Shown piece by piece: positions 1-64,000 of a stretch of 64,000 nucleotides of DNA. The DNA comes from Limisphaerales bacterium (lineage in GTDB: Bacteria > Verrucomicrobiota > Verrucomicrobiia > Limisphaerales > CAZKNW01): NCBI GenBank assembly GCA_965658675.1, contig CBFHTT010000013.1:158016-222015 (forward strand), read 5' to 3'. The first letter of the stretch is position 1; each line of letters opens with the position of its first letter. A model generated the notes under the pieces. The model saw only the letters and a list, made by a program, of their open reading frames with translations. It searched no databases and was not told the DNA's origin. The translations under genes were made by a program, and so were the position numbers.

Positions 1-1155
1 AGTCTTGAAAATGACTTCATTGTGCGGGCTGAGCTTTCAGGGCTGAAACCTGCGAAACGCTACTATTACCGTGCCCTCTATGGACAGAGCAAGCAGGTCG
101 GGAATAAGGGGCCTGTCTGTTCCTTCAAGACCCTTCCGGGAAAGGGGCTGGATCGGCAGGTTCAGTTCATCATGGGTAGTTGCATGAACTATAATAAATT
201 CATGCACGGACTTGCTGGCAACGCCGGAGGGCCGTTGACCGCGACAGTTGAGGACAAGCGACTTGGATTTCCTGCGTTTGTTTCCATGAAATACTTTGCT
301 CCAGATTTCTTCATCGGATCAGGCGATATTGTCTACTACGACAATCCATACCGTAGATCATCGACGTTGGAAGAACTACGTCTCTGTTGGCATGAGCAAT
401 TCAGGTTTCCTCGCATGATTCGCTTTTTTCAAGACGTGCCAGGTTACTGGTCGAAGGACGATCATGATTTTCGTTACAATGATTCTGACAATGCCACTGA
501 TCGTAAACCGCTTTCGAAGACAGGCATTGATCTGTTCAAGGAGCAGCTGCCGATCGCAGCCATGAACGATGCAGATGCGCCAACTTATCGGACTCACAGA
601 GTGAGTAAGAAATTGCAGCTATGGATCACTGAAGGCAGGGATTATCGCTCTCCAAACAAGATGAAGGATGGTCCCAAGAAATCACTCTGGGGAACCGAAC
701 AACGCGACTGGCTGAAGCATACGTTGAAGGAGAGTGATGCTGAGTGGAAGATCATAGTGTCTCCTACTCCCATGGTTGGTCCGGACATGGGAAAGAAGTC
801 TGACAATCACGCAAGTTTGAAAGGCTTTCGTCATGAGGCCGAGAGTTTCTTTGCCTGGGTGAAGGAGAATAGTATCGAGAATCTTCTCATCTTCTGTGGG
901 GACCGTCATTGGCAATATCACAGCGTTCATCCTTCAGGTGTGGAAGAGTTCGCCTGTGGAGCATTGAACGATGAGAATTCCCGATTGGGTGTTGCTCCGG
1001 GAGATCCCAAAGGCACGGATCCTGATGCGTTGGTCAAGCAGCTGTTCACATCTCCAAAACCGCAGGGTGGTTATCTCGTGGTGACCTCGGGGCGTGATCT
1101 CGAAGTCGAGTTTCACAACGCTGAAGGCAAACTGCTTCATCGGGTGGTGAAATAA
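1..1155 (+). CDS. phoD: Alkaline phosphatase D (PhoD) family metallophosphatase, 5'-truncated by the window edge
   Basis: Frame is open from base 1 (SLENDFIVRAEL...). PhoD motifs GSC, GDxVYYD, DDHD, RxYR and GDRHW follow a purple-acid-phosphatase-like N-domain (LKPAKRYYYR). Confidence 0.85.
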   Translation, partial: SLENDFIVRAELSGLKPAKRYYYRALYGQSKQVGNKGPVCSFKTLPGKGLDRQVQFIMGSCMNYNKFMHGLAGNAGGPLTATVEDKRLGFPAFVSMKYFAPDFFIGSGDIVYYDNPYRRSSTLEELRLCWHEQFRFPRMIRFFQDVPGYWSKDDHDFRYNDSDNATDRKPLSKTGIDLFKEQLPIAAMNDADAPTYRTHRVSKKLQLWITEGRDYRSPNKMKDGPKKSLWGTEQRDWLKHTLKESDAEWKIIVSPTPMVGPDMGKKSDNHASLKGFRHEAESFFAWVKENSIENLLIFCGDRHWQYHSVHPSGVEEFACGALNDENSRLGVAPGDPKGTDPDALVKQLFTSPKPQGGYLVVTSGRDLEVEFHNAEGKLLHRVVK

Positions 1156-1232
1156 TTCTTTTGAATGCGCGACCACCGTTGATGCATCAGACAGTTACCA
1201 AAGTGATTCGTTACTTATAGAACTTCTCTAAT

Positions 1233-2090
1233 ATGCGCACCTTACGATTTGGCTCACTTCTCTCATTTGCCCTATTGCTCTTGCTGCCTTTGTCGGGCTT
1301 TTCAGCTGAAAAGATCTTCCTGTGGAAGAATGGTGCTCCAGGCTTCGAGGCAAAGAAGGATGAACCGGAAAAGAAGGAAGGGGCGAATGTTACCAATGTT
1401 CACAATCCTTCGATCACAGCCTTTTTTCCAGACAAGAGTAAGAACACCGGCACAGCGGTTATCATAGCGCCGGGGGGCGGGCATCGAAAGTTGTGCCTGG
1501 GTCATGAGGGTGATGCCTTGGCTGAGTGGTTTGCTGATCATGGAATCTCTGCCTTTGTTCTCCGTTATCGGTTAAGCCGGGAAGAAGGTTCTCCATACAC
1601 CTTGCTTGGGCATGCCATGGATGACACACGACGTGCGATAAGAACGATTCGTCACCGGGCAAAGGAATGGGGCATTCATTCCAATCGTATCGGGATTCTT
1701 GGGTTCTCAGCTGGTGGAGAGCTTGCTGCTTATTCAGCCATGGATTCAGACCCGGGTGATTCAAAGGCGGCAGATCCGGTTGAGCGCCTTAGTAGTCGTC
1801 CCGATTTCCAAGGCCTGATTTATCCAGGCAAGTCAGACACGTTCACCGTGAAGAAAGGGATGCCACCTGCGTTCATCGCCTACGGTTACAAGGATCGCGA
1901 TGACATCTCATTTGGTATGGCCAAGGTCTATTTGAGGTATAAGGAAGTTGGCGTCCCTTGCGAAATGCATGTGTATTCCAATGCCGGACATGGCTTTGGG
2001 TATCGTCCCGGAACCACAAATGCTGCTGGCGACTGGCCAAAGCGCTTCTGCGAATGGCTGGCCGACAGCAAATTTCTCACCTATCATTAA
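1233..2090 (+). CDS. Secreted alpha/beta hydrolase (acetyl/xylan esterase-like, BD-FAE/Aes type)
   Basis: Signal peptide, PGGG oxyanion loop, GFSAGG nucleophile elbow, HGFG catalytic His. Confidence 0.85.
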   Translation: MRTLRFGSLLSFALLLLLPLSGFSAEKIFLWKNGAPGFEAKKDEPEKKEGANVTNVHNPSITAFFPDKSKNTGTAVIIAPGGGHRKLCLGHEGDALAEWFADHGISAFVLRYRLSREEGSPYTLLGHAMDDTRRAIRTIRHRAKEWGIHSNRIGILGFSAGGELAAYSAMDSDPGDSKAADPVERLSSRPDFQGLIYPGKSDTFTVKKGMPPAFIAYGYKDRDDISFGMAKVYLRYKEVGVPCEMHVYSNAGHGFGYRPGTTNAAGDWPKRFCEWLADSKFLTYH

Positions 2091-2108
2091 TTCAATTTCA
2101 CCATTGCT

Positions 2109-3581
2109 ATGAAACGTTTATTGATCGCCTCAATTGTGCTCCTGTCCCTCGTGGCGCAGGCTGCGGATCGTCCCAACATTGTCTGGATCATTCCGGACGA
2201 TATGTCTGCGAACTTCTCTTCCTATGGTGAGACTGCCATTGAAACACCGAATGTTGATCGATTGGCGACAGAGGGTGTGAAGTTCACCAATGCCTACGTC
2301 ACTGCACCCGTGTGTTCCACATGTCGCTCTGCATTCATCACTGGTATGTATCAGACGAGCATTGGTGCGCATCACCACAGAAGCGGTCGTGGTGAAGAAA
2401 AGATTCACCTGCCGAAACATATCAAGTTGGTTCCGAAGATGTTTCAGGACGCAGGCTATCATACGTCCATAACAGGTTGGCCAATTCGCAAAGGGAAACT
2501 GGGCAAGACCGACTACAACTTTGAATGGGATCAATCTGTCTACGATGGAAGTGACTGGTCCGAAAGGAAGGAAGGTCAGCCTTTCTTTGTTCAGATCCAG
2601 ACGCAAGGAGGTAAACTCCGAGGCAAGGATTCAAAAGGTTGGGAGGGTGTTCAGAAGAAGGCTGAAGAACGATTTGGAAATCGCACTTCGGACAGTGCAG
2701 TGAAGTTGCCACCATACTACCCGAAGCACCCTGATGTCATCCGGGATTGGGCTGCCTATCTGGATTCAGTGAGACTGACCGATGCCATGGTTGGTGATGT
2801 GTTGGACCGGCTCGAGAAAGAAGGGGTGAGAGACAACACAGTCGTGTTGTTCATGACGGATCATGGAATCAGTCACGCGAGAGGCAAGCAGTTCATGTAT
2901 GATGAAGGCTTGCATGTTCCTTTGGTGATCAGCGGGCCAGGAATCGAGCGTGGTACCGTGCGCAAGGATGTTGTGGAGCATATCGATATTGCCGCCTTAT
3001 CTTTGGCTGCTGCTGGAATCGAGATTCCCAGCCATATGCAGGCGAGGGATATTCTGGCCAAGGACTACAAGCCTCGTCGGGCCGTGTTTGCAGCGAGAGA
3101 TAGGTGCGATGAAACAGTCGATCACATGCGTGCTGTCAGAACTCCTGATTACAAATACATTCGTAACTTCCTGCCGAAACGTCCCTACCTGCAGCCCTGT
3201 GCTTACAAAGATGCGAAGGCGATCCTGATCGCATTGCGCGATTGGAATGAAGCCGGGAAGTTGAATGACACCCAGAAGTTGGTCTTTCGAAATGAGCGTC
3301 CCGAGGAGGAACTCTACAACGTGCATGCTGATCCGCATGAGATCAACAACCTAGCCGGGAATCCCAAATATGCAGCGAAGCTGAAGGAGATGCGTGGTCG
3401 TCTCAATCGATGGATCAAGCGCACCGATGACAAAGGCAATGAGCCGGAGCCAGCGAAGATGTTCGACAGTGATATGGCAGTGTATCTGAATACAATCAAA
3501 CGCCGGTCAACACAGGAGCATTACGACTTGATCGAGAAGAACATCAACCTGATGCGTAAGTGGGCGGCTGAAGGAAAGTAG
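2109..3581 (+). CDS. Formylglycine-dependent (S1) sulfatase, secreted
   Basis: Signal peptide, PNIVWIIPDD, CSTCRSAFITG active-site motif, TDHG, ELYN..DPHEINNLA. Confidence 0.9.
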   Translation: MKRLLIASIVLLSLVAQAADRPNIVWIIPDDMSANFSSYGETAIETPNVDRLATEGVKFTNAYVTAPVCSTCRSAFITGMYQTSIGAHHHRSGRGEEKIHLPKHIKLVPKMFQDAGYHTSITGWPIRKGKLGKTDYNFEWDQSVYDGSDWSERKEGQPFFVQIQTQGGKLRGKDSKGWEGVQKKAEERFGNRTSDSAVKLPPYYPKHPDVIRDWAAYLDSVRLTDAMVGDVLDRLEKEGVRDNTVVLFMTDHGISHARGKQFMYDEGLHVPLVISGPGIERGTVRKDVVEHIDIAALSLAAAGIEIPSHMQARDILAKDYKPRRAVFAARDRCDETVDHMRAVRTPDYKYIRNFLPKRPYLQPCAYKDAKAILIALRDWNEAGKLNDTQKLVFRNERPEEELYNVHADPHEINNLAGNPKYAAKLKEMRGRLNRWIKRTDDKGNEPEPAKMFDSDMAVYLNTIKRRSTQEHYDLIEKNINLMRKWAAEGK

Positions 3582-3596
3582 AGATCTCGATCTTCC

Positions 3597-5087
3597 ATGA
3601 ATACAAAACGGCTGTTCAGTCTGTTGGTATTGTTTTTCTTCTTGGCGCAAGCCGGGGCAAAGGAGAAACCGAATGTTCTCTTCATTTCGGTGGATGATCT
3701 GAATGACTGGATAGGGTGCCTCGGCGGCCATCCTCAGGCGTTGACTCCGAATATGGATCGGTTGGCAAAGCGAGGCGTTTTGTTTTCGAATGCCCACTGT
3801 GCAGCGCCTGCCTGCAATCCGTCCAGATCGGCCGTGTTCAGCGGACTGTATCCGACGAAGACAGGCGTTTGGAACAACAAGAGTGGCTCGGTTCAAAAGC
3901 TCTATCCGGAAGCTGAGTTTTTGCCCCACACCTTCTCCAAATCGGGGTATACCACCATGGGAGCGGGGAAGCTTCTCCATTCCAAAGGCAATCAGCTTTT
4001 TGATGATTACCTTTCAGTTGAGCAACGCTGGAGTCCTCTTCAGAAAACAGATGTCCTTTATCAAGCCGGCGATCTCCCAAGCAAAGGGACGTCGAATCCA
4101 AGGCATGTCACAAGGGATGGGCAGGGACGTGAGGTCGTCCTTCCCTTAAATCGCATGCCGTCCGATAGAAGGCCTACGACAAAGGATAGTGAGTCTTTTG
4201 ATTGGGGGGCGTTTGATGTTCCGGATTCAGATTTTGGCGATACCAAGATTACGGACTGGGCGATCAAGAAGTTAAAGGACAAGCAAACAAAGCCCTTCTT
4301 TATGGGGGTGGGATACTATCGCCCGCATATTCCCTTGTGGGCTCCTAAGCGCTTTTTTGAACGATTCAAGGATGAACCAGCTGCTTTGCCTATAGTGCGA
4401 ACGGACGATCTGGTGGATGTATCCGAAACCGCAAAGAAATGGGCGAGAGAGGCAATCACAGCCGGGAGTCATGAAACCGTCTTAAAATACGATCAATGGA
4501 GAGAAGCGGTGGAAGCCTATCTGGCGTGTGTGACCTATGTAGACTCGGAGATTGGGCGGTTGCTGGATGCTTTGGATAAATCTGAACACTCAGATAATAC
4601 ATTGATTGTTCTTTGGTCGGACCATGGCTGGCACTTGGGCGAGAAGGAGCACTGGGGGAAGTGGACTGGATGGGAGCGCTCTACCAGAGTCCCGCTAATT
4701 TTCGTTCCCCAGAAAGATGATACGACTGTTTCCCGTAGCAGTGTCTGTAAGGCGCCAGTCGGGCTAATCGATCTGTATCCCACGCTTGTTGAATCCTGCG
4801 GTATTGAAGGACCTGAGATGCTGCATGGGCAATCACTCGTTCCGTTGTTGAAGAACCCTGAGCTTTCAACCAATCGTGGGCTTGTCACGATGTTTGATAA
4901 GGGTAATTACAGCCTAAGAATGGAGCGATGGAGATTCATTCGATATGAGGATGGTTCCGAAGAACTCTATGACCTCGAAGAAGACCCGAACGAATGGAGT
5001 AACCTCATCGATTCGAAGAATCATCAGGGAGTAGTGGTCGAAATGAAGAATGCACTTTCCACCGAACTTGAGCGATTGGAGTTTTAG
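3597..5087 (+). CDS. S1 sulfatase (iduronate/choline sulfatase-like), secreted
   Basis: PNVLFISVDDL, CNPSRSAVFSG, GKLLH, RPHIP, SDHGWHLGEK. Confidence 0.9.
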   Translation: MNTKRLFSLLVLFFFLAQAGAKEKPNVLFISVDDLNDWIGCLGGHPQALTPNMDRLAKRGVLFSNAHCAAPACNPSRSAVFSGLYPTKTGVWNNKSGSVQKLYPEAEFLPHTFSKSGYTTMGAGKLLHSKGNQLFDDYLSVEQRWSPLQKTDVLYQAGDLPSKGTSNPRHVTRDGQGREVVLPLNRMPSDRRPTTKDSESFDWGAFDVPDSDFGDTKITDWAIKKLKDKQTKPFFMGVGYYRPHIPLWAPKRFFERFKDEPAALPIVRTDDLVDVSETAKKWAREAITAGSHETVLKYDQWREAVEAYLACVTYVDSEIGRLLDALDKSEHSDNTLIVLWSDHGWHLGEKEHWGKWTGWERSTRVPLIFVPQKDDTTVSRSSVCKAPVGLIDLYPTLVESCGIEGPEMLHGQSLVPLLKNPELSTNRGLVTMFDKGNYSLRMERWRFIRYEDGSEELYDLEEDPNEWSNLIDSKNHQGVVVEMKNALSTELERLEF

Positions 5088-5157
5088 TATCCGCCTGTTT
5101 TGGTGATGTGTTGTTCGTGGCTCGACCAATTGGAATGAATCGTTGAGTCTCTTCGGC

Positions 5158-5580
5158 ATGACCATTCGGATCGCCAATAAGGAAGAAGAGATTACTCTCT
5201 GCTTCGATGCCATGAAGGAACTCCGCCCTCATCTTGAGCGAGAGACTTTTGTATCACGCATCCGGCACCAACAGATTCAGGGCTATCAGTTGATATTTGC
5301 TGATGTAGATGGTGTTGCTGCCTCAGCTGCCGGATTTCGAGTCTTGGACTACCTCGCGTGGGGACGTGTTCTCTACATAGATGATCTGACCACATTGCCG
5401 GACTATCGGGGCCAAGGTCATGGAGGTGCGCTTCTAGATTGGATGATCGCTCGAGGAAAGGATCAGAACTGCGACGAATTGCATCTGGATTCCGGGCATC
5501 AACGCTTTGATGCACATCGGCTCTATCTCAACAAAGGAATGAAGATCAACAGTCATCATTTTTCGATACCTTTGAAATAG
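5158..5580 (+). CDS. GNAT family N-acetyltransferase
   Basis: LYIDDLTT..RGQGHG acetyl-CoA motif A and LDSG..R.DAHRLY. ATG at 5158 preferred over TTG at 5143. Confidence 0.85.
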   Translation: MTIRIANKEEEITLCFDAMKELRPHLERETFVSRIRHQQIQGYQLIFADVDGVAASAAGFRVLDYLAWGRVLYIDDLTTLPDYRGQGHGGALLDWMIARGKDQNCDELHLDSGHQRFDAHRLYLNKGMKINSHHFSIPLK

Positions 5581-5599
5581 AATTAGAGAATGTGTTGAT

Positions 5600-5619
5600 A
5601 TATCTAAATAATACGACAT
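5600..5619. promoter_or_regulatory. Putative ArsR-family operator, copy 1 (ATATC-N10-GACAT)
   Basis: ATATCTAAATAATACGACAT lies immediately upstream of the ArsR gene. It is an imperfect inverted repeat and has a sister copy at 5960-5979. Confidence 0.6.
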
Positions 5620-5620
5620 A

Positions 5621-5932
5621 TTGATCTCAGTGAACGCGACGAAGACAGATCTGATTTCATTGGAAAGCTTGGAGCAGGCCTCTGAGTGTTTGAAAACGAT
5701 CGCGCATCCGCATCGCTTGAGAATGATTCAGATGTTATTGGAGGACCGTTACACTGTTGGAGAGTTGGCTGAAGCCTGTGATATTCAAAGTCACATTGCA
5801 TCGGGCCACCTTCGACTTTTGAAACATTGCGGTTTGTTGGAGCCTGAACGTGAAGGACGGAAGATTTTCTACCGTATTGCTGAGCCAGAATTGGGAAATA
5901 TCATGAGCTGTATAGAGAATCGTTTTGGGTAA
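5621..5932 (+). CDS. ArsR/SmtB family repressor (BigR/SqrR-like persulfide sensor candidate)
   Basis: LKTIAHPHRLRMIQML, TVGELA, S.HLRLL and R.GR.IFY winged-helix motifs; four Cys; sits upstream of rhodanese genes. Start uncertain (TTG 5621 or GTG 5630). Confidence 0.88.
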   Translation: MISVNATKTDLISLESLEQASECLKTIAHPHRLRMIQMLLEDRYTVGELAEACDIQSHIASGHLRLLKHCGLLEPEREGRKIFYRIAEPELGNIMSCIENRFG

Positions 5933-5959
5933 TCGGATAAACCCTTTTTTTGATCTAAC

Positions 5960-5979
5960 ATATCTAAAGATTTAAACAT
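5960..5979. promoter_or_regulatory. Putative ArsR-family operator, copy 2 (ATATC-N10-AACAT)
   Basis: ATATCTAAAGATTTAAACAT upstream of the rhodanese gene. Shares ATATCTAAA...ACAT and the spacing of copy 1. Confidence 0.6.
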
Positions 5980-5997
5980 TAAGACCTAAAGAGGATA

Positions 5998-6531
5998 ATG
6001 AAAATGGAGAATGAACATAAGACAATCAGCCCCAAAGAACTGGCGGGCCTCATTCGTGATGGGCAACCGTGTGATCTTATCGATGTGAGGACACCCGCCG
6101 AATACCGTGAGGTGCATTCTAAGTGGGCGAGGAATATTCCGTTGGACACATTCGATGCTGAAGCCCTGATCGGCAATCGGGACGAGAATCAGACTCTCTA
6201 TGTGATTTGTAAGTCAGGAGCTAGGGCGGGGAAAGCCTGTGAGGCGCTTCGTAAGACTGGTTATCAGGAAGTCGTGAATGTGGAAGGAGGAACTGATGCC
6301 TGGGTGGGAGCCGGTTTGCCGATTGAGGAAGGGAAGAAGACCATGTCGCTCGAACGTCAGGTTCGTATTACTGCCGGGGCGTTGGTTGTGACAGGAGCGA
6401 TCCTTTCTCAGTTGATCGCACAGCCTTGGGTCTATTTGTCGGGATTTGTGGGAGCTGGACTTGTATTTGCAGGAATTACCGACACCTGCGGAATGGGTAT
6501 GTTGTTGGCCAAGATGCCATGGAACCGTTGA
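5998..6531 (+). CDS. Rhodanese + DUF2892 membrane sulfurtransferase (YgaP-like)
   Basis: IDVRTPAEY, CKSGAR active loop, GGTDAW, then SLERQVRI...GITDTCGMGMLLAKMPWN. Confidence 0.9.
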   Translation: MKMENEHKTISPKELAGLIRDGQPCDLIDVRTPAEYREVHSKWARNIPLDTFDAEALIGNRDENQTLYVICKSGARAGKACEALRKTGYQEVVNVEGGTDAWVGAGLPIEEGKKTMSLERQVRITAGALVVTGAILSQLIAQPWVYLSGFVGAGLVFAGITDTCGMGMLLAKMPWNR

Positions 6532-6541
6532 AGAGGTGGCT

Positions 6542-7285
6542 ATGTTTGAAGTTCTGGTAATAGGATTGTTGGTGGGCGCTTCCCTCGCACTGTTGGGTGG
6601 TGGAGGAACTGTCTTAATGACGCCTGCCTTGATCTACATTGCTGGATTCTCGATCAGGGAGGCGATTGTGATGTCGTTGCTTGTTGTGGGTGCGACGAGC
6701 CTGGTGGGTGGTGTGTTGAGTTGGAGAAATGGAATGGTGAATCCAAAAGCAGCGATCGTCTTTGCCTCAGCAGGGATTCTCGGAGCGCTTCCCGGCGCTT
6801 ACTTATCGGCGAGGATGTCGGAGGATTTCTTATTACTCATGTTTGGGCTAGTCATGCTGATCGTGGCTGGTGTGATGCTTACGACGAAGAGGATTGAAAC
6901 GGCGGGTGACAAACATGAGTGCAGGATTGAGAGATGCGTCTTTGCCGGATCAGGCGTGGGGATGCTCACTGGATTTCTTGGCGTGGGTGGAGGGTTTGTG
7001 ATCGTGCCTGCTCTTATCCAGTTTGGTGATCTCAAGCTGAAGCGTGCTATTGGGACTTCGCTTTGGGTGATCGCTGCAAGTTCGATGGCCGGATTTGTGA
7101 CACACCTGGAAGGTCAAACCGTTCAGGCCACAGACCTCTTTGGATTCCTGAGTGCGTCGATCTGTGGATTGCTGTTGGGTGGAAAGCTTCGCCTTGGGAT
7201 CAAGACGGAGCGTCTGAAACAAATTTTTGCTCTGTTTGTCTTTTGCACTGCTGTCTTTGTGATCGTACAGGGTGTGTTGGGTTGA
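6542..7285 (+). CDS. TauE/SafE family sulfite/sulfur-compound exporter
   Basis: Two repeats of G.LG.GGG...P (LLGGGGTVLMTP, FLGVGGGFVIVP), AIGTSL, about 8 TM helices. ATG at 6542 follows GAGG. Confidence 0.88.
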   Translation: MFEVLVIGLLVGASLALLGGGGTVLMTPALIYIAGFSIREAIVMSLLVVGATSLVGGVLSWRNGMVNPKAAIVFASAGILGALPGAYLSARMSEDFLLLMFGLVMLIVAGVMLTTKRIETAGDKHECRIERCVFAGSGVGMLTGFLGVGGGFVIVPALIQFGDLKLKRAIGTSLWVIAASSMAGFVTHLEGQTVQATDLFGFLSASICGLLLGGKLRLGIKTERLKQIFALFVFCTAVFVIVQGVLG

Positions 7286-7308
7286 AACTACTAATGAAAG
7301 GAAAAGAG

Positions 7309-8709
7309 ATGATAATGAAACGTTACTTTGTCGAAGGCTTGGCCCATGCGTCTTACATGGTGGGATCGGAGGGACAAGCGGTTGTGATCGATCCGAAGAG
7401 GGATGTAGAAGACTACATTCGCGATGCAGAGAAAGAGGGTATGAGAATAGTGGCGGTGCTAAATACACACCCTCATGCAGATTTTGCATCTGGTTTTAGG
7501 GAGTTGGCTGAAAGGGTGGGTGCCGATGTGTATGTATCGCATCTGGCGCCTGTGAGCTACCCTCACATCCCTGGAAAAGATGGGGATGTCATCGAATTGG
7601 GGAAACTGAAATTCGAGATCCTCGAAACGCCGGGGCACTCACCGGACAGCCTCAGTTTCCTTGTGAAGAAAGAAGGTAAGGCCATGAGTGTCTTCACCGG
7701 TGATCTGCTGTTTGTGAATGATGTGGGTAGACCGGATCTGAGAGATGCTGATGAAGACCCGCGTGGACTCGCAGACAAACTTTATGATTCGCTCTTTGGG
7801 AAGATTCTCTCGCTTCCCGAGGAAGTGCAGATCTATCCGGCGCATGGAGCAGGGTCGTTGTGTGGGAGGGCCATTTCCTCTGAGGCTTCTTCCACGGTGG
7901 GAAATGAAAAAGCCAACAATTGGGCTGCACAGATCGAGAACAGAGAAGAGTTTGTTGATGCAATGGTTTCCAATCTTCCCGCGAGACCTGCTTACTTTTC
8001 TTACGACGTAGACATCAATCTCAATGGAGCTACTTCATTCAACCAAGCCGAGTCGGTCCCAGCTCTTTCCGAATTGGAAATAAGGAATATGCAGGAAAAA
8101 GGTGCGGTGGTAATTGACACCAGAAAGGCGTCTGACTTTGGAGCAGGGCATATTGGTGGGAGCTTCAACATCGGATTGGGAAGCAGCTTGTTCTCCACGT
8201 GGGTCGGGTTCTTGGTTTCTTCTTCCGCTCCCATCGTGTTGGTGTTGAACAGAGCTGAGGATTTGCTCAAAGCCAGAACTGACCTGGCTCGGATAGGATA
8301 TGATTCCTTGGTCGGATACATTGAAGGTCGATCTCTCGGGTCATGTGAACAACTCTCGCAGCTGAGTGTGTGTGACTTGCGATCAGCATTGAACGAAGAT
8401 TCGAATATGACCGTTATCGATGTGAGAACTTCGGGGGAATGGAATGCCGGGCACATTGAAAATGCAACTCATGTTCCTCTGCCAGAACTGAGTAGTCGAA
8501 TTGAGGACTTCAGGAACCATACTTCCATCGCAGTGATCTGTGGGAGCGGTTATAGAAGCTCGATTGCAGCTAGCGTGCTGTTGAGATCAGGTGTTTCAAA
8601 TGTGCAGAATGTCATGGGAGGCATGGGTGCGTTCATGGATGTGAATTGTCCGATGATGAACCCCGCTGAATTGGTATTTGGAGAAGGGAAGGCCTGTTCG
8701 TTGGCATGA
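7309..8709 (+). CDS. MBL-fold persulfide dioxygenase fused to two rhodanese domains (CstB/Blh-like)
   Basis: THPHADF, TPGHS, FTGD.LF..DVGRPDL, YPAHGAGSLCG, then a pseudo-rhodanese and a rhodanese with CGSGYRS. Confidence 0.88.
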   Translation: MIMKRYFVEGLAHASYMVGSEGQAVVIDPKRDVEDYIRDAEKEGMRIVAVLNTHPHADFASGFRELAERVGADVYVSHLAPVSYPHIPGKDGDVIELGKLKFEILETPGHSPDSLSFLVKKEGKAMSVFTGDLLFVNDVGRPDLRDADEDPRGLADKLYDSLFGKILSLPEEVQIYPAHGAGSLCGRAISSEASSTVGNEKANNWAAQIENREEFVDAMVSNLPARPAYFSYDVDINLNGATSFNQAESVPALSELEIRNMQEKGAVVIDTRKASDFGAGHIGGSFNIGLGSSLFSTWVGFLVSSSAPIVLVLNRAEDLLKARTDLARIGYDSLVGYIEGRSLGSCEQLSQLSVCDLRSALNEDSNMTVIDVRTSGEWNAGHIENATHVPLPELSSRIEDFRNHTSIAVICGSGYRSSIAASVLLRSGVSNVQNVMGGMGAFMDVNCPMMNPAELVFGEGKACSLA

Positions 8710-8768
8710 TTGTTATGAAGACGAGATTCTGGATTGTGACCTTTCTTGATTGAGTCCATAAAGTTCAC

Positions 8769-10310
8769 ATGCTTCGCATTCTAACCGTATTCTTCCTGAC
8801 GCTATTGTCGGTTCATGCTGCGTCTCGTCCCAATATACTGTTTATCATTGCTGACGATGCTTCACGTGAAAGTTTTGGGGCTTATGGCAGCACTTATGTA
8901 AAGACTCCTGGGTTTGATCGAATCGCAAGAGAGGGAGTCCTGTTTTCCCAAGCATACAATTGCAATCCCAAGTGCGCTCCCGCTCGTGCCTGCTTGTTGA
9001 CTGGGCGCTATTCCTGGCAGTTGGAGGAAGCGTGTAACCACAATCCAGTGCTTTCGGACAAGTGGAAGTTCTTTCCGTATTTGTTGGAGGACAAGGGCTA
9101 CAAAATTGGCTACACCGGAAAGGGATGGGGCCCCGGAGTTTGGAAGGGAAATGATGCCAGCCGTGGAGCAGCAAAAGATAATCCAGCAGGCCATCCCTAC
9201 AACGATAAGCGAATGAAGCCGCCTTACGCTGGGATCGCAAACTACGATTACGCCGGTAACTTTGAAGTCTTTCTCAATGAGGTGAAGGAGGAGCCGTTCT
9301 GCTTCTGGCTTGGAACCAAGGAACCACACAGGGGCTATGGCTTGGACAACTGGAAGAAAGACGGCCGGAATCTCGCTGATGTTACCGTTCCTTCATACTA
9401 CCCGGACAATGAAGTGATCCGGGGTGATCTGGCGGACTATGCGATAGAGGTGGAGTGGTACGACAAACACATCGTAAGAGCTCTAGAGTATTTGAAGGCT
9501 TCCGGAAAGTTGGACAATACGTTGATCATTGCGACTTCTGATCACGGTATGCCATTCCCACGTGTGAAAGGTCAGATTTACGACGATGGTTTTCATATTC
9601 CGTTTGCTGTGCGTTGGGGTAACAAGATCAAGGCAGGGCGAACGGTGACTGACTTCATTACATTTCCTGATCTGGCTCCTACCTTGATGGAAGTTGCAGG
9701 TGTGGACCTTCATCCACAAATGACGGGGCAGAGCTTTCTTCCTCAGTTGTTGTCAAAGAAGTCCGGTAGGATTGATGTTGAACGTGATCACACGTTGCTT
9801 GGAAAGGAGCGGCACGATATCGGTAGGTCTGATGGTGACTTATTGTCGGTTGCATATCCTGCGCGGGCCATCAGGAATGACCGCTTTCTTTACGTTCGAA
9901 ATTTCGCCCCTCATCGCTGGCCGGTAGGTGATCCGAAATATGGATTCAAAAACTGCGATGGATCACCCACCAAGTCATACCTTACCGGGCTGTCGATGGG
10001 ATCACCTGAGTATCGTTTTTACGAAATGAGTTTTGGTAAACGCCCGGCCGAGGAACTCTATGACATGACCGCAGATCCAGACTGCGTTCGGAATCTGGCC
10101 GATAAGGCATCGCATGCGGCGTTGAAGCTCAAGCTATGGGAACAGCTTGAGAGTGAGCTAAAGGCTCAAGGTGATCCACGTGTGTTGGGCAAAGGGGAGA
10201 TCTTCGATTACTACCCTTACAGCAAAAGAGCTGCTGAGATTAAGGCATACGGGGATCCTGATTACGACCCGGTTCCAGCATTTGAAGCCAAGTTTGGTAA
10301 AGGAAAATAG
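8769..10310 (+). CDS. S1 sulfatase (sulfamidase/heparan N-sulfatase-like), secreted
   Basis: PNILFIIADD, CAPARACLLTG, GKGWGPG, EPHR, SDHGMPFPR.K. Confidence 0.9.
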   Translation: MLRILTVFFLTLLSVHAASRPNILFIIADDASRESFGAYGSTYVKTPGFDRIAREGVLFSQAYNCNPKCAPARACLLTGRYSWQLEEACNHNPVLSDKWKFFPYLLEDKGYKIGYTGKGWGPGVWKGNDASRGAAKDNPAGHPYNDKRMKPPYAGIANYDYAGNFEVFLNEVKEEPFCFWLGTKEPHRGYGLDNWKKDGRNLADVTVPSYYPDNEVIRGDLADYAIEVEWYDKHIVRALEYLKASGKLDNTLIIATSDHGMPFPRVKGQIYDDGFHIPFAVRWGNKIKAGRTVTDFITFPDLAPTLMEVAGVDLHPQMTGQSFLPQLLSKKSGRIDVERDHTLLGKERHDIGRSDGDLLSVAYPARAIRNDRFLYVRNFAPHRWPVGDPKYGFKNCDGSPTKSYLTGLSMGSPEYRFYEMSFGKRPAEELYDMTADPDCVRNLADKASHAALKLKLWEQLESELKAQGDPRVLGKGEIFDYYPYSKRAAEIKAYGDPDYDPVPAFEAKFGKGK

Positions 10311-10328
10311 AAGGCGTTGCCAATCTGA

Positions 10329-10970
10329 TTAGGAAGGTGCTTGGCACTGATCGCATAGGAGCGAGAGGTCCTTGGTGATGACTGCGTGTTTGCTGCAGAT
10401 GGACTCACCGCATTGCTGGCAGACTTCGTTTGTTGAAGCATCGCAACGCGCACAAGTGTGTGTCCTTTTGCTGAGGAAGAATTTCACGAAACGCTGATCG
10501 AAATTTGGATGAATGAGTTCCAGAGGCGATCGCTTGTAGATGAATGTGATGAGTAGAACCAATGCCAGGCTGAGCCACACAAACATGTGATTGATCGGAT
10601 GCCAAAGAGGAAAAGCAGAGGGGCTTCCATACATCTTGTCTGATAATGGCCAACAGAGAGCGATGGGCATTTTCGAGAAGAAGTAGTCGCTGAGGATGTG
10701 TAACCAGAAAGCAAGTTGAGTGAAGAGGAACGTCTTTGTTCGATGTCGGCTGCTGATGAATGACGCAAGGATTGAAAAGCCGAGGCCAAAGAAGAGATTG
10801 TGGGTCCAAACGTGATGGTATCTTGAATACCAATTGGAGCCCAAGAGATAGGTGGCTGCATCCAGATCAGGAAGCAATCCGGCGAGCGTTACCTGAATCC
10901 GAAAACGTCGATCTGCTTTGACTGGTTGAGCGATCAGCCAGCCGATGGCTGTATGGACTTCGGAATACAT
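10329..10970 (-). CDS. YdjM/DUF457-type membrane metal-dependent hydrolase with C-terminal zinc finger
   Basis: N-terminal H, LPDLD, HH..THN and H...D motifs; C-terminus CxxC-x7-CxxC-x4-CxxH-x10-CxxC. Confidence 0.75.
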   Translation of the reverse strand: MYSEVHTAIGWLIAQPVKADRRFRIQVTLAGLLPDLDAATYLLGSNWYSRYHHVWTHNLFFGLGFSILASFISSRHRTKTFLFTQLAFWLHILSDYFFSKMPIALCWPLSDKMYGSPSAFPLWHPINHMFVWLSLALVLLITFIYKRSPLELIHPNFDQRFVKFFLSKRTHTCARCDASTNEVCQQCGESICSKHAVITKDLSLLCDQCQAPS

Positions 10971-11030
10971 AAGCGTGTTTATGTGGGGTCACACAAACAC
11001 GCCTATATACAAAAAGTTGTAGATTGGAAA

Positions 11031-12494
11031 CTAGCTGATGATTTTGGAGATTGGTTCTGCTCCCTCGACTCCGACCAATCGATGGTCGAGTCCACCATGG
11101 AAGTAGCTCAAGGCATCGGGCTCAAATCCCAATTGATGCAGCATGGTGGCGTGAAGGTGTTTCACATGGAATCGGTCTTCAACAGCTGCCGCGCCCAATT
11201 CGTCCGTCTGTCCAACGCTCGTGCCACCTTTGATCCCACCGCCGGCCATCCACATGGTGAATCCGTAGGCGTTGTGATCGCGTCCGGTTCCGTTTGCGTA
11301 TTCTGCAGTTGGTTGACGACCGAACTCACCACCCCAGATCACAAGTGTTTCATCGAGAAGGCCTCTTTGTTTGAGATCAGCCAATAATCCGGCAATTGGT
11401 TTGTCTGTGTTGCCGGCATGGTAGTTGTGGTTCTTCTCCAGATCGCCGTGGGCGTCCCAGTTGGCATCGTTGTGATTGCCTCCTGAATAGATTTGGATGA
11501 ATCGGACACCGCGTTCAACAAGACGGCGTGCGAGGACACATTTTTTTCCGAAATCCTGAGTGCGATCTTGATCGAGCCCGTAGAGCGATTTGATGTGCTC
11601 TGGTTCGTCTTCCAGATCGACAGCCTCAGGCGCAGCGGTCTGCATCTTGAAGGCCAGTTCATAGCTTGCGATACGGGCTGCGAGATCGCTGTTGTCGACT
11701 CGGGCGGCAAGATGTTGCGAATTGAAGCGGTTCATCTGAGTGATCAGTTCACGCTGTTGTTCCGCATTCATGTTGCGATGATTTTTCAGATCGAGAATCG
11801 GTGTTCCCTTGGACCGGAAGACGACTCCCTGATAGCTCGCTGGCATGAAACCACTGGACCAGTTCTTGGCTCCACTGATCGGGCCGCCAGTGGGATCAAG
11901 CATCACGACGTAGCCGGGAAGGTCCTGATTATCAGAGCCCAAACCGTAATTTACCCATGAACCCAAGGTCGGCTTTCCGCTTAGGAGGTTGCCTGAATTC
12001 ATCATGAGCATGGCTGATCCGTGAATCGGTGAGTCCGCAGTCATGCTGTGGATGAATGAGATGTCGTCCACATGTTCAGCCAGATTTGGAAAGAGAGAGG
12101 AAACGTGCTTACCGCACTGACCGTATTGCTTGAAGTCCCACTTGTTACCCACGACGCGCCCCTGGCTCTTGTGGCCTCCGCGACCAAAGGTCTTCACGTC
12201 GATGGTCTTGCCATCGAGTGGGGCGAGATCTGGCTTGTAGTCGAAGGTGTCTACATGGCTGGGACCTCCGTACATGAAGAGAAAGATTACACTCTTGGCC
12301 TTGGGGGCGAAGTGCGGTTTCTTGGGTGCAAGTGGACTCGCAAACGGAGTGACTCCATCGGCCGCTACGGCTTGATTGCCGAGGAATCCGTCCTGGAGCA
12401 ACATGCCGGTCAGAGCCGCTGATGTGAATCCTCCGCCCATGTTGTGGAGGAAGTCGCGCCGGGTGCGTCCGCAAAATGTATTCTGTGGTTTCAT
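11031..12494 (-). CDS. DUF1501 protein with Tat signal (PVC-typical)
   Basis: RRDFL twin-arginine motif, AKSVIFLFMYGGPSHVDTFDYKP, ARRLVERGVRFIQ, WDAH, GEFGR, GRDHN. Start placed at MKPQN (12494). Confidence 0.9.
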   Translation of the reverse strand: MKPQNTFCGRTRRDFLHNMGGGFTSAALTGMLLQDGFLGNQAVAADGVTPFASPLAPKKPHFAPKAKSVIFLFMYGGPSHVDTFDYKPDLAPLDGKTIDVKTFGRGGHKSQGRVVGNKWDFKQYGQCGKHVSSLFPNLAEHVDDISFIHSMTADSPIHGSAMLMMNSGNLLSGKPTLGSWVNYGLGSDNQDLPGYVVMLDPTGGPISGAKNWSSGFMPASYQGVVFRSKGTPILDLKNHRNMNAEQQRELITQMNRFNSQHLAARVDNSDLAARIASYELAFKMQTAAPEAVDLEDEPEHIKSLYGLDQDRTQDFGKKCVLARRLVERGVRFIQIYSGGNHNDANWDAHGDLEKNHNYHAGNTDKPIAGLLADLKQRGLLDETLVIWGGEFGRQPTAEYANGTGRDHNAYGFTMWMAGGGIKGGTSVGQTDELGAAAVEDRFHVKHLHATMLHQLGFEPDALSYFHGGLDHRLVGVEGAEPISKIIS

Positions 12495-12520
12495 GTTGTG
12501 AGTGCGGTTTAAGAATGGTG

Positions 12521-15118
12521 TCAGTCGAGGAATACGAATTCGTTCAGGTTCAAGGTGAGGAGGCAGAATCGCTCGAGTGCCTGATGCTCGGTGAGTGAGA
12601 ACTTCTTCTTCATGTCGCGGACTACTTCCGCTCCTTGTTTGATCTCTTCGGCCGTAGCTTGGCGGGAGAAGGCAAGAGAGAAGGCCTTGGTAATCTGCGC
12701 CTCGAGATCGGGGCCGCATTCTTTCTCCAAGCGGTTCGCGAGAGTCTCAGCCATGTCGTTCATAAACTTGCTGTTCAGCATGGTCAGAGACTGGGTGGGA
12801 ACGGTGGTGGCAAAGCGGACAGCGCAGGTGGAATCAGTGTCTGGTGAGTCGAATGACTTGAGGAACGGCTCTGCCAGTGACCGTTTCAGGTAGACGTAGG
12901 CGCTGCGACGATTCTGATCTTCTTCGGAAGATTTCCCCCATGCTTGTCCGGGACGGGAAGCGGTGGCCAATACTTCAGGAGGCATCTCAGTGTAGATTGG
13001 TTTACCGCCCATCTTGAGGTTTAACTTTCCGGTCAGACTAAGAATCGAGTCGCGAATTTCCTCAGCTGTCAGTCGACGAATGTCAAAACGCCAGATGAGG
13101 TCGTTTCTGGGATCCTTTCCAAACTTCGAATCATTGGCCTTGGAAGACATCTGATAGGTATTGGACAACATGATCTGACGATGCAGTGTCTTCAGGCTCC
13201 AGCCGTTCTTGATGAGATAGCTTGCGAGCCAATCAAGTAATTCGGGATGGGTAGGGCGTTCACCGATCTGGCCGAAGTCGGATGAAGATCGAACGATGCC
13301 TCTTCCGAAATGATACTGCCAAACCCGATTGGCAATGACCCGTGCGGTCAGAGGATTGTCTGGGCGGGTGAGCCACTCGGCCAATGCCTTACGTCTACCT
13401 GATGTTGTAGCGTTGGGTGCAGGCTCAGGAATAACAGGGTCTTGAAAGCCCAAGACCTGAGGGAATCCAGGTTGAACAAGGTCTCCTTTGACGTGGGCAT
13501 TCCCACGAATCAAGAGATGGGTGTCAGGAGCCTTGCGTCCGTTCTCCTTGATGTAGAGCGCTCTGGCAAGTGGTGGCACTTTCTCTTTCTTGAGCTGTTC
13601 AAATTCTTTGACCAGCTTCTGGTAGTTGCGTCGTTCCTTTGGCCCTAGGACGTCTCTTAGTTTGATCTGTATGAGTTTGAGGCGCGTCTCTTCGTCTTCC
13701 GCATCTTCCTTTTCTGGGTTGTTGAACGTGGCTTCAATCCGCTTCTCATATGCGCGGATCTTGGATTCGAGATCTTTGTTCTGACGTTTCAGTTCGGCGA
13801 GCTTGCGTCTGTGGTCTGCCTTCTCTTGCTCGGATGCGATGACGACGGTTGTGTTCAGCGTGAATGCGGTTTTCTCGTATTTCTTCTGCTGGATGTTGTT
13901 CAACGTATTGTGGAAGAAAGCCATCAGGCGGTAGTAGTCAGCCTGTGGAATAGGATCGATCTTATGACTATGGCAACGAGCACAGTTGACCGTGAGTCCC
14001 ATAAAGACCTGGCTGGTTGTTCCAACGACGTCATCTAGGTAATCGTAGTAGGCTTGGTCAGGGTCCGCTGGTTCATCATCCCAAATGCCAAGGCGTTGGT
14101 AACCAGTGGCGATCAGCGATTCAGGAGTAGGATTGTCAATTTCGTCGCCGGCCAATTGTTCCGTAAGGAACTGGTCGTAGGGTTTGTCCATGTTGAAGGC
14201 GTTGATGACGTAGTCACGATAACGCCAGACTTCCGGTTTGGGGTTGTCGCGTTCGTAGCCATTGGTGTCTGCGTAGTGCACCAGATCCAGCCAGTGGCGT
14301 CCCCATTTGACTCCATATTGAGGTGAGGAAAGCAGGTGGGTAATGACTTTCTTCCACGCATCGCGTGATGTGTCGTTTTGAAATGCCTTCACCTCAGCGG
14401 GCGTTGGAGGGAGTCCAATCAGGTCATAGTATGCGCGGCGAATCAACTGCTGACGTGAGGCGGGATCATTTGGAGTCAGGCCTGCGGAATCGAGTTTGTT
14501 GAGAATGAAGGCATCAATTGGATTCTTCGACCAAGTCGCATTTGATGTCTTGGGCAGCTTGGGATTGGTGATCTTTCTAAAGGCCCAGTAGTTGCGCGTC
14601 TCGTCATTGATCTTGTTTTTGAATTTGGGGCTTTCGTGGTGATCGTCGTTTCCCGCGATCTCTCGGGCAGGATTGTAAGGTGCTCCCGCCGCGATCCATT
14701 CATTGAGGAGTTTGATCTCCTCGTCCTTGAGTTTGCCTTTGGGAGGCATCTCGTGATGCTCATCCTTGTAGCTGATCATTTCTAGCAGAACGCTGTCTGC
14801 CGGATTGGAAGTGTTGATGGCAGGGCCGCGATCAGCACCTTTGAGAAGTCCTTCACGCGAGGTGAGTCGGAATCCTCCTTTGAGTGATTTGCCGGCGCCG
14901 TGACATTTGTAGCAATTCTTCTCGAGAATCGGGTGGATCTTGGAATCGAAGAACGCGATGGAAGACTTGTCCTCTGGACTGGCAGCTTGGGCTGTGGAGC
15001 CATTGAGACCCAAGAAGATGAGGATAGTGAAAAATATCGTTTTTCCACATGCTTTCCAGATTCGAGAAACGGCTGGTGACTCGATCTCTACTAGCTCTGA
15101 CTGAAAGTCTTTTGTCAT
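12521..15118 (-). CDS. Planctomycete cytochrome c + DUF1549 (PSCyt2) + DUF1553 (PSD1) protein
   Basis: CYKCH and CARCH heme motifs, NPIDAFI, LIRRAYYDLIGLPPT, WGRHWLD, NPLTARVIANRVWQYHFGRG, LNLNEFVFLD. Confidence 0.92.
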   Translation of the reverse strand: MTKDFQSELVEIESPAVSRIWKACGKTIFFTILIFLGLNGSTAQAASPEDKSSIAFFDSKIHPILEKNCYKCHGAGKSLKGGFRLTSREGLLKGADRGPAINTSNPADSVLLEMISYKDEHHEMPPKGKLKDEEIKLLNEWIAAGAPYNPAREIAGNDDHHESPKFKNKINDETRNYWAFRKITNPKLPKTSNATWSKNPIDAFILNKLDSAGLTPNDPASRQQLIRRAYYDLIGLPPTPAEVKAFQNDTSRDAWKKVITHLLSSPQYGVKWGRHWLDLVHYADTNGYERDNPKPEVWRYRDYVINAFNMDKPYDQFLTEQLAGDEIDNPTPESLIATGYQRLGIWDDEPADPDQAYYDYLDDVVGTTSQVFMGLTVNCARCHSHKIDPIPQADYYRLMAFFHNTLNNIQQKKYEKTAFTLNTTVVIASEQEKADHRRKLAELKRQNKDLESKIRAYEKRIEATFNNPEKEDAEDEETRLKLIQIKLRDVLGPKERRNYQKLVKEFEQLKKEKVPPLARALYIKENGRKAPDTHLLIRGNAHVKGDLVQPGFPQVLGFQDPVIPEPAPNATTSGRRKALAEWLTRPDNPLTARVIANRVWQYHFGRGIVRSSSDFGQIGERPTHPELLDWLASYLIKNGWSLKTLHRQIMLSNTYQMSSKANDSKFGKDPRNDLIWRFDIRRLTAEEIRDSILSLTGKLNLKMGGKPIYTEMPPEVLATASRPGQAWGKSSEEDQNRRSAYVYLKRSLAEPFLKSFDSPDTDSTCAVRFATTVPTQSLTMLNSKFMNDMAETLANRLEKECGPDLEAQITKAFSLAFSRQATAEEIKQGAEVVRDMKKKFSLTEHQALERFCLLTLNLNEFVFLD

Positions 15119-15160
15119 TTTTACTGGGTAATTGATGGGTTGAGTCTAAAACCAATCCCA

Positions 15161-16009
15161 ATGCAGGCAATGGTGGAAACGCACGAAAAACTATCTGAAA
15201 CCCACATACTGGGTGACGACACGAAAGAATGGCAGATAAGCGCAGAGGATTGTCCGGCACTAAAAGGTTTTCATATCAAGCACGTAGGCGTCGCCGATGC
15301 GGCGGTTCCTTACAGGATGGTGCGTCAGCGATTGGCTGGTGTCTACCTTTTGGCGTGTCTGGGCGGTGAAGGAGAGTTGCTGTTGGATGGTCGGTGGCAA
15401 CGTTGTCGAGAGGGTATGGCCTGTATAGCACCCCGCCATGTGATGCATGCCTTTCATGCGGTGGAAGGAGTGCGATGGAAATTTTGTTGGGTGCGATATC
15501 AGCAGCCGAACGAACAACGCCCAATGGTGTCTGCTCAATCGCCAGTCATGGCGCAGTTCAGAGCAGAGGCGTTGGAGGCCGCCATCATGGGCCTCTGGCA
15601 TGAGATGCAGGACTCCAAGGATGCGAGTGCGATCCATCATTGGACACGGTTGATCGATGGATACGTAAAACGTTTTTCAGAACCGTGGCAACAGGATGAC
15701 CGGCTATGGAAGTTGTGGCAGGAGGTAGGGCAGGCCTTGGGGGAAGAGTGGAATCTCGACCGGTTATCCCGAATCTCTTTCTACAGTGCTGAGCATCTTA
15801 GGCGGATATGTCTAAGTGAACTGGGAAGAAGTCCCATGCGGCATGTCACGTTCCTAAGAATGCAACGGGCAAGCGAATTGCTGGAAACTACCAATGACAC
15901 GATCGAATCCATTGCTCAGGAGGTGGGTTACAAGAATCCCTTTGTCTTCTCAAATACGTTCAAGAAATGGACAGGCAGAAGACCCTCTGCCTTCAGGCGG
16001 AATGCATGA
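15161..16009 (+). CDS. AraC family transcriptional regulator
   Basis: Cupin-like N-domain and C-terminal double HTH (LRMQRASELL...IAQEVGYKNPFVFSNTFKKWTGRRPS). Divergent from the PSD1 gene. Start uncertain (15140/15161/15170). Confidence 0.88.
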   Translation: MQAMVETHEKLSETHILGDDTKEWQISAEDCPALKGFHIKHVGVADAAVPYRMVRQRLAGVYLLACLGGEGELLLDGRWQRCREGMACIAPRHVMHAFHAVEGVRWKFCWVRYQQPNEQRPMVSAQSPVMAQFRAEALEAAIMGLWHEMQDSKDASAIHHWTRLIDGYVKRFSEPWQQDDRLWKLWQEVGQALGEEWNLDRLSRISFYSAEHLRRICLSELGRSPMRHVTFLRMQRASELLETTNDTIESIAQEVGYKNPFVFSNTFKKWTGRRPSAFRRNA

Positions 16010-16060
16010 GGCGTGGGTTGTTTCTCGCTCTTGTTCTGCCTATGTTCGGCCTGTTTCCGA

Positions 16061-17815
16061 ATGAGAATTCTCTTCGTCGTATTTCTGGGATTGTTGGGTG
16101 CGTTCAATGGACGTGCCTTTGTCTTGGATTTGAATTCAAGCGCCCAACCGTTTCTCTGGAGTATCGATAATCCGTCGGTGTCTATTCCCGAAAGCTCCTT
16201 CAATCGTAATACTGGAGCCATTCGTTATTACATTGGTTCTGATACCTATTCGGTGACCAACCATTCTGCTGAGGTAAATGCGGTCCGAGCTTCCTTCGAT
16301 CAGTGGCAGACGGTTCCTGGAACCGAGGTGAAGTTTGAGTATGAGGGATTGTTGGGTGGGATTCCTCAGGTGGATTTTGAGGATGGCACCAATGTCGTGT
16401 TCTGGATCACGCAGTCGACCCTTGTAAACAATGGCGCTCCCTCGGGAGGGATGGTGGACATGAGTGGCGTGCTTGCCTTTGCCTTTCCAAAGGCAGTTGA
16501 TGGAACGACCGAATTGAGGGAGTGCGACATCGTCATCAATGGCGTCGATTTCGAGTGGTTTACTGATCGGGTGACGCCTCGCAGTGATGGTTTCCTGATT
16601 GAAGGTACGGTTGTTCATGAGATCGGGCATCTACTTGGGCTTTCCCATTCGACATTGGGATCTGCCACCATGTATTGGACTGGGCAGAGAGGAAACAGGA
16701 CACAGCAGGCGGGACTCTCCAGCGATGAGATCTCGTTGATGCAGGGGCTCTATGGTGATGGGAGTTTGTCAGCGAACCTTGGGACTGTTGATGGACGAGT
16801 AACGGTAAATGGGTTTGGCTTATATGGAGGCGCCGTGATTTTGGAGGATTTGGATGGCAATGCTGTTGCTGGAACCCTCACAGACGCCATGGGCGATTAT
16901 TCACTGACGGGGATTCCTGCTGGTAGCTATCAAATTAGAGCAGACCCATTGGATCCATCCTTTGGAAATGTGTTGATCAACGGTTCGCGGATCTCGACGG
17001 ACTACAGCTCTGCCAACGTGAATTTTTCAGCCAACGCCCCAACGCCTGTTGCGGTTACAGGAGCGCAGGTTACGACAAAGAATATGTCGGTTGTCTCAGG
17101 TAGCACTGGATTTCATATCAGTCATATCCTTCCCAATGGAGGAGGTAATCCTAGAACGGCGGCGACCCAGGTGAATCCGGTGGAAGAATCTATTTTGATT
17201 GGAGTTGCATTGCCGTTTGGAATGACTTCACAGACGACTTTGGAGGTAGGAGGGACAGGTGTCAGTGTTGGTGCAACCGGTTTGAATACGAGTACCTTTT
17301 CCGGGTTTTCGTTTCTTACGGCTGTCCTCGACATTCAACCCGACGCCGCGCCTGGAATGCGAAGCCTGATAGTTAAAGAAGGAACCGATACAGTCTACGC
17401 CAACGGGTTCCTTGAAATCCGTGGAGAGTTCGAGGATTATAATTTTGATGGCTTGGACGATGATTTTCAACGTAGCCATTTCTCCCTATGGACGGCAGAC
17501 GAAGCAGCACCCAACAATGATCCGGATAGGGATCAGTTTCCCAACAACCATGAGGCCATGGCTGGAACGGACCCAAACAATACTGCGTCTTTTCTTCAGC
17601 TGGAGGAGGTGGTGGTGACTCTGGTAAATACGATAGTTCGTTGGCAGTCTGTCGCAGGCAGAACTTACCAGTTATTCAGTCGCGATATGATCGAAGGCAG
17701 CCCCTGGCAGAGTGTCGGAGGAATGGTTACAGCAGTGGGAGGGCAGGCCGAGGCGGTTGATCCAACAGCCGGTGGAACTGCGCGTTTCTATCGAGTGCAG
17801 GTGGTTTCACCATAG
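16061..17815 (+). CDS. Secreted matrixin-like (metzincin) zinc metalloprotease + carboxypeptidase-regulatory-like/Ig domains + RFYR C-terminal module
   Basis: Signal peptide MRILFVVFLGLLGAFNGRA, HEIGHLLGLSH zinc motif with Met-turn (ATMY), TDAMGDYSLTGIPAGSYQI, and C-terminal DPDRD..PN..E..AGTDP...RFYRV. Confidence 0.8.
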   Translation: MRILFVVFLGLLGAFNGRAFVLDLNSSAQPFLWSIDNPSVSIPESSFNRNTGAIRYYIGSDTYSVTNHSAEVNAVRASFDQWQTVPGTEVKFEYEGLLGGIPQVDFEDGTNVVFWITQSTLVNNGAPSGGMVDMSGVLAFAFPKAVDGTTELRECDIVINGVDFEWFTDRVTPRSDGFLIEGTVVHEIGHLLGLSHSTLGSATMYWTGQRGNRTQQAGLSSDEISLMQGLYGDGSLSANLGTVDGRVTVNGFGLYGGAVILEDLDGNAVAGTLTDAMGDYSLTGIPAGSYQIRADPLDPSFGNVLINGSRISTDYSSANVNFSANAPTPVAVTGAQVTTKNMSVVSGSTGFHISHILPNGGGNPRTAATQVNPVEESILIGVALPFGMTSQTTLEVGGTGVSVGATGLNTSTFSGFSFLTAVLDIQPDAAPGMRSLIVKEGTDTVYANGFLEIRGEFEDYNFDGLDDDFQRSHFSLWTADEAAPNNDPDRDQFPNNHEAMAGTDPNNTASFLQLEEVVVTLVNTIVRWQSVAGRTYQLFSRDMIEGSPWQSVGGMVTAVGGQAEAVDPTAGGTARFYRVQVVSP

Positions 17816-17817
17816 GA

Positions 17818-19215
17818 TTATTTCTTACTTGGTCGTTCATCAAATAGATCAGGATCCCACGATGAACGATCAGAAAGCAGTCTGGGAGTGTTGGCCACGG
17901 GGAGTTGATCACCTTGGGATTCTATCCAATCTTCGAGCGTGAGTTGCATTTGTTGAAGCCGCTTTTTGTGTATGGGATCGGAGGCCAAATTCTTTAACTC
18001 CCATTTGTCGGTCTCCAAATGATAGAGTTCCCACTCAGGTCGCTTGTAGTAGCGTGTTTCAATCTCCTTCGCGCCCGTATCTGTTTTTGAAAGCGCCACC
18101 CACTCCGGCCAGAATGCTCCGGCGCCGACCTTTTGGTGAAGGTCAGAGTGGTTTGTGAATGCGAACTCGGGATGGAGATTATGAATTAGTTTCCATTTGT
18201 GATCTCTTACCGCTCGCGTTGGATAGACGTTCATGGATTTGTCTCCTGTATGAGTGGTGAAGATTCTGGGGCGGTGATTTTTTGAATCACCCTTCAACAC
18301 TGGTAACACCGAACGACCATCCAGATTCTCGGGGATACTCCCTCCCGCGGCTTCGATCAAGGTAGGGAGGATATCCACCCAACTGATCATTGCTTTGGTA
18401 TGGGTGTCAGGCTTGATGACTCCGGGCCATGAGGCGATGAACGGAACACGAGTGCCATAATCATAGAGGTTCCATTTTCCAAAAGGCCACTGCGAGCCAT
18501 GGTCACTGGTATGAATGAATAGGTATGGTTCTTTGAGCGCTTTGTCGGTCATCAGTTTCAGTTCTCCAATCAGTTTATCCAGTTCGATGATCTCCTGATA
18601 GTAGGCTGCTCTGTGCTGTCGCGTAGAAGGCGTGTCCAAGTGATGAGGAGGGAATTCAACGCTGGCGGCATCGACAGAGTTCTCCATGGGCCAGGGAACG
18701 TGGGGATTACTGATGCCGACGAATAGGCAGAGCGGTTTCTCTGAGGATCGCTTCTGAAGAAAGTCCTTGGTTGCTTTCTTTACCGCCTGATACGAGGAGC
18801 CACGGCTGACATGGTCGAATCCATAACGTTGAACGCTCTTTCCATGTGCGACCTTTCCGATTGCTGCTGTCTCATATCCGAGTCGATTGAGGATCTCGAT
18901 AAGAGAAGGTATTTCGGGCCGTGGATAGCTGTGGTTGTCTTCGGCTCCATTTCTGGCAGGCATGAGACCTGTCAACAAAGCCGCGCGACTTGGTGCACAG
19001 GAGGGAGAGGCGACATATGCATGATGGAAAGTCATTCCCTGCGATGCCAATTTTTCCATCTGTGGCGTCTTGATGTTCTTGTTTCCGTAGAGACTTGTGT
19101 CGAACTGGGAGTGGTCGTCTGAAAGATAGATAACCATATCCACCTTCGCGTGGATCAGAAAAGGAACCAGAAACAGACTGAGTGAGATCAAAGACCTCAT
19201 TGAGAGTTTGAACAT
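17818..19215 (-). CDS. S1 sulfatase (sulfamidase-like), secreted
   Basis: YLSDD, CAPSRAALLTG, GKVAH, NPH, SDHG..WPFGKWNLYD. Confidence 0.9.
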   Translation of the reverse strand: MFKLSMRSLISLSLFLVPFLIHAKVDMVIYLSDDHSQFDTSLYGNKNIKTPQMEKLASQGMTFHHAYVASPSCAPSRAALLTGLMPARNGAEDNHSYPRPEIPSLIEILNRLGYETAAIGKVAHGKSVQRYGFDHVSRGSSYQAVKKATKDFLQKRSSEKPLCLFVGISNPHVPWPMENSVDAASVEFPPHHLDTPSTRQHRAAYYQEIIELDKLIGELKLMTDKALKEPYLFIHTSDHGSQWPFGKWNLYDYGTRVPFIASWPGVIKPDTHTKAMISWVDILPTLIEAAGGSIPENLDGRSVLPVLKGDSKNHRPRIFTTHTGDKSMNVYPTRAVRDHKWKLIHNLHPEFAFTNHSDLHQKVGAGAFWPEWVALSKTDTGAKEIETRYYKRPEWELYHLETDKWELKNLASDPIHKKRLQQMQLTLEDWIESQGDQLPVANTPRLLSDRSSWDPDLFDERPSKK

Positions 19216-19319
19216 GGGAACATTTGGAGGAATGGATCAAATGAGTGCAATACTTTGATCCTTTTTCTCCAAGATAAAGTTGCCCTCCGGCTTGCGTGTA
19301 ATTGGGGGCAAGCTGCCGA

Positions 19320-19347
19320 TTGACAAAAAGGCTGTGCGCCGTAGCGT
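19320..19347 (+). promoter_or_regulatory. Putative sigma70 promoter for the 19371 gene
   Basis: TTGACA-N16-TAGCGT ending 23 nt before the ATG. Confidence 0.45.
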
Positions 19348-19370
19348 GTTTGTGAACACATTCATGCTTT

Positions 19371-20270
19371 ATGTTGGGTAAGATTAATCTAGGTATTTCA
19401 GTCGTATTGGCAGCAGTGGTTGTTTGGTCTGTTTCATCAGGAAAGAGCACCAAGTCCAACGTTGCCGACCTTCAGGCTCAGCTGGCACTGGCCCAGCAGG
19501 AACTTGCAAAGGCTAATCAGGCTTTGGCCGGTTATCAGCAGGGGCAGGAAAAGGTATCCAAAGAGATCAGCCAGTTGAATGGTACAGTGATGAAAGTCGC
19601 GGGCAATTCCGACGCGGTTTCCAAGAGGTTGAAAGCATACGAAGATCAGGCGAAGCAGGTGTTGCTGGCTCAAAAGCAGAAAGCGGCTGAAGAGGCTCAA
19701 CTGGCAGGCATCAAAAAAGAAGTGAAGGCACCGGTGGTTACGGTTGAAACGACCAAATCCGGACAGACTCGCAGGAAAGTTGTGTTTCCTGAGCTTCTTG
19801 CCAAGGATGGAAAGGCTCTTCTCAAGGATGCTGAATTCAGTGACATTTACGGAAGTAAACTGGTGTTCAGAGAGACAACGGGAGCAAGACAGAGTTTTTC
19901 TGTGACCGAACTTCACCCCGGGGTACTGGAGCATCTCGGAGTTAACGCCGCTGCGGCCATCAGAGATCAGGCTGAACAAGAACAGTTCAGGAAAGACCTG
20001 AGGGAAAATATGGCCAAACTCTATCAAGCCAAGGTGAAAGAAGATCAGATGATGGTGGTGAGGAAAGCGAGGATGGCGGAGCTTCGCAGGCAACAGCAGA
20101 CCAAGGAACAGGCTGAGATGGCCGCGATCGAGGTTGAACGCACATTGGCTGAAGCAGAGCGGGCAAGGGCCCAGGCTGAGGTCGAGAAATCGCGTGCAGA
20201 GCAAATGCTTCCTGCCATGCTTCGAGGTATTGGTGATTTCCTGAACAATCAAGGCGGCGCTTCCCAGTAG
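19371..20270 (+). CDS. Hypothetical membrane-anchored coiled-coil protein with a small central beta domain (SHD1-like)
   Basis: N-terminal TM helix and two Q/E/A/K-rich heptad regions flanking KDGKALLKDAEF...KLVFRETTGARQSFSVTELHP. Confidence 0.65.
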   Translation: MLGKINLGISVVLAAVVVWSVSSGKSTKSNVADLQAQLALAQQELAKANQALAGYQQGQEKVSKEISQLNGTVMKVAGNSDAVSKRLKAYEDQAKQVLLAQKQKAAEEAQLAGIKKEVKAPVVTVETTKSGQTRRKVVFPELLAKDGKALLKDAEFSDIYGSKLVFRETTGARQSFSVTELHPGVLEHLGVNAAAAIRDQAEQEQFRKDLRENMAKLYQAKVKEDQMMVVRKARMAELRRQQQTKEQAEMAAIEVERTLAEAERARAQAEVEKSRAEQMLPAMLRGIGDFLNNQGGASQ

Positions 20271-20290
20271 CCATCCTTTAAGGACTTCTT

Positions 20291-22270
20291 TTGAGCAGCG
20301 CCCGTAATCAACTCATCCTTCTAGGCTTTGTCTGTCAGAGCTTGTCTTGGGATGGTTATGGCATGCTCTTTTTCCATGTTCTGTTTTGGGTGACTTGTCT
20401 GAAGATTCAAGAGAAGAAACCTATTCTATTTGGTCAGGGAGTAGAACTTGGGTTGCTTGGTTTTGGTTGCCTGGCAGGTTGGGCACTGGGGCGATTGCCG
20501 GGGCAGAGTAGTCACTTTTTTATAGGATATGGCGTCACGCTTCTCCAATGCGCCCGGCTGGTTCGAGGCCTGAATCCACGGGAAAAACGGATCTCCGTGA
20601 TTCTGGCAATGTTGCAGATTGGGGTGGCTTGCACTGTTGTACTGGACTACCGCTTCATTCTGCTTCTTGTTGGAATCTGTATCCTTATTCCAAAAGCATT
20701 GATGGAAATGTCGGCCGAGTATTTTTCCTCCAATGAGGAAGGTAGGCGGGGTGGCATTGGGACAAAGGGGACTATGGCGGTGCTCGGAGTGATGCTAGTT
20801 TTCTTTCTCGTTTTCCCTCGAGGGCTTCTAAGTGGGGCCGCTGGTGCATTCCAACCAGCAGGTGGCACATCTGGGACATTTCTGGATTCGGTCTTGGATC
20901 CTTCCAGGAGTGGGAATCTGGGGTCCAGTAAACCTGTTCTGCAGATCAAAGGAGAGCAGCTTGGTTATCTAAGGAGTTTTGCTTTGTCTGATTTTAGGGA
21001 TGGCGTTTGGAAAGCTGATGTCTCGCCCTTGATGCGTCGTATTTCCATGCCAGATGATGCAGTTGAAGAAAATTTGCTCCCTCGAAAGGTGAGAGTGAAA
21101 GACGTTCGATTTCTCGGGCGTTCACTTCCTGCGGATGGCCACGTTGTGAACATAGAGGGCAACTTCTTCCGGCGCCCTCTTCAAAGCATTCATGGAAACA
21201 TCGAATGTTCGGAAGTCTGGAACACATCCAGGAATGTTTATGATTACCTGATGGAGCCATCGAACAGGCATGATTACATGCTGCCGAAATGGAAACGCCG
21301 ATTTCTGCGTGCCCCTGAACCATCAGATGCAGTAGAGGAATGGGTGTCAGCAGTGTTGGCTGGTGAGGAAGATGATTTTCAGAAAGCAGTCAAACTGGAG
21401 ACTCATCTTCAGAATGAGTTCACATATGATCTGGGTGCTCCGGAGCTGAATCGCCTGAAGGCATTGGATGATTTCCTGTTGGAGGAGAGACGTGGGCATT
21501 GTGAGCGGTTTGCTTCGGCGTTGGCTCTGCTTCTAAGAATGCAGGGGATTCCCACCAGAGTCATGGTGGGTTATGTGCCTGGCCCTGCCAATGTTTTGAC
21601 CGGTTGGACGACGGTTCGTCAAATGGATGCCCATGCATGGACAGAGGCCTTCTTCGATGATCGAGGGTGGGTTACATTGGATGCGACTCCTCGCTCTGAA
21701 ATGGATCTTGGGGTATCTGCTATTCGCGAACTGTTGGATGCATTGGATGCGGTCTGGTACGTGAATATCGTGAACATGGATTCCGGAGCGCAGAAAAATC
21801 TGTTCGTGGGAGCAGGCCGGTTGATTGCCATCATTCCCATCTGGTTTGTTCAGCGTCCTGTGCTGATTGCCGGGCTGGTTTTGTTGATTCTTGTGGTCAT
21901 GGTGATCCGTAATCGAGGACAGCTTGGGATCGTTGCGAAAGAGAAGGATGAAGTTGTCTCTGAAGATGCGAAGAGGATTCAGTATGCAGAAGATTTCTAC
22001 GGAAGGTTTCTGATGGCTTCGGCTGAAGCCGGGTATGTCCGCGATACGAATCTGACGCCTTATGAATTCGTGCGGGAGCTGAGGCTCAGGGACGTATCGT
22101 TCCTCTCTTCAGCTGAAAAGATAACGGAGCCTTTCTGCAAGATGAGATACGGTAACGAATGGCCAGACGAAGAAGTTCTCACTTCATTGAACGAACGAAT
22201 CAAGGCGGTGAATCAGCCCCAATCTGAGAAGTCTAAGGAATCCTCTATCTCGCACTTTGCAAAGGATTGA
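20291..22270 (+). CDS. TgpA-like transglutaminase domain membrane protein (DUF3488 + Transglut_core + DUF4129)
   Basis: Multi-TM N-terminus, GHCERFASA (Cys), AHAWTE (His), W.TLDATP (Asp), TPYEF...RYG tail. TTG start. Confidence 0.88.
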   Translation: MSSARNQLILLGFVCQSLSWDGYGMLFFHVLFWVTCLKIQEKKPILFGQGVELGLLGFGCLAGWALGRLPGQSSHFFIGYGVTLLQCARLVRGLNPREKRISVILAMLQIGVACTVVLDYRFILLLVGICILIPKALMEMSAEYFSSNEEGRRGGIGTKGTMAVLGVMLVFFLVFPRGLLSGAAGAFQPAGGTSGTFLDSVLDPSRSGNLGSSKPVLQIKGEQLGYLRSFALSDFRDGVWKADVSPLMRRISMPDDAVEENLLPRKVRVKDVRFLGRSLPADGHVVNIEGNFFRRPLQSIHGNIECSEVWNTSRNVYDYLMEPSNRHDYMLPKWKRRFLRAPEPSDAVEEWVSAVLAGEEDDFQKAVKLETHLQNEFTYDLGAPELNRLKALDDFLLEERRGHCERFASALALLLRMQGIPTRVMVGYVPGPANVLTGWTTVRQMDAHAWTEAFFDDRGWVTLDATPRSEMDLGVSAIRELLDALDAVWYVNIVNMDSGAQKNLFVGAGRLIAIIPIWFVQRPVLIAGLVLLILVVMVIRNRGQLGIVAKEKDEVVSEDAKRIQYAEDFYGRFLMASAEAGYVRDTNLTPYEFVRELRLRDVSFLSSAEKITEPFCKMRYGNEWPDEEVLTSLNERIKAVNQPQSEKSKESSISHFAKD

Positions 22271-23525
22271 TTGGGCCTTTTCCCTGAAGTAGACGAAAGA
22301 GTAGGTTTAGAGCCTGCTGAGACGTGACCAGTTTGAAGGTGTGCCTGTCATCAGGGTTTAGTCTCTTGATCGCTCCGCTTCCGTCAGGAGTCGCGTAACC
22401 GATAAACACAGTTCCAACCGGTTTCTCATCCGTGCCTCCTGTCGGTCCCGCGATTCCAGTTGTAGTAACTGCAAAATCGGCGCCGCTTGATTTCCTTAAT
22501 CCTTCAGCCATTTCGATAGCTGTTTCAGAACTAACAGCTCCGTGGAAGGAAAGCGTTTTCTCGCTCACACCAAGGAAGGTCTGCTTGGCTGAATTCGCGT
22601 AGGTGGTAAGTCCGCAGAGAAATACTGAGGAAGATCCTGATACGTTGGTAAGACGATTCGACAATGTTCCGCCGGTACAGGATTCAGCTACTGCGATAGT
22701 AGCTTTTCTCTCTGTTGCCATGCGGATGATCGTCTCTTCGATTTCCTCCACTTGATCAGTAAAGACGAATTCACCGAGACGCTCGTATGTGGCAGCTACG
22801 GCGGGATCTAGAACTCGGTTGGCATCCTTGCCACTCGCAGTAAAGCGGACGTCAACATATCCGGGATGGAGACAATACGATACCTCTAAGCCTTCTTCTC
22901 GTAGTGGTGCAACCTTGTCTGATATTCTTTCTTCAACGGTGGATTCACCCAGATCGCTGATTCTCAAGAAGCGTTCCGTGAAAGTAGGGCGATCAGGAAA
23001 TCGCTCAGCCAACAGCGGTAGAACTTGATTGGTCACCATGGGATAAAGTTCCCGAGGTGGGCCAGGCAGCATGATAAGATATCGTGTTGATTCGCAATGC
23101 TTGTGCTCAATCAGCAAGCCGGGAGCCGTGCCATTGTGATTGGTGATAACGATCGCATCCTTGGGAATGAGAGCCAACGAAAGTGATGACTTGGGAGTAG
23201 CCTTGCCCCGTGCTGCGAATCGTTCACGAATCTGAACCTCAACTGTAGGATCGTGAAACAGTTCTCTGTCCAGTAGGGCTGCGATCTTCTCTCTGGTAAG
23301 ATCGTCGGATGTTGGGCCCAGTCCACCTGTGGTAATGATCACATCTGCACGGCCGAGTGCTTCTTCGACGGCTTCCTCGATGCTTGCTCCATCGTCAGCA
23401 ACTGCGGTCTGTCTGGTGACGGAGTACCCGTTGTGGGAAAGAATTTCTCCAAGCCACTTTTGGTGGGTGTTGAGACGTGCTCCGTTGAGCAGTTCGTTAC
23501 CGGTGTTTATGAATTCGACCTTCAT
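22245..23525 (-). CDS. cinA: Competence/damage-inducible CinA (MoCF-binding + NMN deamidase PncC domain)
   Basis: GNELL.G..LNT, TTGGLGPTSDDLT, NGTAPG, LPGPPREL, AESCTGG, GAVS.ETA.EMA, TGIAGPTGG. Confidence 0.95.
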   Translation of the reverse strand: MKVEFINTGNELLNGARLNTHQKWLGEILSHNGYSVTRQTAVADDGASIEEAVEEALGRADVIITTGGLGPTSDDLTREKIAALLDRELFHDPTVEVQIRERFAARGKATPKSSLSLALIPKDAIVITNHNGTAPGLLIEHKHCESTRYLIMLPGPPRELYPMVTNQVLPLLAERFPDRPTFTERFLRISDLGESTVEERISDKVAPLREEGLEVSYCLHPGYVDVRFTASGKDANRVLDPAVAATYERLGEFVFTDQVEEIEETIIRMATERKATIAVAESCTGGTLSNRLTNVSGSSSVFLCGLTTYANSAKQTFLGVSEKTLSFHGAVSSETAIEMAEGLRKSSGADFAVTTTGIAGPTGGTDEKPVGTVFIGYATPDGSGAIKRLNPDDRHTFKLVTSQQALNLLFRLLQGKGPINPLQSAR

Positions 23526-23577
23526 CTGTGATAGTCAGATTGCAGTGCTTTTTGGTTTCAGCAAGGGGATGGATGAC

Positions 23578-23611
23578 AAAAAAAGACGGACCGCGAAATC
23601 ACGATCCGTCT
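23578..23611 (-). terminator. Rho-independent terminator after rplI
   Basis: Minus strand AGACGGATCGTG-ATTT-CGCGGTCCGTCT followed by a T tract. Confidence 0.8.
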
Positions 23612-23633
23612 GCAAAAGGAATGTAGTAAGGAT

Positions 23634-24167
23634 CTATGCCTGAGCGTCGTCCGCTTCTTTCTTGGCTGCCTTGTCCTTGGCTTGCTGTTCCAAGAACGCA
23701 ACTGCCAGAGGGTTGGTTGACTCGACGCGCACCTTAAGCTTGGCGTGGATGTCTGTGTGAAGGTGGAGATCAACTTCGTGTTGACCGAGTTCACGGATAG
23801 ATTTCTCGAGGTTCACCTGCTTGCGTTCGAGCTCTACATCGAACTGGTTGTGCATTTCCGCAATGATCATTGCAGCGCTGACAGAACCGAACAGACGGCC
23901 TTCGTCACCGGTCTTGACCTTGATGACGAGAACGAGTGTATCAACACTCTTGGCGAGTGCTTGCATGGTGGCCAGTTCCTGAGTCTCACGCTCTTCACGA
24001 CGCTGCTTGAGGACTTCAAGACGACGCTTGTTTGCACGGTCTACAGGTACTGCAAATCCTTGTGGGACGAGGTAGTTGCGGGCGTAGCCTGCTGCGACAT
24101 CGATCTGATCTGATTCAGATCCGAGGCCACGGATGTTCTTGGTTAGAATGACGCTTGTTTTTGCCAT
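23634..24167 (-). CDS. rplI: 50S ribosomal protein bL9
   Basis: VAAGYARNYLVPQG, GRLFGSV, IRELG.H.V. Confidence 0.96.
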   Translation of the reverse strand: MAKTSVILTKNIRGLGSESDQIDVAAGYARNYLVPQGFAVPVDRANKRRLEVLKQRREERETQELATMQALAKSVDTLVLVIKVKTGDEGRLFGSVSAAMIIAEMHNQFDVELERKQVNLEKSIRELGQHEVDLHLHTDIHAKLKVRVESTNPLAVAFLEQQAKDKAAKKEADDAQA

Positions 24168-24202
24168 GATGGAATGAAGGAGTTTCTAATTAAATTGGTT
24201 GT

Positions 24203-24694
24203 TCAGAATGGTACGTCGTCGTCGTCTCCTGACATGGGATCTGAATCAAAGGACGATGAAGCAGGTGATGAAGGTTGGCTAGGTGCCTGTTGACGAGGAG
24301 CGGCTGCTGGAGCCGATCCGGCGCTCTGAAAAGGATCAGAACCGCTGTCGTTACGTTGACCTCCAGAATCGAGAAAGGTGAACTGTTCGAGCACGACACG
24401 CAATTGATTGCGCTTCTGCCCGGAGTTCTTGTCTTCCCACGAATCAAAGCGGAGACGGCCCTCAATCATGAGTGGGCGACCTTTGCGCATGTATTGTGCG
24501 ATCACCTCAGCCTGACGGCCAAATGCATCGACATCTACAAAGGTGGTCTCGTCCCGAGCTTCACCAGAATCACTCTTCCATGAGCGATTCATGGCCATTC
24601 CAATACGAGCAATGGCTGTCCCCTTTGGGGTGTACCGGAGTTCAGGATCTCTGGTGAGATTCCCGATCAATATGACTCGATTGTAGCTGGCCAT
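24203..24694 (-). CDS. ssb: Single-stranded DNA-binding protein
   Basis: NRVILIGNLTRDPELRYTP and acidic DDDVPF tail. Confidence 0.97.
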   Translation of the reverse strand: MASYNRVILIGNLTRDPELRYTPKGTAIARIGMAMNRSWKSDSGEARDETTFVDVDAFGRQAEVIAQYMRKGRPLMIEGRLRFDSWEDKNSGQKRNQLRVVLEQFTFLDSGGQRNDSGSDPFQSAGSAPAAAPRQQAPSQPSSPASSSFDSDPMSGDDDDVPF

Positions 24695-24717
24695 GATGCT
24701 TGGAGTGACGAAAGGAC

Positions 24718-25017
24718 TTAAGCTGCCTTGGCCGTAGAGTGCGTGATGATGACGCGATTGACCTCTTTATTGAGATCAAAACGGCGGTTGATTGGCTCGA
24801 TGGCGTTTGGCTCTGAAGTGAATATGAAATTCACGTAGTAGCCAGATGGACGACGTTTGTCGACGACGCGAGCAAACTGCTTGCGATCCATCTTTTGTGT
24901 GTTTTCGATTTTGCCGCCAGCGGCTTCGATTTCCTTGGCGACCCGGGCCACAGCGTCATCGATGCTGTCTTCGATGGCGATGGTGTCCAGAATGAACAGT
25001 GCTTCGTAGCGTTTCAA
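24718..25017 (-). CDS. rpsF: 30S ribosomal protein bS6
   Basis: MKRYEALFIL...GG.I...GYY; position before ssb; TTG start. Confidence 0.92.
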   Translation of the reverse strand: MKRYEALFILDTIAIEDSIDDAVARVAKEIEAAGGKIENTQKMDRKQFARVVDKRRPSGYYVNFIFTSEPNAIEPINRRFDLNKEVNRVIITHSTAKAA

Positions 25018-25036
25018 TTGCGTACCTTTTGCTTAG

Positions 25037-25624
25037 TTAGTTGTCGATCGATCCGTTGAAGCGGTTCATAGCCTCGATAGCTTCATGCTGAATCCAGCAC
25101 TCGGCTTGGTCGGCTGCCCGCTCCAAAACCAAATTAATGAGTGGCAACTCTTGTTCTGAGAACTTTCCCAGAACATGACCAGAGATCTCGCGAACTCCGG
25201 CCTGCCTGCGCCCAATGCCAATTTTCTGGCGGGCAAATTTCTTGGTGCCAATGTGGCGCTCGATATTCTCGAGTCCATGGTGACCTCCGCTGCTTCCCTC
25301 GGCTCTCATTCTCAGAGTGCCCAGCTCAAGGTCAGCATCATCGATGGCGACCAAGAGTGCGTCTGCTTCCAGTTTGTGCCACCGGAGAAGGGGACCAACG
25401 CATTCACCACTGGCATTCATGAAAGTCTGAGGTTTGCAAAGAGTTACTTTGCAGCCTTCGACGTTTCTGGTGGCAATCTCTGATTTGGTGCGGCTGTCGC
25501 TTGACCAAGTCAGCTTCCAGCGTTCAGCCAGAAGGTCCACCAGCATGAAGCCGGCATTGTGTCGGGTATTGGCATAACGCCGACCCGGGTTCCCCAGTCC
25601 TGTGATCAAATAATGGTTTCCCAT
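25037..25624 (-). CDS. pth: Peptidyl-tRNA hydrolase
   Basis: GLGNPG..YANTRHNAGF, KPQTFMN.SG, GSSGGHHGL. Confidence 0.96.
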   Translation of the reverse strand: MGNHYLITGLGNPGRRYANTRHNAGFMLVDLLAERWKLTWSSDSRTKSEIATRNVEGCKVTLCKPQTFMNASGECVGPLLRWHKLEADALLVAIDDADLELGTLRMRAEGSSGGHHGLENIERHIGTKKFARQKIGIGRRQAGVREISGHVLGKFSEQELPLINLVLERAADQAECWIQHEAIEAMNRFNGSIDN

Positions 25625-25645
25625 TTTATCTCTATGGAAGAGGGA

Positions 25646-25675
25646 ATCCCGGAGCAGATAACATCTGTCCGGGAT
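25646..25675. other. Intergenic stem-loop between rplY and pth (attenuator or mRNA-stability hairpin)
   Basis: ATCCCGGA(G)CAGAT-AAC-ATCTGTCCGGGAT; no clear U tract. Confidence 0.5.
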
Positions 25676-25698
25676 GTAAGCCCAACAGAGGGCTCAAA

Positions 25699-26331
25699 TT
25701 ATTTAGCTGCTTCAGCTGCTTCAGCTGCTTCTCCGCCCTCTGCTTCCTGAGCCGCACGGCTCTTGGTAACACGGGATTGAGCAACTGAGACAACTGGAAT
25801 ACCTGGGTTGCCAACGTATTTGGCGCCCTCGATTTCCGGTAGATCGCTGATGTGATAGGTCTGGCTTAGCCCCAACTCGGTAACGTCGAGGTGAATAACC
25901 TCGGGGAGTGTGCGGGGAAGTCCCTCGACCTTAACGTAGTGAAGGACATGGTCGAGTGTGCCACCGTCGACCTTGACACCCTTGGCTTCGCCTTTCACTT
26001 CGATTGGAACGGTGACGGTTGTCACTTCGTCTTCAGCAACCTGATGCAGGTCGATGTGAAGATAGGCTCCAGTAAGTGGGTTCTTTTGGATGTCCTGAAT
26101 CAATGCCAAACGAGGGCTGCCTTCACCATCGATGGTGAGTGACAACAGAAGATGGCTCGTTGGTGCTCCCTTGAGTGCTTTGGTCAAGTCGTCAGCGACG
26201 ATCTCGATTTTTTGGGACTCGGTGGATGCACCGTAGATGATTGCAGGAACGCGTCCGGTCGCACGGAGTTTCTTAACTTGTCCAGAGCGAGTGGCTTCGC
26301 GGTTGTAGGCGGTGAATTCGACTGATTGCAT
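25699..26331 (-). CDS. rplY: 50S ribosomal protein bL25/Ctc
   Basis: LRATGRVPAIIYG, HIDL, GVKVDGG.L, plus Ctc C-terminal domain. Confidence 0.95.
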   Translation of the reverse strand: MQSVEFTAYNREATRSGQVKKLRATGRVPAIIYGASTESQKIEIVADDLTKALKGAPTSHLLLSLTIDGEGSPRLALIQDIQKNPLTGAYLHIDLHQVAEDEVTTVTVPIEVKGEAKGVKVDGGTLDHVLHYVKVEGLPRTLPEVIHLDVTELGLSQTYHISDLPEIEGAKYVGNPGIPVVSVAQSRVTKSRAAQEAEGGEAAEAAEAAK

Positions 26332-26371
26332 TTTTTATGTCTGACTAAATTAATTACGGGCCGAACCTGAG

Positions 26372-27316
26372 TTAACTGGTCCGCCCGCCTCTGAATTCGA
26401 ACAAGGAGTTCACAGATGAATTACTGTGAATTCGTTTGATGGCTTCGCCGAGCAAATCTGCCACGGAAAGGGTTGTAATCTTAAGCCCGCGGACAGAAGA
26501 GCGCTGCACAGTATCAGTGGTTATCAATTCGTCAATCTTTGAATCACGTAATCTTTTGATTCCCAAATCACTGAGTAGGGCATGGGAAACGCAGGCGATG
26601 ATTTTCTTGGCACCCTTCTGGTGAAGCATGTCTGCTGCATTGACGAGAGTTCCGGCGGTTTCTGTTAAATCATCGACGATAAGGCAGGATTTCCCGCGAA
26701 CGTTACCGATAATGGAAACTGATTCGACTTCCGTTGGGCTTTTGCGCCTCTTGGCAACGATTGCGAGGCCTCCTCCAAGGTTTTCAGAGTAGGCATGGGC
26801 CATTTTAAGCCCGCCAACATCGGGGCTGACGACCACGAGGTTCTTCAGATTGAGCGAATGTAGGTGCTCATACATCACAGGAGCTGCGTAGAGATGGTCT
26901 ACGGGGATATCGAAAAATCCCTGAATCTGCTGAGCATGTAGGTCCATGGTGAGGACCCTGTTAGCGCCAGCTGCTGTAAGTAGGTTGGCGACCAGTTTCG
27001 CCGTTATAGGAACGCGGGGTTGATCTTTCCTATCCTGTCTGGCGTAACCGTAAAAAGGCATGACCGCAGTGATCCTTGTTGCACTAGCCCGCTTCAATGC
27101 ATCGATCATGATGAACATTTCCATCAGATGATGATTTGTCGGAGGGCTGGACGACTGGATGACGAAGACGTCCTCACCGCGAACATTCTCATCGATTCGA
27201 GCGAATGTTTCCCCGTCTGGGAAGGGTTGAACGGTGCTTTTGCCAGGTTCGATTCCAATGGAATCACAGATGGCGTTGGCGAGCTTTGGATTGGAGCTAC
27301 CAGAGAAGATCTTCAC
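26372..27316 (-). CDS. prs: Ribose-phosphate pyrophosphokinase
   Basis: FPDGE, YGYARQDRK, DLHAQQIQGFF, VSPDVGG, VDDLTETAGTL; GTG start. Confidence 0.97.
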   Translation of the reverse strand: MKIFSGSSNPKLANAICDSIGIEPGKSTVQPFPDGETFARIDENVRGEDVFVIQSSSPPTNHHLMEMFIMIDALKRASATRITAVMPFYGYARQDRKDQPRVPITAKLVANLLTAAGANRVLTMDLHAQQIQGFFDIPVDHLYAAPVMYEHLHSLNLKNLVVVSPDVGGLKMAHAYSENLGGGLAIVAKRRKSPTEVESVSIIGNVRGKSCLIVDDLTETAGTLVNAADMLHQKGAKKIIACVSHALLSDLGIKRLRDSKIDELITTDTVQRSSVRGLKITTLSVADLLGEAIKRIHSNSSVNSLFEFRGGRTS

Positions 27317-27411
27317 GGTTTAGGTAAAAGGGGCTGGGTTGGACTCTAAGGACTATTTTTTAAGGTCTCTCACAATCAATTGGGGCCCTTGCCCGCCGCG
27401 ATTGCCGGCGA

Positions 27412-27439
27412 ACTGTAACAATCGCTTTTTGTCAGACAA
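27412..27439 (-). promoter_or_regulatory. Putative sigma70 promoter of the prs operon
   Basis: Minus strand TTGTCT-N16-TACAGT with an extended -10 TG. Confidence 0.45.
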
Positions 27440-27578
27440 GGTGTTTTACCAGATTCCGCATTTTTGTTTGGAAACTGTGTGCGATTGAAGGTGGATGTAG
27501 TTGGGGATAGCATTTCTTTAACTGATATTTCTTCAAAATCTGGGCTTTCGAGGGTGCTTGCTGGTAGAAAGAAGTGAG

Positions 27579-28295
27579 ATGGCAGTTAGGAACAAGGTTC
27601 AGACAGATAGGGGCTTTCGATTGGTGCAGAATGGAGTCGTGCTGAGCGAAGTCCTTTCTCAACCAGGGGCCACCCATAGTGTCTTTGATGTTCTGGCCAT
27701 AGGAGCGGCCCTGATTTCTGAGGGAGAGCAATGTGGTGTCTTGGGATTTGCTGCAGGGGGGCTTTTGGCGCCTTTGAGGAAATATGGGAGTGAACTCAGT
27801 GTGAATGGTGTAGATCTGGAGGAGGAGGGCTATCGCCAATTTTCTGAGGCATGTGGTTCATGGATGGGGAAGGTTGAGTTTGATCACGGAGATGCGGTTC
27901 AATGGTTGGAGGATTCTGGTTTGGTGTTTGATGTGATCATTGAGGATCTCAGCGCGCCCATGGATGACGATGTTTTTAAGCCAGATATTTCCCTCAAGGT
28001 TCTTCCCGAGTTGATTCGAAGACGTCTGAGCGAGAATCAAGCGGTGGTTGTCAATTTGTTGCGGCACCCAAAGCAGAAGTGGAATGATTTGCTCCGAGCC
28101 GTGGGGCATGAAGGTGAATCTGGCGTGTTGGTGTCTTTCGACGATTACTGGAATAAGATCTTGATGGTCAGCCGATCAATGGGAGGGGCAAGAGCCTTTG
28201 GGAAACAACTCAGAGATGGCCTCAGGCAAATTGATTCGAATTTGGCAGACGGGATTTTCGTGCAAGGATGGCGTTACCCGAGCGAAAACGATTGA
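27579..28295 (+). CDS. Class I SAM-dependent methyltransferase-fold protein (spermidine synthase-like)
   Basis: VLGFAAGG (motif I variant), GVDL, GDAVQWL, FDVIIEDL. Confidence 0.7.
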   Translation: MAVRNKVQTDRGFRLVQNGVVLSEVLSQPGATHSVFDVLAIGAALISEGEQCGVLGFAAGGLLAPLRKYGSELSVNGVDLEEEGYRQFSEACGSWMGKVEFDHGDAVQWLEDSGLVFDVIIEDLSAPMDDDVFKPDISLKVLPELIRRRLSENQAVVVNLLRHPKQKWNDLLRAVGHEGESGVLVSFDDYWNKILMVSRSMGGARAFGKQLRDGLRQIDSNLADGIFVQGWRYPSEND

Positions 28296-28331
28296 AGTTT
28301 GATCGGGCAATCGCGAAGAACAGGTTTTCCC

Positions 28332-29567
28332 ATGTATCTGGAAATGACAAAGCGCCTGATGGCGGAGACGGACAAAAGGCTTCTGGCGAAGTTGGTATGG
28401 AATTTTGCACTCAAGGGAGCCTTGTCTGTCCAACGGTTCAAGACGCGGATCAAGAGGGGGGAGTACTTTCCTCCGTTCTTGTATGTGTCTGTCCTCAATA
28501 GTTGCAACCTGAGGTGCCAAGGCTGTTGGGTTGATGTTGCTGCAAAACAGGAACGTATTCGGCCTGATCGTATGAACAAGATGATCAGGGAGGCTGTGGA
28601 TGCGGGGAATCAGTTCTTTGGCATATTGGGAGGGGAGCCGTTTATGCACCGGGAATTGTTGGATATCCTGGAGGCTCATCCAGATTGCTATTTTCAAGTG
28701 TTTACCAATGGGCAGCTCATCACCGACTCGATTGCCAAACGTCTGAGAAAGATGGGTAATGTGACTCCGCTGATCAGTGTGGAAGGAACAGATATAGTTA
28801 GTGATCAGCGCCGGGGCGGAAAGGATGTCCTCAATAAGACACTCCAAGGCATCGAAAATTGCGTAAACAACAAGCTGCTTACAGGTGTCGCGACTAGTCT
28901 TTGTCGGACGAATTATGAAGATCTCCTCAGGGAGGAGTGGGTGGATCGTCTTATTGAGATGGGTGTCATGTACATGTGGTACCACACCTATCGCCCTGTA
29001 GGTCCTCAACCAAACGAGGCGTTGGCGTTGACCCCGGAGCAACAAAGACAGGTGCGAGAGTTTGTAGTCAATACCAGGGCCACCAAGCCGATTGCAGTGA
29101 TCGATGCCTATTACGACCACAATGGACAGGCTCTTTGCCCTGCTGCAACGGGGATCAGTCACCACATCAGTCCATGGGGAGCGATTGAACCCTGCCCAAT
29201 CATTCAATTTGCAAAGGAGAAGATTGATGACGACCGCGGGTTGAAGAGAGCTTTCTTGGAATCCAAGTATTTGAGTGATTTTCGCGAGATGGTTGGAGAA
29301 ACCACTCGGGGTTGTGTCGTGCTTGAGCGTCCCGACCTGTTAAAGGAAGTGATTGAAACACACAAGGCTGAGGATGGAACGGCCAGAAAAACGGCAATGC
29401 CTGAGCTGGAAGCGATGGAGCCGCGGAGTTCTCAGTTCATGCCTGAAGCGGAGATTGCGGAGAAGAGTCTGCCTTATAAGTTGGCCAAGAAATGGTTCTT
29501 CAACGATTTTGGATCCTATCAAAAGCTGGATGCAGAGCGGGCGAAAGAGACGTCCTTAAAGGGTTGA
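28332..29567 (+). CDS. Radical SAM protein with Twitch/SPASM-like C-terminal domain
   Basis: CNLRCQGC, ILGGEP, FTNG, ISVEG; auxiliary CPAA...HISPWG.IEPCP...GC. Confidence 0.9.
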   Translation: MYLEMTKRLMAETDKRLLAKLVWNFALKGALSVQRFKTRIKRGEYFPPFLYVSVLNSCNLRCQGCWVDVAAKQERIRPDRMNKMIREAVDAGNQFFGILGGEPFMHRELLDILEAHPDCYFQVFTNGQLITDSIAKRLRKMGNVTPLISVEGTDIVSDQRRGGKDVLNKTLQGIENCVNNKLLTGVATSLCRTNYEDLLREEWVDRLIEMGVMYMWYHTYRPVGPQPNEALALTPEQQRQVREFVVNTRATKPIAVIDAYYDHNGQALCPAATGISHHISPWGAIEPCPIIQFAKEKIDDDRGLKRAFLESKYLSDFREMVGETTRGCVVLERPDLLKEVIETHKAEDGTARKTAMPELEAMEPRSSQFMPEAEIAEKSLPYKLAKKWFFNDFGSYQKLDAERAKETSLKG

Positions 29568-29576
29568 GGCGGTTTC

Positions 29577-30539
29577 ATGCTGAAGGCGCTATCAGCTAAG
29601 GAATGGTGCTTGATCTGGAGTGGTGTGGTTGCGGCCATTGCTATTAGAGTTCTTTCCAGACTTGTTCAGGCTGTTCCGATAGGTGGTGCGGAGACTTTTT
29701 CTTTGTTGGCAGTAATTGCGTTTTCACTTTTTCAGTTGAAGAGGGTCGTTGAACGGGGGCGCTCATGGGCGAGGTTCACTAGGGATCTAAAGGAACCTCA
29801 CAATATCACGGTGGTGATTCCTGCCCTTAATGAGGAGGGTCGTATCGAACAAACCGTTGGTGCTTTGGTAGCTAAAAGTGGAATTAAAGAGGTCTTGGTC
29901 GTCGATGGAGGAAGTGTTGACCAGACGGTCACCAAGGCCAAGGGAGCAGGAGCGCGTTTGATTGTTTCGAAAAAAGGGCGAGGGGCACAGATGCGAAAGG
30001 GGGCCGAAGAAGCCGTAGGCGATGTTGTCGTCTTCATGCATGCGGATACGACATTCTTGAAAGGTGGCGCGGACGAGATTCTAGAGATGCTCAAAGATAA
30101 GGCTTTTGTCGGAGGCGCGTGTTGGAAGCGATTCGCTGAGAAACATTGGGCCTTTCTCGGTGGTGAGTATCGTTGTGGGCAGAGAATGCTCTTGAGTGCG
30201 TTTGCGTTTGGGGATCAAACAATTTTTGTAAGAAGGGATGTTTTAGAGCGTGGTGGTGGATTTCCAGATGCTCCTCTCATGGAAGAGTTTGAGCTTTTTA
30301 AACGATTGCGAGCATGTGGAAGAGTAGGGCTTGCTGACGTGGTTGTTGAAACAAGTGCTCGAAAATTTCTCGAATTTGGGATTATTCGCTCATATCTGTT
30401 GATGGGGGGTGTTAGGTGCTTGTATCGGATTGGGACACCTTTGCGGGAACTCGAGTCAATCTATAGGCAGGGCTTTTCTTACTTTCATTCACCGAGGAGG
30501 GCGGTACGGCGATTGCTGGGTCGTCAGAGAAATGAATAA
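29577..30539 (+). CDS. GT2 glycosyltransferase resembling TIGR04283 (rSAM-associated transferase 2), with an N-terminal membrane extension
   Basis: VVIPALNEE, VVDGGS.D.T, GRG.QM..GA, HADT, FGDQ.IFVRR, GGFPD.PLMEE, TSARK. Confidence 0.82.
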   Translation: MLKALSAKEWCLIWSGVVAAIAIRVLSRLVQAVPIGGAETFSLLAVIAFSLFQLKRVVERGRSWARFTRDLKEPHNITVVIPALNEEGRIEQTVGALVAKSGIKEVLVVDGGSVDQTVTKAKGAGARLIVSKKGRGAQMRKGAEEAVGDVVVFMHADTTFLKGGADEILEMLKDKAFVGGACWKRFAEKHWAFLGGEYRCGQRMLLSAFAFGDQTIFVRRDVLERGGGFPDAPLMEEFELFKRLRACGRVGLADVVVETSARKFLEFGIIRSYLLMGGVRCLYRIGTPLRELESIYRQGFSYFHSPRRAVRRLLGRQRNE

Positions 30540-30634
30540 AGAACAAAAACTTCCAATGATCGAAACCTGTTGATTGTCAAAGTCATACATTGTCGCTTGC
30601 ATTTAAAGTTAGGACTGTTTAATCCATCTACGTC

Positions 30635-32371
30635 ATGGAACTGCCATTTCTAAATCGAGGGGCCAAAAAACGAGATCAGATTGTGGCGATTGATCTTGGT
30701 TCGCGAGTCACCAAGGCAGTCTACCTTCAGCGGAGAGGAGACTCATTCGCTTTGTCCAATTTTGTCATGCGGGATGCCCCCGTTTACGACAGGGGGATTT
30801 CAGCCGACAAACTTTCCGAGCACCTAAAGGATGTTCTCAATGACCTCGGAGCCAAGTCTAAACAAGTGACGTTGATTCTGGGACCAGGAGATTCATTGGT
30901 GCGAACAACGGAAATGCCAATGATTCCAACTATTCAGATGATTCAGATGCTGAAGGCCAATTCTAAGAATTACCTACAGCAAGATCTGAAAGATCATCTT
31001 TTTGATTGTCACATTCAGTTGCAGGCCATGGCCGGTGGTGAATCCGAAGAAGAAGGAAAAGGAGGGATGCAGAAATCCAAAGTCGTGGTTGGTGGAGCCA
31101 AACTCGAAATGGTGGACATCCTTCGTGAAGCCGCTCGTTTGGCTGGATTGACAATTGATCAAATCACGACGGGACTGGTCCAGCCTGCTAATGCTTTTGA
31201 GCAGGCAATGCCAGAGGTCTATGAGAAGGAAGTCGTGGCTCTCGTTGATTTTGGATACAAGAACTCCTCTATTTCTATTCTGATGATGGGTGAGCTTTGC
31301 CTAAGTCGCGTTGTTGGCTTTGGAGCGGCGAAGTTGACTACAGGTATCGCCGAGACACTTGGAATCACCAACGCCGAAGCGGAAGGTATCAAAATCGGAA
31401 TGCCTCAAGAAGTGGAATCAACAATCCAACCACTCTTGACACCACTAGGAAGAGAACTGAGAGCTTCGATTGATTTTTTTGAGCATCAACATGACACGAC
31501 CGTGAGTCAGGTGTTTTTCTCAGGTGGCTCAGCCTGTTCCGATTATGTTGTCCAAGCTCTTCAATCCGAATTGATGGTGCCTTGCAAGAGCTGGAATCCT
31601 GCTGACTTTCTAACTTTGGAACTTCCTCCTGAACGAATGGGTACAGTCGAACAGGTCGCACCTCAGTTGACTGTTGCTGTTGGAGCTTCCGCGATGATCA
31701 TTTATAGAATCATGCCGATTCAAATCAATCTATTGGCCGAAGAACATGCGGCCGAAGAATTGCGCCGGAAGGATCCGGTCAAGAAAGCTGGCTTTGCAGC
31801 GGGAGGCGTTGCCGGGGTGTTTGTCATCTGGGCAATCTTGGCAATTGTCCGTGTCATGTCTGCGGGCAGTGAGCTGTCAGCGCTAGAAGAGCAGCACGCA
31901 GCTCTCGCTGAACAGGAAACAGCGGTCAATGACAAGATTAAGGAAATCGATACTATTGATTCTAAGATCGGGGCTCTGCAGGATCTTGCCGTAGAAAGAG
32001 TGATTTGGGCAGATGCTTTGGATGCTCTCCAGCATTGTGTCGTAGATGGAATTCACTTCACTCGTATCACAACCAAACAGGAATATGCGCTGAAGGAAGA
32101 AGTCCGGCCACGCAGGGGGGAAGGTAAATACGAGCCCGCCGAGGCAACCGAGCGCATTATGGTGACAATTTACGCAACTGATACCAATGATTCCTACTCC
32201 AAGTTTATTGAAACTGTTGCCAATCATCCATTTTTTAAAGGAAAGTTGGGTGAAAAAGGCACGGTCAAGTTGTTGGAGCGAACGGCGCCTCAATCCAACA
32301 TTGAGAATCCTGATGTGATGTTCCGCAATATCGTCATTCGTTGCGTGTTCCCTGACACAGTTCGAAAATAA
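30635..32371 (+). CDS. pilM: PilM (actin-like) domain fused in frame to a PilN domain
   Basis: AIDLGS...KAV, ALVDFG, R....G...LT, ELRASIDFF, FSGG, LTVAVGA, then MPIQINLL + TM + coiled coil + WADAL ferredoxin-like PilN core. No stop codon between the two parts. Confidence 0.85.
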   Translation: MELPFLNRGAKKRDQIVAIDLGSRVTKAVYLQRRGDSFALSNFVMRDAPVYDRGISADKLSEHLKDVLNDLGAKSKQVTLILGPGDSLVRTTEMPMIPTIQMIQMLKANSKNYLQQDLKDHLFDCHIQLQAMAGGESEEEGKGGMQKSKVVVGGAKLEMVDILREAARLAGLTIDQITTGLVQPANAFEQAMPEVYEKEVVALVDFGYKNSSISILMMGELCLSRVVGFGAAKLTTGIAETLGITNAEAEGIKIGMPQEVESTIQPLLTPLGRELRASIDFFEHQHDTTVSQVFFSGGSACSDYVVQALQSELMVPCKSWNPADFLTLELPPERMGTVEQVAPQLTVAVGASAMIIYRIMPIQINLLAEEHAAEELRRKDPVKKAGFAAGGVAGVFVIWAILAIVRVMSAGSELSALEEQHAALAEQETAVNDKIKEIDTIDSKIGALQDLAVERVIWADALDALQHCVVDGIHFTRITTKQEYALKEEVRPRRGEGKYEPAEATERIMVTIYATDTNDSYSKFIETVANHPFFKGKLGEKGTVKLLERTAPQSNIENPDVMFRNIVIRCVFPDTVRK

Positions 32372-32378
32372 GCGATCC

Positions 32379-32969
32379 ATGAACAAGCTCTCAAAAGAAA
32401 AACAGCAGCAACTCATTGCCATTGGCATGGGAGTGGTGATGACGATCGGCGTGTTGTGGATGTTGGTGATCGGACCCAATGGAAAAAAACTGACCGACCG
32501 CACGACGCAGATTGCTACAAAATCTGAAGAACTGGCAAAAGCCCAGGATTTGGTCCAAAACGAATCCAAGACGGATGAAAAGCTCGATGAAAAGAAGGCG
32601 GAACTAGGAATCCTTGAAGCGACGATGGCCGATGGAGATCTCTATTTTTGGATGAATGAGCGTCTAGAAAGCTTTCAACGGAAATATGGGTTTGAAGTTG
32701 AGATCCCTAACGTTGAGCGTGAGCAAAAAATCGATGTCGGAGTGTTTCCTGATTTTGCATATGGTGGGGTTAAATACACAGTAAGTGGATCTGCCTTCTA
32801 CCACGAACTGGGTAAATTTTTTGCTTCTTTTGAGAATGAGAACCCCTATATCAGGTTGCAGAACTTGGATATCAAACCAATGGATTCCCTCGAAGGTGAT
32901 ACAGGGGATAAGCTTTCTTTTAGAATGGAAATTGTTGCACTCAGAAAACCGCAAGGAGACAGCGAATGA
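32379..32969 (+). CDS. pilO: PilO/GspM-like inner membrane alignment protein
   Basis: LSKEKQ + TM + coiled coil; YHELGKFFASFEN..PYIRLQNLDI. Confidence 0.8.
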   Translation: MNKLSKEKQQQLIAIGMGVVMTIGVLWMLVIGPNGKKLTDRTTQIATKSEELAKAQDLVQNESKTDEKLDEKKAELGILEATMADGDLYFWMNERLESFQRKYGFEVEIPNVEREQKIDVGVFPDFAYGGVKYTVSGSAFYHELGKFFASFENENPYIRLQNLDIKPMDSLEGDTGDKLSFRMEIVALRKPQGDSE

Positions 32970-33526
32970 AAGCAAAACTAAGAAGAGGCACCGATAAGTT
33001 ACTGCTTTCTGTAGCAGTCGCTGCGTTTACAGTTTCAACGCTGTCCCTAAAATCTGCTGAGGTTACCCCTGAGGAGACGGAAAAAGCAGAGGATGAGAGC
33101 GAAGAAGTCGTCATTCCTACGGCAATTTTCGTAGACGATTACAAGAATAAGGGCCTAGACCCTTTCTTCCCTAATTCAGATCGACGTTTACCTGAGCCGC
33201 CGAAGCCTGTGGTGAAGGAGGTGAAGGCTGAGGAGATGAAGAAAGAAGAAGAACCTCCACCTCCGCCACCTCCGACCGATCCCTATGATGATTTGGTGCT
33301 CAAAGGTGTTCTTGGTGGTCGTCGGCCAATTGCCACGGTCAGTACAACTGTAAAGAATTATCAAGTGGAGCCGGGTGAACAAAGAATCGTAAAGGTTCCT
33401 GATCACATCAATGGCGGAGTCAAGCAAGTGATGATGAAGGTCACCAAGATTGATGCAGATTCAGTCATGGTTATCATTGGCGATACAAGTGAACCGCGAA
33501 GCCTAAAAATGCCCGCTAAGAAATAA
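32966..33526 (+). CDS. PilP/GspC-HR-like periplasmic protein without lipobox
   Basis: DPFFP motif, poly-Pro linker, LVLKGVLG...IATV and V.KID.DSV; lies between pilO and the secretin; ATGA overlap with pilO. Confidence 0.7.
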   Translation: MKAKLRRGTDKLLLSVAVAAFTVSTLSLKSAEVTPEETEKAEDESEEVVIPTAIFVDDYKNKGLDPFFPNSDRRLPEPPKPVVKEVKAEEMKKEEEPPPPPPPTDPYDDLVLKGVLGGRRPIATVSTTVKNYQVEPGEQRIVKVPDHINGGVKQVMMKVTKIDADSVMVIIGDTSEPRSLKMPAKK

Positions 33527-33561
33527 GAATTTTCCGTCTTTATCCTGATACTACCAATTTC

Positions 33562-35211
33562 ATGAAAGCTAAGTCCCTAGTCTTCCTCGCTTTAACTCTG
33601 TGCCTCACTTTTGGTTTGTGGGCGCAGGACAATGCCGCTCAGAGTGATGTGGTCACCGAAGCATCTGCAGATGCTGGCACTGAGTCTGCACAATCCCCTG
33701 ACGGTGATTCATCTGATGAGATAATTCCCAGTATTATTTTCGATGAAACACCAATCACCGACGTAATCACAACATTGGCGCGCCAAGCTGAGATTAACTT
33801 TGTTTTTGCGCCTGAGGTGACTGCACCGCAGGTTGGACCAGACGGAACCGAACTTCCTCCTACACTAGTTACCTTCCGATTCGAAAACGTGACTGCTGAA
33901 AATGCACTTACCGCCGTTTTGGAGAACCATAACTTGGAGTTGATCCCAAATACCAAGACTGGAATCGCAAGGATCGTGGTTAAAGATCCAAATAGGTTGG
34001 AGCCCCTGATAACCAAGATTCTTCAATTGGAACATGCCAGCCCTACCAACGTGGTTCAAGCTATTGAGGCTTCAATCTCAGAAAGAGGGAAAGTTGTTCC
34101 TGATTTCAGAACTAGTCAGGTTGTTATCATAGCGACCGAGAAGGAGTTCGAGGGAATTGACAACCTGATTGATAAGCTCGATATCGCGACTCCTCAGGTG
34201 TTGATCGAGGCAAGAATCATGGAGACGTCCATTAATCCTACGTCGATCAAGGGAATTGATTGGAGCGGAACTTTGGCGAATCAGAATTTCTCGTTTGGCA
34301 ATGGCCTCACTACCGGCGCTTCAACTCGGAGTGCTCCGGGAGCCAGTTCAACTACAACTCGTGTGTTGCCAACTGGAACCACGATCACAGAAACGAGTAA
34401 TGCTCCATCAGCAACTACCTCAACATATACCTCCACTTTGGGTAACGCCCAGCTGGCAGGTGTTCAGCCTCTTGGCGTCACGGCAAATATGTTGAGTGGT
34501 TTCAGCCCACAAACTGCATTTCTCAATGCGGATGGTGTTCGAGGAGTGTTGAGTTTTTTGAATACCGATTCCGATACAAAGGTTGTTGCAACTCCAAGAC
34601 AGGTCACTCTGGATAATCACACAGCAACGCTGGCTGTCACCAGAGCGTTCCCGATTTTTCAAATTACTCCCGGTTCTGCTAACTCTCCAGCAGGAGCACA
34701 AGTTACTTACACCAATCTTGGAACCATTCTTGAGGTGACACCTCGAATTTCTGCCAACAGTAATATTCATCTCACAGTTATTCCGGAGGTTTCAAATGTT
34801 GATTCCAAGGATACTCAGGTCATCAACGGTGAAGTCAATGAGGCCAATGTCTATGCCATTCGCCGAATGGAGACGCAGGTGATCATTCCTAATGGGAACA
34901 CTTTGGTAATGGGTGGATTGATGAATGACAATCGGACGACTGCTAATAACAAGGTGCCAGTTCTTGGAGATCTACCGGGATTGGGTCTGCTTTTCCGGAG
35001 GGACACAAAGATGGTTGATAAGATCAACCTCATTATCTTTATCACTCCAACAATCGTAGAAGATTACGATTATCAATACACACCTTCAGATTACCTCAGA
35101 AACTCCTTGGAACCGAGTGGCGCTCCAGTGAATTGGAAAGAGCCAGAGGAGCCTAGTCTTTCACCTTGGGATAGGGGGAAGCCGATGTCTTGGGGACGTT
35201 CTTCGAAATAA
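33562..35211 (+). CDS. pilQ: Outer-membrane secretin (PilQ/GspD family)
   Basis: N0 domain (F.ETPITDVITTLARQAEINF), N3 domain (IDKLDIATPQVLIEARIME), GIDW, ATP..TLDN..A, GTILEVTPRI, TLVMGGL, KVPVLGDLPGLGLLFR, LIIFITPTIV. Symbol assigned from MNOPQ gene order. Confidence 0.92.
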   Translation: MKAKSLVFLALTLCLTFGLWAQDNAAQSDVVTEASADAGTESAQSPDGDSSDEIIPSIIFDETPITDVITTLARQAEINFVFAPEVTAPQVGPDGTELPPTLVTFRFENVTAENALTAVLENHNLELIPNTKTGIARIVVKDPNRLEPLITKILQLEHASPTNVVQAIEASISERGKVVPDFRTSQVVIIATEKEFEGIDNLIDKLDIATPQVLIEARIMETSINPTSIKGIDWSGTLANQNFSFGNGLTTGASTRSAPGASSTTTRVLPTGTTITETSNAPSATTSTYTSTLGNAQLAGVQPLGVTANMLSGFSPQTAFLNADGVRGVLSFLNTDSDTKVVATPRQVTLDNHTATLAVTRAFPIFQITPGSANSPAGAQVTYTNLGTILEVTPRISANSNIHLTVIPEVSNVDSKDTQVINGEVNEANVYAIRRMETQVIIPNGNTLVMGGLMNDNRTTANNKVPVLGDLPGLGLLFRRDTKMVDKINLIIFITPTIVEDYDYQYTPSDYLRNSLEPSGAPVNWKEPEEPSLSPWDRGKPMSWGRSSK

Positions 35212-35263
35212 TTCCTGAATTGGAATTAAACCAGCTCCTCGCAGTTATAGACCTGTAAGAGAA

Positions 35264-38200
35264 ATGCGAACCATGAAAAGATCAACGTCGGTAGGAAGCA
35301 TTGTTAGCTGCTGCGCATTCCTTCTTGGTGCAATAGCAATGTTCCCTGGGAGCGATGCAATTGCTCAAGCGACAGTCGAATCGATTGCTGGTGCACCTTC
35401 AAGTAGTGCGTTTGATTCATTCGACGGGTTTGTCGATGGGCCTTTCGTTGGTGAAATCTCGACAGGTGAGGGAGCCTCGAATGTCCCAGTAGCGCAATTT
35501 AACAACCCCAGTGCTTTGGCTTTGGGGCTAATGGGTGATCGAGTATATGTGGCCGATGCCGGAAACGATGCACTTCGGGTCTTGAATCTTACGGATAGCA
35601 AGACCGAGACCTTGGTGAATCTGGCTGCTGGTTCTGCACCTGTTGATGTCAAGGTCGATGCGGCAGGGGATATATATGTTTTGAATCAAGGATCGGGAAA
35701 GATTTTGAAATTCAACATTCATGGGAACGCGTTGGCAACCATTAACGGAACGGATCTGGTTTCACCCACGGCCTTTGCAATTGATGCCAACAATGATTTC
35801 TATGTCGTTGAGTCTTCGGGAGCACTTAAAAAGGTGACAACCTTGACGGGTGTTGTAACGGTTATTCCTGTGACAGGTGGCGCGCTGGTAACTCCAAGGG
35901 GAATAGTAGTTTTGGATAATGGTGATTTGGCTGTTTCAGATAGTGGAAATCATGTCGTAAGAATAATGACAGTAGCTGGTGCAATTCAGCAAACAATAGG
36001 TTCTGTAGGAACTTCTGGACGAGTTAATGGTGCTGCTACATTCGCGAGGTTTAATAGTCCCGGGAAAATTGCCAAAGCCGGTGCAGATGTTCTCGTGTTG
36101 GCCGACACCCTCAATCATCGAGTGGTTCAGATTGCTGCTGATCGAACTGTGACACTCCTTTACGGTGCTGATCCGGCTCAGTGGCAGGGGTTGCCTTCCA
36201 CTATTCTATATCTTCCTGGCTGGGATGATGGCGAAGGTGACGTTGCTTGGGCTCGCAACCCTGAGGGAATTACTGTGATAGGAAATGGTGATGTTTACAC
36301 TTCAGAGGTGTTCTACCACAACATCCGAAGGGTGGTTGACACAGGTCTGCAGGGCCCGTCAGGAAGCGTCAATTTTGGTAGTAATGGAACCAATGCCGTT
36401 GTCAATCCGCCTTCGGTAACCATGTCTCCTCTATCTGGTTACTTTCCGACAGGAGTTGATGTTGAAGTGGCAAGTGCTTCCACAAATGTCTTCTATACGA
36501 CAGATGGAACAGAGCCCACGACCAACTCAGTTCGTGTACCAATGAGCAATGGTAAGGGAACAATCAGATTCTTTAATTCTTTGGCCGACCTTCGAAATCT
36601 ATCAGTGTCGGCGTTTTTAACGGTCGGTTCGAATACTGTATCCTCTAACATCGTCGGGACTGCGTCACCGTCCAATCAAGTTGGAGTTCCTAGAGATTTT
36701 ATGGCCGGCCCTGGAGCGACCATTGTGTTACCTGTGATTATTAATCTAGTTCCTGGTCAAGAAATTCGATCGATCGGATTTAAACTGGCGGTGAGACCCG
36801 ATCCCGGAAATATGGTACCAACTGCTATCCCTGCAAATGAACTGAAATTCATAGGAACGTCTACGAACGATTTCGTACCATTGGTTGCTCCTTCTACTGA
36901 CGGTGGTGCGGTTACATTCTTTTCGGGGCCAGAATTCTTCAATGCTGCCACGATGGAACGCTCAATCGACTACGCGGCTCTTGGTGTAACAAATTTTGGT
37001 GTATCCGATTTTGCTGCTTTAGCTCTGGCTACGGTAAAAATTCCGAACACAGCTGTTGTTGGTGACGTCTTCCATGTGGAGGTAAAGAACATTTCAGGTA
37101 CTTCTGATGGAGTCCAAAACGATGTCTCCCTGAGCGGTTTGACTGCTAGAACGATTACAATATCGGATAGCTTGACCTATATTGCGGGAAACACCGCTCC
37201 CGGTGTTTGGTATAATGCTGGTGAGTTTGGAGATGCTGGAACTTTTCAATCGCTGAAGATTAGCGATGTGAACAATGCGTTTCTGGCATCGCAGGGAATC
37301 AAAAAGCCATTTGATTTTAGTGATGTCTTTAATGCCATGGACATTGCTCCTAGTGAGGCCGTGGGTGGTACAGCAGACGGTGACGGTACGATCAATATCG
37401 AGGATTGGACGTTGGCATTGAATCGCGTCTTGGGTAACGACACCAATAATTTTGCTCGTAGATGGTCGCTGGGCGGCACACGCGTAAGTCAAGCAACTGC
37501 CTCCAATGGTGACGCAAATTTTGCCCCTAACAGTGTTCCTTTGAACTTGAGCCCAGGGCTTTTGGGAGATGTCTGGACAAAACATGCAAGGCTTTTGGTT
37601 GGGGCAGTGAGCTCTCCGCAGAACGGGGATTGGATTGAAGTTCCGATCACATTGGATGTTTTTGAGGGTATTACCCTCGATGCTATCGCTTTTACCATTG
37701 CGGTTGAAGCCGAGGGTAATGCCCCTGCCCTAAATTTGGTAGACACTGTTTCTTGGGTGCGAAGCCAGAATTCTCCGGTGCTTTATGAGAGAGCAATAGA
37801 ACAAGGTGTTATTCTTGGATGGTATGGTGCTTACAGTGGCACGATAGAGCTTGGTAAACTAAGATTCAGAATTCCATTAGAGGCCGAGCAAGGAGATTGC
37901 TATCGGATAGGATTGCGCCTCCCAGAGATTAGTCCTACAGGAGATCAATTGGGTTTTGTTGAGTCATTTTCTGGTTGTATAAAGGTGAATGAAGAAAACG
38001 AGGAATCTGAATTACGAGTCTCTGACGAATGGTTGGAAACATTCTTGTCTGGATATCCTGATGCCTTGCGTGATCTGACCAAAGATGCAGATGGGGATGG
38101 TCAAACCAATTGGCAGGAGTATCTAGCGGGAACGGATCCCAGTGACGTATTGTCTAATTTGGGGTTCTCGAATTCCAGGCTTAAGGACAGTGAAATCAAG

Positions 38201-38371
38201 TTGAGGTGGATATCTGCTCCGCTGAAGGAGTATATCATCGAGGCAACATCAGATTTTTCGAATGGTCAATGGGAAGAGGTTGATCGAGTTTCAGGCACCG
38301 GGGGGGTGATTGATTTCCCTCAAGACTTGAGTGGCGGACCTCGTTTCTATCGAATTCGAATCGCTGAATAA
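35264..38371 (+). CDS. Large secreted protein A: NHL propeller, FN3-associated domain, cohesin-like, dockerin-like, cohesin-like, RFYR C-terminal module
   Basis: Signal peptide; NHL blades (FNNPSALA..VYVADAGNDALR; VSDSGNHVVR; ADTLNHRV); FYTTDGTEPT; AGPGATIVLPV; DGDGTINIED; DADGDGQTNWQEYLAGTDP; RFYRIRIAE. Confidence 0.75.
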   Translation: MRTMKRSTSVGSIVSCCAFLLGAIAMFPGSDAIAQATVESIAGAPSSSAFDSFDGFVDGPFVGEISTGEGASNVPVAQFNNPSALALGLMGDRVYVADAGNDALRVLNLTDSKTETLVNLAAGSAPVDVKVDAAGDIYVLNQGSGKILKFNIHGNALATINGTDLVSPTAFAIDANNDFYVVESSGALKKVTTLTGVVTVIPVTGGALVTPRGIVVLDNGDLAVSDSGNHVVRIMTVAGAIQQTIGSVGTSGRVNGAATFARFNSPGKIAKAGADVLVLADTLNHRVVQIAADRTVTLLYGADPAQWQGLPSTILYLPGWDDGEGDVAWARNPEGITVIGNGDVYTSEVFYHNIRRVVDTGLQGPSGSVNFGSNGTNAVVNPPSVTMSPLSGYFPTGVDVEVASASTNVFYTTDGTEPTTNSVRVPMSNGKGTIRFFNSLADLRNLSVSAFLTVGSNTVSSNIVGTASPSNQVGVPRDFMAGPGATIVLPVIINLVPGQEIRSIGFKLAVRPDPGNMVPTAIPANELKFIGTSTNDFVPLVAPSTDGGAVTFFSGPEFFNAATMERSIDYAALGVTNFGVSDFAALALATVKIPNTAVVGDVFHVEVKNISGTSDGVQNDVSLSGLTARTITISDSLTYIAGNTAPGVWYNAGEFGDAGTFQSLKISDVNNAFLASQGIKKPFDFSDVFNAMDIAPSEAVGGTADGDGTINIEDWTLALNRVLGNDTNNFARRWSLGGTRVSQATASNGDANFAPNSVPLNLSPGLLGDVWTKHARLLVGAVSSPQNGDWIEVPITLDVFEGITLDAIAFTIAVEAEGNAPALNLVDTVSWVRSQNSPVLYERAIEQGVILGWYGAYSGTIELGKLRFRIPLEAEQGDCYRIGLRLPEISPTGDQLGFVESFSGCIKVNEENEESELRVSDEWLETFLSGYPDALRDLTKDADGDGQTNWQEYLAGTDPSDVLSNLGFSNSRLKDSEIKLRWISAPLKEYIIEATSDFSNGQWEEVDRVSGTGGVIDFPQDLSGGPRFYRIRIAE

Positions 38372-38384
38372 TATGTAGGAAAAA

Positions 38385-41300
38385 ATGGAAACTAGATCCA
38401 TGAACAACCCAAGATTAAGATTTTTTATTAGAGTAAGTGCGATTGATATAGTGTTTGCTTTGGTGGTGCTGATTGTTTGTGGAGCTAGCGCACAGTCTGT
38501 CTCCACATTAACCAACGCTGGTTTTGTCGGCCCGCACAGTGTTGTTATTGGTCAATCAGGCGATTATTACATTACCGATAGTGGAGGAAATCGAATTCTT
38601 AAATATGATCCTGATACCGATTCTCTGACGACACTTGCCGGAAGCACTCTCGGGCTATCGGGATCGACTGACGGTGCCGGTGGAGTTGCTCTCTTTAATC
38701 AACCGAAGGGAATTATTGTAGCAAGAGGAGGCTTGGTTGTCGCTGATTCTCAAAATCATACGATTAGAAAGGTTGAATACGATGGCACGGTCAGCACCAT
38801 AGTCGGTAGTGCTGGTGATTTTGGGTTTGTAGATTCTCCTGTACCTGCTACCGCGCGATTTCGATTTCCAACCGGCTTGGCCGTGAATGCTGGAGGTGAA
38901 ATTTTTGTCGCTGATTCAAATAATAATGCTATTCGTAAGATCGATGGAGCTGATGTCGTGACTACAGTTGTCATGGGACTGTTCCAACCGAATGCTGTTG
39001 CAGTAGATGACACTAGTGATTTGTGGGTTGCTGATACGAGAAACCATCAAATTAAGGAATTCGCATCGGATGGAATGCTGAAGGCTACTTTCGGTACCGG
39101 TTTTTCCGGTGCTGTTGATTCTGAAGTTGGAGCAACTGCTTCGTTTTCCAATCCACGGGGTATTTCTTTTCTAAGTGCAACTGGTGGTCTCATCGTTTCG
39201 GATACTGGTAATAATACTGTTAGACAGTTAAAACCAAATGCGCTGCTTTCTACATATTCTGTTAACACAGTTAGTGGTTTGGCAGGAAACTCAGGAAATA
39301 TGGACGGCGAATTGGCTGTTGCTACGTTTAATGCACCTATAGGAGTTATCTCTGACTCTATTGGTGGAAGTGTGTTGGTGATCGATAGTGCCAGCTCTAC
39401 AGGAGTGGGAGGCGCCTTGCGCCAGATTCAGACTAGTCCACCACAACCTCAGATTTCAGCTCCAATGATTGGTTATACAGCAAAGTTCACGAACATGAAC
39501 GGGGTTGTGAGTACTCGTTTTGAAGGCGTAATAAATGGGATCTTCAATAATGAAGTTCACCTGGCAATCATAGGAGAAACAGGAGTTGAAACCAAATTCA
39601 CACACGGAGCGACACCATCGGACCCTTTTAACGACACGATTTCAGAACCAAACGAAACTTCTGCTACAGCCCCATTCTATGAGACTGGGCAGTTTAATTT
39701 TCCACCGGAGTTACTGAGTCCTCTACTTCCTGATTTGACCATTAAGTCAATCAGTTCGAGCCCAGGTCGTAAGAGCAGCACAGTCGCTATAGCTAGATTT
39801 CAGTTTAAGGTGGCTAATCCATCTGTGGACGGCGACAATGCCGTCTCATTTGTTATTCGTAATCAGACTGAAGGAGCGCAGATGTTCTACACTACAAATG
39901 GCGTCGATCCGCATGCGGTCTTTGATGATAATGTTGCAGATCCAAATGTTTTTGGCCCAATTGACTCCGATACCAGTCTTTCACTCGAAATTGGTGTTGC
40001 CGACCTCACTTTTAAAAGTCGTGGTTTCAAAGAAAATTTTCAATCGAGTGGTGTTTATACGACTGTGTTTTCGCCAACAAATTTCAGTGCAAATAAGTTA
40101 ACATTCGGATTCGAACAAGGCGAAGCAAGTAGTCAGTTTGTAGGCGCCGCTGGACAGAATTTCTATGCTCCAGTAACACTTTCGTTGCTGAATGGTGCGC
40201 CAATGAATGGGCTTATTTTCAATATTTCTGCCACTAATGTTGCAGCAGCGCCGAATATCACGGGAGCTCTGACATTTCAAAGTATGCTGGAAGCGATTAT
40301 TCCGGACACCGATCCTCCAGCGTTTACAAATCTAGCTCCTTCCTTCGCAACATTTGATGCTATTCCTAAAGTTATTGCGCCAGGAAATGAGACAAATTTG
40401 GTGTTTACCAATGGTACGGTCACTACCGGAAATGATATAAATTTGCTAGGAGTTGGGTATCTTGAGGATCCAACACGTGCGAATCTGTATGACCCAACCC
40501 TACAAAATTTGGTAACTTTTTCTCGGGCGCTGAATAACAGGTTTAATTCAGCTGGAGATAAAGTCATTCTGGGTGGTTTTGGGTTTCCAATACCATTGGG
40601 AGCAGGTGTTGGCTCGGAATATAGGATTAGAGTGAATCGATCTTCCGGTGTAGTTGGGTTTGAACAAGAAGTCATCATCGTGGCTCCTACAACTGGGACA
40701 ACGGGCGCTGGAAGCCTTAATGCTATCAAACATGTTAGTGTTGGTAATCCCGGTTTCGTGGTAGGTGATGCTATGCCTTTTGGCTGGTTCAATGCCGGTG
40801 ACTTTGGTGATACCAATTTGTTGGCTAACGATTTGTTGCAGGTCTTTCAGGTAGCAGCATATCCGAATGGGCTCCCTCCTTCAGGAAGTGATCTATACAA
40901 AGCGATGGATTCATCTGATGGGTCAGTGATTTTTACATTTGATGGGTTGGATAATGCAGCAATTGACGCAGTTACTACAGGTGATGGAGCAATTGGGATT
41001 GATGATGTATTTATCACATCTCGTAGGGCGCTTGACTCAACACTAAAATGGTACCGGCGGTTTTATGATGCTGGAACGCTAACGACAGTCGAGATTGCCA
41101 ACCAATATAAGGGTGAGACCGATTCAGGTCTTGCGAACCTTCCTCCGTTGGAGTTAGGGGGACAGGCAAATCAACCAGAACAAGAACTTACAAATGATCG
41201 GCCTCAGGCTAGATTCTTTGCCGGTGATGTGGTTGTTCCTGATGGTTTCGATGAGGTCTTGGTCGAAGTATTCGCCGATATTCGCGGTTCCCATGCTATG

Positions 41301-42014
41301 AGAGTCTTCTTAATGAACCTTTCTGTTCATGCACTTGATGGGGCACCGGCGATTGATCAGCAGATCACTTTTGAACCAGTCTCTGCCCTTGGTGCACCTA
41401 ATCAACAATCTAGCCTTTACGGTAAGGGGAATTATTCTGCCGCTTGGATGAACCCGTCATTTGAAGGCTTTTCCAATGGTGTTAATAGGATCGGTTGGCT
41501 GAGGGTTTCTATCCCTGAAGGTGCGACACCGCAGTCTGCCTACTGCGTATCTTTCGAAAAAGTTTCTGCCAGTCCTAATGGATATGGGTTGATGAAAACC
41601 AAAACGAGGTGTGGCATCATCACTCTGACAAACCGTGATCAGTCATCTCTGGCGGATGGATTGCCTGATCTGTGGAGGCTCCGTCATTTTGGTTCAGCTT
41701 TGAATGTTCTCTCTCATGCGGACGCCGACGCAGATGGTGACGGTGTGCCAAACTGGAAAGAGTTCAGAGCAGGGACTCATCCAAACGATAGGAATTCTCG
41801 TCTAGCACTGGCTTCTAGAATAGAAGCTGGTGGTGTTAAATTGAGATTTCCGACAAGTGATGCAAAACGTTATGTAATTGAATGTTCTGACACTCTCTTC
41901 GGCGAATGGTCTATTGTTTCTCCAATCATCACTGGCGACGGTGATATGATGGAGCATACAGAGCAAGTGGGAGCTAACGGAAGATTCTACCGTGTGCGTC
42001 TGATTGAGGAGTAA
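38385..42014 (+). CDS. Large secreted protein B, paralog of A with the same domain order
   Basis: Signal peptide; NHL blades (FNQPKGI..VADSQNHTIRK; FRFPTGLAV..VADSNNNAIRK); FYTTNG.DP; GAAGQNFYAPV; GDGAIGIDD; DADGDGVPNWKEFRAGTHP; RFYRVRLIEE. Confidence 0.75.
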   Translation: METRSMNNPRLRFFIRVSAIDIVFALVVLIVCGASAQSVSTLTNAGFVGPHSVVIGQSGDYYITDSGGNRILKYDPDTDSLTTLAGSTLGLSGSTDGAGGVALFNQPKGIIVARGGLVVADSQNHTIRKVEYDGTVSTIVGSAGDFGFVDSPVPATARFRFPTGLAVNAGGEIFVADSNNNAIRKIDGADVVTTVVMGLFQPNAVAVDDTSDLWVADTRNHQIKEFASDGMLKATFGTGFSGAVDSEVGATASFSNPRGISFLSATGGLIVSDTGNNTVRQLKPNALLSTYSVNTVSGLAGNSGNMDGELAVATFNAPIGVISDSIGGSVLVIDSASSTGVGGALRQIQTSPPQPQISAPMIGYTAKFTNMNGVVSTRFEGVINGIFNNEVHLAIIGETGVETKFTHGATPSDPFNDTISEPNETSATAPFYETGQFNFPPELLSPLLPDLTIKSISSSPGRKSSTVAIARFQFKVANPSVDGDNAVSFVIRNQTEGAQMFYTTNGVDPHAVFDDNVADPNVFGPIDSDTSLSLEIGVADLTFKSRGFKENFQSSGVYTTVFSPTNFSANKLTFGFEQGEASSQFVGAAGQNFYAPVTLSLLNGAPMNGLIFNISATNVAAAPNITGALTFQSMLEAIIPDTDPPAFTNLAPSFATFDAIPKVIAPGNETNLVFTNGTVTTGNDINLLGVGYLEDPTRANLYDPTLQNLVTFSRALNNRFNSAGDKVILGGFGFPIPLGAGVGSEYRIRVNRSSGVVGFEQEVIIVAPTTGTTGAGSLNAIKHVSVGNPGFVVGDAMPFGWFNAGDFGDTNLLANDLLQVFQVAAYPNGLPPSGSDLYKAMDSSDGSVIFTFDGLDNAAIDAVTTGDGAIGIDDVFITSRRALDSTLKWYRRFYDAGTLTTVEIANQYKGETDSGLANLPPLELGGQANQPEQELTNDRPQARFFAGDVVVPDGFDEVLVEVFADIRGSHAMRVFLMNLSVHALDGAPAIDQQITFEPVSALGAPNQQSSLYGKGNYSAAWMNPSFEGFSNGVNRIGWLRVSIPEGATPQSAYCVSFEKVSASPNGYGLMKTKTRCGIITLTNRDQSSLADGLPDLWRLRHFGSALNVLSHADADADGDGVPNWKEFRAGTHPNDRNSRLALASRIEAGGVKLRFPTSDAKRYVIECSDTLFGEWSIVSPIITGDGDMMEHTEQVGANGRFYRVRLIEE

Positions 42015-42021
42015 TAGCAGC

Positions 42022-43473
42022 TTACTTGATCGAGAGGTTACTCTGGATATTAAACTTTTCGATTCGTTTTCTTAAGGTTGCTCTAGTAATGCCTAGCAGC
42101 TTTGCTGACTTCACTTGATTCCCTCCCGTCTCATTCAACGCGTGAATAATAAGTTCTCGTTCTACGGCCGGCAGGATAGCAAGGTCCTTATCCTTCTTGG
42201 CTCTTTCGAACAAGATAGACGCAATGGAAGCCATATCCGACTGATCTTGAGAAGCCTTCTCAGAATTTCCATCACCTACTGGACTTGACAATTGTGTTTC
42301 GACTTCCAGGGTAATTTCACTCGGTAAATCGTTCGGCAGAATGGCATTGCCTTTGGCTACCACGATTGACCTTTGAATCACATTCTCTAGCTCCCTTACA
42401 TTTCCTGGCCAGTCGTGGGCTTCAAGAGCTGTATGGACATCTTCATGTATAGCCTTGGGCTGTTCCCGATTCTGTTTGGCAAATTTTTGAAGGAAGTAAT
42501 TAACCAATAATGGTATGTCGCCTTTCCTTTCCCTCAATGAAGGGAGTTTAATTCTGACAACGTTGAGTCGATAGAATAGGTCTTCGCGGAACTCTTTATC
42601 TTTTACCGCATCTTCAAGCGGTTTGTTTGTTGCTGCGATGATGCGAACGTCGACCTTGATTGGGTTGTTGCCTCCCACCCGGTCAATGGTTCCTGATTGA
42701 AGAACACGTAGGATCTTGGTTTGCGTAGGAAGGCTCATATCCCCGATTTCATCAAGGAATATTGTCCCCCCATCGCATTGTTCAAACTTTCCAATGCGTT
42801 GAGAAGTCGCGCCTGTGAAGGCTCCCTTTTCATGACCAAATAGTTCGCTCTCGAGGAGATTCTCAGGAATAGCAGCGCAATTGATCGCAATGAATGGTTG
42901 GCCGGATCTAGGACCGTGATGATAAATGGCTCTCGCCACCAATTCTTTTCCGGTACCGCTCTCACCCGTTATCAAACAAGTTGCATCTGCTGTTGAGACT
43001 TGGCCAATCAGTTTAAAAACTTCCTGCATGGCTGGGCTACGGCCTATGACACCAGTGTCGTAGTCTTCATTTTCCAACATCGGCTCATAGGAAACCACCT
43101 TTCTCATATCTCTGCTCGCCTTGAGGGCGCCGGAGACAATCGCTTTCAATTTTTCAATATCGAAGGGTTTGAGTAGGTAGTCATGAGCCCCAAGCTTCAT
43201 CGCTTCGATCGCGGTTTGGGTGGTTCCAAATGCCGTCATGATGATGACCGGCAACTTTCTATCGAAATCGCGAATCTTCCTTAAGGTCTCCAATCCGTTC
43301 ATCCCTCCCATTCTGACATCCATGATTACTAGATCGGGCTTCTCGACAGGAATCTTTTCAAGACCCTCTTCACCGCTGGAAGCTGTTGCAAACTCAATTG
43401 GGTCGTTTGCAAAAGTTCTTTTGAAAGAGTAGTGAACGTCTGTTTCGTCGTCGATTAGAAGAATTTTTTCCAT
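42022..43473 (-). CDS. Sigma54-dependent NtrC-family response regulator
   Basis: Receiver (IDD, MDVRM, KPF), GESGTGKE, ESELFGHEKGAFTGA, FREDLFYRLNV, WPGNVREL, Fis-type HTH. Confidence 0.95.
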   Translation of the reverse strand: MEKILLIDDETDVHYSFKRTFANDPIEFATASSGEEGLEKIPVEKPDLVIMDVRMGGMNGLETLRKIRDFDRKLPVIIMTAFGTTQTAIEAMKLGAHDYLLKPFDIEKLKAIVSGALKASRDMRKVVSYEPMLENEDYDTGVIGRSPAMQEVFKLIGQVSTADATCLITGESGTGKELVARAIYHHGPRSGQPFIAINCAAIPENLLESELFGHEKGAFTGATSQRIGKFEQCDGGTIFLDEIGDMSLPTQTKILRVLQSGTIDRVGGNNPIKVDVRIIAATNKPLEDAVKDKEFREDLFYRLNVVRIKLPSLRERKGDIPLLVNYFLQKFAKQNREQPKAIHEDVHTALEAHDWPGNVRELENVIQRSIVVAKGNAILPNDLPSEITLEVETQLSSPVGDGNSEKASQDQSDMASIASILFERAKKDKDLAILPAVERELIIHALNETGGNQVKSAKLLGITRATLRKRIEKFNIQSNLSIK

Positions 43474-43532
43474 ACGGATAATGCGGCCTCGATTCGTAGG
43501 CCAAGTAGTTTTAGCGGGAGAAGACTAGGAGA

Positions 43533-44645
43533 TCAAACATCTGCGTCGTTTGCAGATGAAGACAATTCACTCAAATGATGAGGCGCTTTGAAGGCTAGAT
43601 ACACAATTCCTCCGATCAAACTCCAAAGAAGGCTTCCTGCGTAGGCCAATAGGGACAAGGAAAGAGCTGATGCGGGGTCAGCCATGATCGCTGTAGAGGC
43701 GAGTAGGGCGACCATAAGGTTCTCGCGGACTCCCAGACCGCTTGGCGTAATGGGAAGCGCTGCTACGCAAATGACTGCGGGCACAATGAATAGGAGTTGC
43801 GAAAGGCTCACATCAATGTTTAGTCCCGTCGCAAGGATAAGGAATTGGAAGACGCAAAGGAGGTTCAAGATCGTTGAGAGAATGAATGATTTTAGAAGGA
43901 ATTTGGGGGATTTAGAAAAATTACGGCATGCCTCGAGAGATTTGACGATTGATTCGGCTGCGGTGAAGCGATGAATGGTCTTTCCTATCAACGAATTTCG
44001 GGAAGGCGAATGCCAAAATGCCACCCATACCATGAAAGTGCATGCGGTGAACATGGCTGCAACCAATGCTAGAGTTGCCAGTGATTTGGGATCTTTCTCG
44101 AACAAATTTGTGTTAAATGCAGCTGCCCCAACCGCAAAGAGCAGCATTGAAAAGAGCCCTATGAGACGATCGGCAACAACCGTAATTACCGCTTCGCCTT
44201 TTTTGTGTGATGTTTCGCGTGCAGCATACCAAGCCTTTATGAGATCTCCGCCAGTCGAACCCAATAGGAAGGAATTGAAGAAATGCGCAACGAAAGAGAT
44301 CTCGCAAGCCCTAGTGAACGGGAGCGGAAGCCCTTGAACACTCAGTGCCAGTCTCCAGCGGATGATACCAATAAAGATGGTCCCTCCCATCACTAGGAAT
44401 GAAAAAGCGAACGTCGGCAGGGGAACCTGACCGATCGTAGTCAGTAGGAGCTCTGGCCCGTTCGACCATCCTTCAGTCCATTGCTGCGAGCGGGATAGAG
44501 TTTCCCACGCTGGCTGATCGTCGCTTCTGTGGAGTTTTGCCTCTTCTACGAAAATCGAATGAAAGATCCAGACAAGAAGCAATAGGCTCAGGCAGAACTT
44601 GCCTGCTGCGATGAGCTTCTTTCTTGGGTTTTCTTTCGGGGCCAC
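43533..44645 (-). CDS. Lysylphosphatidylglycerol synthase TM / UPF0104 flippase-like membrane protein
   Basis: RW..L, FFN.FL.GSTGGD..KA, DRLIGL, LPITPSGLGVRE; GTG start. Confidence 0.88.
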   Translation of the reverse strand: MAPKENPRKKLIAAGKFCLSLLLLVWIFHSIFVEEAKLHRSDDQPAWETLSRSQQWTEGWSNGPELLLTTIGQVPLPTFAFSFLVMGGTIFIGIIRWRLALSVQGLPLPFTRACEISFVAHFFNSFLLGSTGGDLIKAWYAARETSHKKGEAVITVVADRLIGLFSMLLFAVGAAAFNTNLFEKDPKSLATLALVAAMFTACTFMVWVAFWHSPSRNSLIGKTIHRFTAAESIVKSLEACRNFSKSPKFLLKSFILSTILNLLCVFQFLILATGLNIDVSLSQLLFIVPAVICVAALPITPSGLGVRENLMVALLASTAIMADPASALSLSLLAYAGSLLWSLIGGIVYLAFKAPHHLSELSSSANDADV

Positions 44646-44697
44646 AGGTTTCGCCCTTTGACAGGTTCGTGGTTAAGCTGTTCGAAATGAGAGCCTT

Positions 44698-44740
44698 AAA
44701 AAAGAAAAACCGGATGTGGAGTTCTCCACACCCGGTTCTT
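44698..44740 (-). terminator. Rho-independent terminator after rpsU
   Basis: Minus strand AACCGGGTGTGGAG-AA-CTCCACATCCGGTT followed by TTTCTTTTTT. Confidence 0.8.
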
Positions 44741-44756
44741 TTGGGTAATCAGCTTA

Positions 44757-44954
44757 CTAGAGATCAGCGTAACGTGCGCTGAGCATTGCAGAGAAACGCG
44801 CTACCTTCATACGACGGCGTTTGCGTTCGCTCGGCTTTTCAAAGTGGCGATGATTGCGCACTTCTTTCAGAGTGCCCTCACGGTCGATCTTCTTTTTAAG
44901 ACGACGAAGAGCTTTTTCTACTGGTTCACCTTTTTTCAGTTTAATCTCTGTCAA
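44757..44954 (-). CDS. rpsU: 30S ribosomal protein bS21
   Basis: (M)TEIKLKKGEPVEKALRRLKKK...HFEKPSERKRR; TTG start at 44954. Confidence 0.95.
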   Translation of the reverse strand: MTEIKLKKGEPVEKALRRLKKKIDREGTLKEVRNHRHFEKPSERKRRRMKVARFSAMLSARYADL

Positions 44955-45030
44955 AACTATCTCACTTCCCTTCTGGTTAGTTTTTATGGGACTCCGCTTG
45001 TCCCCGTCCCGGGGGAATGAATGGGCGAGC

Positions 45031-45059
45031 AAAGTAGGGACCCAGTCTAGGCCTGTCAA
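45031..45059 (-). promoter_or_regulatory. Sigma70 promoter of rpsU
   Basis: Minus strand TTGACA-N17-TACTTT. Confidence 0.65.
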
Positions 45060-45088
45060 TGCATGATCTGCCGCAATTACGGAAAAGT

Positions 45089-45112
45089 TGTTATCAAGTT
45101 ATCCTGATAACA
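45089..45112. promoter_or_regulatory. Palindromic operator upstream of metH (SahR-like candidate)
   Basis: TGTTATCA-AGTTATCC-TGATAACA has perfect 8-bp arms. Confidence 0.6.
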
Positions 45113-45205
45113 TGATTTTAAAATTGAAAACTTAACGAAGGAGGATAATCTGTCGCCGTCTTAGTGATCGTCAGCAGCCGGTTATTGGCAGAAATATCGT
45201 TAAAA

Positions 45206-48200
45206 ATGGGTAATTCAGAGATTTTCGAATTGTTTGAGCAGGATAGGGCGGCCTGCTACGAAGCTTTGCTTGATGAGCGCATCGTTGTGATTGATGGAGC
45301 CATGGGGACAATGATCCAACGGCATAAGCTCGAGGAGAAGGACTTTCGGGGTGAGCGTTTCAAGGATTGGAAAACAGACGTAAAGGGAAACAACGATCTC
45401 CTGAATCTCACGAGGCCTGAGATCATCGAGGAGATTCATTTTCAATATTTGGAAGCCGGGGCGGATATCATTGAAACGAACACCTTCAACGCGCAGTTCC
45501 TTTCTTTGGCTGATTATGGGATGGAAGATCTGGCCTATGAGATCGCAATGGCTGGAGCGGAGGTCGCGCGAAGGGCAGCTGATCGATTCCTTAAATCACA
45601 GGATGAGAGAGTTTGTTTTGTTGCTGGAGCAATGGGGCCGACGAATAAGATGTCTTCCATATCGACTGATGAAAACGATGCCGCAGCGAGATCGACCCAC
45701 TATGATGACCTAGTCGCTGCTTATTATGAGCAGGCCAAGGGGATGGTCGATGGCGGTGTAGATATTCTGATCGTTGAAACGATCTTTGATACGCTAAATG
45801 CACGTGCTGCGTTCTTTGCCATCGAGAAGCTTTTTGATGAAATAGGAAGGCGACTTCCATTGATGGCTTCAGTGACTTTCATTCAGAAGGATGGGAATCG
45901 TGGAGTGACAGGGCAGACAGTTGAAGCATTCTGGAACTCCATTTCGCATGTGCCACTGGTGAGCGTTGGAATGAACTGCGCATTGGGCCCGAAGGAGATG
46001 CGCCCATTGATCGAGGAGCTTGCAAACGTTGCTTCAGTCCGAGTCAGTGTTTATCCAAACGCAGGATTGCCCAATCCACTTCTTCCGACTGGTTTCCCAG
46101 AGACCCCGGAGACGCTTGCACCCCAACTTAAGGAATGGGCAGGAAATGGATGGCTGAATCTTGTGGGTGGTTGTTGCGGGACGACTCCTGATCATACACG
46201 TGAAATTGCAAAAGCCGTTAAAGGACTGAAGCCCCGTGTCGTTCCCGAAAAGACCCCATGCTTGCGATTGAGTGGCTTGAGTGCACTGACGGTTAATGAG
46301 CTCAGTAATTTCGTAAATGTAGGAGAGCGGACCAATGTCACAGGTTCTCCCAGGTTCGCCAAGCTGATCAAGGCAGAGAATTATGATACCGCATTAAGTG
46401 TGGCTCGGCAGCAGGTTGAGAACGGGGCTCAGATCATCGATATTAACATGGATGAGGGCATGTTGGATTCAGAGAAGTGCATGACACATTTTCTGAACCT
46501 GATCGCGTCTGAGCCAGATATTGCAGAAGTCCCAGTGATGGTTGACAGCTCGAAGTGGTCAGTAATCGAAGCTGGTCTGAAGGTGCTCCAAGGAAAGGGC
46601 GTGGTAAACTCCATCAGTCTCAAAGAAGGTGAGGATAGGTTTCGTGAACAAGCGAGATTGATCCGCCGATACGGGGCTGCCGTTGTGGTGATGGCGTTTG
46701 ATGAACAAGGACAGGCGGATAACTTGGAACGCAGAAAAGAGATCTGTGGGCGTTCCTATCGGATCCTAACTGAAGAAGTCGGGTTTCCTCCTCAAGATAT
46801 CATTTTCGATCCGAACATTCTGACCGTAGCCACTGGAATGGATGAGCATAACAACTATGCTGTCGATTTCATTGAGGCTGTTCGATGGATCAAAGAAAAC
46901 CTGCCACATGCCTATGTAAGTGGAGGTGTAAGTAATATTTCGTTTTCGTTTCGAGGCAATAACGGTGTCCGTGAAGCGATGCACTCTGCGTTTCTTTATC
47001 ACGCTGTGAAGGCAGGGTTGGACATGGGGATTGTGAATGCCGGAATGCTCGGCGTTTATGAAGATATTCCCAAGGATCTGCTCGAGAGGGTAGAGGACGT
47101 GTTGCTGAATCGCAGGGATGACGCGACGGAGCGCTTGGTCACTTTTGCTGAAACAGTCAAACAGGACGGAAAGAAAGAGGCAGTCGTTCAAGAGTGGAGG
47201 TCATTGCCTGTTGAAGAGCGACTTTCGCATGCCTTGGTCAAAGGAATTGTCGATTTTATCGAAGAGGATACAGAAGAAACTCGGGCGAAATATGGACGCC
47301 CGATTTCGGTCATCGAAGGACCATTGATGGACGGCATGAATGTCGTGGGCGATCTGTTTGGCTCGGGAAAGATGTTTCTTCCGCAGGTTGTGAAGAGTGC
47401 TCGTGTGATGAAGAAGGCAGTGGCTTATCTCCAGCCTTTCATGGAAGCCGAGCAAGCAGAGACCGGTGCGGAGCCTCAGGGAAAGATCGTTATGGCGACA
47501 GTGAAGGGCGACGTTCATGACATTGGGAAGAACATTGTTGGTGTTGTCTTACGCTGTAATAACTACGAAGTGATCGACCTTGGCGTCATGTGTTCTTGCG
47601 ACAAGATTCTGGCAGCGGCGAAAGAGCATGGTGCTCATATCGTTGGACTCAGTGGTCTGATCACTCCGTCTCTGGACGAGATGATTCACGTAGCAAAGGA
47701 AATGGAACGACTTGGCTTCAAACAACCTTTGTTGATCGGTGGAGCCACCACAAGTAAGGCCCATACAGCAGTCAAGATTGCACAGCACTACAGCCAGCCA
47801 GTTGTTCATGTGCTGGATGCATCAAGGGCTGTTCCCGTAGTTGGTAGTCTTCTGAGTAACGACCAGAAGGAGCCCTTTGTTGCAAAGTTGGAAGAGGAAT
47901 ATGAAGGCGTCCGGAAATTGCATGCCAATCGTCAAAGCAAGCCACTGGTTAAGATCGATGCTGCTCGTGAACAAGGGATTAATCTTGATTGGTCGGGCTA
48001 TCAGCCGCCGAAGCCTACATTCTTGGGAACAAAAGTAGTCAGCTCTAATCCAGAAGACGGAGAGGAGAAGGTTACTCTTTATGAGTTGGTCGATTACATT
48101 GATTGGACTCCGTTCTTTCATTCATGGGAGCTGCGGGGGCGTTATCCTGCCATTCTGAAGCATCCGAAATATGGTGACGAAGCGAAGAAACTCTATGGGG

Positions 48201-48937
48201 AGGCGCGTGAAACACTTCAGGAGATCTGCGAGAAACAACTGTTTGGTCTGAAGGGTATTTATGGATTCTATCCAGCCCGGCGTGAAGGAGATGATGTCAT
48301 TCTCTATACCGATGATGACCGTAAGAAAGAAAGGACAAGGTTCCATTTCTTGCGACAGCAATCGGAAAAGGACACAGGGAAGCCTTACATGAGTCTCTGT
48401 GATTTCGTGTCTCCTCATGAATCAGCTCCTGATTATGTCGGTGGATTTGCAGTAACCTCAGGGCACGGAATGAAGGAACTCGTGGATGGCTTTAAAGCAG
48501 CTGGAGACGACTATAAAGCCATCATGTATGAAGCATTGGCTGATCGCCTTGCTGAAGCCTTTGCCGAGTACTTGCACAAGAAATCACGCATTGACTGGGC
48601 TTATGGGAAGGACGAATCACTGTCGAACGACGATATGATAGCCGAGAAGTATCAAGGCATTCGTCCTGCAGCTGGCTACCCAGCGTGCCCCGATCACACG
48701 GAGAAAGGAACACTTTGGGAGCTGCTTGATGCAAAGGAACTTACCGGGATCGAGCTTACCGAAAGTTATGCCATGTGGCCGGCAAGCAGTGTCAGTGGCC
48801 TCTACTTCTCCCATCCTGAATCCAAATACTTTGCAGTTGGCCAACTAGCCAAGGATCAGGTTGAAGACTATGCCGGGCGCAAGGGAATGACCGTCGAGGA
48901 TGCAGAGCGTTGGCTGGCGCCATATCTGAACTACTGA
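45206..48937 (+). CDS. metH: Cobalamin-dependent methionine synthase
   Basis: [42 protein letters not shown] (B12 binding), [12 protein letters not shown]. Start 45206 (alternative 45164). Confidence 0.97.
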
Positions 48938-48956
48938 GTTCTTTAGGAATCTTCCC

Positions 48957-49439
48957 TTATCCCTTCAATTTTTTGAGGGTGTTGGTGGTCGATCGTCCTT
49001 TGAGTTCGGGGAGGATGTGGATGATTCCTCCAAACGATTCGATTATTTTGCGCTCTTCTTGATTGATGGTGTCGATGGTGTAGTCACCGCCTTTGACGTA
49101 AATGTCCGGTTGGGCAAGTTCGAGAAAGGCTACTGCGTTCACACTATCGAAGACGCAAACGGCTCCCACTGATTCCAATGCAGCGATGACTGTGGCTCGA
49201 TCGCCTTCATCATTTATTGGGCGGGTTGGGCCCTTGAGTTCTTGAACTGAACGATCGCTGTTCAGTCCCACCAAAAGGACGTCTCCTTCGCTTGCTGCTT
49301 GATCCAGATAGGTGACGTGTCCTGCGTGCAAGATGTCGAAACAACCGTTGGTCGCAACGAGCTTCTTACCTTCCGTTCGCAACTTCTGTCGCCATTCAGA
49401 AAGTGTTTCGGGGGAAAGGATTTTATCGTTGAGGGGCAT
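48957..49439 (-). CDS. D-glycero-manno-heptose-1-phosphate adenylyltransferase (RfaE domain II / HldC-like)
   Basis: TNGCFDILHAGHV.YL, VGLNSD.SV..LKG..RP, VKGGDY, STT. Confidence 0.9.
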   Translation of the reverse strand: MPLNDKILSPETLSEWRQKLRTEGKKLVATNGCFDILHAGHVTYLDQAASEGDVLLVGLNSDRSVQELKGPTRPINDEGDRATVIAALESVGAVCVFDSVNAVAFLELAQPDIYVKGGDYTIDTINQEERKIIESFGGIIHILPELKGRSTTNTLKKLKG

Positions 49440-49451
49440 GACTAGAGTGGG

Positions 49452-50174
49452 TTAACCCAACCAGAGATTTGCAAATAGAGGCGCTACCAGAAGGGATGGC
49501 AAATAGTCTGAAACCGGGACTTTTCCGATATTCATGATGATCAGTGGAAGTGTCATAACAATCATGCCTCCGGTGACGCCAATGGAGGCAATCATTGGTG
49601 GAGAAAGGCTTCCTGAAAGTGCTGCAGCTGCGAGTGTCAGAGTACCCTGATAAATCCCTACCGGAATCGCTGAGAGGATAACCCCGATCCCGAAGGTCGA
49701 AGCAAAGGCCATGGCAGCGAGACCGTCCATGGATGCTTTGACGGCAAGCACTGTGAAGTTACCTGATACGCCGTCTTCCAAAGCACCTAAGATGGCCATG
49801 GGGCCTACACAGAAAAGGAGTGTAGCAGTAATGAAGCCTTCGCTGAAGTTCTTGTTCTTGGACTTTACGGCTTCGGCAAAACGATCTGTGGCAGCTATGC
49901 CGGCCTTGTTGAGATGTTTCTGTATTCCGATCAGCTTTCCAATGGCATTTCCTATGATCAGTGAAAGCATGGAGATACCGATTACGGCGAAATATCTGTC
50001 TGTTTCTTTGATGCCGGACCAGATCATGGATATGGCTACCAGAAACGTCACCAATCCCAGAAAGTTGCGTATTCCCATCTGCGCCTTTTCTGAAATCAGT
50101 TTTCCAGCGAAAAGCCCGAGCAGGCTTCCGGCTATGATGGCAATGACATTGATGATGGTTCCAAGTGCGATCAT
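49452..50174 (-). CDS. DUF554 family membrane protein
   Basis: GTIIN..AII.GS, EGFITATLLFCVGPMAILG...G, K..MDG, QG.LT. Confidence 0.9.
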   Translation of the reverse strand: MIALGTIINVIAIIAGSLLGLFAGKLISEKAQMGIRNFLGLVTFLVAISMIWSGIKETDRYFAVIGISMLSLIIGNAIGKLIGIQKHLNKAGIAATDRFAEAVKSKNKNFSEGFITATLLFCVGPMAILGALEDGVSGNFTVLAVKASMDGLAAMAFASTFGIGVILSAIPVGIYQGTLTLAAAALSGSLSPPMIASIGVTGGMIVMTLPLIIMNIGKVPVSDYLPSLLVAPLFANLWLG

Positions 50175-50299
50175 CCGCGCAGGAAGGTGCATGTCCGGAA
50201 CCTTGCTGGCAACCATCGATCGCTTGATTGCCTATGGACGAGCTGTGCCTGTTCTGATTTTTCTCGTCTCAAGTCGGTAGCCCATGGAGACTCACGCCC

Positions 50300-51082
50300 G
50301 TGAGCGTGACCAAGATCACCGTCAAAGATATTGCCAAATTCAAGGGCAGACAGGGTAGCCTGGCAGCATTGACTGCGTATGATTACCCGACTGCCCGTAT
50401 TATTGATACCGCCGGGATTCCACTGATTCTGGTAGGTGATTCTCTTGGGATGGTGGTGTTGGGCTATGAGGATACGACAGAGGTGACCATGGATGACATG
50501 ATCCATCATCTGAAGGCCGTAAAGAGAGCGAGACCTAAAGCCTTGCTTGTGGCGGATCTGCCCTATGGGACTTTTGGTAATCCTGAAGCCGCAATCGAGA
50601 ATTCCAAAAGGCTCGTTGATGCTGGCGCTGAAGCCGTGAAGGCGGAAGGGGGATTGATCATCTCTGATACAGTTAGGGCAATCGTGAATGCTGGTATTCC
50701 TTTCCTGGGTCATTTGGGAATGTTGCCTCAGAGCGTGAAGGAGACAGGGGGCTACAGGATTCACGGTAAGACAGATGAGGAACATTCTCGTTTGCTTGAG
50801 GATGCCGATGCGTTGGTCGAGGCGGGCGCATTTGCTGTCGTCTTGGAGCTCGTTAAGCCCGATGTGGCGCAGGACATCACAAAGAGGATACCAATTCCAA
50901 CAATTGGGATTGGAGCAGGTCCATCGTGCGATGGTCAGATATTGGTTACACCCGATCTTGTAAGATTGGCTGTTGGGCCTGTGCCGAAGCATGTGAATCC
51001 GAAGGCTGATTTTGCGAGTGATCTTGGGCGATCAGTCAACGCCTGGATGGAGGAAATCAAGGGAGGACAAAAATCGGAATGA
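50300..51082 (+). CDS. panB: 3-methyl-2-oxobutanoate hydroxymethyltransferase
   Basis: LTAYDY, LVGDSLGMVVLG, AVKAEGG, GHLG..PQ, PTIGIGAG..CDGQILV. Confidence 0.96.
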   Translation: MSVTKITVKDIAKFKGRQGSLAALTAYDYPTARIIDTAGIPLILVGDSLGMVVLGYEDTTEVTMDDMIHHLKAVKRARPKALLVADLPYGTFGNPEAAIENSKRLVDAGAEAVKAEGGLIISDTVRAIVNAGIPFLGHLGMLPQSVKETGGYRIHGKTDEEHSRLLEDADALVEAGAFAVVLELVKPDVAQDITKRIPIPTIGIGAGPSCDGQILVTPDLVRLAVGPVPKHVNPKADFASDLGRSVNAWMEEIKGGQKSE

Positions 51083-51552
51083 GCGAATCTGAGGGAACGC
51101 GCCTGACGCATCTGTCTCAAAGTGGCGAGGCATCCATGGTGAACGTGGCTAACAAGACTCCGCAACTTCGAGAGGCGGTTGCTCGGGGAGTGATTCACAT
51201 GAACTCGAAGACTTTGGATCTTATTGAATCCAATAGTGTGGCGAAGGGAAATGTTCTGGCTACCGCGAGATTGGCCGGGATCATGGCTGCCAAGAAGACA
51301 GGGGATTTGATCCCTCTCTGTCATCCTCTTCCCATCAATCACGCTGGGATTGATTTTGAGATTCCTTCTAGTCGTGACCGGATAGAGATTTCAGGAACAG
51401 CAGGGATCGTGGCAAGAACGGGAGTCGAAATGGAGGCACTTACCGCAGTAAGTATCGCTGCGTTGACAATCTATGACATGTGCAAGGCGGTCGATAAATC
51501 CATGCGCATTGATCAGGTCGAGTTGGTATCCAAAACCAAGAAGGATCTTTAG
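51079..51552 (+). CDS. moaC: Cyclic pyranopterin monophosphate synthase
   Basis: LTH....G.ASMV.V, AGIMAAKKT..LIPLCH, TGVEMEALT, YDMCKAVD. Confidence 0.96.
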   Translation: MSESEGTRLTHLSQSGEASMVNVANKTPQLREAVARGVIHMNSKTLDLIESNSVAKGNVLATARLAGIMAAKKTGDLIPLCHPLPINHAGIDFEIPSSRDRIEISGTAGIVARTGVEMEALTAVSIAALTIYDMCKAVDKSMRIDQVELVSKTKKDL

Positions 51553-52763
51553 CTGGCGTTACGACGATACTGGGCAGGTGTCATTCCTTGATGCTTACGG
51601 AAAACAACGCCCATGTATTCCTGATGTTTGAATCCAGCACGTTCGGCAATGTCTATCAACGTGAGATCCGTTTCCGCCAGTAACTGGCATGCACGTTTCA
51701 GCCTCACGTTGATGATCTCCTGATGAACCGTATGATCCAGCATTCGACGAAAGCGCCTTTGAAGGACGCTTCTGGAAAGTCCACAATGCCTAGCGACATC
51801 ATCTACGGAGATTTCTGTGCACCCCATTTCACGGATCAACTGAAGCGCTTTTGATATGTTGGGATCTTCGATGGCGAGAACGTCAGTGGAATGCCTGGCC
51901 ATCACACCAACAGGTGGAACTAGAATGGTATGTGGTGGAGGCTTGTCTCCTTGGATCAATCTCTCGAGCAAAGCAGCCGCCTCGTAGCCCACTCTAGAAT
52001 GTCCGGGCTTGATGCTGGATAGCGGTGGAGTGCTTACTTCGCAGAGGGCATCATCATCATCTACTCCGATGACGGCGACTTCATCTGGGACGGTGACTGC
52101 AGCGCGACGGGTTGCTTCCAACACATCCAGTCCGCGTTGATCGCTGCAGACCATTATACCGAGAGGTTTCGGAAGTTTCTTTATCCATTTTGCCAAGTGA
52201 TTCTCCTGCTTCTCCCATGCCGCGGTATGGCGTTCCAGTTCGTGGATTTGACAACGAAAGCCAGCTTGCGCCAGATAGGTCTGGAAGTAGTCACGTCTTA
52301 GTTCACTCCAGTTCTCTCCTTTGATTCCCACATAGGCGAAATGCCTGAACCCTCGTTCGGTCAGGTGGCGTGCGCCCATGTGGGCGACTTCTCGATCGTC
52401 TACATGAACCAAGGGAATACCGGTATCAGGCACAATACCCAGGACATCCACGACGGGAATACCTGTCTTCTTGATCGCGCGAACCATTTCCTGATTCTGA
52501 ATACGTGCTACAATCCCTTCGCCCTTCCATGATTTGAGCCAAGTTGGGACCTTGTCTTCCAGGGATCTGGGTTCATGAAAAACACCCCAGCGTTCGTGTT
52601 CTCTCATGTAGCTGGCAATTCCTTTTAGAATGTCCCGTCCCGATGCCAATGACGTCTCAACAAGTAGAGCCACATGAGGTCGGTCATTGGTGACCGGTTT
52701 TCTATGACCGATTTTTGTCTCGGCGCTGGATTTAGGGGGCGTCTTTTTCTTCGATGCTTTCAT
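51549..52763 (-). CDS. XylR-type regulator (periplasmic-binding-like domain + AraC HTH)
   Basis: VALLVETS...GR.IL.GI, RGFRHFAY, LPKPLGI, VPDEVAVIGVD, PPLSS, C-terminal AraC HTH. Confidence 0.9.
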   Translation of the reverse strand: MKASKKKTPPKSSAETKIGHRKPVTNDRPHVALLVETSLASGRDILKGIASYMREHERWGVFHEPRSLEDKVPTWLKSWKGEGIVARIQNQEMVRAIKKTGIPVVDVLGIVPDTGIPLVHVDDREVAHMGARHLTERGFRHFAYVGIKGENWSELRRDYFQTYLAQAGFRCQIHELERHTAAWEKQENHLAKWIKKLPKPLGIMVCSDQRGLDVLEATRRAAVTVPDEVAVIGVDDDDALCEVSTPPLSSIKPGHSRVGYEAAALLERLIQGDKPPPHTILVPPVGVMARHSTDVLAIEDPNISKALQLIREMGCTEISVDDVARHCGLSRSVLQRRFRRMLDHTVHQEIINVRLKRACQLLAETDLTLIDIAERAGFKHQEYMGVVFRKHQGMTPAQYRRNAS

Positions 52764-52962
52764 TGCCTTCTGCAGATTGACTCGAAAACATGGGAAATCG
52801 AATCATGTTGTAGAGATTCGGTATTCTTTATGGAGTAAAAGGAGATTCGTCACCATGTTTCTAGCATTGTGACCCAAATACTCCAAATGATGACCAGAAG
52901 GGCTGCTGTCACAGCGGGGATCAGCGTGCCTAAGCTAGAGCCGAATTCGATTCAATGAGTCT

Positions 52963-54153
52963 GTGAATAGTTCACCACAAATTGGCAAAAATGCCCTCGT
53001 GAGTGCTGCGTGCGAAGCGTTTCGTGAGCGTTTCGATCAGGAACCTGAATTGGTAGCCTTGGCGCCAGGAAGGGTCAATCTGATCGGAGAGCATATCGAT
53101 TACAACGATGGCTTCGTGCTACCGATGGCGATCGAACGCTGGACAGCCGTGGCTGGACGAAAAGCGTCTGGTTCAAAAGGAGTTGTGCGCAGCGTTTCAG
53201 TGAATGATGAGGTTGAGTTCGATCTATCTGATCCCATTGGGCCTGGCAGAGCAGCATGGCCAAACTATGTGCTCGGTGTGATTAGTGGTTTTCAAGAACT
53301 CGGTTGTCAGGACGCGTTTGAAGCGGTCCTGCTGTCGACCGTTCCCCTTGGCGTTGGTTTGTCCAGTAGTGCTTCGTTGGAAGTTGCGTTGGCTACCTTC
53401 ATTGATGCATTGGGCGCCTCTGGTTTGGATCCACAGGAAAAGGCTTTGTTGTGTCAAAGGGCTGAACATGAATTTGCGGGAGTGCCCTGTGGTGTGATGG
53501 ATCAGTTCACTTCTTCAATGGCGTTGCAGGATCATTTGATGTTGCTCGATTGTCAGAACCTGAAGGTAAGGCAAGTGCCATTCAATGGAACTGATCTCGC
53601 TGTGCTGATCACAAACACGAAAGTCCGACACGAATTGAATGACGGGGAGTATGCGTTAAGGAGAAGACAGTGTGATACAGCTCTATCCAAAATGAGCAAG
53701 GCCTCTTACCGCGATGTAGGCCAAGGATTACTCGAAGGACATAAGAGCCATTTTTCAGAACTTGAGAACAAGAGAGCAAAACACGTTGTAGCGGAGATTG
53801 CGCGGACATTGGAGGCCGCTGAAAAGGTCGAAGATCAAGACTGGGCGAGATTTGGAGAGCTGATGTATGAGAGCCATTTCTCATTGCGTGATGATTTTCA
53901 GGTGAGTTGCCGGGAGTTGGATATCCTCGTGGACTTCCATCAGGTGATGGGAAGAGAAGGCGGCGTTTACGGATGTAGAATGACAGGAGGTGGATTTGGT
54001 GGGAGCACGGTGTCTTTGGTTGATTCCCGAAGGATTGAGGAAATCAAGATGAGGCTAAGAATCCACTATCTGGCTGAGGCTGGAATCGAACCAGAGTTTT
54101 ATGTGAGTCGGGCCGCTGCTGGAGGGCATGTGGTGGAGGATAACGAATTGTGA
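52963..54153 (+). CDS. galK: Galactokinase
   Basis: APGRVNLIGEHIDYNDGFVLPMAI, P.G.GLSSSASLE, CGVMDQ, RMTGGGFGG. Confidence 0.95.
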   Translation: MNSSPQIGKNALVSAACEAFRERFDQEPELVALAPGRVNLIGEHIDYNDGFVLPMAIERWTAVAGRKASGSKGVVRSVSVNDEVEFDLSDPIGPGRAAWPNYVLGVISGFQELGCQDAFEAVLLSTVPLGVGLSSSASLEVALATFIDALGASGLDPQEKALLCQRAEHEFAGVPCGVMDQFTSSMALQDHLMLLDCQNLKVRQVPFNGTDLAVLITNTKVRHELNDGEYALRRRQCDTALSKMSKASYRDVGQGLLEGHKSHFSELENKRAKHVVAEIARTLEAAEKVEDQDWARFGELMYESHFSLRDDFQVSCRELDILVDFHQVMGREGGVYGCRMTGGGFGGSTVSLVDSRRIEEIKMRLRIHYLAEAGIEPEFYVSRAAAGGHVVEDNEL

Positions 54154-54156
54154 ACG

Positions 54157-54192
54157 CCAAGAGCGGCTCGCTCTAAGTGGGACGGCTCTTGG
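54157..54192 (+). terminator. Stem-loop after galK (possible terminator)
   Basis: CCAAGAGC...GCTCTTGG outer stem with an inner CTCGCT/AGTGGG stem; weak U tract. Confidence 0.4.
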
Positions 54193-54281
54193 ATTTGAAG
54201 ATTTCGGGACAAATGGGGTGAATCTTCTGCTTTTCTTCCCAGTGTTGCTCACGTAGGTTTCGCGCCTGTTTTTTTAGGGAT

Positions 54282-55646
54282 ATGTCCAGTGTTTACATAA
54301 AAACCTACGGTTGTCAGATGAATGAGCGCGATTCGGAAGCGGTTGCTGCTCAATTGGTTGCCAAAGGATATGCGATGGCGGCGTCGGAATCGGCGGCCGA
54401 CGTGGTGTTGATCAATACCTGCAGTGTTCGCGATTCCGCTGAACAGAAGGCGATCAACAAGATGCAAAATCTGGCTGCTCAATTCCGAAGAAGTAAGCCA
54501 AATACGGTCTTGGGCTTTATGGGGTGTATGGCTCAGAGCCGGGGCAAGGAACTCATCGACAAACTTCCTGATGTGGATCTTGTTCTTGGAACGCAGAAAT
54601 TTCATCGCACGGCAGATTACCTTGATGACCTCATCAATGGTCGTGAGAAGAAGATCGTTGATACAGAGGCTGAAAAGGGAAGTGAAGGTACGATCCGTGA
54701 ACATCTGAATGCCGCTGATGGTGATTCAAAAGCAGTGACCGCTTTTGTAAGTATTATGCAGGGCTGCAATCAGTACTGCACCTTCTGCATTGTACCTTAC
54801 ACACGAGGTAAAGAGCGCTGCCGTTCGATCGAGGACATCGTTTCTGAGTGTCGCGATCTGGTCGGAAAAGGAGTTAGGGAAATCACTCTCTTGGGGCAGA
54901 TCGTTAACAGCTACGGCAAGCGTGATTACCCACTTAAGGACGGGAAGTCTGCATTTGTTCAATTGCTGGAGGCTGTTCACGAAATTGAAGGTTTACAACG
55001 GATTCGGTTTACCTCCCCTCATCCCAAGGGATATGGAGACGATCTGATTGAAGCATACGGACGCCTGCCCAAACTTTGCGAACATGCGCATCTTCCTGTT
55101 CAGAGCGGAAGCAATCGAGTCCTGAAACTCATGCATCGTGTCTACACCCGGGAGAAGTTCCTCGGGATTGTGGAGAAGTTGCGGAAGAGTGCTCCTGAGA
55201 TCGGGGTTGGAACTGATATCATTGTCGGCTTTCCCGGTGAAACGGATGAAGATTTCGAACAGACCTATAGTCTCGTTCAAGAAGCCGCGTTCGATCAGGC
55301 GTTCATTTTTAAATACTCCCAACGCCGAGGAACGCCCGCGTCAGATATGCCGGACCAGCTTCCCCAAGAGGTCATTGATGAGCGTCACACCCGTCTGCTT
55401 GACCTGATGAATGAGCAGGGGAAGAAGCGCTATCAAGATTGTGTAGGTAAGACTTATCAAGTGCTGGTGGAAGGGCCGAGCAAGAGGAACGCTGAAAGAC
55501 TCAGTGGTCGAACCCGCTGTAATAAGATCGTGGTCTTCGAAGGTAACGAACGCCAGATTGGACAGTTGATCGATTTGAAGATTGAACGTGCAGGTTCGTT
55601 TACCCTTTACGGTGATCCTGCCATTGTGAACATGGAATCAGAATGA
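54282..55646 (+). CDS. miaB: tRNA-i6A37 methylthiotransferase
   Basis: TYGCQMNERDSE, NTCSVR..AEQK, GCMAQ, GCNQYCTFCIVPYTRG, RFTSPHP, TRAM domain. Confidence 0.96.
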   Translation: MSSVYIKTYGCQMNERDSEAVAAQLVAKGYAMAASESAADVVLINTCSVRDSAEQKAINKMQNLAAQFRRSKPNTVLGFMGCMAQSRGKELIDKLPDVDLVLGTQKFHRTADYLDDLINGREKKIVDTEAEKGSEGTIREHLNAADGDSKAVTAFVSIMQGCNQYCTFCIVPYTRGKERCRSIEDIVSECRDLVGKGVREITLLGQIVNSYGKRDYPLKDGKSAFVQLLEAVHEIEGLQRIRFTSPHPKGYGDDLIEAYGRLPKLCEHAHLPVQSGSNRVLKLMHRVYTREKFLGIVEKLRKSAPEIGVGTDIIVGFPGETDEDFEQTYSLVQEAAFDQAFIFKYSQRRGTPASDMPDQLPQEVIDERHTRLLDLMNEQGKKRYQDCVGKTYQVLVEGPSKRNAERLSGRTRCNKIVVFEGNERQIGQLIDLKIERAGSFTLYGDPAIVNMESE

Positions 55647-56182
55647 GTCTTTCTCTCCTTTCCATCATTCTTGGAGTGCTTGCCCTCGGGGGCGGAGTCT
55701 ACGGTCTGGTGAATCCCGAAGTAGCCAGAAAATGGGCGGATGGCTTTTCCAGAAATGTTGTGATTGGTTACGTGCTGACGCTTCTTGCTACTGGATGGTT
55801 TGTTTACAACGTCAGCCTCGAGAACATCGCAGATTTTGCACCATACAAGAAACACATGATGATTGGGTTTGCTGCTCTTGGAGTCGCGACCTGCCTTTAC
55901 GTGAAAGATTTTTTGGCCGTGAGAGGATTGTCTGTTCTTTTGCTTCTGACTGCAAAGCTGATGGTTGATACCGCCCGTTGGCATGACTCAGAGTTGCGAC
56001 TCTTTGTAATTGCTTTGGCCTATGCATGGGTGATCGCTGGGATGTGGCTGGCGATTTCTCCATGGCGCATGCGAGATTGGATTTCTTGGGCTACCAAAGA
56101 AGAAAAACGATTCAGAATACTCAACGGGATCAAGGCCGGTTTCGGCGGGGTCTTGGTCTTGCTCGGTCTGTTCGTCTTTTAG
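55643..56182 (+). CDS. Hypothetical integral membrane protein (5-6 TM)
   Basis: Hydrophobic ORF coupled to miaB by an ATGA overlap; DFLAVRGL and PWRMRDWI. Confidence 0.75.
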   Translation: MSLSLLSIILGVLALGGGVYGLVNPEVARKWADGFSRNVVIGYVLTLLATGWFVYNVSLENIADFAPYKKHMMIGFAALGVATCLYVKDFLAVRGLSVLLLLTAKLMVDTARWHDSELRLFVIALAYAWVIAGMWLAISPWRMRDWISWATKEEKRFRILNGIKAGFGGVLVLLGLFVF

Positions 56183-56191
56183 GTGTTTCTC

Positions 56192-57124
56192 ATGACTCTC
56201 GGGACTGGAGAAACAAAGAAGGTTCTCTATCTTCGTGGCGGTGCTTTTGGGGATTTTATTCTTACTCTTCCTTCTCTCTCTCTCCTACGTTCACATTACC
56301 CCTGTTCAGAGCTTCATCTGGCATGCAAACCGTCGGTGGCGCGAGCGATTGACGGCACTCGCCTGATAGATCAGGTGCATGATATCGATGGGCGTTGGAT
56401 GACTGAAGTTCTGGGAGGAGGCGAGGTGTCTGAGGGGATCAAGACGTTGGTGGGTTCCTATGATTTGATTATATCTCATCTGTGGGACAAGGACCTGAAA
56501 CTGAGAAAGTTTTTTGAGATCCACTCAGGCGCTACTTTTGTTCAGTCTACGACGCGGCCTGTTAATGGATCTGAGACTCATGCGGGTGTTCAATATTCTG
56601 AATCGCTACGATCGTATTTTAAGGCCGATCCAGTGGCTCCGTTTCGCTTTGGGCGGATGGGAGGGAAATCGTTTGAAGCCACGGTTGTCATTCATCCAGG
56701 TAGCGGAAGTGTGGATAAGAACTGGCCTGCCGATTTCTGGTCTCAATGCGTCAATGAGCTCCTACGTAGAGAACTAAAAATTGACTGTTTGGTTGGGGAG
56801 GCCGAGCTGGAACGAGGGCTGCCTGATTGGATTACAGAGTCGGCCTCTGGAGTAAGGGTGCACGAGGAACTGCCTTTGGATCAGGTTCGAGATATGATGC
56901 TGCAGGCCGGTGGGTTCCTCGGGCATGATTCGGGTTTGGCGCATCTGGCTGCTGCATGTGAGTTGCCCGGTGTTGTGCTTTGGAGAAACTCAGATCTGAA
57001 AGTTTGGAGTCCGTGTTTTGAAGGACTGAAGGTAGTCAGGGATTCCAGTGGAGAAGGAGCTCTTGACGTCGCGAACAGACTTACAAATGTGCTGCAAGGA
57101 AGTCGGCGACATGGAGAACCTTGA
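56192..57124 (+). CDS. Glycosyltransferase family 9 (heptosyltransferase-like)
   Basis: RGGAFGDFILTLP, IHPGSG...KNWP, GHDSGLAHLAAA. Confidence 0.9.
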   Translation: MTLGTGETKKVLYLRGGAFGDFILTLPSLSLLRSHYPCSELHLACKPSVARAIDGTRLIDQVHDIDGRWMTEVLGGGEVSEGIKTLVGSYDLIISHLWDKDLKLRKFFEIHSGATFVQSTTRPVNGSETHAGVQYSESLRSYFKADPVAPFRFGRMGGKSFEATVVIHPGSGSVDKNWPADFWSQCVNELLRRELKIDCLVGEAELERGLPDWITESASGVRVHEELPLDQVRDMMLQAGGFLGHDSGLAHLAAACELPGVVLWRNSDLKVWSPCFEGLKVVRDSSGEGALDVANRLTNVLQGSRRHGEP

Positions 57125-58346
57125 TATCTGAACGGTTGGCTTTCTTCAGTCCTGCCTTGATCTGCAGGATGCAACCTGGATTGGAGGTGATGACGATGTG
57201 GGCGCCTGATTTGAGGATGTTATCAATCTTTCTCCGCTGGAGTGCTTCCGCAAGTTCCGGTTGTGTTAGATTGTAGGTGCCTGCGCTGCCACAACAGACT
57301 TCTGCCTCGTGCAGATCATGCCTGCGCCCCGGTGCCACGCTATCAACAAGATCTCGCGGCTGTTTTGTGATTCCTTGAGGGTGAGCCAAATGACAGGCAT
57401 CATGATAGACAATGGGACCATTCGCGTAGTCCTTGCCCGTTTCCAACTTGAGATTGGGCAGGTGTTCGGGGAGCCATTCGGTAAGGTCTTTGACTTTCTC
57501 AGAGAATACTTGAGCACGATCTGCGTATTCAGGGTCATCCTTCAAGAGGTGACCATACTCCTTAAGCGTGGAACCACATCCGGCAGCATTGATGAGGATG
57601 ATGTCAGATGGAGTTGATTCAAATGCATCTATGTTCTTTCGGGCAAGCCGTCTGGCCTCTTCGAGTTGGCCACTGTGGGCATGCAGGGCGCCGCAACAGG
57701 ACTGTCCTGCAGGTTGATTGACCTTGTATCCAGCGGCATTGGCTAGACGGATTGTGTTGGCGTTGGTTCCTTGAAACATGACCGGCATGACGCAGCCTCG
57801 AATCATTTGAACGGTACCGTTTGCTTCAGATGGTTGAAGGGGCTCGTCAGTGCTTCCAGAAGCAAGATCATCAGGCACCAGATCGAGGGCGTCCTTTGCG
57901 AACTGAGGCATGATCGCCCTAAGTCCCAATCCCTTTGCTATCATTGCAGGGATGAGAGCAAGACGTAGCCTCCATGGGTGAGGGAAGATCTTCTCGATGA
58001 AGATGCGTCTTAGCGCAGTCTGAACAACCGAACGTTTATGAGTTGCCTCAATGTGATCGCGGGTGTCTTCCAGTAGTGATCCGTATTGCACGCCGCTTGG
58101 GCATGCTGTTTCGCAGGCACGGCAACCCAGACAGGAGTCGATGCTCTTCACTGACTCTTCATCAATCTCGAGTTTTCCATCAGCAATGGCTCGCATGAGA
58201 TAGATTCGACCGCGTGGAGAAAGGTTCTCATCGCCTGTTTCGAGAAATGTGGGGCAGGAAGAAAGACAAAGGCCACAGTGGACACATGCCAATGCCTTGT
58301 CCTCATCGAGGAAAGAACTCAGATTGATCTCGCTGCATTCAGGCAT
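57081..58346 (-). CDS. glcF: Glycolate oxidase iron-sulfur subunit (GlcF-like)
   Basis: CVHCGLCLSSCPT, SPRGRI, CLGCRACETACPSGV, CCGALH.H.G, YHDACHL.H.Q, CCGSAGTYN, NPGC. ATG at 58346 preferred. Confidence 0.88.
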   Translation of the reverse strand: MPECSEINLSSFLDEDKALACVHCGLCLSSCPTFLETGDENLSPRGRIYLMRAIADGKLEIDEESVKSIDSCLGCRACETACPSGVQYGSLLEDTRDHIEATHKRSVVQTALRRIFIEKIFPHPWRLRLALIPAMIAKGLGLRAIMPQFAKDALDLVPDDLASGSTDEPLQPSEANGTVQMIRGCVMPVMFQGTNANTIRLANAAGYKVNQPAGQSCCGALHAHSGQLEEARRLARKNIDAFESTPSDIILINAAGCGSTLKEYGHLLKDDPEYADRAQVFSEKVKDLTEWLPEHLPNLKLETGKDYANGPIVYHDACHLAHPQGITKQPRDLVDSVAPGRRHDLHEAEVCCGSAGTYNLTQPELAEALQRRKIDNILKSGAHIVITSNPGCILQIKAGLKKANRSDIKVLHVADFLAAHL

Positions 58347-58353
58347 GATGATT

Positions 58354-59271
58354 TCAGTTGATCGTTGGAAGGACACCCTTGGGGTCGAACTGTTTCTTCA
58401 ATCGTTGATGGATCTCCGATGATGGAGAGTCTGTTGATCCAGCCGTTGCATAGCGAATGATTCCGGCACCAAGGTGAATATAGGCGTCTGATTCCAAGTG
58501 AGCCCCATCGAGCTTTGATGGCCAGAACCGGTCCAGTGAATGATCAGGAAACCTTGCGCAAAAATCACGAAAAGCACTCTGATCCGAGGTTGGTGAGAAC
58601 CCTAGTCTTTCGACCTTGTTGGCTGCGTCATTCACCTCAGCGTTGGTTCCTTGAAACGTAATCATTAGGGACCAAGTCTTGGATTCAGGACTTCTGATGA
58701 GATCCATCACAGTTAGTGGCAGTGAAAGGGAATTGAGCTCGCGTCTCTTGGCTATGGCGGAGGTGGGATTATCGCAAGCTACCTGAAAACTGCGGGAGGA
58801 TTGAGGGATAGCTCTCAGTTTGAACGTGACCTCGGTTAATACTCCCAAGCTATGTCTGGCACCGGTGATCAATTTGCAGAGATCGTAGCCGGCCACATTT
58901 TTTACGACCTTTCCGCCGCTTCTGAATAAATTGCCATCCGGCGACGCGACTTGGATGCCAATCAGGTGGTCGCGAATCATTCCGTAACCGTGCAGGGATG
59001 GGCCAAACCGATTGAAAGCAACCAGATCCCCTAGAGTCAGTTCGTTGGAGTTCGCTGGATCAACGGGAAGCCATTGATTCTGTGGGAGCAGGGCTTCTTG
59101 AAGGGAAGTCAGGCTGACACCGGCTTGCGCCGTGATGACAAGGTCCTGAGGCTGGTGATCAAGAATCTGGTTCAGGCCCGAGAGGTCTACTTCGCCTAAT
59201 GAATTACCTGCCTCTGCCATGCTACGCAGGTCTGCGGCGAGTTCTTCAGGCGTTCGGTTGTTCTGGGTCAC
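58354..59271 (-). CDS. glcE: FAD-binding oxidoreductase (GlcE-like)
   Basis: DL..T.QAG, Q.LPVDP, RDHLIG, GGKVVKNVAGYDLCKL..G..SLGVL, LKKQFDPKG. Confidence 0.8.
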   Translation of the reverse strand: MTQNNRTPEELAADLRSMAEAGNSLGEVDLSGLNQILDHQPQDLVITAQAGVSLTSLQEALLPQNQWLPVDPANSNELTLGDLVAFNRFGPSLHGYGMIRDHLIGIQVASPDGNLFRSGGKVVKNVAGYDLCKLITGARHSLGVLTEVTFKLRAIPQSSRSFQVACDNPTSAIAKRRELNSLSLPLTVMDLIRSPESKTWSLMITFQGTNAEVNDAANKVERLGFSPTSDQSAFRDFCARFPDHSLDRFWPSKLDGAHLESDAYIHLGAGIIRYATAGSTDSPSSEIHQRLKKQFDPKGVLPTIN

Positions 59272-60427
59272 GGGATGTATTTAGCAATCGTTCATAGATT
59301 GCGGCAAGATCGTCCACCATTCTTTCTACGGAAAAACGATCTTTTACATAGTCTCGACCTTGTTGTCCCAGCTGTCGGGAAAGCTCTGTGTTCTCGGATA
59401 GTTCCAACATTGCATCGTTCAGAGCTTTCTCATCACCGTGTCGAATGAGCCTGCCTGTCTGCTGGTCGATACAGATTTCAGGGGCCCCATCCAGATCGTA
59501 GCTGACGAGTGGTTTGCCAGCTGCTGCTCCTTGAGCCAGAGCGCGAGGGAGTCCTTCACGCTCCGATAAATGAACAACCGCATCCATAGCCCCGACCAGA
59601 GATGGAATCTCTGAGGGAGGGACCAATCCTGAGAAAACGAAATGATCATTGAGACCCTTTTCACTGATCTTTCTCGTAAACTGATCTCGTAGAATGCCGT
59701 CGCCAACGAGGAGGAATTGGATGTTCGAATTTGCAGCTATGAGTTTGGGAGCGATGGAGAAAAGGGCGTCGTGTCCTTTGAGTTCGAATAGTCGGGCAAT
59801 TTTTCCGAACACGAACGAATCCTTGCGCAAGCCAAGTTCCTGGCGAAGTGAGAGTGAGTTTATTGATCCGCTGAAAGGAGCCAGATCGAAACCACTGAAG
59901 ACGCGACTGTAGTCTTCTTTGCTACCGATACCAGCGCGAAGGTATTGCTGCGTCATCGCATCTGCAACCGACACAAAATGAGAGGTCATTTTTCCGGCCA
60001 ATCGTTCAGCAGTGGTGAAAATTAGATTGGAAACAGGTCCTTGGAATGCGCCAAACGATGGACCATGGATACCATGAATGATCACTGGGACTCTGGCTCG
60101 CTTGGCCGCCAGTCTACCCAAGATGCCCGCCTTGCCGCTGTGTGTGTGGACGATGTCTGGGCATTCCGTTCTGAAAAGATCTACAAGTTTCTGATAGGCC
60201 TGAAAGTCTGAAGTAGGGGAGACGGGCCTAATAAGGTCGGGGACGTTGTGTAGGATGTCTGGCTGGTCGCAGAATAAATCTTCCAAGCTGCCTTCAGGCC
60301 CAGAGGTTGGGCCAGTGATGAGCTGTGCATCAATGCTGTGGCGGGCTCGAAGTCCCAAGACTGAGGACACGGTGTTCTCCTGGGCCCCTCCGACGATCAG
60401 TCGAGTGATGACATGGAGAACTTTCAT
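59246..60427 (-). CDS. Glycosyltransferase family 4
   Basis: VLHVITRLIVGGAQ, PDIVHTHSGKAG, KGH, EGLP.....A.GKP. Confidence 0.9.
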   Translation of the reverse strand: MKVLHVITRLIVGGAQENTVSSVLGLRARHSIDAQLITGPTSGPEGSLEDLFCDQPDILHNVPDLIRPVSPTSDFQAYQKLVDLFRTECPDIVHTHSGKAGILGRLAAKRARVPVIIHGIHGPSFGAFQGPVSNLIFTTAERLAGKMTSHFVSVADAMTQQYLRAGIGSKEDYSRVFSGFDLAPFSGSINSLSLRQELGLRKDSFVFGKIARLFELKGHDALFSIAPKLIAANSNIQFLLVGDGILRDQFTRKISEKGLNDHFVFSGLVPPSEIPSLVGAMDAVVHLSEREGLPRALAQGAAAGKPLVSYDLDGAPEICIDQQTGRLIRHGDEKALNDAMLELSENTELSRQLGQQGRDYVKDRFSVERMVDDLAAIYERLLNTSRDPEQPNA

Positions 60428-60432
60428 AACGG

Positions 60433-63249
60433 CTACTTGGCGGGTATCGATTCCAATCGATCCAGATAGCCTTTGGCAATGGATGCCTTCCCGCCGTTGG
60501 GGGTACGTTGGAGATATTCTGAAAAGTTCTCAATCGCTGCTTCTGTGAAGCCTTGAGAAGCGTTGATTTCGCCTAGGTAGAAGTAAAGAAGTTCGACATT
60601 TGGGTTGATTGCTTTCAGACGAGTGAGGTCCTTACGAGCAGCGCCGTAGTCCTTGCGAGACATGTGCAAAATAGACCGATTAAGAAGTCCCGGTTCGCTT
60701 CTGGAATCCAGCGTGAGCAGACGGTTCAACATCTCTTCGGCCTCATCGACCTTTTTTTCTTCGAGAAGAAGCGCTGCTTTGTTCAAGAGCGCATGGGTAT
60801 CCTCCGGATTAATCAAGAGTTGCTGATCTAGCTGTTTCGAGGCCTTGGAGTATTGGCCTGTAGTCAAATAGATATTGGCCAACGTGCGGGGGAAGATGCT
60901 TGCGGATGGATATTTTGCGACAGCCTCCTTGAGCACGGATTCAGCTTTTACGGCATTGGTCTGGTAGAGGTAGGAAAGTGCTTCGATACGGATCAGATCC
61001 CAAGTGTTCGTGATGGAAAGCTTGTCTGCATACTTGTTGCGTGTCTCCTCGATGATCTTCAAGGCGTTCTGAGTGACGCGGGCATTCTGATAGGTCTGAG
61101 CCAAAGCAATGTGTGGTATCGGACTTTCTGGAACGAGTTCTCCCGCGCGTGCTTGTTGGACGGATGCCTGTTTGTAGTAGCTGAATTCCGAGAGTTGGCT
61201 GGCCAGCGAAATGCAAAGATCAGGATGGTCTACCGGGCCTTGAGTCTTGTGGATCTGCGCCCATTGGAGGTTTGATGCAAGGAATTGTGAAACGAGCTGC
61301 TGGGTCTTGGCTAATTCATCGCCCGTATTTATTTCCTGATGATAAGTGAGATTGATCAAGGCTGGTAAGTTGCTGCCCCAAAGATCCAAGGCAATTTGGA
61401 AATACGTCAAAGCTTCGTCAGTGCGGTCAATTTTGGCGAGTTGGACACCCAGACTGTTTGCGCTGCGGGAGATCAACGCAGCGATCCATTGATCCTGATA
61501 GAAGTCGCTGCCAGCAACTGAATCGATGAGTTCTTTCTGAGATTCCCAGAAACCAAGTTCAACTGCTAGATCCTCAGCCGTGAGAGTCGGCGCACGATCT
61601 TTCGAAAGTGGGTAGGGAGCAGATTTGAAGGCGAAGCCGCTGGGGAGGCTCGCTCCGTACTCAAGGAATTGTTTACCAACCTGTGGTGCGAGAAAGAAGA
61701 GAGGCTCCTTTGTGCCCAGTTGCCCGATCAGTGTTTGAGTAAGGCGACTGTCCAGAGGTTCTACAAAACGCTCATCATCGAAAGTAGAAGGCCAGCGTTC
61801 CCCATGGAGTTCGCTTAGTTGTTTGTGATAGCTCTTTTTCGAAAGAGTTCGTTCGTCAACCATGATGAGGTCTTCGCCTCGCCTTTCGCGTTTCAACCAT
61901 GCTGTGGTCAACGCGAGGAGTTCTCCTTGATCACTGACAACGATTCCTTTCTCGTCGGGCAGAGTGGAAGCCAGTCCGGCTACAGCCCGTTCCAAGTGAT
62001 CGGATGTGGCAATCTTGATGCTTGGTGAATTATGAAAGAACAGGGCAATTGGAAGCCCAAGGGCGACAAGGCCAGTTAGGGGCGTTCCAAGTTTGGTAAG
62101 AATTGGCCAGATCTTTTTGGCGCGTCCAAAGAGCTTGTCTGAAGGAGGCAGGCTTAAGAGTAGTTGGAAAAAGCCAAGGTAGTAACCGAATGCCAATGCT
62201 CCCAAGTAGGTGAAACTGAGCCATGACAATCCCAGACCGATCTCACGCGGACTGAAGAACGGATCGAACATCACCCAGCCAATGACCACGAGGAACATAA
62301 GGTTTACGATGAAAAACAAAGCGTGGGTGAGGAATGCTCCGAGGATGCTTACGTCGCCGATGTTTGAAGGCCAACGGATGCCGACCACCAACGCTGGAAG
62401 GAGTGAAGTGAGTCCTACAATCAGAACAACATACTTTGGAAGGCCGAATATGAAGCCTTTCTGATATTTTAGTTGGAAGAGCACTGCATCCCAGAATCCT
62501 GTTGTGCCGGTGCTTTCCCCCAGTCCCTTTAGAGGCATGACGAAGTAGAGGCATGTTCCCAGAAGGAATAACCCAGCTGAGGGTAGAAGAAATTTGGCAG
62601 TAAAGAACTGGCGTTTCTTCATGACCAATACAATCAGGTAGAACAGGGGAGTCCAAGCGATGAAAGCCCAATCATTTGCTGTCGATGCTCCCAGAACAAA
62701 AGCAGCGATGAACACCTTCCAGTCCTTCTTATCAAGTCGGTGGATCAAGAGAGCATGAACGAGATAGGCGAACGATAGCAGATTGATCATTTCGCCAGTG
62801 AAGGCAAATGCGTGCTCCCAGAACGTGAGGTTAAGAGCCAATGCCGCAGCGCCTGCAATTGGTGGGAGCCATGCGAAGCGGAGACTGAGCAGGCCAGACT
62901 CATTGCGCTCCCTGATACGCTGGTAGCGAGTGCGGTCTGCGGGGAGTAAACAAATGGAATGAGCAAGCAGTCCCACAACCATCGCTCCACAGACTGATGT
63001 AAAGATATTCAGAATCTTTGGGAGATTCCCTGGAGAAAGTGAACCAAACGGGAGTGTTACGAGATGTGTCAACGGTTGGTCCACCTGAGGAAGCCACCAT
63101 AACCAACCTCCAACCCGTGAAACCATGCCGACACTTTTCAGAGTTAGCCACTGAGGCATCGTAATCAGGTATAGAACGAATGAAGCGATGCCCATGCCCA
63201 CAGCTAGAAAAAGCGGCCAGCGGCGGGATGGTTTTGATTCTGAACTCAT
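60433..63249 (-). CDS. DUF2723/TMEM260-like multi-TM (GT-C type) protein with C-terminal TPR repeats
   Basis: LY..T..., PL..L, LN..., FWEHA....GE N-terminal pattern; about 11 TM helices; periplasmic domain; several TPR units. Confidence 0.7.
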   Translation of the reverse strand: MSSESKPSRRWPLFLAVGMGIASFVLYLITMPQWLTLKSVGMVSRVGGWLWWLPQVDQPLTHLVTLPFGSLSPGNLPKILNIFTSVCGAMVVGLLAHSICLLPADRTRYQRIRERNESGLLSLRFAWLPPIAGAAALALNLTFWEHAFAFTGEMINLLSFAYLVHALLIHRLDKKDWKVFIAAFVLGASTANDWAFIAWTPLFYLIVLVMKKRQFFTAKFLLPSAGLFLLGTCLYFVMPLKGLGESTGTTGFWDAVLFQLKYQKGFIFGLPKYVVLIVGLTSLLPALVVGIRWPSNIGDVSILGAFLTHALFFIVNLMFLVVIGWVMFDPFFSPREIGLGLSWLSFTYLGALAFGYYLGFFQLLLSLPPSDKLFGRAKKIWPILTKLGTPLTGLVALGLPIALFFHNSPSIKIATSDHLERAVAGLASTLPDEKGIVVSDQGELLALTTAWLKRERRGEDLIMVDERTLSKKSYHKQLSELHGERWPSTFDDERFVEPLDSRLTQTLIGQLGTKEPLFFLAPQVGKQFLEYGASLPSGFAFKSAPYPLSKDRAPTLTAEDLAVELGFWESQKELIDSVAGSDFYQDQWIAALISRSANSLGVQLAKIDRTDEALTYFQIALDLWGSNLPALINLTYHQEINTGDELAKTQQLVSQFLASNLQWAQIHKTQGPVDHPDLCISLASQLSEFSYYKQASVQQARAGELVPESPIPHIALAQTYQNARVTQNALKIIEETRNKYADKLSITNTWDLIRIEALSYLYQTNAVKAESVLKEAVAKYPSASIFPRTLANIYLTTGQYSKASKQLDQQLLINPEDTHALLNKAALLLEEKKVDEAEEMLNRLLTLDSRSEPGLLNRSILHMSRKDYGAARKDLTRLKAINPNVELLYFYLGEINASQGFTEAAIENFSEYLQRTPNGGKASIAKGYLDRLESIPAK

Positions 63250-63255
63250 CAGGAA

Positions 63256-64000
63256 TTAGTTGGTTTCATTAGCGATCAATCTTAGATCGGCCACGCATTC
63301 GACATGTGCCGTCTGAGGGAACATATCCAAAGGCGTCACATGTTTCAGTTGATAAACATTGTCGCGGCACAGAAGTTTCAAATCTCTGGCAAGCGTTGCT
63401 GGATGACAACTGACATAGATGATCTGACTGGGCCGGGCTCGTCTGAGTGCGTCGATCGCTGCTGGAAAGCATCCCTTGCGTGGAGGATCCAGAACAACGG
63501 TCGTGTTGTCGACGGGGAAACGTTTGAGCAGTGAACCAAGGAGATCCTGTGTCGCTCCTGCAACGAAATCTCCATTTCGAATGTTTCGATTGTTCATGTT
63601 CTCTCTGGCTGCGCGAATGGCTGAGCGATCGAATTCGACTCCAACAAATGATTCTACGTGCTTCGCGAGCTCCAGTGCGAAGAAACCGACACCACAGAAT
63701 GCATCAATCAGAAACTTTGACCCATTGTCGGCAATCCGTTCGCGGACGGTTTCGATCAATGACGGAAGCATGAAGAAGTTGTTCTGAAAGAAGGAATCTC
63801 CAGGAACGACCCAATCCTTGGGACGTTTTCTTAGAACGACTTTCAATCCTCCTTTCTCTGGCGGGTTGTCATGTACTCCCTGAATTTGATCGCTGATCTC
63901 TTTCTCGGAAATCTTGCACTCATGAACGGGGACAACCCAATTGCTGTCCTGCCGGACGAAGCCGACCTCCAGTTTCTTCTCTTTTCCGTTCCAGTGACTC
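63256..64000 (-). CDS. rlmD: TrmA/RlmD-family RNA m5U methyltransferase, 5'-truncated by the window edge
   Basis: SFFQNN, DAFCGVGFF, LDPPRKG, YVSCHPATLARD, DMFPQTAHVE. Frame stays open to the window end. Confidence 0.8.
   Translation of the reverse strand, partial: SHWNGKEKKLEVGFVRQDSNWVVPVHECKISEKEISDQIQGVHDNPPEKGGLKVVLRKRPKDWVVPGDSFFQNNFFMLPSLIETVRERIADNGSKFLIDAFCGVGFFALELAKHVESFVGVEFDRSAIRAARENMNNRNIRNGDFVAGATQDLLGSLLKRFPVDNTTVVLDPPRKGCFPAAIDALRRARPSQIIYVSCHPATLARDLKLLCRDNVYQLKHVTPLDMFPQTAHVECVADLRLIANETN

Follow-up and report, generated by a model that had tools for sequence, protein, structure and literature searches.

Genes A and B, which lie side by side in the 64,000-nt stretch of DNA that was analysed (the window) from a Limisphaerales bacterium of the Verrucomicrobiota (genome 94.5% complete), are best explained as encoding secretin-associated surface proteins with a compact, self-engaged cohesin-dockerin-cohesin (Coh-Doc-Coh) core, a reading based on a predicted structure, in which the binding between the modules is putative and to which we assign a probability of roughly 45%. 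It includes that A and B would be surface or exported proteins fixed in a pilM / pilO-like / secretin operon, and that this operon would be a distant relative of the pilus-like Amuc_1098-1102 cluster of Akkermansia. The Coh-Doc-Coh block was previously unannotated in both proteins.

All genes and modules described here are on the plus strand of the window. The conserved secretin operon begins with a gene (30635..32371) for a PilM-like protein of 578 aa with a C-terminal extension, which matches Pfam PilM_2 (E 6.5e-23) and, below the respective cut-offs, NCBIfam pilM (1.7e-27) and Amuc_1101_fam (1.6e-21), and which is syntenic across related genomes. It is followed by a PilO/GspM-like protein of 196 aa (32379..32969; Pfam T2SSM, E 3.1e-4; NCBIfam T2SS_GspM, 2.5e-8, below cut-off), also syntenic in relatives, and, between this gene and the secretin gene, by a conserved ORF of 186 aa (32966..33526). 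The latter had no Pfam or NCBIfam match, a counterpart was detected by tblastn at the same position in 10 of 14 related loci, and its position suggests a PilP-like protein. The secretin itself (549 aa, 33562..35211) was identified by Pfam Secretin (E 4.5e-42) and Secretin_N (3.6e-8), with NCBIfam GspD (1.2e-59) and PilQ (1.3e-51) both below cut-off. The order pilM / pilO-like / secretin upstream of A/B-type genes was kept in all 14 related loci, with the secretin gene directly 5' of the A/B-type genes in each of them. Genes A and B are fixed members of this operon and form its conserved tail, a decisive context that was missed in a preliminary description of this DNA, made from the sequence alone, which had seen the modules.

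Protein A (1035 aa, 35264..38371) is of a secreted type and starts with a signal-peptide-like N-terminus, followed by an NHL propeller (Pfam NHL, 3.5e-15), a CHB_HEX_C/Fn3-associated domain (CHB_HEX_C_1, 2.1e-6), cohesin 1, the dockerin, cohesin 2, a TSP3 repeat and a C-terminal beta-sandwich with a profile match to the discoidin-type domain of a glucanase/chitosanase (2rv9_A, E 2.9e-4). Protein B (1209 aa, 38385..42014; Pfam NHL, 1.2e-31) has the same architecture with longer inserts; the signal peptides of both were assessed by eye. Each chain comprises an N-terminal NHL beta-propeller, at least one Ig-like CHB_HEX_C domain, the Coh-Doc-Coh block, a TSP3-type acidic repeat and a C-terminal beta-sandwich. 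BLASTP aligned A and B with 27% identity over 426 residues (A639-1035 / B791-1208; E 7e-31), a likeness far above chance which, at the level of sequence, identifies them as paralogues.

An AlphaFold2 model of the 441-residue core of A (pLDDT 91.0, pTM 0.89) contains two predicted beta modules, each of which has a solved cohesin as its best match and superposes on it along most of its length. Module 1 (residues 470-638, 36671..37177; residues 1-169 of the core model) aligned with the ScaC cohesin 4uyp_C over 141 of 146 residues (VIA Z 14.1, rmsd 2.5) and gave a profile match to the ScaE cohesin 2zf9_A (E 0.015). Module 2 (residues 770-910, 37571..37993) aligned with CaCohA2 6kgf_C over 131 of 147 residues (VIA Z 14.8, rmsd 2.7), and in an unbiased search of 48,161 chains ranks 1-16 were all cohesins, the first non-cohesin following at Z 10.9; its profile matches were to 10uv_A and 10ux_A, 'Cohesin domain number 2' (E 0.049 and 0.079). 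As judged by hhalign (Prob 98.5%, E 3.3e-15), the two cohesin modules of A are homologous to each other. For B, cohesin-like modules were assigned from profile matches and the alignment to A: module 1 (residues 570-790, 40092..40754) was matched by the A-type coh2 HMM at about 588-634 (i-E 0.018), and module 2 (residues about 943-1085, 41211..41639) by the family coh2 HMM at about 941-1070 (i-E 1.5e-15), the latter pairing with cohesin 2 of A in the BLASTP alignment. The B-type profile matched 2zf9_A with E 0.11. Pfam Cohesin PF00963 (gathering score 24.1 bits) gave no match to pieces of A and B even at E<=10, and equivalents of module 1 of A in homologues do match it. At E<=0.1, 7 of 18 A-type homologues matched PF00963, as did, somewhere in the core, 7 of 30 B-type homologue cores (best 9.7e-6); among 10 A-type homologues inspected singly, only P0088 (30.2 bits) exceeded the cut-off. 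The nearest ESM Atlas clusters were cohesin/dockerin clusters (score 0.95).

The middle module of A (residues 639-746, 37178..37501) is, according to its predicted structure, a small three-helix fold of two loop-helix (F-hand) units, a dockerin fold with expanded loops and a beta-hairpin. Folded alone by AlphaFold2 (pLDDT 91.9), it showed helices at 31-41, 52-57 and 77-87 and a hairpin at 94-110, the latter conserved after helix 3. A wide VIA search gave Z>=2 for 14 of 48,161 PDB chains, all 14 of them dockerins, with 2ccl_B as the best match (Z 7.3, rmsd 1.6 A, 62/62 residues), and the best structurally sensible rows in Foldseek were dockerins as well (TMt 0.62-0.68, all E>0.1). By the notes of the VIA tool, a Z of 7.3 is in the middling range. 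The corresponding module of B (residues 791 to about 900, 40755..41084) was assigned from motifs and the family doc HMM (i-E 1.1e-13 at about 790-902). At the level of sequence, Pfam Dockerin_1 PF00404 matched none of 18 A-type and none of 30 B-type members at E<=0.1, the search of this genome gave no PF00404 match at the A/B locus at E<=1, and hhalign of the family against 30 canonical dockerins of related genomes gave Prob 5% and P 0.0074 over only 23 columns. Two 12-residue Ca loops with D/N at positions 1, 3, 5, 9 and 12 were not found. The family consensus keeps D at loop positions 5 and 12 (D657, D668, D707, D714) and has G, F or x at positions 1 and 3 at canonical spacing; a conserved D precedes position 5 by 14 residues in both repeats (D643, D693), indicating an insertion of about 10 residues. 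Compared with the canonical loop, each of the two is thus longer by about 10 residues, which lie between positions 1 and 5, and both repeats show the spacing GD + 13 residues + DG...D. The second loop of A, T-A-D-G-D-G-T-I-N-I-E-D, is nearer to canonical, and together with its helix is dockerin/EF-like (EF-hand_1, E 0.056; DocCel5, E 0.63). An internal repeat, expected from the earlier proposal of two loop-helix units, was weakly detectable (hhalign P 0.0017, 22 columns). The structure predictions and searches recommended at that stage, run on the modules of A, gave high-confidence models with cohesin and dockerin folds; the proposed succession of a cohesin-like module, a dockerin-like module with inserted loops and a second cohesin-like module is supported by these AlphaFold2 models and by unbiased fold searches, to which the Pfam Cohesin matches of homologues add.

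The motifs quoted in the preliminary description were all found in A and B at the places given there. In A these are WYNAGEFGD (residues 649-657, nt 37208-37234), GDGTINIED (residues 706-714, nt 37379-37405), AGPGATIVLPVIINL (at residue 481, nt 36704) and VGAVSSPQNGDWIEVPITLD (at residue 779, nt 37598), and in B WFNAGDFGD (residues 801-809, nt 40785-40811), GDGAIGIDD (residues 866-874, nt 40980-41006), GAAGQNFYAPVTLS (at residue 587, nt 40143) and AGDVVVPDGFDEVLVEVFAD (at residue 946, nt 41220). Judging from the alignments, the motif common to A and B is a family signature: G642, G656, D668, D687 and D714 are invariant in 132 aligned A-type cores and W649 (122/132), Y650 (128/132), F655 (130/132) and W715 (124/132) nearly so, and in WFNAGDFG of 30 aligned B-type cores W, N, A, G, D, F and G are invariant. 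Across the 132 A-type sequences many positions of the dockerin helices and loops are at least 90% conserved, with the helices nearly invariant. In at least 312 protein clusters (50% identity) the three modules of the Coh-Doc-Coh block are passed on together, the whole 441-residue core being present in one stretch in 131 of the best 150 representatives, and 74 of the 201 genomes sampled from the order contain a B-type orthologue (E<=1e-8).

The dockerin module is joined to cohesin 2 by a linker (residues 747-769, 37502..37570) that was modelled with low confidence (pLDDT 47-49 over blocks 281-300 of the core model; below 50 at 282-284 and 287-295). A pTM of 0.89 was reached despite this linker, so that the contacts between the modules appear confidently placed, which suggests that the core is compact and self-engaged. 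The dockerin would then be engaged by one or both cohesins of its own chain, as the pTM suggests, or alternatively by those of an identical chain, reached via the flexible linker of roughly 20 residues. Such an engagement may produce a stalk or junction, rigid and possibly stabilised by Ca, on which the NHL propeller would be presented outside the cell, and the gene order suggests that export or anchoring of A and B may depend on the co-encoded secretin machine.

The preliminary description had proposed that the modules allow branched A-B polymers or the docking of other enzymes. When 20,587 six-frame ORFs of the 94.5% complete genome were searched, the family coh1, doc and coh2 HMMs matched A and B only, and the search for other WxNAGxFGD proteins that had been called for likewise found the motif in A and B only. 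PF00963 (best E 0.86) and PF00404 (best E 0.2) gave no match above cut-off across the genome, and further proteins (enzymes) with matching dockerins or cohesins, as in a cellulosome-like system, were not found in it. With A and B as the only proteins of this genome found to carry a cohesin or dockerin, whether related or canonical, there is nothing to dock, and a cellulosome-like, enzyme-recruiting scaffold is not supported. Binding of the dockerin of one chain to the cohesins of other chains (A with B), giving branched polymers or a docking scaffold, would agree with one dockerin fold and two cohesin folds per chain and with the arrangement of the genes, since A-type and B-type genes adjoin in 9 of 14 loci, often with two or three A-type copies, and the flexible linker before cohesin 2 makes a domain-swapped binding in trans sterically possible. 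Five related genomes (G003, G019, G031, G036, G134), however, carry a single B-type gene and no A-type gene after the secretin, so that an A-B heteropolymer cannot be a general mechanism, and the pTM of the monomeric core suggests modules already satisfied in cis. Of 101 genomes of the order, 42 encode canonical PF00404 dockerins on other proteins, which such a scaffold could in principle recruit in the species concerned, but they lie on contigs other than that of the A/B locus in 18 of the 18 genomes having both. Taken together, we regard A-B polymers or a docking scaffold of this kind as unlikely.

Instead of binding, the modules may have kept their folds and lost their pairing, serving within a long stalk as rigid beta-sandwich spacers and a small helical connector, like the Ig-like domains of adhesins. 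The non-significant sequence likeness to canonical dockerins, the Ca-ligand pattern broken by the insertions in both loops, the presence of other spacer domains in the chains (e.g. CHB_HEX_C, TSP3) and the match of generic pilin/adhesin beta-sandwiches to the cohesin modules (Z 9-10.9) would all fit; yet the cohesins score 3-4 Z units above these generic sandwiches, the three modules are inherited together, and the conservation of the dockerin helices and loops exceeds what a passive connector needs, which makes such a loss of pairing somewhat doubtful. The strict operon linkage in 14 of 14 loci would also be explained if the modules bound the periplasmic or outer face of the secretin or a pilin-like fibre, with A and B acting as a PilY1-like tip or gate-associated adhesin. 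The combination of beta-propeller and acidic loop is reminiscent of what we take to be the PilY1 architecture, and a weakly Amuc_1099-like C-terminal region points in the same direction, but A and B showed no similarity to PilY1/PilC families in Pfam or NCBIfam and pilin genes were not found among the operon genes scanned, so that we consider this improbable. Compared with the self-engaged surface protein preferred here, it is a bolder and quite improbable idea that Coh-Doc-Coh proteins are the building blocks of a secretin-exported, non-pilin appendage, assembled head-to-tail by Doc-Coh contacts swapped across the flexible linker, with B-type proteins as obligatory and A-type proteins as accessory subunits of a fibre or ring displaying NHL propellers. 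If true, a secretin-dependent structure in Gram-negative Verrucomicrobia would be held together by cohesin-dockerin pairs.

Cohesin and dockerin are familiar above all as the pair that holds the cellulosomes of Firmicutes together, and what such pairs do outside cellulosomes is, to our knowledge, mostly unknown. The cohesin modules of A, as predicted, share the beta-sandwich fold over nearly the whole domain with type I cellulosomal cohesins (Clostridium acetobutylicum CaCohA2, 6kgf; A. cellulolyticus ScaC Coh3, 4uyp) and also with non-cellulosomal ones (Archaeoglobus fulgidus 2xdh, Z 13.6; C. perfringens 2vo8/2jh2); for A and B, the sequence similarity to solved cohesins is weak, at 11-19% identity. 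In contrast to these systems, the host is a Gram-negative Verrucomicrobium, with a secretin operon and no dockerin-bearing enzymes found. With type I dockerins (C. thermocellum Xyn10B, 2ccl_B; R. flavefaciens group 1, 5m2o_B) the middle module shares three helices and two loop-helix units, whereas its expanded loops, the missing PF00404 match and the hairpin after helix 3 set it apart. Cohesin and dockerin occur on one chain, as in A and B, in adaptor scaffoldins such as A. cellulolyticus ScaA and in Archaeoglobus fulgidus proteins; A and B differ from these in the fixed Coh-Doc-Coh order with zero or short linkers, the predicted compact unit (pTM 0.89), the fusion to an NHL propeller and the secretin operon. 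They belong to a large family in which a fixed Coh-Doc-Coh block fused to an NHL propeller is tied to a type IV pilus/type II secretion-like secretin operon. If its modules bind each other, they would provide a concrete non-cellulosomal role, in which a surface protein linked to a secretin has a junction that latches onto itself or self-assembles, and would define an expanded-loop dockerin variant that current Pfam models miss.

For the operon, the published text on Amuc_1098-Amuc_1102, as far as excerpted, describes a type IV pilus-like gene cluster of Akkermansia muciniphila that, like the one here, combines genes for a secretin and a PilM-like protein with genes for outer-membrane/pilus-associated proteins, and in that excerpt NHL or Coh-Doc-Coh domains are not described (PMC10688800). 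The gene order differs, and the NCBIfam matches to Amuc_1098_fam (9.2e-22), Amuc_1099_fam (1.7e-5) and Amuc_1101_fam (1.6e-21) are all so far below the cut-offs that the genes here are not equivalogs. An assignment of A and B to the Amuc_1099 family (NF042425) was rejected, with 19.6 bits for A and 24.6 bits for B against a cut-off of 50 bits. The likeness, strongest at the C-terminus of B (E 1.7e-5, below cut-off), is limited to model positions 125-182, a TSP3-like stretch, and the profile spans 321 positions compared to the 1035 and 1209 residues of A and B. The pilus-like secretin clusters of Verrucomicrobia, of which the Amuc_1098-1102 type of Akkermansia is one, are poorly understood, and the family of A and B may help to find out what they export or display. 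Wherever any name is on record, members of this family are annotated as 'hypothetical protein'.

A and B adjoin each other on the forward strand (A, 1035 aa, 35264-38371; B, 1209 aa, 38385-42014), and in the central and C-terminal parts of both the preliminary description had proposed a block of cohesin-like, dockerin-like and cohesin-like modules (Coh-Doc-Coh); all sequence strings that it quoted were present in the two proteins where stated. BLASTP aligned A639-1035 with B791-1208 at 27% identity (E 7e-31) and could also align the N-terminal NHL regions, and as judged from sequence A and B are paralogues. Pfam recognised NHL repeats (3.5e-15 in A, 1.2e-31 in B) and a CHB_HEX_C/Fn3-associated domain in both, and EF-hand_1 on the second loop of A when pieces were searched separately (E 0.056). 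A phmmer search of both cores against the PDB had as its sole match the dockerin chain 5nrk_B (DocCel5) at E 0.63. As single-sequence searches were too insensitive, profiles and structure were used. Towards the C-terminus both proteins also carry an acidic TSP3-type repeat (DADGDG...NWxEYxAGTxP; 37976-38368 in A and 41622-42011 in B, forward strand), followed by a beta-sandwich with an FYR(I/V)R end. The family profile matched the discoidin-type domain of Paenibacillus glucanase/chitosanase (2rv9_A, 4zxe_A) at E 2.9e-4, and the C-terminal domain could have a carbohydrate-binding or anchoring role.

The AlphaFold2 model of the A core, built on an 83-row alignment (mean pLDDT 91.0, pTM 0.89), consists of two all-beta modules (core residues 1-169 and 301-441) and, between them, three helices plus a beta-hairpin, with one low-confidence linker at 282-295. 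Its best single-domain Foldseek matches in the PDB were cohesins (target TM 0.57-0.71), and VIA-align superposed module 2 on CaCohA2 (6kgf_C; Z 14.8, rmsd 2.7 A, 131/147 residues) and module 1 on ScaC cohesin 3 (4uyp_C; Z 14.1, rmsd 2.5 A, 141/146 residues). A Foldseek-independent search of 48,161 chains returned cohesins at all of ranks 1-16 (Z 14.7-11.1), followed by a CLIPPER adhesin domain as the first non-cohesin (Z 10.9) and then by pilin-type sandwiches (Z <10). As the full-length family profile was swamped by NHL propeller matches in the PDB, the search was repeated with short members and B-type cores (from homologues of B in related genomes); the short-member profile led to a ScaE cohesin (E 0.015) and two chains named 'Cohesin domain number 2' (E 0.049 and 0.079). 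The Pfam cohesin family PF00963 was matched at E<=0.1 by 7 of 18 A-type members (homologues of A) and 7 of 30 B-type cores, and among ten A-type members checked singly the homologue P0088 alone lay above its gathering score. The nearest clusters in an ESM Atlas feature search were cohesin and cohesin/dockerin (0.95). The sequence evidence for the cohesin modules agrees weakly with the structural matches. By their hhalign comparison (Prob 98.5%, E 3.3e-15, 123 columns), modules 1 and 2 are homologous to each other.

Modelled alone, the middle module of A (115 residues; pLDDT 91.9, pTM 0.86 in AlphaFold2) has the predicted topology of a dockerin (loop, helix, short helix, loop, helix), followed by a hairpin. 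Fourteen of 48,161 representative chains matched it at a Z of at least 2, all of them dockerins; the top match, the C. thermocellum type I dockerin 2ccl_B (rmsd 1.6 A, 62/62 residues), reached a Z of 7.3, which is modest in absolute terms, and it is the dockerin-only list together with the full coverage that makes the match convincing. Foldseek gave nothing at E<=0.001 for this model (best E 0.3), the structurally sensible rows being dockerins. When the dockerin block of the family was compared by hhalign with 30 canonical dockerins of related genomes, the second loop-helix alone could be aligned (23 columns, Prob 5%, P 0.0074). Both repeats of the module, read from alignments, follow the pattern D, 13 residues, D-G-x-(I/L)-x-x-x-D, helix, and they can be aligned with each other weakly (hhalign P 0.0017). 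With a spacing of 14 in both (D643 to D657, D693 to D707), each predicted calcium-type loop appears to have some 10 residues inserted between positions 1 and 5 of the canonical pattern, which fits the earlier wording of a dockerin with inserted loops.

The Coh-Doc-Coh fold reading is hence supported for protein A by the models, with their cohesin matches at Z 14.8 and 14.1 and dockerins as 14 of 14 middle-module matches, and for protein B by homology only. Recognition by Pfam was found in part: PF00963 was reached by some homologues, and in A and B themselves neither Pfam nor NCBIfam found a cohesin or dockerin in the whole proteins or in eight pieces (Pfam pieces at E<=10). PF00404, the Pfam family Dockerin_1, matched 0/18 A-type members and 0/30 B-type cores, and by sequence the middle module is not a Pfam dockerin.

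When the A core (36671-37993, 441 residues) was searched against all 1.84 billion cluster representatives, 312 proteins were matched at E<=1e-3; 237 of these remained at E<=1e-10 and 183 at E<=1e-30. As 131 of the 150 best representatives spanned the core from its first 15 residues to past residue 405, the block is inherited as a single unit; the homologues bearing it are about 1000-1900 residues long, and the records of ten of them were named 'hypothetical protein' or not at all. Across 132 aligned cores conservation peaks in the middle module, with the consensus YxVGDxxPGxWYNAGDFGDGxLxNxDVNNAFYASLG...FSDxFDAMDAFPxD...GGDGxIRFLDWQxILxRSLRLD and with G642, G656, D668, D687 and D714 invariant. 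Of 201 genomes sampled from the order, 74 have a B-type core at E<=1e-8 (50 of 142 of high quality). With an A-type query, 14 of 41 genomes, the window's own among them, gave matches at E<=1e-5, some of these being weak and on B-type genes. Relatives were named as Verrucomicrobiota, Limisphaerales, Pedosphaera or, for one isolate, Limisphaera, with a few MAGs labelled obviously otherwise. By their titles, public MAG records encoding the family include Klebsiella, Akkermansia muciniphila, Bifidobacteriaceae, Saccharimonadales and Acidoferrum (loci L102, L112, L114, L115, L121, L123, L128, L138, L144, L157 and L162); for such records a wrong label or mis-binning is probable.

A and B come last in an operon; ahead of them, in order, are genes for a protein like PilM (30635-32371) and one like PilO/GspM (32379-32969), a conserved 186-aa ORF (32966-33526) and a secretin gene (33562-35211). 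A secretin gene directly precedes an A-type or B-type gene in all 14 related loci with upstream DNA, with a PilO-like gene upstream of it and also a PilM-like gene wherever the contig extends so far. Nine of these loci have one to three A-type copies and then one B-type gene; the other five (genomes G003, G019, G031, G036 and G134) lack an A-type gene and have just one that is B-type-like. The PilM-like protein, the secretin and the C-terminus of B weakly resemble the Akkermansia families Amuc_1101, Amuc_1098 and Amuc_1099, all far below cut-off; the Akkermansia cluster is described as one of type IV pilus genes, its PilQ being placed in the outer membrane (PMC10688800).

The preliminary description had suggested that the cohesins dock other enzymes or that A and B polymerise into a scaffold. 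In the window's genome (94.5% complete) the WxNAGxFGD motif, searched as had been proposed there, was confined to A and B, as were matches to module-specific family HMMs (coh1, doc, coh2) among 20,587 six-frame ORFs of 80 aa or more, and PF00963 and PF00404 gave nothing above cut-off. Therefore, no dockerin-bearing enzymes to recruit were found by these searches, which speaks against enzyme docking, and if the dockerin binds any cohesin, the sole candidates would be the four cohesins in these two proteins. Within the order, 42 of 101 genomes do encode canonical dockerins as parts of other proteins, most of them very large; in all 18 of those with an A/B locus as well, the dockerins are on contigs other than that of the locus. 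The open frames that carry these canonical Pfam dockerins reach 10,000-12,000 aa, the size of giant proteins (for example G058:C11, G021:C13, G014:C34 and G095:C43; loci L062, L069, L074 and L087).

Among the partnerships left to the four cohesins, an A-B polymer scaffold is improbable: the five genomes with B-only loci exclude an A-B heteromer as the general mechanism. A single complex prediction, run without controls, paired the A core (441 aa, 83 alignment rows) with the B core (516 aa, 30 rows); its scores of 0.00 and 0.24 (mark 0.32) weigh neither way on binding. Although the linker has pLDDT <50, the core model reaches pTM 0.89, which implies confident intrachain contacts holding the three modules together; engagement of the dockerin in cis is inferred from this value. 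Our preferred, still tentative reading (probability about 0.45) is a compact, self-engaged Coh-Doc-Coh junction, in which the dockerin would be engaged by a cohesin of its own or of an identical chain, and which may stiffen or oligomerise a secretin-associated surface protein presenting its NHL propeller. That the modules are purely structural and bind nothing is unlikely, if the strongest of the alternatives. Binding to the secretin or the pilus machine, which the operon brings to mind, seems about as doubtful as the A-B polymer.

Compared with known systems, A and B are new in that their cohesin and dockerin modules, which are non-cellulosomal, form a fixed block of three, in the expanded-loop dockerin invisible to Pfam, and in the linkage of the block to a secretin operon. 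This link was not found in the literature searched (title and abstract level, subscription journals mostly outside), nor was a Coh-Doc-Coh block in titles and abstracts on non-cellulosomal or intramolecular cohesin-dockerin pairs. Top-ranked titles and abstract starts on Verrucomicrobia with cohesin and dockerin held nothing on the A/B family, and the best-ranked items on Pedosphaera, Limisphaerales and Limisphaera joined none of these taxa with dockerin or cohesin.

Directly upstream of the pilM-like gene (28299-30539, forward strand) lie genes for a radical SAM protein (Pfam Radical_SAM, 2.1e-15) and a GT2 glycosyltransferase that passes the cut-off of NCBIfam TIGR04283 'arsenosugar biosynthesis glycosyltransferase' (191.7 bits vs 182); for neither did tblastn, at the E thresholds applied, find a counterpart in the related loci that were examined. 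Convergent to B, on the reverse strand, are a sigma-54-dependent response regulator (42022-43473), which may control the secretin operon, and a lysyl-phosphatidylglycerol-synthase-TM-family protein (43533-44645). The regulator also adjoins the B-type gene in G030, G029, G003 and G031, and the LPG-synthase-like gene is likewise present in G030, G029 and G031. Further downstream, 45164-48937 (forward strand) encodes a complete, ordinary five-domain cobalamin-dependent methionine synthase (MetH).
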